Source: Bdellovibrionota bacterium (GTDB taxonomy: Bacteria; Bdellovibrionota_C; UBA2361; JBIKWN01). Taken from it: DNA of 30,501 nucleotides. Shown here piece after piece: positions 1-30,501 of the stretch. The first letter of the stretch is position 1. Every line of letters begins with the position of its first letter. The translations under genes were made by a program, and so were the position numbers. Where the stretch lies: positions 1 to 30,501 of the forward strand of contig JBIKWN010000029.1 of NCBI GenBank assembly GCA_044356295.1, given 5' to 3'. The notes under the pieces are model-generated. The model was not told where the DNA came from, searched no databases, and saw only the letters and a list, made by a program, of their open reading frames with translations.

Positions 1-2
1 TT

Positions 3-251
3 CAGTATGTAAGCGAGGTAGGTACTACTGTTGATGTCGTTACCGTTGGTGCTTGTATGACGACTTCTCCAAAAACTGCACTCAGAAGTTCTTCTGTTTC
101 ACATGTTTTAAATATGATGTGTGAAAGTGGTTATAGACATATTCCTATAGTTGACGAAGCAGAAGCGATTCTAGGAATCCTTTCAGTCCGCGACTTTTTT
201 GATTTCTTGGCAGAACATATCATTGCAGAGCTCGAAGCTAGCAAAAAATAA
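3..251 (+). CDS. CBS-domain protein, 3' part (5'-truncated by window edge)
   Basis: Frame is open from nt 3 (QYVSEVGTTVDVVTVGACMTTSP...). The CBS pattern V..MT..P, M...GYRHIPIVD, ILGILSVRD is present. Confidence 0.8.
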   Translation, partial: QYVSEVGTTVDVVTVGACMTTSPKTALRSSSVSHVLNMMCESGYRHIPIVDEAEAILGILSVRDFFDFLAEHIIAELEASKK

Positions 252-276
252 ATTCTCTAATCTTAGATTGAGAACG

Positions 277-1095
277 TTATACCCTTAAAAGCTTTTGCAT
301 TTTCGGAAAAAGCGTTGGATTGGCAAAGAGCATTCCATCCGTATAAAAATCATGCGGGGCTTTAAAAGTTGAAGGGATATCATCAATGAATCCACAGGTT
401 ACTCCTGCTTCACGAGCAATAACAATTGCTGCAGCACAATCCCATGGGCTCAGTGATTCATAGTATGCATCCATTCTTCCATCAGCTACCCAACAGATAT
501 CTAGTGCTCCTGATCCTAGTCGTCGAAGCTCTCTACAATTGAGTAAAACATTTTTTACTCGGGCAATTAACACGTCTATGCCATCTTTTTTATAAGGGAA
601 CCCTGTGACCACAAGCGCATCTGTAAGCTCTTTGGCTTGACTACAGGCAATGGGGGCACCGTTTTTGAACGAGCCTTTATGACGAATAGCAGTAAAAGTC
701 TCTTCTACAAATGGATTATAAACAACACCAACCGAGAGGATACCTTCAAATGCAAAACCTATGGAAACTGACACTTGATAATGACCATGCGCAAAATTAG
801 TTGTTCCATCAATCGGATCTACAATCCAAATTGGCTTGAGTAATCTTTCAACATCATCAAAATTATTATTTGTTTCTTCTGTCAATAACTCATGGTCAGG
901 AAATTCTGAACGAATTATATCTATAATTATTTTTTCAGCCCCAAGATCGTACTGAGTAACAAGATTTGTCCTATCTTTGAGCTCAATGACAACATCTCTT
1001 TTTTGATGAGACTCTTTTATATATGCACCTGCTTTTTTAGCAGCAACGAGTGCAGTTTGTAGGACACGTTCGAAAAGTTCAGTAGTATTATTCAT
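277..1095 (-). CDS. suhB: Inositol monophosphatase family protein (SuhB)
   Basis: Motifs LVTQYD, TEE, WIVDPIDGTTNFAHG, RRLGSGALDICWVADG and PWDCAAA. Confidence 0.9.
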   Translation of the reverse strand: MNNTTELFERVLQTALVAAKKAGAYIKESHQKRDVVIELKDRTNLVTQYDLGAEKIIIDIIRSEFPDHELLTEETNNNFDDVERLLKPIWIVDPIDGTTNFAHGHYQVSVSIGFAFEGILSVGVVYNPFVEETFTAIRHKGSFKNGAPIACSQAKELTDALVVTGFPYKKDGIDVLIARVKNVLLNCRELRRLGSGALDICWVADGRMDAYYESLSPWDCAAAIVIAREAGVTCGFIDDIPSTFKAPHDFYTDGMLFANPTLFPKMQKLLRV

Positions 1096-1120
1096 ATCAG
1101 AAAGATACTATTAGAAAATT

Positions 1121-2050
1121 ATGGAAGGTTCCAATCCTGTTATTAAAACACTCAAAGCTCATGCTAAAATCAATCTAGCCCTCTCTGTAACTGGGCGACG
1201 GCCCGATGGATATCATGAATTGTCGATGATAAATGCACGATTAGCATTATCTGACGAGGTATCGTTTACCTTGAAAAGTCTTCAAACTCCTCCTCATAAT
1301 GATAAGAATAGTCGAGGAAAAATTGACTTTAACCTTACAACAGCAATTAATGCCGCCTATATCACCTCTGATTCCTTACCTATTACTTCAGATAATATTA
1401 TTGCTAAAACAGTGAATAGGTTTAATTCTGTATTTTCAGAAGTAATTGAAAATTCAGTTCAGCTTGATATTACTTTGAAAAAAAATATTCCTGTCGGCGG
1501 CGGACTAGGAGGAGGAAGTAGCGATGCTGCTCTTGTATTAAGGTTCCTCTATCAGAATTTAATCGCTTCTAACGATTCTCTTGATACAACTTCTCTCGAT
1601 CCTATTTTAGCCAATCTTGCTCTTACCATCGGAGCTGATGTTCCATTTTTTTTACATAACATTCCATTAGCTCACGTGAGCGGTATCGGTGAAAAGATTA
1701 TTACGACAACGGTTCAAGACGTAGAGGTCGAGTCGCCAATTTGCCTCTTAGTTCCAAAATTCTCTATCTCAACAAAAAAAGTATTCGAAACATTAAGGCA
1801 GCAAAAAGATCATACTTTTTCAGTCGCCAAGAGTGAGCTCTTCCAAAATGATCTTGTCCACGCCGCCTCTATAGTAGAGCCTAGAATAGAATCCCTGATT
1901 AACTCCCTTAGTAAGATATCTAATCGATCTGGTCTTTCTGGTAGCGGAAGCACCCTTTACTGCCTCGCACCCTCACAAGATCAGCAAAATAAATTGATTA
2001 CTTTCGCTAAAAACGAGAATCTAACAATTATCGAAACGAACATAGCTTGA
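1121..2050 (+). CDS. ispE: 4-diphosphocytidyl-2-C-methyl-D-erythritol kinase
   Basis: AKINLAL.VTGRRPDGYHEL, GHMP loop IPVGGGLGGGSSDAA, IGADVPFF, GIGE and SGSGS; canonical position before tRNA-Gln and prs. Confidence 0.95.
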   Translation: MEGSNPVIKTLKAHAKINLALSVTGRRPDGYHELSMINARLALSDEVSFTLKSLQTPPHNDKNSRGKIDFNLTTAINAAYITSDSLPITSDNIIAKTVNRFNSVFSEVIENSVQLDITLKKNIPVGGGLGGGSSDAALVLRFLYQNLIASNDSLDTTSLDPILANLALTIGADVPFFLHNIPLAHVSGIGEKIITTTVQDVEVESPICLLVPKFSISTKKVFETLRQQKDHTFSVAKSELFQNDLVHAASIVEPRIESLINSLSKISNRSGLSGSGSTLYCLAPSQDQQNKLITFAKNENLTIIETNIA

Positions 2051-2086
2051 GAGATTCCTGATTCTTCGATAACATCTATCACGTAC

Positions 2087-2158
2087 TGCCCGGTCGCCAA
2101 GTGGTAAGGCATCGGTTTTTGATACCGACATCCGTAGGTTCGAATCCTGCCCGGGCAA
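2087..2158 (+). tRNA. tRNA-Gln (anticodon UUG), CCA not encoded
   Basis: Cloverleaf: acceptor TGCCCGG/CCGGGCA, D arm GCCAAGTGGTAAGGC, anticodon arm TCGGT-TTTTGAT-ACCGA, T arm GTAGG-TTCGAAT-CCTGC. Has the U1-A72 pair typical of tRNA-Gln. Confidence 0.97.
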
Positions 2159-2160
2159 TT

Positions 2161-2369
2161 TTTCGCGCTGGTCGCTCCGGACTAGTTTTCGCGCTGGTCG
2201 CTCCGGACCAGGGGCTGTCGCCCCTCGCTGCTGGTCGCAGCTTCACCCCACTTTTTGAATTTAGTTTTTCCTTTTCGTGATAGTTTCTTGCGTTTCGCGC
2301 TGGTCGCTCCGGACCAGGGGCTGCCGCCCCTCGCAGCTTCACCCCGCTTACTGAATTTGGTTTTTCCTT
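2161..2369. repeat. GC-rich REP-like hairpin repeat, three copies (one partial), directly after tRNA-Gln
   Basis: TTTCGCGCTGGTCGCTCCGGAC occurs at 2161, 2187 and 2293. Copies 2 and 3 continue CAGGGGCTG(T/C)CGCCCCTCGC..GCAGCTTCACCCC..TGAATTT(A/G)GTTTTTCCTT. Internal stems are CTGGTC/GACCAG and GGGGC/GCCCC. Confidence 0.85.
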
Positions 2370-2656
2370 CCTTCTTTATTTTTTGGGGATTAGGGGGTTC
2401 TTTTCACTGTCATTAAGTTAAGAACATTCTCCCCCGTGAACCTGACCTTGAGCGTGAGCGTGAGCGATTTTTCTTTTTTTGATTGGTTATTCAACTGAAA
2501 TCCACAAATCTAACCTTCACTGAGCATGTTCATACTCATGCCTACAACCTCACTCTATAACAGGACTTCAGTGGATTTCGGGGGCTATTTTTTATTTTTC
2601 ATAAAATCTTGCCTGATTTAATTTCTTTAGTTCTCAATATTTTGTACGATCTGGTC

Positions 2657-3607
2657 GTGTCAACAGCCCGTCAAATACTTGTTTTCTCCGGTCGCTCCAA
2701 TCCTAAATTTACTCAAGCCGTATGCGATGGTCTCGATACCGAAGTAGGGCGTTTGGAGGTTATCAAATTCAGTGATGGAGAACTCTCGGTTGAAATCGGT
2801 GATAACGTTCGCGGTCGTGATGTCTATGTTGTGCAAAGCACTTGCAATCCTGGCAATGATCACTTGATGGAACTTTTGATTTTAATTGATGCTTTAAAAC
2901 GTGCATCAGCTTGGCGTATTACTGCAGTCATTCCATATTTTGGTTATGCACGCCAAGATAGAAAGTTAAAGCCTCGCGTTCCAATTACTGCAAAACTTGT
3001 TGCTGATCTTATTACTGTTGCTGGAGCACATCGAGTTTTAAGTTTCGATCTTCATGCTGGACAAGTTATGGGATTTTTTAATATTCCAGTCGATAACTTA
3101 AATGCATTTCCTGTGCTTCTTCCTTATATAGCTGATAAGTACGGAACAAAAGATATTACTATTGTCTCACCAGATGCAGGTGGAGTTGAACGAGCAAGAA
3201 ACTTTGCAACTCGATTAGACAACACTTCAATGGCAGTTATTGATAAACGCAGAAGTGGACCAAACCAAGTCGCCGAAATGAAAGTAGTTGGAGAGGTCGC
3301 TGGTCAAACATGTATTCTCATTGATGATATGGTTGATACTGGTGGAACGCTTATTAAAGCTGCAGAAACCTTACTTGCTGAAGGCGCTAAGAAAGTAGTT
3401 GCTTGTTGCGTGCACCCAGTGCTCTCAGGTAATGCGGCTGAACGAATTACAGCAAGTGTTATCGAAGAGCTTATTGTGTCTGATACAATCCCACTTTCTA
3501 AAGGTGTAAAAACTGACAAAATTAAAGTGCTTTCACTGGCATCTTTATGTGCCGAAGCGATACGCCGAATCCACCTTGATGATTCCGTAAGTAGCCTTTT
3601 TCGATAG
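2657..3607 (+). CDS. prs: Ribose-phosphate pyrophosphokinase
   Basis: FSDGE, PYFGYARQDRK, DLHAGQ, VSPDAGG and DDMVDTGGT. GTG at 2657 is preferred over TTG at 2609 because homology starts just after it. Confidence 0.97.
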   Translation: MSTARQILVFSGRSNPKFTQAVCDGLDTEVGRLEVIKFSDGELSVEIGDNVRGRDVYVVQSTCNPGNDHLMELLILIDALKRASAWRITAVIPYFGYARQDRKLKPRVPITAKLVADLITVAGAHRVLSFDLHAGQVMGFFNIPVDNLNAFPVLLPYIADKYGTKDITIVSPDAGGVERARNFATRLDNTSMAVIDKRRSGPNQVAEMKVVGEVAGQTCILIDDMVDTGGTLIKAAETLLAEGAKKVVACCVHPVLSGNAAERITASVIEELIVSDTIPLSKGVKTDKIKVLSLASLCAEAIRRIHLDDSVSSLFR

Positions 3608-3719
3608 ATTTTTGAGGTATTTATTTCTTTTTCCCCAGTTCCTTTACCCGTTTTCAAAAATATGGTTTAATACCAGGCTCTTATCAAATAGTTATAGTGA
3701 TTACAGGCGGTACTAAAAA

Positions 3720-4388
3720 GTGGAAGGCTTTCAATTAGAAATTTCAAAGCGGGGCGATACAGCTCCTTCGGTTACAAAGCGTCTTAGAAAAGATGGAAAG
3801 ATCCCTGCGGTCGTTTACCATCGTGGAGAAGATTCTTTGCCAGGTTATGTTGGTTATAAGGAATTTGTACGTCTTGCTGAACAAGCAAAGACTTCACAAG
3901 TTTTTACTTTCAAAAGTGATGAGCCAAAATTCAATGGTCAGTCAGCTCTTGTTCGTGATATCCAAAAAGATAACCTTTCAGGTAAAGTACTTCACATAGA
4001 CTTTCAATCATTGAAAGATGATGAGCAGATTCGTGTTACTGTACCACTACGCTACATTGGTGATGCCTATGGTGTTAAAACTGAAGGCGGAATGCTTGCT
4101 ATTCATACACATGAATTGACTGTAAGCTGTTTTCCCAAAGATATTCCTCTTGTTATTGAAGTAGACATTACGTCTCTGAAAATTAACGCTCACATCCATG
4201 CATCAGATCTTACACTTGCGAGTGGAGTGAATCTGATTTCTGGACGTGAAGAAGAGCCTCTGATCTCTGTTGTTGCTATGAAGGAAGAGGAAGCTGCTAA
4301 AACTCCAGATGCGGCTGCTGCTGCAGCTCCTGCGGCTGCTGCTACGGCGGCTCCTGCTGCAGCTGCGAAAGCGCCTGCTAAGAAGTAA
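3720..4388 (+). CDS. rplY: 50S ribosomal protein L25/Ctc (long form, Ala/Pro-rich tail)
   Basis: RLRKDGKIPAVVY, LHIDF, VTVPL..IG...GVK.EGG and IP..IEVDI; lies between prs and pth. Confidence 0.95.
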   Translation: MEGFQLEISKRGDTAPSVTKRLRKDGKIPAVVYHRGEDSLPGYVGYKEFVRLAEQAKTSQVFTFKSDEPKFNGQSALVRDIQKDNLSGKVLHIDFQSLKDDEQIRVTVPLRYIGDAYGVKTEGGMLAIHTHELTVSCFPKDIPLVIEVDITSLKINAHIHASDLTLASGVNLISGREEEPLISVVAMKEEEAAKTPDAAAAAAPAAAATAAPAAAAKAPAKK

Positions 4389-4391
4389 GCC

Positions 4392-4958
4392 TTGCTTGTC
4401 GTTGCTGGTTTAGGAAATCCTGGAACGCAGTACGTTGGTACACGCCATAATGTAGGATTTATGGTGGTGGATGAGGTTGCGAGAAAATTTGGTGGTACTT
4501 TTCGTGCTACTAAAGATCTCGAAGTGTGCGAAGTTAGAATTGCTGATACATCAGTTTTTCTGATTAAGCCTATGACCTATATGAATCGAAGTGGTGAGCC
4601 ACTTTTAGGTTTTTGTAGGCCAAAGGGAATAGAGATTTCGGATGTTCTTGTTGTTCATGATGAACTCGATCTTCCTCAGTATACTCTCAGGTTGAAAGTA
4701 GGAGGGGGTGAAGGTGGACACAATGGGCTGCGTTCGATATCAACTTGTTTTGGTACGAAGGAATACACAAGGCTTCGCTTTGGTATAGATAAACCTTCGG
4801 ACCCTCGATATGAGATTACAAACTGGGTTTTGGGTCGATTCGAAAAACAAGATGGGGTAGTGCTAGAACAGACACTTGTTCGAGCATGTGATGGAATTGA
4901 AATGATGATGCGTGACGGGGTAAAGCGTACGCAGAATTTTTTAAACAGTGTCGATTGA
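4392..4958 (+). CDS. pth: Peptidyl-tRNA hydrolase
   Basis: GLGNPG.QY..TRHNVGF, KPMTYMNRSG, VVHDELD and GGHNGLRSI. Confidence 0.97.
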   Translation: MLVVAGLGNPGTQYVGTRHNVGFMVVDEVARKFGGTFRATKDLEVCEVRIADTSVFLIKPMTYMNRSGEPLLGFCRPKGIEISDVLVVHDELDLPQYTLRLKVGGGEGGHNGLRSISTCFGTKEYTRLRFGIDKPSDPRYEITNWVLGRFEKQDGVVLEQTLVRACDGIEMMMRDGVKRTQNFLNSVD

Positions 4959-4987
4959 TTTTTATTGAAGTTGGAAACTTAAAGACT

Positions 4988-5362
4988 ATGAATAGCTACG
5001 AAACAATTATTATTTTTGATCATCAACTTGGTGAAGCGGTGATTAAAGAAGAGTCAAAAAAAGTTCAGAGCCAAATTGCTGCAGCAGGTGGTATGAATAT
5101 CGTTGAAGCGGCTTGGGGAAGAAAGGAAATCCCATATATCCATAACCGTGTAGCGCCAGGATACTACATCTGCTACACATTTGACTCAGCACGTGCAGAG
5201 ACAGTGAGTGAATTCGAAGCACTCCTTCGTATCAATGAAACCATTGGTAAATTCCAAACTCATAAAACATCTCTTAAAGCCAGAAAATTCAAAGGGAATC
5301 CAAAGTCCAAACTGACTAGTGATTCTGATGATGATTACGGCGATCTTGATCTTGAGTATTAA
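4988..5362 (+). CDS. rpsF: 30S ribosomal protein S6 (divergent, acidic C-terminal tail)
   Basis: MNSYETIIIF, WGRK..PY......GYY and LRINE.I; lies between pth and rplI. ATG at 4988 is preferred over TTG at 4955. Confidence 0.88.
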   Translation: MNSYETIIIFDHQLGEAVIKEESKKVQSQIAAAGGMNIVEAAWGRKEIPYIHNRVAPGYYICYTFDSARAETVSEFEALLRINETIGKFQTHKTSLKARKFKGNPKSKLTSDSDDDYGDLDLEY

Positions 5363-5398
5363 TTTCTAATTGTTAACGATTTTGTATAGTGAGGTTCT

Positions 5399-5959
5399 AT
5401 GTCAGTTGATGTAATTCTAGTAGAAGAGTATCCAGCACTTGGTCATACAGGTGATGTTGTTAAAGTGAAGCCTGGATATGCAAGGAATTTCCTTCTTCCA
5501 CGTGGTATTGCTGTTGAAGCTTCTTCGACCAACGGTAAATTATTGAAACACAAAATGGCTGGTGCTCAAGCTAAGCGTGCTAAATTGAAAGTACAAGCTG
5601 AGGATTTTGCTAAAAAGCTTTCTGCTATTGCCCTTACCTTTACCCTTAAAGCTGGTGAAGCGGGTAAATCTTTCGGTGCAGTCTCTTCTAAAGATATCGA
5701 AGCGCAATTTAAAGTGCTCGGACACGATATCCATAAAAAGCAGATTAAAAATTTCGATCCTTTCCGTAATGCTGGTGATTATCGTGTTGAAGTTCGTGTT
5801 CACGCTGAAGTTACTGCAAGTGTTCCAGTGAAAGTAGTTGTTGAAGCATCTAAAAAAGATGAGTCAGCTGAAAAACCTGCACGTGGAACAAAAGGTAAAC
5901 GCGGTAAGAAAGTTGCTGACGAAGCTTCTGATACTACTGACGCACCTTCAGCAGAGTAA
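5399..5959 (+). CDS. rplI: 50S ribosomal protein L9
   Basis: LG..GDVVKVKPGYARNFLLPRG and G..GKSFGAVS..DI; GAGG RBS upstream. Confidence 0.97.
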   Translation: MSVDVILVEEYPALGHTGDVVKVKPGYARNFLLPRGIAVEASSTNGKLLKHKMAGAQAKRAKLKVQAEDFAKKLSAIALTFTLKAGEAGKSFGAVSSKDIEAQFKVLGHDIHKKQIKNFDPFRNAGDYRVEVRVHAEVTASVPVKVVVEASKKDESAEKPARGTKGKRGKKVADEASDTTDAPSAE

Positions 5960-5967
5960 TAACAGCT

Positions 5968-6798
5968 GTGACCCAAGAAGCTCCGTGGAAGCGGTATCTT
6001 TTTTTAGGGGCACTCTTCTTTTGCTCATTCCTTTTGCCTGTATGGGTTGTTAGTCTTTTCTTAAGAGACTCTTCTTCCAGTGTTGCTAATGTTGACCAAG
6101 ATCCTCTCTTTCCAGATTCAATACCTGTAAAAACACGCGGAGCATTTTTTACAGTACAAGATAATCCTGGTATTTCTGCTATCGAAGGTAGTGATTACTT
6201 GTTTTTTGGATGGTTTAAATTTGACACCCTTCCTCAAGAAGAGAAGGAAGCAGTGTTAGTTTCTAAAATTGATCAAAGTCGCGGGACAAGACCTGGGTTC
6301 TCTATTCAAATTTTAAGAAAAGGTGAATCATTTCGTCCTTCTGTTTATTGGAAAAATAACGAAGGTAAGGGTGGTCGATATGAGTTTGAGGATTTTAAAC
6401 TCTCGGTAAGTGTTTGGTACGCGTTTGTACTTTCATATCAACAGCCAAATACTCTAGGGTTTCATTTTGTTTCAATCAAAGAAGGTGAAAAACCTATCAC
6501 AACATTACTTGGTGGTTATAAATTAAAAATTCCAGTGTATGCAGCATCAAATGTGCGACTACAAATTGGTGCGCCTCAGCTTGGAACTTTTAGGGGAAGC
6601 ATTGGTCCTGTAGGAGTGATATCCGGAAAAAACATTCTCGAAGATATGCGTGGAATTTTAAAAGAGCTTTCTAAAAACCCACTTGGAATAGAGTCGTTTT
6701 TTGACAAAAATGATATCAAATTCTTAACCACTGATGGGGTTAATGATGTTGGCTCACAGCATTTGATAATAAATCAAAGTACAAAACTAAATTCATAA
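5968..6798 (+). CDS. Membrane-anchored protein with probable LamG/concanavalin-A-like beta-sandwich
   Basis: N-terminal hydrophobic helix, then LamG-like strands FFGWFKF, LVSK, WYAFVLSY, LQIG and FRGSIG. Confidence 0.5.
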   Translation: MTQEAPWKRYLFLGALFFCSFLLPVWVVSLFLRDSSSSVANVDQDPLFPDSIPVKTRGAFFTVQDNPGISAIEGSDYLFFGWFKFDTLPQEEKEAVLVSKIDQSRGTRPGFSIQILRKGESFRPSVYWKNNEGKGGRYEFEDFKLSVSVWYAFVLSYQQPNTLGFHFVSIKEGEKPITTLLGGYKLKIPVYAASNVRLQIGAPQLGTFRGSIGPVGVISGKNILEDMRGILKELSKNPLGIESFFDKNDIKFLTTDGVNDVGSQHLIINQSTKLNS

Positions 6799-6800
6799 CG

Positions 6801-8267
6801 ATGCATTTTTTTTTACTGATGCCACTAGTCTGGATACTTCGAGCGATTTGGCTTGAAGTTGATCCTGTCTTTGTTTGGCGATTATTTTCTATTGATAGTT
6901 TTGGAGCAATTACAATACTAGCAAGGGAGTATCGACTCATCTGCCAGGCATTTGGTGAAGTCATTAACCTAGCGATTTTTATTTTCCTTGTATCCTGGCT
7001 CGTTCGAAATCAGAGCTCCAGGATTCATGAAAAAGTGCAAAGTTTTATTTTCTCTCTGTATTCATTCTTTGCGTTCGTTTCAATTGTAAAATATTTTAAT
7101 TTGATTCCTGGTCTCTTTGAATCTTCATGGAATTTCTGGATGGGCATTAACCGATTTGGTGGTGTTTTTACTGACCCAAATGCTCTCGGACTCTGTGCAT
7201 CTCTTTGTGCACTTTGGTACATTGATAGATTCCGTAAAAATAATTGGTTCGTTTCGTTATGTTTTTCTACGCTTTGGATCTTTTTAGGAATCGTTAGTGG
7301 TTCACGTACTTTTTTTCTTATTATAGGAAGCGCTTCGTTTATTTATTGTATTAAATATTTCTTTTTACATTATAGTTTTGACTTCAAGAAACAATGGATG
7401 AAGTGCTGTTTACTCGTGCTCCTTGTTGTTTCATTGCCAACCATAGTTCATACCGTCGCTAAGAATGCACCGGGTATTGGCCTTACCCGTTTATCAAAGT
7501 TGCTTGATCCAGAGTCATTTAACAATGAGCTATCAAGTCGATATATTTTTTTTAGAGTAAACTATTTTTTATTTAAAGAAGCTCCATTATTTGGGGTTGG
7601 ATTCAATCAGTTTGATAGAAAATTTGCACATGCTTCTGAACAATTAAATCTCAACACTCAACGCTGGAAAGATAATCCAAATAGTTTTTATCTTGGGATA
7701 TTTTCTGAATTAGGATTAATAGGTGTTCTTGTATTCCTGATTGGGTTAGCTCAAATCAAATTTAGACCTTTTTCTGACCTCACTTTTCTCTCAGCAGGTG
7801 GGTATGCATTCCTAATATCTCTGATAGTTGGTTGTCATTTAGATTTTATTGAAGTGGCAATCCTTGCCCCATTCTTAGTTGAGAAGTCTATTATTCAGAT
7901 ACATTCTCTACCACTGCGTTTTAAGTATCTTAATTTTGTATTAATTATGATCTCTATTTTTTACCTTTTTTCTCTTCCTAAGAGCGAGAATGGGTACTTT
8001 AGAAAGAAAGATTCTATTTATGTAAGGAGAAAAGCATTCATTGCTGTTGAGTGCGCTCGTGATATTACAATTGAATCTCCATTGATGAATACCTCAAAGA
8101 CGCCTTTTGTAGTACGAATCAATGAAAAGTTGCATACAGTAGTGGACTCTAGTCCATTCCTCTATTCTACAGCACCATGCACATCTTCAGAGAAATTTAC
8201 TTATATTGAAATCTGGTGCTCTCGATTCTTCTTGGTAGATCGTCCATACTGTGTGAGGCTCAAATGA
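6801..8267 (+). CDS. O-antigen ligase (Wzy_C) family polytopic membrane protein
   Basis: Many TM segments; motifs R.GG.FTDPN.LG, SGSRT, R...........PLFGVG.NQF and NSFYL.IFSELGLIG. Confidence 0.75.
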   Translation: MHFFLLMPLVWILRAIWLEVDPVFVWRLFSIDSFGAITILAREYRLICQAFGEVINLAIFIFLVSWLVRNQSSRIHEKVQSFIFSLYSFFAFVSIVKYFNLIPGLFESSWNFWMGINRFGGVFTDPNALGLCASLCALWYIDRFRKNNWFVSLCFSTLWIFLGIVSGSRTFFLIIGSASFIYCIKYFFLHYSFDFKKQWMKCCLLVLLVVSLPTIVHTVAKNAPGIGLTRLSKLLDPESFNNELSSRYIFFRVNYFLFKEAPLFGVGFNQFDRKFAHASEQLNLNTQRWKDNPNSFYLGIFSELGLIGVLVFLIGLAQIKFRPFSDLTFLSAGGYAFLISLIVGCHLDFIEVAILAPFLVEKSIIQIHSLPLRFKYLNFVLIMISIFYLFSLPKSENGYFRKKDSIYVRRKAFIAVECARDITIESPLMNTSKTPFVVRINEKLHTVVDSSPFLYSTAPCTSSEKFTYIEIWCSRFFLVDRPYCVRLK

Positions 8268-9505
8268 AAAAATTTAATATACCAGAGAATTATCGTTCGA
8301 CAATTGTTACCTCTATAAAAAAACACCGAACAGAGCAGGATCAAAAGAAAAGAGACATCACTCCTTCTATCATTACCGTAGGGGATATTACTTTTAAAAT
8401 TGCTCGACACTTTGGATTTTGCTACGGAGTTGAAAATGCAATAGAGATAGCATTCCGTGCGATAGATGAAAATCCAGGGAAACGTGTCTTTTTACTCTCA
8501 GAGATGATTCATAATCCAATGGTAAATGCAGACCTTGAGAAAAAAGGTGTGAAGTTTTTAATGACACCTGACGGAGAAAGGAAAATCCCTTTCTCAGAGT
8601 TGTCACCTGATGATGTCGTTATTGTTCCTGCTTTTGGTACGACAGTTGAACTTTTTTCTGAGCTTACTTCACTTGGTATAAATCCAAGAAAATATAATGC
8701 AACATGCCCTTTTGTCGAAAAAGTTTGGAACCGATCTGAACAGCTTGGTAATGCCGGATTTACTGTTGTGATTCATGGAAAACATTATCATGAAGAGACT
8801 CGTGCAACGTTTTCTCATGCAAAAGTAAAAGCTCCAAGTATCGTTATTCGTAATATGGAAGAAGCGAGACTCTTAGCATCGTATTTTTTTATAACGAAGA
8901 ATGATCAAGATAAGATTCAGTCTTTCCACCATGATTTTGGTGCTCGATATTCTGAAGAATTCGATCCTATCCTCCATCTTTCTAAGATTGGTGTTGTCAA
9001 TCAGACAACAATGCTAGCAGGCGAAACAGAATCTATCACAAATTTTTTTCGTGAAATTTTCATTAGTCACTTTGGAGAAGAAAGGAGTAAAACGTATATT
9101 GCCGATACTAAAGATACTCTTTGTTATGCTACAAGTGAGAATCAGTCTGCTATTCAAGGGATGGTAGCTTCAGGGGGTGATATCGCCGTTGTTATTGGCG
9201 GATATAATTCGTCTAATACAACACATCTTGCAAAGCTTTGTTCAAAGGTATGCCCCACCTATACAGTGAAGGATGCTGATGAAATAGTTTCTTTAAGCCT
9301 CATCAAACATCTTGACCTAGGAAGCTTACAGCCAACCGAGACAGCAGACTGGCTTCCTTCAAAACGTCCTCTTTCAATACTAATCTCTGCCGGTGCGAGT
9401 TCACCTGACGCGCTTGTTGACCAGGTTATTGAGAAAATTTGTGAAGTGGGAGGAGTCAAAAATTTTCTTACTGATGCAGTTGGTACCTTTTGTGCTATAC
9501 AATAA
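8264..9505 (+). CDS. ispH: 4-hydroxy-3-methylbut-2-enyl diphosphate reductase (long form)
   Basis: Three Fe-S cysteines in FGFCYGV, ATCPFV and TLCYAT; also IHNP, HEET, NQTT, SSNT and AGASSP. ATG at 8264 overlaps the upstream stop (ATGA). Confidence 0.95.
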   Translation: MKKFNIPENYRSTIVTSIKKHRTEQDQKKRDITPSIITVGDITFKIARHFGFCYGVENAIEIAFRAIDENPGKRVFLLSEMIHNPMVNADLEKKGVKFLMTPDGERKIPFSELSPDDVVIVPAFGTTVELFSELTSLGINPRKYNATCPFVEKVWNRSEQLGNAGFTVVIHGKHYHEETRATFSHAKVKAPSIVIRNMEEARLLASYFFITKNDQDKIQSFHHDFGARYSEEFDPILHLSKIGVVNQTTMLAGETESITNFFREIFISHFGEERSKTYIADTKDTLCYATSENQSAIQGMVASGGDIAVVIGGYNSSNTTHLAKLCSKVCPTYTVKDADEIVSLSLIKHLDLGSLQPTETADWLPSKRPLSILISAGASSPDALVDQVIEKICEVGGVKNFLTDAVGTFCAIQ

Positions 9506-9524
9506 CGAAGATAAGGTACTCGTT

Positions 9525-10004
9525 ATGAATAATACTAAAAACAAAACAGCTGCTGGTTTGGTAAGTCATCAAAGAGAAAGAGGATTTACTCTTATTGAGC
9601 TATTAATAGTTATTGCAATCGTTGGACTTTTAGCAGCAATTTCTGGCTCTATGTTTGTATATTACAGACAAAATGCGGCATTTTCAGTTGTGCAGCGTCT
9701 TGGAGAAGATATTAAACAAGATGTTGAGGTTGCCTCTACAAGTCTTGATTCAGATTTGCCTGCTTTTGATGTGAATAATCCGCAAACAGCTGATGGCCCC
9801 ATTGCCGATGCTTCAGCAAGGCAGGTTCTTACTGCAGTTCAAATTCCACGAGATACAACTTTTATGGGACGATTCGATCCAAGCTGTGTAGATGCTGGCT
9901 GTGAAAGTGCCTTTGTTGAGCTTCACCACGTAAAGTCAGAAAAATATCTGCAGCTCTTTAGAGCGGGTGATGGTGTTTGGGCTCCGATTGAAGTTACTAA
10001 TTAG
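9525..10004 (+). CDS. Type IV pilin / pseudopilin with N-terminal methylation motif
   Basis: Basic leader, then G|FTLIELLIVIAIVGLLAAI (class III signal, Glu at +5). C-terminal Cys pair. ATG at 9525 follows AAGGT. Confidence 0.85.
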   Translation: MNNTKNKTAAGLVSHQRERGFTLIELLIVIAIVGLLAAISGSMFVYYRQNAAFSVVQRLGEDIKQDVEVASTSLDSDLPAFDVNNPQTADGPIADASARQVLTAVQIPRDTTFMGRFDPSCVDAGCESAFVELHHVKSEKYLQLFRAGDGVWAPIEVTN

Positions 10005-10076
10005 TATTGTTCGGTCTTACCTGATCCGTAAGCATTACTCTTTCATTATCCATCAATTTATTGTTCAATCTAGACC

Positions 10077-11060
10077 ATGAAAACTATTGATGTATGTGGT
10101 ATCGGTAACGCCCTTGTAGATATTGTCATTTCTGTTGAAGAACGGCACCTGTCTGAGCTTTCGCTCGAGAAAGCGACCATGCGGCTTGTTGATGCTGAAG
10201 AGCAAAAAGCTCTTTTACAAAAGATAGGTGCTCATGCCTCTACACAATCAAGTGGAGGGTCTGTTGCAAATACTGTTTATGCTGTTGCGGCGCTTGGCGG
10301 AAAAACCGCGTTATTAGCAAGTCTTGGAGCTGATGAATTCGGCTCCTTTTATCATGATGAATTAGCCTCTCTCGGTACTTCATTTGGAAGCAGCCTCAAA
10401 AAAAATGAAACGACTGGAACGTGTCTCGTCATGATTACTCCAGATGCTGAACGAACGATGCGTACCTGTTTGGCGATATCGAGTGATTTTGGACCAACTG
10501 ATATTAATGAAACAATTATAAAGAATAGTTCTTGGTGTTTTATCGAAGGATATCTTTTAGCCAATCCTGGAAAAGTAGATGCGTGGCTTCTGCCACTTAT
10601 TGAAATGTGTAAAAAGCATCAAACAAAAATTGCGTTCACTTGTTCAGAGTCTTGGGTAGTAGAGCATTTCAGACAATCAGTTGATTTGGTTCTATCAGCA
10701 GCAAGTTTAGTTTTTGCAAATGAATCAGAAGCTCAGACACTTACAGGAAGTTCCGATGCTGCTGAATCAATCGAAATACTTAAAACAAAATTCGAATATG
10801 CAGTTGTAACTGCAGGTGAAAAAGGTGCTTATGTTTCCTATCAAGGAAAAGTTTCGCATGCTCCATCATCTGCAACTTCCGTAGTTGATCTGAATGGTGC
10901 AGGGGACTCCTTAGCTGGCGGAGTCTTGTACGGGCTTACTCACGGCAAAGATATTCATACATCGGCAGTGTTAGGATGTCATGTTGCAGCACAAGTGATT
11001 AGTCAATCTGGCGCAAGAGTAAAAGGGCAATCAGATTTCTGGCAAAAAGTTGCTGCATGA
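10077..11060 (+). CDS. PfkB/ribokinase family kinase (adenosine kinase-like)
   Basis: GNALVD, GGSVANT, TGTC.V.ITPDAERTM, FANESEA and D.NGAGD. Confidence 0.9.
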   Translation: MKTIDVCGIGNALVDIVISVEERHLSELSLEKATMRLVDAEEQKALLQKIGAHASTQSSGGSVANTVYAVAALGGKTALLASLGADEFGSFYHDELASLGTSFGSSLKKNETTGTCLVMITPDAERTMRTCLAISSDFGPTDINETIIKNSSWCFIEGYLLANPGKVDAWLLPLIEMCKKHQTKIAFTCSESWVVEHFRQSVDLVLSAASLVFANESEAQTLTGSSDAAESIEILKTKFEYAVVTAGEKGAYVSYQGKVSHAPSSATSVVDLNGAGDSLAGGVLYGLTHGKDIHTSAVLGCHVAAQVISQSGARVKGQSDFWQKVAA

Positions 11061-11386
11061 TACTTGTCATCACCACCCTTGGTAATCCAGAGGTTGCTGC
11101 AGTGTTTGGTCGAGATCTTATTGAGCAACGCTTAGCAGTGTGTGTAAATATTATTCCTGTTCCAAATTCAATCTATGAATGGGAAGGCAGAATTGAAACT
11201 GCAAAAGAAGTGTATCTGATCATAAAAACAGCAGAAGAAAAAAAACTAGATTGTATTGAACGAATTAAAAGTAAACACCCTTACAAAGTGCCAGCACTGT
11301 TTTCTATACCAGTTGAATCTCATTCAGAGGTTTATGATTTGTGGATTGAGCAGCAGCTCGGTCTTTCGAAACTTCCTGAGGAATGA
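11057..11386 (+). CDS. cutA: Divalent-cation tolerance protein CutA
   Basis: LAVCVNI, SIYEWEG.IE...E...IIKT and HPY.VP; ATGA overlap with the upstream kinase. Confidence 0.9.
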   Translation: MILVITTLGNPEVAAVFGRDLIEQRLAVCVNIIPVPNSIYEWEGRIETAKEVYLIIKTAEEKKLDCIERIKSKHPYKVPALFSIPVESHSEVYDLWIEQQLGLSKLPEE

Positions 11387-12524
11387 TTGTAAAACGATCC
11401 CAATACTGGTGGACGGTAAATGAAATCGATTCACCTTTTATAAGGGTGATTGGTTTCTGAAATATCTGCACATGCTGATCCCAATGTGTCCTGGCTTTCA
11501 TTGGAGATGTATCAATTACATTTGATTCGTCAGTGAAAAGTTGAAACCACTGTACGGCTCCATGGCATATGCCATTAGAAGTTGCAGTAATCGTAATAGT
11601 TGCAGGAGCATGTTCGACGTCATCTGAAAGAAAATCAATCGACTTTAATTGAGTGCTGTTTGATAACAGTTTGTGTGGATAATGAGAAAAATTAAGCTGT
11701 AATGCAGGATCGTAATGGAGTGAATTGAATTGGCTTAGGTCGAATCCACAAACAGTATTAACCACAGCATGTTTTGAGATCTCTTCGCTTTCAAAAAGTG
11801 AACAAAACATTGTGGCACTTCTTGGAATAATGATACCACCTGGTTTCAATAAATGCTTTTTAGCATCTTGAAAATAGTGAATCGCTTCCTCTTCAAGTAA
11901 CCCCGATCCTAGAATTTCACCAACGATAACATCCACTTTTTCAGGGATATCATCTGGAATTGAAATATTGGTTGACCATTGATCGATAATAGTAATTTTT
12001 TCAGAAAACCCATTCGTTTGAATAATCTGTTCAGCCGCTAGACGAATAGGCAGTTCTTTTTCACAGCTATAAACATGCTTTGCACCTGCTCTTGCCGCCA
12101 TCATCGATAGCAAGCCAGATCCGGTACCAATATCTAAGACTGTCTTTGTGGGAGTTACAATATTATTAATCGCATTGAGGAAGGCTTCGTTACGCTCAGT
12201 GTCGTTCATCATGTCGAAATGCCAGCTCCCGACAAGTTTACGGTGAATGAATCGAATTTGATTGAGAATCTCTAAGTCTTTTGGTTTTTCATTTAAGAGT
12301 AAATATAGATCTTCCAAGGCCGGATTCATTTCGTCATTTTTGATTTGTATCAGGGCGCGATTCCACAGAGCAAACGAATGAGTTGGATCATCAGTTAAAA
12401 TTTTATTCAGGGTACTTAATGCGTTGTCTGTGTAGCCATCAGTGATGTCATCCTGTGCAGATTGTACAAGTTGATCAATCTCTGATGATACAATCGAAGA
12501 TAGTTTTTTTTTATTGTTATTCAA
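11304..12524 (-). CDS. TPR-containing SAM-dependent methyltransferase of the protein arginine methyltransferase (PRMT) type
   Basis: N-terminal TPR-like helices, WHFDMMNDTERN, motif I VLDIGTGSGLLSMMAARAGA, post-I VYSCE, double-E loop VDVIVGEILGSGLLEE, LKPGG.IIP and THW loop (RTHWDQ). Confidence 0.8.
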   Translation of the reverse strand: MNNNKKKLSSIVSSEIDQLVQSAQDDITDGYTDNALSTLNKILTDDPTHSFALWNRALIQIKNDEMNPALEDLYLLLNEKPKDLEILNQIRFIHRKLVGSWHFDMMNDTERNEAFLNAINNIVTPTKTVLDIGTGSGLLSMMAARAGAKHVYSCEKELPIRLAAEQIIQTNGFSEKITIIDQWSTNISIPDDIPEKVDVIVGEILGSGLLEEEAIHYFQDAKKHLLKPGGIIIPRSATMFCSLFESEEISKHAVVNTVCGFDLSQFNSLHYDPALQLNFSHYPHKLLSNSTQLKSIDFLSDDVEHAPATITITATSNGICHGAVQWFQLFTDESNVIDTSPMKARTHWDQHVQIFQKPITLIKGESISFTVHQYWDRFTIIPQEVSKDRAAAQSTNHKPLNEIQLV

Positions 12525-12748
12525 GATGGTTCTTTTTTGGTGGGGGTGGGCTTAGGAAAAGAGTAAGCTTTTTTATGTAATTAGGTATCCGAGAATAATC
12601 TTATACTCGCCTAATATCAACTAAATACCGCTATACCGAACAGGATAATTATAGAGCACAACAGTCCGGTAAAAACCCGTATATGTGCTTTAAGTGATTG
12701 AAGAGTTACGACTAAACAAAGAGTTAATATTATTTCCATGTAAATTTA

Positions 12749-12820
12749 GTAACGCGAAGGTCGCGAAGGACGCGAAGGACTGAATCAAATCCTTCGCGTA
12801 CTTCGCGACCTTCGCGTTAC
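12749..12820. repeat. 31-bp inverted repeat (one mismatch, 10-nt loop) built from three CGCGAAG-core 9-mers per arm
   Basis: GTAACGCGAAGGTCGCGAAGGACGCGAAGGA (12749-12779) pairs with TCCTTCGCGTACTTCGCGACCTTCGCGTTAC (12790-12820). Confidence 0.92.
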
Positions 12821-12835
12821 AAAAAATCCCTTCAA

Positions 12836-14068
12836 TTACTTGTAACGCAACGCATGCATAAGTTCGCTCGCAGCATTGCCAGGATTATAGCTCTCAGCGT
12901 TTTTAACGATGCTATACAATTTTTTCAATTGTTTCTGATCGATTTTTTTATTCTCTTGATTGAGTGAAGCAACAGCCATCACAAGTTGTTCAGCAAGCTG
13001 AAGATCGAACCCTGGATTTTTAGAAATAAACTCACCAAGAGCAATACGTAGTTCGTTTGAACTAACTAAGACAGATTTTTTTTGAATCGTTTCAAGTTGA
13101 TCTTCGAGATTTGCTATAGCATCTAATGAGTCAGCTTGATTACTACTCTCGTGTAACTTTGAAACATAATCAGACCATGTCGTGAGTGTACTATTTTTTG
13201 AAGCAGCAAGAATAATCGATATCGTTTCAAGATGAGTTGTATTAATACGAGGAAGACCGACTCTCTCTGAACGTGGACGAGTCATAAAACCTTTTTGACT
13301 AATACTTTGATGGCATGAAAAACATGAAAATTGTGAAAATTCTGGGAAGATTTCATGGGAACTAATATGTCTCTTGAGGTGAGCAAGGTTTCTTTTTGCG
13401 AGGTCTATTTGACCAATAACCCAACCATCTATCGCTTTGTACGATGAGTCTTTCCAGTGCCTAGGCATGACGGCTTCGTAGGTATCTAATTCAAAAGAAA
13501 TTCGAGGGTGTCCAGCTCCGTAAAGGCGATGTGTTACCTCTTTTTTTTCATCACCGTAATGACAGCTAGAACATACTTGAGCTCTCGTAGAGAGGTTTTT
13601 CAAGTCAATAAGACCATTGGCTATGTTCTGAGCGTGAGTGGCGTCTTTAGAAGTATGGGTCGAGAGCCATTGTTCACCAGCACCATGGCAACTTTCACAG
13701 CCTACGCCATCTTCGATCCTAAATTTTTCAGCTTTATGAGTGCTATTGGTAGCATGACAATCGAGGCAGAGCTTATCAGATTGTGGGCTACCAACCCCTA
13801 AAAGATAAGCTATTCGCTTAGATTCAGGGGAAAGGAGCGTTTGGAAGCTTTTTGAGTGTCTATCATACTTGTACCAAGTGACAAACTCGTTTCCTAGAAT
13901 ATTGCCTGTATTTTTCGGTGTTATTCCGCCATGACAATTAGATGATGAACAAGAACCAACACCCATTGCCTTGCTATGAAATTCCTGGGCAGACGTAAAA
14001 CGAGCACTTAGGAAGAAACCAAGAAAAATGTAAAAAAGGAAGGTCCTAAAAGAAATTGCATTAAACAT
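12836..14068 (-). CDS. Exported multiheme c-type cytochrome (c554-like domain), 4 CxxCH plus 1 CX4CH
   Basis: Signal peptide ending near TSA-QE; heme motifs CSSSNCH, CLDCH, CESCH, CSSCH and CFSCH; GVGCESCHGAG is typical of the c554/c552 domain. Confidence 0.85.
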   Translation of the reverse strand: MFNAISFRTFLFYIFLGFFLSARFTSAQEFHSKAMGVGSCSSSNCHGGITPKNTGNILGNEFVTWYKYDRHSKSFQTLLSPESKRIAYLLGVGSPQSDKLCLDCHATNSTHKAEKFRIEDGVGCESCHGAGEQWLSTHTSKDATHAQNIANGLIDLKNLSTRAQVCSSCHYGDEKKEVTHRLYGAGHPRISFELDTYEAVMPRHWKDSSYKAIDGWVIGQIDLAKRNLAHLKRHISSHEIFPEFSQFSCFSCHQSISQKGFMTRPRSERVGLPRINTTHLETISIILAASKNSTLTTWSDYVSKLHESSNQADSLDAIANLEDQLETIQKKSVLVSSNELRIALGEFISKNPGFDLQLAEQLVMAVASLNQENKKIDQKQLKKLYSIVKNAESYNPGNAASELMHALRYK

Positions 14069-14075
14069 CGTTCTT

Positions 14076-14108
14076 AGATTGATCGGAGTTAAATCTTACG
14101 CGTAATAT
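14076..14108. promoter_or_regulatory. Candidate divergent control region: FNR/CRP-like box and possible sigma70 promoter
   Basis: TTGAT-CGGA-GTTAA (14079-14092) matches 8 of 10 positions of TTGAT-N4-ATCAA. TTGATC-N18-TAATAT points toward the + operon. Lies in the 70-bp gap between divergent genes. Confidence 0.3.
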
Positions 14109-14138
14109 AGCCTCGCACGTTTGTTTTTTACAACAGTA

Positions 14139-15554
14139 ATGTCTGAGTGTTTTGAAATTGCAATTATTGGAGCCGGACCAGGTGGGTTAGGTGCTGCAAC
14201 GCGTTGTGCAAAGCTTGGGATTTCTCACATCTTGTTTGAAAAAGGTCAGATTGGTAACACCATCTATGACTATCAGCTTAGAAAGCATGTTATGGCTGAG
14301 CCAAGTAGGTTGCCACTTCGAACAGAGGTTGGTTTTCAAGCAGGCACCAGAGAGTCAATTCTTGAGGTCTGGAATTCAACTGTTCAACAGTTAAAAGTAA
14401 ATATCAAGAATGAAGAAGTCATCTCTATTAAAAAAGTAGGGGATATCTTTGAAATTTCAACTCCTTCAGGTTTGACTCAAGCAAAGTATGTAATCCTTGC
14501 AATTGGAATGCAGGGGACTCCTCGAAAAGTGGAAGTACCTGGTGGAGACCTTCCTTTTATCTCATACACTCTTGCCGATCCGGACGCTTTTTCTGGAAAA
14601 AATATATTAGTCATTGGGGCTGGTGATGCAGCTATTGAAAATGCAATAGCATTAGCCGAGAACAATAAAGTTTCCATCTTGAACAGGACAAGTGAATTTT
14701 CACGTGCAAAAGATGGTAACGTTGCACTTATCACTACTGCTATTGATAGTGAGAAAATAAAACCTTTTTACGATGCTGATCTTGCACGAGTTGAAACTGG
14801 AGTTTGTTATATCACAACTCCCGAAGGTGAGGTTTCTCAACAGGTCGATCAAATAATCGCTCGTATTGGCTGTATCATGCCAAGAAGATTTCTTGAAAGT
14901 TGTGGATTGCAATTTGCAAATAAGGAACCAACCACACCACCAACAGTGGATGAACATTATCAATCAAGTGTTCCTGGGTTGTTTGTAATTGGCGCATTAA
15001 TTGGGTATCCGCTGATTAAACAAGCGATGAATCAGGGATACGAAGTTGTCGAGTTCTTACGAGGCTCTCCAGTTGAACCAGCTGATCAAGTATTAATAGA
15101 TGAGCGATTAAAAGTAATTACTGGAAATTCAAAAGAAAATTTTCTACGGATTCGTAAAGCACTTCCTCTTTTTGCAGAGCTTACTGAGCCACAGTTTCGA
15201 GAACTTATCTCTGAATCTACCATTCATGTCGCAAAAGCAGGTGAAGTTATTTTTAAAAAAAATGACTACACCGATTCTTTCTGGAGTGTGATATCAGGTG
15301 GCGTTGGAATAGAAATAAGCACTACAGCATCTGTCCCTCTTGGGGAGGGCAACTTTTTTGGTGAAATGGGATTAATCTCTGGAAGACGGCGAAGTGCTAC
15401 AGTAAAAGCAACAAGAGAAACGTTGCTTCTAGAAACACCAAGAAAACAGATCTTAAAACTTATAGCCTCGGTAGATTCGGTCAGAATTGTACTTGATAAG
15501 ACTTTTCTTATTCGTGCTTTTCAAACAACTATCTTTCCTGAAGCCTCAGCTTAG
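14139..15554 (+). CDS. Thioredoxin-reductase-fold FAD/NAD(P)H oxidoreductase plus first cNMP-binding domain (N-terminal part of a gene interrupted by in-frame TAG)
   Basis: IAIIGAGPGG (FAD), LVIGAGDAA and LNRTSEFSR (NADPH type), SSVPGLFVIG, no CxxC; cNMP cassette FFGEMGLISGRRRSATV. Confidence 0.85.
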   Translation: MSECFEIAIIGAGPGGLGAATRCAKLGISHILFEKGQIGNTIYDYQLRKHVMAEPSRLPLRTEVGFQAGTRESILEVWNSTVQQLKVNIKNEEVISIKKVGDIFEISTPSGLTQAKYVILAIGMQGTPRKVEVPGGDLPFISYTLADPDAFSGKNILVIGAGDAAIENAIALAENNKVSILNRTSEFSRAKDGNVALITTAIDSEKIKPFYDADLARVETGVCYITTPEGEVSQQVDQIIARIGCIMPRRFLESCGLQFANKEPTTPPTVDEHYQSSVPGLFVIGALIGYPLIKQAMNQGYEVVEFLRGSPVEPADQVLIDERLKVITGNSKENFLRIRKALPLFAELTEPQFRELISESTIHVAKAGEVIFKKNDYTDSFWSVISGGVGIEISTTASVPLGEGNFFGEMGLISGRRRSATVKATRETLLLETPRKQILKLIASVDSVRIVLDKTFLIRAFQTTIFPEASA

Positions 15555-16472
15555 ATGTTGAGTGAAGTTGCGGATAGGTGCACATTCAAAAAGTATAAAA
15601 AAGGCGAAGTTCTTTTTCGTGAAGGTGATATCGGAGACGCGTTGTATGTCGTTCGCAAAGGCTCTGTAAAAGTTTCTAGAAAGAACCGTGAAGGAATAGA
15701 TGTTATTCAGACCTATATTCCTGCTGGAAATTATGTTGGAGAAATGGCGCTTTTATCTGTTGAGCCAACTGCTCGCAGTGCAACAGTCAGCGCAGCGGTA
15801 AACTGTGAAGTTGTTGTTATTTCTAAAAATGATTTTCAAGGGCTCCTATCTCAATTTGAAGCTCTGCTTGAACGTATAACCCGATTAGCAGAAGAGCGTC
15901 GTGTTGAAAATATTGTTCATAATCAGGATGAAGATACTGGTGATCTTTTAAATTTTTTATTTGCTCAGGGTGTTAGTGATGCAGATAATTTTTTACTGAT
16001 TGATTCAGACCTTTGTGTTTCTTGTGATAACTGTGAATCTGCGTGTGCTGCAACCCATGGAGGATATAGTCGTCTTGATCGGAAGGGTGGAAAAAGTTTA
16101 GCTTCAATACAGATTCCTGTTTCATGTCGACACTGCGAGAATCCTTACTGCATGACGGATTGTCCTCCTGATGCGTTACATCGAAACCCAAATGGAGAAG
16201 TGATTATACGTGATTCATGTATTGGATGTGGCAATTGCGTCAGAAACTGCCCGTACGGTGTTATTCAGTTAGTGTATGAAAAGAAACCATTAACATCGAT
16301 TTTTGATTTTTTTAAAAAACCAGAGAAGGGTCCTGCAAAAGCTGCAAAATGTGATATGTGTTCGACCTTGGATGGAGGTCCAGCATGTGTACGTTCATGC
16401 CCAACTGGGGCAGCAATGAGGGTAAACCCTTCTAAGCTGTTAGCCATAATCCAAGAAAAAGAGGTTTTTTAA
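15555..16472 (+). CDS. Second cNMP-binding domain plus DmsB/NrfC-like 4x[4Fe-4S] module (same frame as upstream ORF, probably one gene 14139-16472)
   Basis: GEVLFREGD.GD.LYVVRKG.V and GEMALL....RSATV; Cys groups CVSCDNCESAC, CRHCENPYCMTDCP, CIGCGNCVRNCP and CDMC...PACVRSCP. Confidence 0.85.
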   Translation: MLSEVADRCTFKKYKKGEVLFREGDIGDALYVVRKGSVKVSRKNREGIDVIQTYIPAGNYVGEMALLSVEPTARSATVSAAVNCEVVVISKNDFQGLLSQFEALLERITRLAEERRVENIVHNQDEDTGDLLNFLFAQGVSDADNFLLIDSDLCVSCDNCESACAATHGGYSRLDRKGGKSLASIQIPVSCRHCENPYCMTDCPPDALHRNPNGEVIIRDSCIGCGNCVRNCPYGVIQLVYEKKPLTSIFDFFKKPEKGPAKAAKCDMCSTLDGGPACVRSCPTGAAMRVNPSKLLAIIQEKEVF

Positions 16473-17296
16473 TGACACAAGAAAACTTTCTTTCTTTATA
16501 TGGTTGGCGATGGCTAAAAATAACTTCTCTATTAGTTGTTTTTTCTATTATTTGGTATTTCTTAGATAACCCGATCTTTCCAAAAAGTGGATCGACGTTC
16601 TATGGATATGTTCTAGGTATTATCTCTGCTGGAGCAATGTTATATCTTCTTTGGTTTGGGATAAGAAAACGATCCTATTTTTCATCGACTGGCACATTAA
16701 AAGAGATGCTCTCAGCTCATATCTGGATCGGTACTGCTCTTTTGGTATTAGTTCCTCTTCACTGTGGATTTCGATTTCATTTTAATGTTCATACTATTGC
16801 CTATATTTTCTGTGTCTTAACAATTGTTACAGGGATTTGGGGTGTCTATTTATATCGAACTCTTCCAGAACAGATACGATCAAACCGGGGAGAAGGAAGT
16901 CTCAAGCTTTTACTTGAACAATTTGAATCTTTAAATCAATCACTTCGTAAACTTGAGGCTGGAAAATCGGATAGTTTTGTTCGGTTTGTTGCAATTCTCG
17001 ATACATATAAAGTTCCTACTTTACCAAGTCTGCTCCTTGGGAAACGATCTAAAGTAATCTCCAAAGAACAATCTGCTCGAGCGCTTGAATCGATATCTCA
17101 AGAGGAGCGGGTTGATGCTTTATCAGCAATTGGATTAATTGATAGACGATTTGAATTCCTTGTGAGGATCGAGCACGAAGCTCTTATTCAATTTTGGCTC
17201 AAATTTTGGTTAATGACACATGTTCCTCTTGCGTGTGGAAGTATGCTTTTACTCGTGGTCCATATTTTTTCAGTATTGTATTTTGGAAAGCCGTAA
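16472..17296 (+). CDS. Inner-membrane protein, putative diheme cytochrome b (ferric-reductase-TM-like)
   Basis: About 5 hydrophobic helices. Two carry H-x13-H pairs: HIWIGTALLVLVPLH and HVPLACGSMLLLVVH. TAATG overlap with the Fe-S ORF. Confidence 0.65.
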   Translation: MTQENFLSLYGWRWLKITSLLVVFSIIWYFLDNPIFPKSGSTFYGYVLGIISAGAMLYLLWFGIRKRSYFSSTGTLKEMLSAHIWIGTALLVLVPLHCGFRFHFNVHTIAYIFCVLTIVTGIWGVYLYRTLPEQIRSNRGEGSLKLLLEQFESLNQSLRKLEAGKSDSFVRFVAILDTYKVPTLPSLLLGKRSKVISKEQSARALESISQEERVDALSAIGLIDRRFEFLVRIEHEALIQFWLKFWLMTHVPLACGSMLLLVVHIFSVLYFGKP

Positions 17297-18862
17297 ATGA
17301 AGATTCGATTCGTTGAAAGCTCATCAAGTCAACATCAATCTCTGCAACATAAGTCGCAGGAATTTGAAGCTCAGGAACTCATTATTGGACGTGGAGGGCG
17401 GAGCACTCTTGTCATTACTCATCGCTCCCTTTCACTTGAACATGTTTCTTTAACTGAATCTGCTAATGGTTTAGAGGTTAAAGATCTAGGTAGTCTCACT
17501 GGTATCCAGCACAATGGACGTATCGTTCGTCAAGCGGTGCTGCAACATAACGATACCTTAACCCTTGGATCATTTGAGTTACAAATCTATTTTGAATCAG
17601 GTGTCTGGATACTTCATCATGAAAAAACTGAAGATGAAATTTCAGATGTCAGTGCGTTAACGTCGAGATTACATATCCTTAGTTATCTTCCTCCGGTGAC
17701 TCGACTTTCTTTGTACGTCGTTATTGTAATTGCTTTTATTTATATTCTTCTGCCTTTACTCTCAAAAAAATCGATTGAGACTCATTCGGTAGGTTCTTTG
17801 ACTAAACATCACTCATTTTTGGCACATGATTGCGCTGCGTGTCATACAAATTCTTTTCAACCAGCTTCTGATAAAGGGTGCCTTGATTGCCACTCGGTCG
17901 GCACTCACTACGATAGTAAACAAGAGAAACTTAGTAGTTTTGCCCCACATAATCTTAATGGAGATAAAAACTGTCTTTCATGTCATTCAGAGCACAAAGG
18001 TCATGTTACCTATGACGACAATAGGAATTGCACGAGTTGTCATGCAAACATTGAATCTATAAACGATATAAGTCTTAAGAATGTAGAGTCTTGGTTAACG
18101 CATCCAGAATTTTCAGTAAAACAAGATAAAGGCGAAATAAAACTGAATCATCACGTTCATTTGAAAGAGGGACTTCGCGGTGACAAAGGTCCAGAAACTT
18201 TACAATGCTCGAGTTGTCATACCCTTGATGACAATGGTACCCGCATGAAACCGATAACCTATGAAACGAATTGTTCACGTTGTCATAGTCTAGAATTTAG
18301 CGAAAGATTGCCAGGCAAGGTGGTGCCACATGGTGATGCTGATGAAGTGATACGTTATTTGCAGCAAAACTTTGCAGAAGCTGCGCTGGACCGTACTTCA
18401 GCACCAGCGAAGGGTGATAGCGACCGACTTATTCCATTGCAAAAACAAAATGAACTTCTCTTTGAACAGCAGTCTGTTATCAAAGAAGTGAATGATACTT
18501 CAAAAATAGTTTTTACCAAGACTGGTTGCGCACTGTGTCATACAGTTTCTGAAGTTATGTCGACAGATTCAAAACTACCAACAAAGTACGAAATCAAAAA
18601 AGGTGCTATTCAAAACGAGTGGCTTTCAAAATCAACATTTGCGCACAGTCAACATGGTCAAATTGATTGCAATAGTTGTCATAAAGATGTGCAAATTTCT
18701 AAATCTTCAAAAGATGTATTAATGCCGAAAAAGTCAGATTGTCTCGATTGTCATGCAAAATCAGAATCGCTATCAAGTTGTATAACTTGTCACAATTTTC
18801 ACGATGAACAGCCACTCAATCTTTTGATGAGCCCAACATTTCGAAAGGATGCTAATAAATGA
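17297..18862 (+). CDS. FHA domain - TM helix - decaheme c-type cytochrome
   Basis: FHA pattern IIGR...LSLEH...VKDLGSLTG...NG...L...D.L.LG; TM LYVVIVIAFIYILLPLL; ten CxxCH (CAACH, CLDCH, CLSCH, CTSCH, CSSCH, CSRCH, CALCH, CNSCH, CLDCH, CITCH). Confidence 0.88.
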   Translation: MKIRFVESSSSQHQSLQHKSQEFEAQELIIGRGGRSTLVITHRSLSLEHVSLTESANGLEVKDLGSLTGIQHNGRIVRQAVLQHNDTLTLGSFELQIYFESGVWILHHEKTEDEISDVSALTSRLHILSYLPPVTRLSLYVVIVIAFIYILLPLLSKKSIETHSVGSLTKHHSFLAHDCAACHTNSFQPASDKGCLDCHSVGTHYDSKQEKLSSFAPHNLNGDKNCLSCHSEHKGHVTYDDNRNCTSCHANIESINDISLKNVESWLTHPEFSVKQDKGEIKLNHHVHLKEGLRGDKGPETLQCSSCHTLDDNGTRMKPITYETNCSRCHSLEFSERLPGKVVPHGDADEVIRYLQQNFAEAALDRTSAPAKGDSDRLIPLQKQNELLFEQQSVIKEVNDTSKIVFTKTGCALCHTVSEVMSTDSKLPTKYEIKKGAIQNEWLSKSTFAHSQHGQIDCNSCHKDVQISKSSKDVLMPKKSDCLDCHAKSESLSSCITCHNFHDEQPLNLLMSPTFRKDANK

Positions 18863-20706
18863 ATGTAACAAGAATTGTTTTTTTACTTGTTCTTATCTCT
18901 TCTTTGAACAGTTGTGGAGGAGGCGGAGGGTCTTCAGGTGGCGGCAATGATGGTGCTTGTGATGGATCATGTGCAAATCAATCATTGAGTGTTGGTGATA
19001 TTGAAGCAATTGTTGGTCGTGCAACGAAAGCTGCGGCAGGTATGAGTGCTCCTGCTATTATTTCAATCGTAGATAGAGTAGGTCATGTACTCGCTGTGTA
19101 TCAGATGTCTGGCGCGTCAGCTACGACACGAATCGATGGTCAAGTGGGTGCTTCTGGCGGATTGGAACAGGCAGTAGTACCTGCTGTATTAGCTGCTATT
19201 TCAAAGGCTGGCACGGGTGCTTATCTTAGTAGTCAGGGAAATGCATTCTCAACTCGAACTGCAAGTCAGATCGTTCAGGAAAATTTTCTTCCTGGTGAAT
19301 CAAGACAACCTGGTGGTCCTTTATTTGGGGTTCAGTTTTCTCAATTACCTTGTAGTGATCTAATGAATAGAAATGCAGCCGGTCCGAAGCCGCTTCCTCT
19401 TGGTTTAGCGGGCGATCCAGGTGGAATACCACTATATAAAGAAGGTGATCTTGTTGGTGGCGTAGGTATCGAACTTAATGGTCTTTATACTGTCGACCGA
19501 GATATTCGCGGCGTCGATGCTGATAATAGAGAAGAAGAGATTGCTTTAGCTGCCGCATTTAAATTTCAAGCACCATCAAACCGAAGAGCAGATCAAATAT
19601 TTGCAGGTGGAAAAACCCTACGATTTACTGATGCAGATTATCCATCAACCGATCCAGTTAATGATGGAGAAGTTACTCCATCTGGTGGAAGTTATACACC
19701 AGTAGCAGGTTTTTTTAATGGTTCTGTTCGTGCTGGAGTTGTGTTTGGAACTCCTGAAAGTGGAATTCTCAAAACAGTTCGTGCTGGTTCAGCTGCCGCA
19801 ATTCTTGCAAGTGTTGGTGATGGCAGTAGGAATGGAGCTTCACTTGGCGGTAGTGAAATTCGGGCAGATGAAGTATCTGCTCTTTTAGATAGCGCGCTTC
19901 TCACAGCTGATCGAGCGCGAGCTGCAATTCGTCGTCCACTTGATACAAGAGCACGTGTTTCAATATCAGTTGTCGATCAAAATGGAACATTATTAGGATT
20001 AACTCGTTCAGAAGATGCTCCAGTGTTTGGCTTAGATGTGTCATTGCAAAAAGCTAGAACTGCTGCATTTTTTAGTAGTCCAGGAGCATCCGCAAAACTT
20101 GCATCATTTGGAGGATATGCAAATTCATCGAAATCATTTGCGGGAAGAGATCTGTTTAACGGAAGTATAGCAGTCACTGCACGGGCTATAGGAAATATGT
20201 CTCGACCATTTTTTCCTGACGGTATTAATGGAAATGGAAATGGACCGTTATCTTTACCATTTCCTGGAAGTGCTGGTGGTTCATCATGGAGTCCTTTTAA
20301 TACCGGACTACAACTAGATTTAATTTTTTCTGCTGTTGTTGCTCCACTTTCCGGAAACATTCCTGGCAGCTGTTCTAGTGGAAGTATTGGAAGGGCGCTT
20401 GCGAATGGAATTCAGATTTTTCCAGGAGCGGTTCCCTTATACCGTGGTACGACACTAATTGGTGCAATTGGAGTATCAGGTGATGGTATTGATCAAGATG
20501 ATATGATCTCGTATTTCGGAGCAAGCCGTGAAGGACTCACTTTTGCTGGGCACCCAAATATTGGCGATTCAACCCTTGGTTTTAATGCACCGTATGAAAT
20601 GCGAATAGATAAAGTCGATCTCAGTTCAACTGATACGCAGCTTCGATATGTAAGTTGTCCAGAGGGTCCTTTTATAGAGGATAATGGTCAAAATGTTTGT
20701 AAATAA
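18859..20706 (+). CDS. Lipoprotein with two GlcG/HbpS-like (heme-binding family) domains
   Basis: Lipobox LNS-C followed by a Gly/Ser linker. Repeat 1: ISIVDRVGHVL, SKAGT, GGIPLYKEGDLVGGVGI. Repeat 2: ISVVDQNGTLL, QKARTA, GAVPLYRGTTLIGAIGVSG. Confidence 0.8.
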   Translation: MNVTRIVFLLVLISSLNSCGGGGGSSGGGNDGACDGSCANQSLSVGDIEAIVGRATKAAAGMSAPAIISIVDRVGHVLAVYQMSGASATTRIDGQVGASGGLEQAVVPAVLAAISKAGTGAYLSSQGNAFSTRTASQIVQENFLPGESRQPGGPLFGVQFSQLPCSDLMNRNAAGPKPLPLGLAGDPGGIPLYKEGDLVGGVGIELNGLYTVDRDIRGVDADNREEEIALAAAFKFQAPSNRRADQIFAGGKTLRFTDADYPSTDPVNDGEVTPSGGSYTPVAGFFNGSVRAGVVFGTPESGILKTVRAGSAAAILASVGDGSRNGASLGGSEIRADEVSALLDSALLTADRARAAIRRPLDTRARVSISVVDQNGTLLGLTRSEDAPVFGLDVSLQKARTAAFFSSPGASAKLASFGGYANSSKSFAGRDLFNGSIAVTARAIGNMSRPFFPDGINGNGNGPLSLPFPGSAGGSSWSPFNTGLQLDLIFSAVVAPLSGNIPGSCSSGSIGRALANGIQIFPGAVPLYRGTTLIGAIGVSGDGIDQDDMISYFGASREGLTFAGHPNIGDSTLGFNAPYEMRIDKVDLSSTDTQLRYVSCPEGPFIEDNGQNVCK

Positions 20707-22411
20707 AATATACAGACTATTATATTGCCTTACTGTATTTTTTGTCGTCCACGCACCTGTTGTGTCTTCTCAAGAGCAACAGATCCCTGGAAAAGATACA
20801 CCTAAATTTCCATTCAGTATTTATGAATCACTACCAGAAGCTGCTAGTTCAACAGAATTTATTCCAGTCCCTGATCGTTGGAGACAATTTTATAAAAGTC
20901 GCTGGTTTGATCCTTATAATCAGAATGTTTTAAAAGGCGATATCCCAGTATTTGGAACTCCAGGGCATGAGTGGTTTTTTGAAGCCAACCTTACTTCAGA
21001 TACAGGTTATGAATTCCGACGTACTCCATTACCAGTCGGTTTTGCGGCGACAGAGCGCCCAAGCAGTCTTAATACTTTCGGAAAGTTTAGTCAGCATGGA
21101 TTTAACCAAACTCTTTTTTCTTCCTTCTCATTGATCAGAGGAAATACTTCATTTATGCCACCTGAGTATGAATTTAGAGTTGCTCCTGCATTTTCAGGAA
21201 ACTTTGCAAATCTACAGGAAGTAGGAGGCGTGCGCGTTGATCCGGATCGTGGTGATAATCGAAATGATTCGCATTTTGGGTTTCAAGAACTATTTGCAGA
21301 TATCCATCTAGCTAATCTGACTGACCGTTATGATTTTATTTCCAGTCGAATCGGTATACAAAAATTCAATAGTGATTTCCGCGGGTTTATATTTTCAGAT
21401 GAAACACCAGGAGTTCGACTCTTTGGAAATTACGATAATAACCTTTGGCAATATAACCTTGGATGGTTTTCAAGATTAGACAAAGATACAAACTCTGGTT
21501 TGAATGAAATTTTCAATCAACGCCATGAACAAGTTCTTGTCGCCAACCTCTATAGGCAAGATGCTCTTTTTGTTGGTCATACTATTCAAGGGAGTGCAAT
21601 TTATCGAGCTGATACTGCAGGTGATTCAGGACTTGAGTATGATAATAATGGAGCACTCGTTCGACCAGCATCAATTGGTGATCAACGATTTAAGAATATT
21701 TATTCAACGTATTTAGGTCTCAATGCTGATGGTCATATTGACCGCGTTAATACCACATCAGCTTTTTATTATGTATTTGGTAGTGAAAGTCATAATCAGA
21801 TAGCAAGGCAAGAAACCGATATATCAGCCTTTATGGTTGCTCAAGAATTATCATACGATATTGATTGGATCCGTGTTCGTGGTTCGTTTCTCTGGGCATC
21901 TGGTGACGATAATCCTTTTGATAATAAAGCGACTGGATTTGATGCGATTTTTGATAATCCTAATTTTGCAGGTGGAGATATCTCTTTTTGGCAACGCCAA
22001 GGTATTCCATTGATTGGTGGTGGAGGAGTAAACCTTGTAAATCGTGGAAGTTTGCTTCCAGATCTACGCCCAGGTAAAGAACAAGGACAATCAAATTTCG
22101 TTAATCCTGGACTGCTGCTTTATAATGTTGGCGTAGATTTTGAGCTGACACCAAAATTAAAATTGATAAACAACCTTAGTTTTTTACAGTTCGATACTAC
22201 GGAAGTATTACAAGCTCTCCGTCAAGATGGCTCAATTAGTAGTAATATTGGTTACGATGTTTCTTCAGGGATTCTCTATCGACCATTCTTAAATAATAAT
22301 GTTCAGATACGAGCTGGAGTGGCTGCATTAATTCCTGATAGTGGAGTTGAAAATCTATTCGGTGATAGAACTCTTTTAAGCGTTTTCTCTAATTTGATAT
22401 TACAGTTCTAA
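20693..22411 (+). CDS. Putative outer-membrane beta-barrel protein
   Basis: Signal peptide; many amphipathic aromatic-rich strands (WQYNLGWF, YLGLNADG, VRGSFLWASGD, YNVGVDF, VQIRAGVAAL); ends in NLILQF (terminal Phe). Start could be 20684 or 20693. Confidence 0.7.
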   Translation: MFVNKIYRLLYCLTVFFVVHAPVVSSQEQQIPGKDTPKFPFSIYESLPEAASSTEFIPVPDRWRQFYKSRWFDPYNQNVLKGDIPVFGTPGHEWFFEANLTSDTGYEFRRTPLPVGFAATERPSSLNTFGKFSQHGFNQTLFSSFSLIRGNTSFMPPEYEFRVAPAFSGNFANLQEVGGVRVDPDRGDNRNDSHFGFQELFADIHLANLTDRYDFISSRIGIQKFNSDFRGFIFSDETPGVRLFGNYDNNLWQYNLGWFSRLDKDTNSGLNEIFNQRHEQVLVANLYRQDALFVGHTIQGSAIYRADTAGDSGLEYDNNGALVRPASIGDQRFKNIYSTYLGLNADGHIDRVNTTSAFYYVFGSESHNQIARQETDISAFMVAQELSYDIDWIRVRGSFLWASGDDNPFDNKATGFDAIFDNPNFAGGDISFWQRQGIPLIGGGGVNLVNRGSLLPDLRPGKEQGQSNFVNPGLLLYNVGVDFELTPKLKLINNLSFLQFDTTEVLQALRQDGSISSNIGYDVSSGILYRPFLNNNVQIRAGVAALIPDSGVENLFGDRTLLSVFSNLILQF

Positions 22412-25400
22412 ATGAGAAAGTTTTTTCTGCTTATAGTGCTTTATCTACTCACGATAGTGAGTACATCGCAGATTTATGCTGAAGATCAAATAAAGCCTGG
22501 TTTGACAGAAGAGCATGTTAAAAAACAAAGTGACGGCTGTATTAGTTGTCATACGACGACTGATGCTTTTAGCATGCATAAAAATCCAGCAGTACACATC
22601 GGTTGTGCAGATTGTCATGGTGGTAATCCAGAAATTTTTGGGAGTAATCTTACACCTAAAAGCGAGGGCTATATCGCTAAAATGGAAGAAGCCCATGTAC
22701 TTCCTAAAAATAAAGAACTATGGAAGACATCAAGGAATCCAGAAAATAGTTACGCCGATCTTTTAAAGGAATCGTATGAGTTTGTGAAATTCATAAATCC
22801 AGGAGATTTACGAGTCAACGTTGAAACCTGTGGTGGTTGTCACGGACAAGTAGTTGATGCAGTACCAAAAAGTTTAATGTCAACAAGTGCAATGCTTTGG
22901 GGTGGGGCCTCATATAATAATAATATTCTTCCATTTAAAAAATATGTTTTAGGTGAATCCTACGATCGTGATGGAAAACCACGCGAAATTGTTGCAGATA
23001 CTCCAACAGATGCTGAAGCAAAACGTGGTGCCTTGAAAAAATTAGTTCCTCTTCCGCAGTGGGAAGTTACGACTCCAGGGGATATATTTAGAGTTTTTGA
23101 ACGGGGTGGATTATTCATTAAATCCCAATTTGCCGAAGTTGGTATTCCCAATCCATTTGAAGATCCGGGTAAGCCAGATATTAAAGCTTCTAACCGTGGT
23201 CCTGGTACTGGTGGACGTATCTCTGTGCCGGTATTAAATATTCATAAAACTCGCTTAAATGATCCACATCTTTCATTAATGGGAACAAATGATCATGCTG
23301 GTGATTACCGAAGTAGTGGGTGCACTGGTTGTCATGTTATTTACGCCAATGACAGAGATCCTAGGCATTCTGGACCATACAGTCAGTATGGCAATGAAGG
23401 TAAATCACAAACTGTCGATCCGACGATCGATAAAAATGAAAGTGGTCACCCTATAAAACATGAATTCTCGCGGGCAATTCCTACGAGTCAATGTATGGTG
23501 TGTCATATGCATCAGCCGAATATGTTCGTGAACTCATACCTTGGCTATACAATGTGGGATTACGAAACAGGCGCGGATCTTATGTGGCCAAAGAAACAAA
23601 AGTATCCTACCGACGAAGAAAAATTTGAGACGATGCTTCATAACCCCGAAGCTGCAGCAGCTCGTGGTAATTGGAGCGATAAAGATTTCCTAAAAACTCT
23701 TTGGGAGTTAAATCCAAAAGTGAAGGATACTCAGTTTGCTGATTATCATGGACACGGTTGGAATTTTAGAGCAATTTATAAACGCGATCGAAAAGGTCAT
23801 CTATTAGATGAGAATGATAAAATAGTTTCTCCCGATGATCCGAAACGATTTAAAAAAGCAGTACATCTTGCAGATATTCATGTTGATAAAGGTTTACAGT
23901 GTATGGACTGTCACTTTTCTCAAGACGGACATGGTGATGGGAAAATATATGGTGAAGTTGCACAGCAAGTCGAAATTCAGTGTCAAGACTGCCACGGTAC
24001 TTTAAAAGAGAAAGCAACACTTCGCACCTCTGGTCCAGCAGCCCCTGAAGGAGGGCGAGATCTTTCTTTAATGAGAACCGGTTTCGGTGAAGCAAGGTTT
24101 CAGTGGAGAAATGGTGATCTCTATCAACGATCAAGTGTCACACCTGGTCTTGAATGGAGAGTCAGTCAAGTTCGAGACAGCATTAATCCGAAGAGCCCGT
24201 TCTATAATAAAAAATCTGCCCGCGCAAAAACTGTTGAACGGTATCAAGAAGGGCAAAGTAAAGAGAAGTGGGGTGACCTATCTAAGATTGATGGTTCACC
24301 TGATCTGAAAAAAATACTCGCACACGCAGATGATAAAATGTCATGTTTTACCTGTCATAGTTCATGGGTAACAAGTTGCGGGGGGTGCCATCTTCCAATT
24401 GAAGCAAACTGGAAAGCAAAATCAAAACACTATGATGGTAAAGAAACCAGAAATCTTGCCACGTATAATCCGCAAGTTGCTCGTGATGATATGTTTCAAC
24501 TTGGTATTCATGGTCCAGCTAAGGATGGAAAAATTGTTCCTGTTCGTTCTTCTAGTGCTCTTGTCTTAAGTTCAACTGATTCAAATCGCCAAAAAATATA
24601 TGTACAACAACCTCCAACTTCTGCCGGAGGGTACAGTTCGCAAGCTTTTGCTCCTCACTTCCCGCATACGGTTCGAACGAAAGAGACAAAAGGATGTACG
24701 GATTGCCATATCTCTAAAGACAACGACAACAATGCGATAATGGCGCAGCTACTTTTGATGGGAACCCAGTTTGTAAACTTCATGGGTTATCATACATATG
24801 TTGGAACCCAGAACGGTTTTGAAGCAATTCAAGTTACTGAATGGGAAGAGCCTCAAGCAGTCATTGGAAGCTATCTCCATCGTTATGCGTATCCAGATTT
24901 CTACAAGACTCATCAAGACCACAATAAAGAGTTAGAAACTTCACATACACATGAAGCAGAAGGTGGCGCTATAAACACAGTGCAGCTTCGCGGTGAGTAT
25001 CTGTATACCACAGCAGGTGAAGGTGGTTTCAGAGTTTTTGATGTGGCAAACGTTGCGAATAAAGGATTTTCAGAGCGATTAGTAACGGCTCCGTTTTCTC
25101 CACTTGGACAAGATACTCATGTTCCTTCAAAGAATGCGAAAAGTTTCTCACTTCCTACGAATATGCCTGTTGCTCCATTTAGAGAGCAATTACCCGAGAA
25201 CCTTGAAACTCCAATGCATCCAATCTATCACTATGCTGCAATTGCCGATGCTGAAGAAGGCCTAATACTTGTAAATGTTGATACTTTGCAAGATGGTGAT
25301 CCAACAAATAACTTCCTAGAACGAGCACTTACATGGAACCAAGATAATCTTTTAACAGGTGCACAATATATTACTCTTGCGGGAAGCAATGCATTTATTG

Positions 25401-26074
25401 CGACAAAAAATAAAATCATAATTCTGGATCTCGATAAACCACTCGAGCCAAAAGTTATTGTCTCGATTCCGTACGATAATCCTACTGCTGTCGCAATTCA
25501 GTTTCGTTATGCATTTGTAACTGATGCAAAAGGAATGCATGTTTTAGATATCACTACTATTAATCAACCAAGAAAAGTTGAAAAAACTATCCCCCTTACA
25601 GACGCCAGAAATATTTATCTTGCAAGAACGTATGCCTACATATCAGGCGGAAGTGACGGGATGGTCATTGTCGATATAGAAAAACCTGAAGCCCCCAAGA
25701 TATACGGAAGATTTGGAAAAGAATTTGGTTTAACAGACACAAATGACATTAAAATTGCTACGACTAATGCGTCACTGTTTGCATACGTCGCAGATGGCAA
25801 AAACGGTCTTTCAATATTCCAGTTAACCGATCCAGAACGAGTTCCTGGATTCTATGGATTTACCCCAGAAGTAAAACCTCTCCTAATTTCGCACAGAAAA
25901 ACTGAAGGTGCCGTTTTTGCAATTTCAAAACCACTTGATCGAGACCGTGCTGTTGATGAAACTGGTAATCAAGTCAGTGTATTTGGAAGAATTGGTTCCA
26001 GACCATTTAATAAGAAAGAAATGGAATCTCTATTTTTGCTCTCTGATAAACGAATATATACGGTAGAAAAATAA
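22412..26074 (+). CDS. Large exported decaheme c-type cytochrome with C-terminal LVIVD-repeat (beta-propeller) region
   Basis: Signal peptide ending near IYA-ED; ten CxxCH (CISCH, CADCH, CGGCH, CTGCH, CMVCH, CMDCH, CQDCH, CFTCH, CGGCH, CTDCH); repeats YLYTTAGEGGFRVFDV, YAAIADAEEGLILVNV, YAFVTDAKGMHVLDI, YAYISGGSDGMVIVDI and FAYVADGKNGLSIFQL. Confidence 0.88.
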   Translation: MRKFFLLIVLYLLTIVSTSQIYAEDQIKPGLTEEHVKKQSDGCISCHTTTDAFSMHKNPAVHIGCADCHGGNPEIFGSNLTPKSEGYIAKMEEAHVLPKNKELWKTSRNPENSYADLLKESYEFVKFINPGDLRVNVETCGGCHGQVVDAVPKSLMSTSAMLWGGASYNNNILPFKKYVLGESYDRDGKPREIVADTPTDAEAKRGALKKLVPLPQWEVTTPGDIFRVFERGGLFIKSQFAEVGIPNPFEDPGKPDIKASNRGPGTGGRISVPVLNIHKTRLNDPHLSLMGTNDHAGDYRSSGCTGCHVIYANDRDPRHSGPYSQYGNEGKSQTVDPTIDKNESGHPIKHEFSRAIPTSQCMVCHMHQPNMFVNSYLGYTMWDYETGADLMWPKKQKYPTDEEKFETMLHNPEAAAARGNWSDKDFLKTLWELNPKVKDTQFADYHGHGWNFRAIYKRDRKGHLLDENDKIVSPDDPKRFKKAVHLADIHVDKGLQCMDCHFSQDGHGDGKIYGEVAQQVEIQCQDCHGTLKEKATLRTSGPAAPEGGRDLSLMRTGFGEARFQWRNGDLYQRSSVTPGLEWRVSQVRDSINPKSPFYNKKSARAKTVERYQEGQSKEKWGDLSKIDGSPDLKKILAHADDKMSCFTCHSSWVTSCGGCHLPIEANWKAKSKHYDGKETRNLATYNPQVARDDMFQLGIHGPAKDGKIVPVRSSSALVLSSTDSNRQKIYVQQPPTSAGGYSSQAFAPHFPHTVRTKETKGCTDCHISKDNDNNAIMAQLLLMGTQFVNFMGYHTYVGTQNGFEAIQVTEWEEPQAVIGSYLHRYAYPDFYKTHQDHNKELETSHTHEAEGGAINTVQLRGEYLYTTAGEGGFRVFDVANVANKGFSERLVTAPFSPLGQDTHVPSKNAKSFSLPTNMPVAPFREQLPENLETPMHPIYHYAAIADAEEGLILVNVDTLQDGDPTNNFLERALTWNQDNLLTGAQYITLAGSNAFIATKNKIIILDLDKPLEPKVIVSIPYDNPTAVAIQFRYAFVTDAKGMHVLDITTINQPRKVEKTIPLTDARNIYLARTYAYISGGSDGMVIVDIEKPEAPKIYGRFGKEFGLTDTNDIKIATTNASLFAYVADGKNGLSIFQLTDPERVPGFYGFTPEVKPLLISHRKTEGAVFAISKPLDRDRAVDETGNQVSVFGRIGSRPFNKKEMESLFLLSDKRIYTVEK

Positions 26075-26075
26075 T

Positions 26076-26432
26076 ATGTTTATTAAAATCTCTGCTTATT
26101 TGCTTGCAGTAGGTGTTTGCTTGGGGGCGTTTGGAGCTCATGCTCTAAAAGCACGTTTTGGTGAATATGAATTAGGCATCTGGAATACTGCTACGCTCTA
26201 CCTTTTTATTCATTGCTTAGCTCTTCTTGTTATTACCATAGCTCAAAAAGCTGGTGTGCTTACTACTGAATCAGTCATTATTACTCAATACTGCTTTCTT
26301 TTTGGGACTTTGATTTTTTCTGGTTCTTTGTATGCTTTAGCCCTGACTGGAATCAAAATACTTGGTGCAATTACCCCGATTGGAGGGACTTTATTTATCG
26401 CTGGCTGGGTTCTGTTTGCACTTAGGTCATAA
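26076..26432 (+). CDS. DUF423 (YgdD/TMEM256) small membrane protein
   Basis: LGAFGAHAL, TA..Y..IH, G..IFSGSLY.LAL and LGAITPIGG. Confidence 0.92.
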   Translation: MFIKISAYLLAVGVCLGAFGAHALKARFGEYELGIWNTATLYLFIHCLALLVITIAQKAGVLTTESVIITQYCFLFGTLIFSGSLYALALTGIKILGAITPIGGTLFIAGWVLFALRS

Positions 26433-26499
26433 AAAAACCTGTCGTTAAAATATAAAAATGAGACTAGAATAGTACTAAGACTACTTACCTTGGTTTAGC

Positions 26500-28755
26500 T
26501 TGAATCAGCAAAGTTCGAAGCGACACACTAATTCTCATCCACGCGGAGTTTTACCGCTTACAGAGGTTTCATTCCCAACTCAGCGAATTAATCTTGTTCG
26601 AGGTTTTTCTGTTGATGAAAATAAAACTCACCGGATTGATCAAATCTTTACTGTAAAAGATGGGCACCTATTTTTCGGAGTTCCTGTTTCAAGTGAACCT
26701 CTAAATACTGAAATCTCAACTTCAATTGGTAAAAGTTTAGAACCAGGCATGATAATTCCTGGCTTAGTTTGTCGTGTTCCATTTGATGAACATGGATTTG
26801 GAAAGCCAGAGTTCTATAATACTATGCTTGAGAATGTGCAGCGCATGACTCCTGCTGAGCTTGGAGATGATCTTTTCAATCAAAAACATCCAGAACTTTT
26901 AATTCTTGAGAAAGCCTTAAAGCAATTTCATGCAGATAGAACCTGTGAGGTACTTCCATGGGTTTATTCAGATCCCTATGAGGCAATCATGGGCGAGCCC
27001 AGACAATCAAAAGCGAGAGACAGTGCATTAAGCAGAGGTAATGGATATATCTCTGATCTATCAGTATTAATGCATCATTTAGCTGGTGATTATCTGCGGT
27101 CCAAAAATGTAGAAGCTTTGTTTCTTGCTAGAACGGTGAAAATTTTATCTCCTGCAGAAAGAATAAAAGTAGAAAAATACTCTGATTTCCTCCAGTACCT
27201 AACTACACTAGAGGCACCCTCTGAAGTGCTACTATCTATTAGTCCTATGTTTTGGACTACGAAACCAATTATCAATATGGGTGAAGGTGGAGGGGAGAAA
27301 GGGGGGTATGTTGTCCCATGTACGTGCCCGCTTCGGTCGCTCACTGCCCGTGTTAATGTTCGAATTATTTCATTAGTTGCCGCAGGGATTATACCAGAGG
27401 ATCCATCAGGTGATATTAAAGCTATAGCTGCACTTAGAAATTCTGAGATGAGAAAACGCCATGGATCAGAGGTTTCATCTCGAATCGTACGAATGGAATT
27501 AACAGAAGGTGAAAATGGCGTTCAAGCAATTCGCCAAGTTCCTAATCGTCCGTCTTATGTAGACACCTTGGGTGAAGAAAAAGAACTTTCACGTTATCAC
27601 GAACAGTGTGGTCAAGTTGCAAAAATATTGCTGAAAAGCCGTCCTCATGCAGCACATATTGCATTTGTGATTGGCGCGTTTGATAGATCTAGAAAAAACG
27701 ACTGGGAAAAAGTTCGTCATGCAGCTTTACTTTGGCTTCAAGCACTACCTGAGCTTATTCTTCCTGTTTGTGAACTATTGAGGGTTCCTATTCAAACAGA
27801 GCAAGAAAAGTTAAATGCCTTGCCTCGATTAATAGAAAAACTTGATACCGCACAAAGTTACTTTGATGGTCTTCCTTTCAAGGCTCGAGGTTTCCATTTT
27901 AATGATCTTCCTGATGTCTATGCTAGAACTGAAAAAGAGTATCTGAAATATCTTCGAACATTACTTTTGAAGTTAGGATTAAAAGGCCTCAAATGCCAAG
28001 TCCATAAAGAACGAATTTACGAAGATGAACGAAGTCGAGAACACCGAACCCCGCATGTTGCTCGTTTTCAGATTAAAGTTGGAAGTAATACCTACGAGTC
28101 AGAGTGGTGTACAGCGAGGCAAATAAAAACTGCACAACATAAAGCAGCAGCTTCTTTACTGCGTGTTTTGATCCGAGAAAATGTAATTCCTTGGAAGATC
28201 GTAAAAGATAATACGATTCTCAATAAGGGCAGTCGTGTCATACCGAATCATCCTGGAATTCAGATGAAGGAATCGAATTCTGAAAATTGGCAAATGATTC
28301 GAAATCTTCATCCGCTCATTACAACGTTTGATCTCATTATGTTTAGAAAGGGGTGGAGATATGAAGTGATTCTTTCTGGAGATATGAATCAATCGGAAAC
28401 CAGTCACGTGATTTTGAAAATTTATCGAGATTCACATGAAGATGTATTAATTGAATCTGTGCGAGATAACGTATTGAATAAAAAACGAGACGCCATGAGG
28501 AGGGCGCTTCGATACTATATGTCTGAACTTTTGATTAAACCTGAAGACTTACGACTTCATAAAATGAGAGTTATAGGACGGATAGAAAAAGATACCCAGA
28601 ATAACGCGCCTGAATTACTTTTTGTAGACAAGATAGCCAATCCATTACTCATAGCTAATGGAACGAAAAACTATCAAAACGGAGAAATGGTGGAAGCTCA
28701 GATCAGTTATTCAAAGAGGAAAAGGCGTTATTTCGCTCGAATCCTAGACTCTTAA
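26500..28755 (+). CDS. Hypothetical RNA-binding protein: degenerate RNB (RNase II/R-like) domain, dsRBD-like domain(s) and C-terminal OB-fold-like segment
   Basis: FSVDENKTHRIDQIF aligns with RNB motif I (TIDxxxxxDxDDA). CTCPLRSLTARVNVRII aligns with (F/W)TSPIRRYxDxxxHR. PHVARFQIKVG...IKTAQHKAAASLL resembles a dsRBD. The ORF is certain; the domain calls are by eye. Confidence 0.55.
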   Translation: MNQQSSKRHTNSHPRGVLPLTEVSFPTQRINLVRGFSVDENKTHRIDQIFTVKDGHLFFGVPVSSEPLNTEISTSIGKSLEPGMIIPGLVCRVPFDEHGFGKPEFYNTMLENVQRMTPAELGDDLFNQKHPELLILEKALKQFHADRTCEVLPWVYSDPYEAIMGEPRQSKARDSALSRGNGYISDLSVLMHHLAGDYLRSKNVEALFLARTVKILSPAERIKVEKYSDFLQYLTTLEAPSEVLLSISPMFWTTKPIINMGEGGGEKGGYVVPCTCPLRSLTARVNVRIISLVAAGIIPEDPSGDIKAIAALRNSEMRKRHGSEVSSRIVRMELTEGENGVQAIRQVPNRPSYVDTLGEEKELSRYHEQCGQVAKILLKSRPHAAHIAFVIGAFDRSRKNDWEKVRHAALLWLQALPELILPVCELLRVPIQTEQEKLNALPRLIEKLDTAQSYFDGLPFKARGFHFNDLPDVYARTEKEYLKYLRTLLLKLGLKGLKCQVHKERIYEDERSREHRTPHVARFQIKVGSNTYESEWCTARQIKTAQHKAAASLLRVLIRENVIPWKIVKDNTILNKGSRVIPNHPGIQMKESNSENWQMIRNLHPLITTFDLIMFRKGWRYEVILSGDMNQSETSHVILKIYRDSHEDVLIESVRDNVLNKKRDAMRRALRYYMSELLIKPEDLRLHKMRVIGRIEKDTQNNAPELLFVDKIANPLLIANGTKNYQNGEMVEAQISYSKRKRRYFARILDS

Positions 28756-29524
28756 CAATAGTGCTCTGTTCAGTTATGGTTACTAAATTCATAGCAGCCT
28801 TACCCTGAGGGTTATGCGAGATTTTTTCATCAGTAGGCCAGCCGCCAAACTGAAATGTATTACTTGGAACCGCACAGTAAAAAATTCCATCACGAACGAT
28901 CTGAAGATTTTGGTGTATGTGTCCAAAAAATACTCCTCTACATCGCTTAGAATTCTTAGAAAGCATTTCGTGTACCACGTCACCGTTACTGACTAAAAGA
29001 TGCTTATCCATCCAGGGAGCATCAAGAGGGATAAGTGGAAAATGAGTAAATATACAGAAGTTTTTTTGATTCGTTGCTAAAAAATTTTTAATAGCGATAA
29101 CTTGTTCATCTGAAATAACTCCAGACGGATTTTGATTATCAGGATGCTTTGCATCTATTCCGATAAATAAAACTTGGCTATGTTCAAAGTAGTAACTGAC
29201 AGAGTTAACGTTATCAACAAGAGCTGTGCGTTTTGCAAATAATGGAAATTCATTGAGCTGTATAGGATCATCATGATTTCCGGTTGTAAAATACATTGGG
29301 ACATTGATGGCTTTCAGTGTTTCTGAAGCCAGAGCGTACGCTTCTTGGCTTTGAAACGAAATTACATCACCAGTGTGAATGATGAAATCAATCTGACAAG
29401 GTAGTTCTTTAATTTCTTTAATGAGCGAGAGAGCATCCAAATATGGATTTTTGCCGTGGTACACATAATCAGTTGATGAGCCAAAATGTGTATCACTTAT
29501 ATGGAGGAAACGAATTGGATGCAT
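28703..29524 (-). CDS. Calcineurin-like metallophosphoesterase, CpdA/Icc (3',5'-cyclic nucleotide phosphodiesterase) type
   Basis: All five motifs present: ISDTH, HTGDV, GNHDD, FTHFP and FFGHIH; also G.IS.EQ and PS..FQF as in Icc proteins. Confidence 0.8.
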   Translation of the reverse strand: MHPIRFLHISDTHFGSSTDYVYHGKNPYLDALSLIKEIKELPCQIDFIIHTGDVISFQSQEAYALASETLKAINVPMYFTTGNHDDPIQLNEFPLFAKRTALVDNVNSVSYYFEHSQVLFIGIDAKHPDNQNPSGVISDEQVIAIKNFLATNQKNFCIFTHFPLIPLDAPWMDKHLLVSNGDVVHEMLSKNSKRCRGVFFGHIHQNLQIVRDGIFYCAVPSNTFQFGGWPTDEKISHNPQGKAAMNLVTITEQSTIVKSLGFERNNAFSSLNN

Positions 29525-29775
29525 TTTAGCACTATTTAACCGAGTTACTTTTAATATGTATAGAGGGGAATTCGTATAGTAAAAAATCGAAAATAGATGA
29601 ATGAAAATTAGATGTAATTATCAATAATAACAAATGGTTAGCAGTGGTAAAAAGTTACATTATTCTTATGTTACTTTAGTCTCTAAAGAGCTCATAACGT
29701 ATTAGCGTAACAGTGTATTTCTGATATTCTGTTACTATCTTATGTCTTAAGCAGTTTTTTAAGAGGCAACTTTCT

Positions 29776-30501
29776 GTGTCGTTAATTGAAAAAACCACTC
29801 TTCCATCAACAATATCTATCAAAGGGTTAATCTACTCAGCGCTACTTTTGCTTCTGGTTATTTCATTATTTTTCATACCAGAGATTGTTAAATTTCAAGA
29901 ACGGGTTTCAAAAGCAAAACAGGTTTCTAAATACGCAAGCGATACCATGTCAGGTGAACTTGATATTGATTCACTGCTCAAAGCGAGTAAGTCTGGAAAA
30001 TCACTAGATTCAATTCTTTCAATGGTTGAGAGTGGCAAGTCTGTTGATACTGAGGCGCAAAGTGAACTTGTATTACCAGCACCTTCAAAAAGTTCAAAAG
30101 ATTCAACGAACCTGCAAGCTCTTCAAGACCGTGTAATGTTAGAAAAAACACTTGGTTCAGGACGAGTTACATGGGACCAGCTCAATTCAGCAGAAGTCAA
30201 AAAAGCTTTTAAAAATGCTCAGACTGAAGCTTCAAAATTACTTCGAAACCTTCCGGCAAAACAGAGCTCAATCCGTTTTGCTCTGATCAACTATGTTAAT
30301 GGACTCGGTTGGATGACTCGGGCAGATAAGAAATTAATGTCAGCTGAAGAAGCTCTTGCTTATATAGAGCAGCTTGATATCAATGTTTCACAAGCGATGC
30401 TAACAAGTGAAATAGATGCAGGCGATTTCGAAACATGGAAAAAGGTTTCATTCGGGCCACTCAGTGCTAACAGCAGAGCATCGGCATTTAAAAATGGCGC
30501 A
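29776..30501 (+). CDS. Hypothetical membrane-anchored protein, 3'-truncated by window edge (absent from ORF track)
   Basis: GAGG RBS at 29763 and GTG at 29776. The frame is open for 242 codons to the window end (MSLIEKTTLPSTISIKGLIYSALLLLLVISLFFIPEIVKF...), with one N-terminal TM helix. Confidence 0.75.
   Translation, partial: MSLIEKTTLPSTISIKGLIYSALLLLLVISLFFIPEIVKFQERVSKAKQVSKYASDTMSGELDIDSLLKASKSGKSLDSILSMVESGKSVDTEAQSELVLPAPSKSSKDSTNLQALQDRVMLEKTLGSGRVTWDQLNSAEVKKAFKNAQTEASKLLRNLPAKQSSIRFALINYVNGLGWMTRADKKLMSAEEALAYIEQLDINVSQAMLTSEIDAGDFETWKKVSFGPLSANSRASAFKNGA

Follow-up and report, generated by a model that had tools for sequence, protein, structure and literature searches.

A widespread gene cluster with the predicted parts of an electron-transfer chain from NAD(P)H to the outer membrane in a Bdellovibrionota bacterium

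Multihaem cytochromes encoded beside an outer-membrane barrel raise the question of whether electrons cross the outer membrane, in which direction they flow and which cytoplasmic partner they connect to. This question is posed by a gene cluster in a Bdellovibrionota bacterium (assembly GCA_044356295.1, contig JBIKWN010000029.1). An earlier note, made from the DNA sequence, had read the cluster as a candidate undescribed, cyclic-nucleotide-gated wire between NAD(P)H and the cell surface. The window referred to here is the whole stretch of 30,501 nucleotides that was analysed.

Gene content and distribution of the cluster

The cluster occupies positions 12836 to 26074 of the window and has eight parts, among them the divergently oriented 4+1-haem cytochrome (Table 1). 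The gene coordinates and the zero-gap or overlapping junctions were found as previously claimed, with the barrel ORF starting at 20684 instead of 20693 and overlapping the 3′ end of the lipoprotein ORF by 23 nt. A motif count bore out the 24 CxxCH motifs and the single CX4CH motif: ten CxxCH in the anchored decahaem protein, ten in the decahaem-propeller protein, and four together with the CX4CH in the divergent cytochrome. These numbers (10/10/4) are retained in nearly all full-length homologues.

Table 1. Features of the cluster and its surroundings (positions in the window)
Feature	Position	Strand	Basis
Secreted c554-like cytochrome, 4 CxxCH + 1 CX4CH (CSSSNCH)	12836..14068	-	Pfam, motif scan
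Input enzyme, N-terminal part: FAD + NAD(P)H two-dinucleotide-fold flavoprotein (YpdA/TrxR-like) and first cNMP-binding domain	14121..15554	+	
In-frame TAG splitting the input enzyme	15552..15554	+	Assembly sequence
Input enzyme, C-terminal part: second cNMP-binding domain and HydN/AegA-like ferredoxin module, four [4Fe-4S] sites	15555..16472	+	
Five-helix inner-membrane protein, two HX13H pairs (TM3, TM5)	16472..17296	+	Motifs, AF2 model
Anchored decahaem protein: cytoplasmic FHA domain, one TM helix, periplasmic decahaem c domain	17297..18862	+	Pfam, motif scan
Lipoprotein: Gly-rich tether and two HbpS/GlcG-like (DUF336) domains	18859..20706	+	Pfam
Outer-membrane 18-strand beta-barrel, AlgE-like fold	20684..22411	+	AF2 model, fold search
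Secreted 1220-residue decahaem-LVIVD protein: sparse decahaem (~1-800), beta-propeller (~800-1220)	22412..26074	+	
DUF423 membrane protein, one base past the cluster	26076..26432	+	Pfam DUF423, 90.7 bits
CpdA/SpdA-like metallophosphoesterase, possible cyclic-nucleotide phosphodiesterase, 2.3 kb downstream	28703..29524	-	Pfam Metallophos

The gene set is present in at least 595 species genomes, and every part was found in 30 of the 38 loci of at least 20 kb. Co-occurrence in other genomes, on which the earlier reading depended, was thereby confirmed in many genomes, with synteny retained; the pattern of motifs, domains and synteny is far beyond chance. The carriers are mostly aerobic heterotrophs (Sphingobium, Sphingomonas, Halieaceae, Burkholderiales and Bdellovibrionota), mainly from freshwater and soil. 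The gene order had been taken to follow the envelope from inside to outside. This holds in loci of the Bdellovibrionota type only, whereas the two halves are rearranged elsewhere. The input-enzyme gene lies immediately upstream of the membrane-protein gene, rearranged clusters included. No NCBIfam model reached its cut-off with the cluster proteins and searches against PDB sequences returned no match, in agreement with the claim that the cluster equals no characterised complex.

The DUF423 gene, previously counted as part of the operon, is probably co-transcribed with the cluster in this genome, but is not part of the conserved set: neither this gene nor a 751-aa ORF had a match in any of 80 related loci. 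The metallophosphoesterase reached 86.7 bits with the 3′,5′-cAMP phosphodiesterase model (cut-off 225). A similar phosphoesterase family occurs in 10 loci of the Sphingomonadales type, with 23% identity to one of them, and the gene is possibly an accessory of the cluster, which we regard as a lead only. The host genome encodes four class III cyclase genes and a haem-copper oxidase.

The input enzyme and its route through the inner membrane

The ORFs 14121-15554 and 15555-16472 had been listed with a zero-gap junction at 15554/15555. The TAG between them did not hold up: position 15553 is C (TCG, serine) in contigs of all three metagenome runs that cover the site (X1, X2 and X4), and a same-genus genome (G072) has proline at this position. 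Both ORFs are therefore one gene, and the TAG most likely reflects a mistake in the assembly, or else a rare variant, and not biology. In 46 of 47 other loci, one uninterrupted ORF encodes the input enzyme. Judging from the alignment of homologues, translation of the gene probably begins with the ATG at 14139.

The N-terminal part matched the Pfam families Pyr_redox_3 (130 bits) and cNMP_binding (56.6 bits), and the C-terminal part cNMP_binding (83.4 bits) and Fer4_11 (PF13247, 47 bits), along with other Fer4 models. The NCBIfam models for YpdA (145 bits, cut-off 340), the AegA N-terminus (86 bits) and HydN (76 bits) all remained below their cut-offs. The GxGxxG-type motifs and an FGE...RxA cassette are conserved in the alignment, and the 16 cysteines of the four cluster motifs are invariant in the 16 aligned sequences. 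The input had been described as a cytoplasmic flavoprotein of the NAD(P)H type that has four Fe-S clusters and adjoins a membrane protein, predicted here to bind two haems; this description stands. The phosphate-binding cassettes (GE...R[ST/G]A) are conserved in both cNMP domains, and a control of the input enzyme by cyclic nucleotides is plausible; the domains could instead have a structural role.

The inner-membrane protein is probably a di-haem b transmembrane electron carrier. H83 and H97 are invariant in all 52 homologues and H250 and H264 in 51 of them, which provides candidate bis-histidine sites for two b haems on TM3 and TM5. The [ST]GxxG motif (TGIWG in the window) was found in 52/52 homologues and both WX3HX13H motifs in 48/52; in the window copy, methionine replaces the first tryptophan. 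The AF2 model (pLDDT 81) is all helical with five long helices. A helical insert of about 110 residues between TM4 and TM5 would, by the positive-inside rule, lie on the cytoplasmic side. There was no Pfam family match at E ≤ 0.01, PF01794 included, and Foldseek returned nothing at E ≤ 0.001. The rows obtained with VIA-align (Z 8-9) are helical-bundle noise, among them a designed two-haem bundle (Z 8.7) and the E. coli superoxide oxidase CybB (Z 8.2). Given these results, it is the motifs that suggest b-haem binding. We take the automatic cluster name in the Atlas, "Ferric reductase like transmembrane component", as no more than a lead.

The anchored decahaem protein has a wire-like haem density (10 haems per about 365 residues), and all cysteines and histidines of its ten CxxCH motifs are invariant in 22 sequences. 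Its FHA domain (38.6 bits) belongs to a family in which Pfam FHA was detected in 13 and YscD-type FHA in 15 of the 22 homologues. The window copy carries R32, S46, H49 and N73 at the phosphothreonine-binding positions; among the 22 homologues, Arg was found in 15, Ser in 4, His in 16 and Asn in 10. Because the canonical serine is kept in so few, the alignment lends phospho-control as a family trait weak support.

The divergent cytochrome begins with a signal-like segment, its C-terminal half is haem-free, and it matched Pfam Cytochrome_C554 with 40.9 bits. A homologue is present in 57 of the 80 loci, and the CX4CH motif is retained in all 46 full-length homologues that have four CxxCH motifs. 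It is probably a periplasmic shuttle or side branch.

The outer-membrane module

The lipoprotein matched the HbpS-like family (PF03928) in three stretches with 68.7 bits (cut-off 25). A lipobox-like string was found in 59 of 69 homologues, and the gene lies immediately 5′ of the barrel gene in 63 of the 66 loci with room for it.

The product of 20684-22411 was modelled as a barrel, as had been anticipated, with 18 strands. The overall confidence of the model is modest (pLDDT 57.9), with the strands at 70-83. Chains of the alginate export barrel AlgE were the best PDB folds (E 7e-11, TM 0.41/0.53), and the further top folds were porins with 16 to 18 strands. There was no Pfam family match; homologues number at least 7953, and 76 of 80 end in Y or F. 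The family has a conserved N-terminal extension of about 65 residues and a conserved loop of about 70 residues (419-472), and the two most conserved stretches (28-86 and 419-472) fall outside the modelled part. Both the N-terminal extension and this loop are without counterpart in AlgE (PDB 4xnk, 3rbh and others), which shares the 18-strand fold at a sequence identity of 12-15%.

The decahaem-propeller protein is the best-conserved part of the cluster, with a mean column identity of 61% in 20 sequences from several classes, and its gene lies immediately 3′ of the barrel gene in 70 of the 71 loci with room. Its haem density is enzyme-like (10 haems per about 800 residues), and it is a probable terminal oxidoreductase. 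No relative was found among PDB sequences at E ≤ 1, and the match to the ExtM model was weak (94 bits, cut-off 800). In the window copy, the signal peptide is of the plain type. Upstream of the first haem motif, 8 of 65 homologues carry a lipobox-like string, and most of these strings look like chance.

Relation to known systems and the course of electron flow

By gene content, the inner half of the cluster matches two systems predicted from genomes only: the putative porin-cytochrome cluster PCC4 (He, Barco, Emerson, Roden 2017, PMC5566968) and ptdABCDEFG (bioRxiv 10.1101/2023.11.21.568154, 2023 preprint). The comparison covers the gene content and motifs given in the consulted parts of both texts. 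On this basis, the systems share an FAD/NAD(P) oxidoreductase, a protein that combines a cNMP domain with 4Fe-4S clusters (pfam13247), a membrane protein of five helices that carries HX13H (WX3HX13H) on TM3 and TM5 and SGXXG on TM4, tetrahaem and decahaem cytochromes, and a porin adjoining another multihaem protein whose C-terminal domain is beta-rich. The family of the window corresponds to these descriptions in its membrane protein (HX13H in 51-52/52, [ST]GxxG in 52/52, five helices) and in the PF13247 gene upstream of it, with Pyr_redox_3 and cNMP domains and an order that is kept in relatives. It departs from the haem pattern of 4, 5 and 10 given for PCC4/ptd: the neighbour of the barrel has ten CxxCH motifs and an LVIVD propeller, whereas the porin neighbour in ptd is the five-haem PtdA. 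Further differences are the fusion of the flavoprotein, both cNMP domains and the Fe-S module in one protein and the tandem-HbpS lipoprotein, which the consulted parts do not mention for PCC4/ptd. Carriers named there are marine bacteria or iron oxidisers, whereas those of the window type are mainly freshwater and soil aerobes. The outer half, with decahaem-propeller and HbpS proteins, was not found in any paper. For the cluster as a whole, the label "undescribed" is too strong.

In five of five fetched PCC3-like loci (L084-L088; cluster type of He et al. 2017), a homologous five-TM protein that has both WX3HX13H motifs and SGxxG is paired with a Pyr_redox_3 flavoprotein, likewise homologous (30-33% identity), that carries a 4Fe-4S domain. 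A variant in Acidobacteriota also pairs an Fe-S flavoprotein with a homologous five-TM protein. The recurrence of this pairing in two other cluster types points to a flavoprotein rather than a quinone as the cytoplasmic partner. The PCC3-like loci differ in their cytochromes (21, 31-33 or 24 + 49 haem motifs) and in an ankyrin-repeat protein between flavoprotein and membrane protein; an HbpS lipoprotein, an LVIVD protein or a match to the barrel was not found in them, and the one flavoprotein that was scanned (L084) matched no cNMP_binding family.

A second point of comparison is the NOX/FRE group, in which a cytoplasmic NAD(P)H-flavin module passes electrons outward across the membrane via two b haems (predicted here), held by two histidine pairs 13 residues apart on TM3 and TM5. 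In contrast to this group, the membrane protein of the window has five helices and not six and lacks a PF01794 match, the flavin module resides in a separate protein of the TrxR/YpdA type that carries four Fe-S clusters, and the acceptor would be a c-type haem wire instead of O2 or Fe(III) directly. With the conduits MtrCAB, PioAB and MtoAB and OmaB-OmbB-OmcB of Geobacter, the cluster shares the side-by-side genes for a periplasmic decahaem, a barrel and a further decahaem, and the overall idea of a haem chain reaching the outer membrane. It differs at its input, where an NAD(P)H-type Fe-S flavoprotein and a predicted di-haem membrane protein take the place of a quinol dehydrogenase, and no Mtr, DmsE or Pcc family model reached its cut-off with the window proteins (DmsE family 17 bits versus 192, on the 4-haem protein; MtrC/MtrF domain 23.8 bits versus 30).

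We tentatively favour a quinone-independent, NOX-like outward chain from NAD(P)H to a terminal enzyme that is docked at the outer membrane and fed through the barrel. The analysis shows the domains and motifs with their conservation, the synteny and the barrel fold; from these we infer which way electrons flow, how the parts contact each other, where the terminal protein lies and how the system is regulated. In this chain, the fused input enzyme would oxidise NAD(P)H and pass the electrons, by way of FAD and four [4Fe-4S] clusters, to the five-helix protein, whose two HX13H pairs would hold two b haems stacked across the membrane. The anchored decahaem would carry them over the periplasm to a module of tandem-HbpS lipoprotein, barrel and decahaem-propeller protein. 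The last of these may act at the periplasmic mouth of the barrel, which would be a dedicated channel for the acceptor and not a haem sheath. The 4+1-haem cytochrome would form a soluble side branch, and the two cNMP domains may gate the input. From established bioenergetics, the low potential of NAD(P)H together with the membrane potential would favour this direction.

The strongest competitor, although unlikely, is a true conduit in which electrons pass through the barrel to a surface-exposed decahaem-propeller protein and on to acceptors that are insoluble or lie outside the cell, for example Fe(III), Mn(IV), humics, or O2 with formation of superoxide. The layout of porin beside cytochrome is that of known Pcc systems, with both genes adjoining almost throughout, and the periplasm-spanning wire points to the outer membrane. 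LVIVD repeats, like the weak match to choice-of-anchor B, are typical of surface proteins and argue against the periplasmic placement that we favour. The strongly conserved barrel loop, on the outer face if the topology is the usual one, could hold a surface partner. However, the barrel of MtrB has 26 strands, and an AlgE-like barrel of 18 strands is too small to sheathe a cytochrome in this manner; the cluster encodes no haem protein small enough for its interior. Outer cytochromes of the MtrC/OmcB type are surface lipoproteins, whereas the terminal protein here has its plain signal peptide, with no lipobox-like string in 57 of 65 homologues, and the 80 loci show no secretion system linked to the cluster. 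The continuous haem wire across the outer membrane that had been envisaged is therefore doubtful.

Inward flow appears improbable. This model, proposed with a quinone link for PCC4 in the consulted part of PMC5566968 and as such a point against our reading, would have an extracellular or periplasmic donor such as Fe(II) or Mn(II) oxidised at the outer module and electrons delivered via the membrane protein to quinone or NAD(P)+. It draws on the occurrence of PCC4 and PCC3 clusters in iron oxidisers and in Hyphomicrobium from Mn/Fe filters and on the membrane-protein motifs, which that paper defined and likened to FRD/NOX and to cytochrome b, and which are also compatible with a quinone-reactive cytochrome b. 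Yet carriers of the window type are mostly aerobic heterotrophs, a cytoplasmic Fe-S flavoprotein accompanies the membrane protein in every case, and flow to NAD(P)+ would oppose both redox potential and membrane potential. More improbable still is a device for redox sensing or for haem and iron handling in place of a respiratory or reductive chain. The HbpS-like family is named after a haem-binding component of a redox-stress sensor, and its domains occur in the lipoprotein of 20/20 homologues; the lipoprotein would bind haem, the barrel pass it, and the cytochromes signal the redox state of the envelope to the cytoplasm via the FHA and cNMP domains, which are signalling modules. In gammaproteobacterial loci, a PP2C phosphatase (10 loci) and double-FHA genes (8 loci) lie beside the cluster. 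For such a device, 25 c-haem sites, four Fe-S clusters and a flavoprotein would be a large investment; no transcription factor or kinase is conserved within the cluster in 80 loci, and the haem counts and the enzyme-like conservation of the decahaem-propeller protein would fit catalysis.

The described gene set is real and very widespread, and in its carriers the outward chain that we tentatively favour would link cytoplasmic NAD(P)H to a terminal oxidoreductase at the outer membrane.

Gene content and conservation of the cluster

An earlier note, made from the sequence alone, had listed the gene coordinates and junctions of the cluster, and both were reproduced by the ORF map: the ORFs on the plus strand follow one another with zero gap or a small overlap, and a cytochrome gene is oriented divergently (see table). 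The anatomy given in that note was correct apart from small corrections. A script count returned its haem motifs (four CxxCH and one CX4CH in the divergent gene, ten CxxCH each in the anchored decahaem and the decahaem-propeller), and the claimed domains were borne out by Pfam and NCBIfam. The membrane protein and the putative barrel matched no curated family in these two collections, and no NCBIfam model reached its cut-off for any cluster protein. Because the flanking genes have housekeeping functions (ribosomal proteins, Pth, PRPP synthetase, IspH, and others), the limits of the cluster were set at 12836 and approximately 26074. Promoter and terminator scans of 12400-14300 and 25900-26700 gave sites that were no commoner than in shuffled sequences. 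The DUF423 gene and the 751-residue ORF downstream of it were matched in none of the 80 related loci compared; the latter is also without a Pfam or NCBIfam match.

Coordinates of the cluster genes and of three downstream ORFs in the window
Position	Strand	Feature
12836-14068	-	Small cytochrome, divergent
14121-15554	+	Input enzyme, first ORF
15555-16472	+	Input enzyme, second ORF
16472-17296	+	Membrane protein
17297-18862	+	Anchored decahaem
18859-20706	+	HbpS lipoprotein
20684-22411	+	Putative barrel
22412-26074	+	Decahaem-propeller
26076-26432	+	DUF423 protein	
26500-28755	+	751-residue ORF
28703-29524	-	CpdA/SpdA-like metallophosphoesterase

The cluster is real, large, and strongly conserved. 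At least 7953 barrel homologues are present in the protein collection, the top matches being 60-87% identical, and a scan of species-representative genomes with the barrel alignment placed the cluster in at least 595 species genomes (595 of the 600 matches listed were confirmed). Eighty related loci, many of them cut by contig ends, were kept and compared by tblastn and blastp. Neighbouring genes are retained across these loci, as expected from the earlier claim of co-occurrence in other genomes. The gene next downstream of the barrel gene is that of the decahaem-propeller in 70 of the 71 loci with room for it, and the gene next upstream is that of the HbpS lipoprotein in 63 of 66. The full set of parts was found in 30 of the 38 loci of at least 20 kb (37 of 80 overall), and no neighbour family beyond the eight parts occurred in more than 12 of the 80 loci.

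The gene order in Bdellovibrionota/Oligoflexia MAGs is that of the window; of the 124 species genomes from the phylum to which the window belongs, 68 have the barrel gene. Judged by record titles, other carriers belong to the Burkholderiales, Usitatibacter, Methylophilaceae, Sphingomonadales, and Parvularculaceae, and many are gammaproteobacterial (Halieaceae, Steroidobacteraceae, Lysobacteraceae). From the order to which the genome with locus L049 belongs, 401 genomes were sampled, and 100 of them have an orthologous membrane protein (E ≤ 1e-87). Cultured carriers include Sphingobium fuliginis DSM 18781, Sphingobium mellinum DSM 7458, Parahaliea mediterranea DSM 21924, and Tsuneonella rigui KCTC 42620. 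The plasmid collection contained 15 records, among them 12 Sphingobium replicons of approximately 1 Mb; "hypothetical protein" was the only annotation given to the genes. Variant forms occur in the Acidobacteriota. In one of these (L056:44-10415), an FHA-multihaem cytochrome, a Fer4 and Pyr_redox_3 protein (647 aa), a TPR protein, a barrel, and a decahaem-propeller are encoded; the barrel has an extra N-terminal CarboxypepD_reg domain, and no HbpS gene lies within the locus. In locus L070, the HbpS gene is located on the opposite strand, 6 kb away. Two MAG records with the cluster (loci L039 and L081) are titled Bordetella parapertussis but group with environmental Burkholderiales loci; this label looks doubtful. 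The cytochrome c maturation genes ccmB, ccmC, and cycH adjoin the cluster in L029 (1226-2770), L014 (3795-5114), and about ten similar loci of the Burkholderiales type.

Input enzyme and membrane protein

The first ORF of the input enzyme encodes a Pyr_redox_3 flavoprotein with a cNMP domain, the second a further cNMP domain and a HydN/AegA-like four-cluster ferredoxin (Pfam/NCBIfam). The halves share one frame and are separated only by a TAG (15552-15554) and an immediately following ATG. They form one ORF of approximately 765-860 residues in 15 other aligned loci and in 46 of 47 loci overall, which upholds the single flavo-cNMP-cNMP-4x[4Fe-4S] protein that the earlier note had in effect described. 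A genome of the same genus has a Pro codon at the TAG position, and lake-water metagenome contigs of the runs X1 (which may be the source sample), X2, and X4, all three that cover the site, have C at position 15553 (TCG, Ser). For these reasons, the TAG is an assembly error or a rare variant; programmed read-through of the TAG and a true split gene were considered and rejected in view of the reads. The X1 contigs break within about 30 nt of the triplet, which points to either strain variation or a bubble in the assembly. In the alignment of the input enzyme, the two dinucleotide-binding motifs, the phosphate-binding cassettes of both cNMP domains, and 16 Cys residues are conserved or invariant. 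The gene of this enzyme directly precedes that of the membrane protein, also in loci with rearranged or inverted cluster halves.

Among the membrane-protein homologues, the His pair H83/H97 is kept in 52 of 52 and H250/H264 in 51 of 52, and H107 is likewise invariant. Both WX3HX13H motifs are complete in 48 of the 52 sequences, and [ST]GxxG on the fourth helix in all; in the window protein, the Trp of the first WX3HX13H motif is replaced by Met at residue 79. In the AF2 model (pLDDT 81), the protein is entirely helical: five long helices have membrane length, and a helical insert separates the fourth from the fifth. A Foldseek search of this model against the PDB gave no match at E ≤ 0.001, a wide VIA-align search returned only uninformative generic helical bundles, and the profile retrieved only coiled-coil noise from the PDB sequences (E 0.7-10). 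Two copies of the membrane protein are encoded in the 1.6-Mb Methylophilaceae genome G126 (C1:1292021-1292848 and C1:1581790-1582686); the copy in its locus L033 is without a nearby flavoprotein gene, and the input half may sit at the second site.

Distant homologues of the membrane protein were traced to a further cluster type. All five loci fetched (L084-L088), which come from the same order as the genome with L049, encode a Pyr_redox_3 flavoprotein that carries a 4Fe-4S domain and is homologous to that of the window (30-33% identity). In these loci (e.g., L084:6573-17080), genes for an ankyrin/Sel1-repeat protein and for a 5-TM protein carrying SGxxG as well as both WX3HX13H motifs precede the cytochrome genes; the cytochromes have 21 and 31-33 CxxCH motifs, or 24 and 49 in L086. 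They look like the PCC3 clusters predicted from genomes by He et al. (2017), in the available text of which (PMC5566968) the flavoprotein link was not found.

Cytochromes and outer-membrane module

The anchored decahaem combines an FHA domain, a TM helix, and c3/c7-type haem domains (Pfam/NCBIfam). All 20 Cys and the 10 motif His are invariant in 22 sequences, as are H172, H204, H233, and other His residues. The FHA domain was detected in 13 of the 22 homologues (15 with a YscD-type model), and of its pThr-binding residues, all of which are present in the window protein, the Ser is kept in only four and the Arg in 15. Nearly all full-length copies of the two decahaems have ten haem motifs each; three Acidobacteriota copies have nine. 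In the small cytochrome, the four haem motifs are kept, and the CX4CH is found in 46 of 46 homologues.

In the lipoprotein, a lipobox (LNSC, followed by a Gly run) precedes tandem HbpS-like domains. The region 20693-22411, proposed earlier to encode a beta-barrel, was taken as the ORF 20684-22411, and its AF2 model indeed has 18 strands, which are confident within a model of modest overall confidence (57.9). The best PDB folds were AlgE chains (E 7e-11, TM 0.41/0.53), followed by porins with 16 to 18 strands, and the last residue is Y or F in 76 of 80 homologues. The model does not cover the N-terminal 60-odd residues or a 70-residue loop (419-472); both rank with the most conserved parts of the protein and could serve as partner contacts or as a plug.

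The LVIVD repeats form the C-terminus of the 1220-residue decahaem-propeller cytochrome (Pfam/NCBIfam), an extraordinarily conserved protein: across 20 sequences representing several classes, the mean column identity is 61%. All of its Cys residues lie within the ten haem motifs, and its haem density is enzyme-like. It has a plain signal peptide, and a lipobox-like string was present in only eight of 65 homologues. The profile gave no match to PDB sequences at E ≤ 1, and the Geobacter ExtM/N/O models matched only weakly. A representative search yielded 18203 matches at E ≤ 0.001 and 923 at E ≤ 1e-30, mostly metagenome fragments.

Relation to predicted clusters and possible electron path

The undescribed status proposed in the earlier note is not supported, as related clusters have already been described from genomes. 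PCC4 (He et al., 2017; PMC5566968) comprises, according to the available text, a porin, three multihaem cytochromes with 4, 5, and 10 sites, a membrane protein with five helices, two WX3HX13H motifs, and SGXXG, as well as a gene for an Fe-S protein (pfam13247) and other redox genes. Its reported carriers include Hyphomicrobium and Zetaproteobacteria; in the model of that study, it oxidises Fe(II) and conducts the electrons to quinone. The accessible part of a 2023/24 preprint (10.1101/2023.11.21.568154) describes ptdABCDEFG, notes a cNMP domain and a ferric-reductase-like membrane protein, and states that the function "remains completely unknown". Judged by its description, ptdABCDEFG appears to have the same layout as PCC4, and both accounts rest, in the text available, on genome analysis only. 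In gene content, the window cluster has the inner half in common with them and a different outer half, in which a ten-haem LVIVD protein takes the place of the five-haem protein and a tandem-HbpS lipoprotein is present in addition. By its genes, the window cluster is thus a variant of the predicted-only PCC4/ptd type, already sketched in the literature; no description of the LVIVD-decahaem/tandem-HbpS variant was found in the literature searched. The uet cluster of Tenderiales was considered as a match and is a different system.

The layout argues for a chain in which electrons move between cytoplasm and outer membrane without using the quinone pool. Electrons would pass from NAD(P)H to FAD, on to the four Fe-S clusters, across the inner membrane via two b haems, and through the ten-haem wire to the outer-membrane module. 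The first steps are strengthened by the pairing of input enzyme and membrane protein, which survives rearrangement and recurs in other cluster types. An outward direction is inferred from the potential of NAD(P)H, and the membrane potential would also favour outward movement, as in NOX enzymes. In its working, the cluster would most resemble such NOX/FRE transmembrane electron exporters, extended by c-type haems. The mechanism of the earlier note, a self-contained wire between NAD(P)H and the cell surface under second-messenger control, is borne out in part only.

It is at the outer membrane that two arrangements have to be weighed. A serious rival is that the propeller protein is exposed on the cell surface, as part of a trans-outer-membrane conduit. 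From the MtrCAB/Pcc conduits, the cluster differs in the defining features tested, namely barrel size, a lipoprotein outer cytochrome, and family scores. A complex prediction for barrel residues 28-575 and propeller residues 790-1220 was uninformative (score 0.00 against a mark of 0.32, run without controls). Since a barrel of the 18 strands modelled would be incapable of sheathing a decahaem, we incline towards a terminal enzyme that docks to the barrel, which would act as a substrate channel.

Control of the system by cNMP is plausible because of the intact binding cassettes, four class III cyclase genes in the genome, and a nearby gene for a CpdA-like phosphodiesterase. This CpdA/SpdA-like metallophosphoesterase gene lies 2.3 kb downstream of the cluster, and the family is also found near it in 10 Sphingomonadales-type loci (e.g., L080:10343-11194). 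The window and L080 proteins are only 23% identical, and the linkage to the cluster may be a coincidence. FHA-based phospho-control is backed only locally. In Gammaproteobacteria, the cluster is flanked by a gene for a PP2C Ser/Thr phosphatase (Stp1-like; 191 bits, cut-off 230) in 10 loci and by one for a double-FHA protein in 8 (e.g., L034:16812-17642 and L050:9994-11013), which hints at phospho-signalling around the FHA-anchored decahaem in that lineage. The host genome has five Hanks-type kinase genes.

The host genome also encodes a haem-copper oxidase, and the host is therefore an aerobe. It is possible, if on balance doubtful, that the cluster represents, in aerobes of many phyla, a cNMP-gated counterpart of NADPH oxidases and ferric reductases, extended by 25 c haems and spending cytoplasmic NAD(P)H and membrane potential. 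The decahaem-propeller would then reduce an environmental acceptor at the outer membrane (O2 to superoxide, chelated or colloidal Fe(III)/Mn, humic quinones, or an oxyanion), and the same input of Fe-S flavoprotein and di-haem membrane protein would feed the giant-cytochrome clusters of the PCC3 type. This reading, if true, would supply a molecular explanation, so far lacking, for the extracellular reductive chemistry of heterotrophs in oxic waters.

The components of the cluster are among the best-conserved "hypothetical" envelope proteins seen in this analysis, and the cluster is widespread among hosts in which it would not be expected. Many carriers are ordinary heterotrophs of freshwater, soil, and marine habitats that respire oxygen and are not known to carry out extracellular electron transfer. 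The cultured carriers make its role directly testable by genetics and biochemistry. If the NAD(P)H-driven electron export is true, the cluster would be a third type of cytoplasm-to-outer-membrane wiring, beside the quinol-fed Mtr/Pcc conduits and Cyc2, and a candidate for cell-surface reductive chemistry in oxic habitats.
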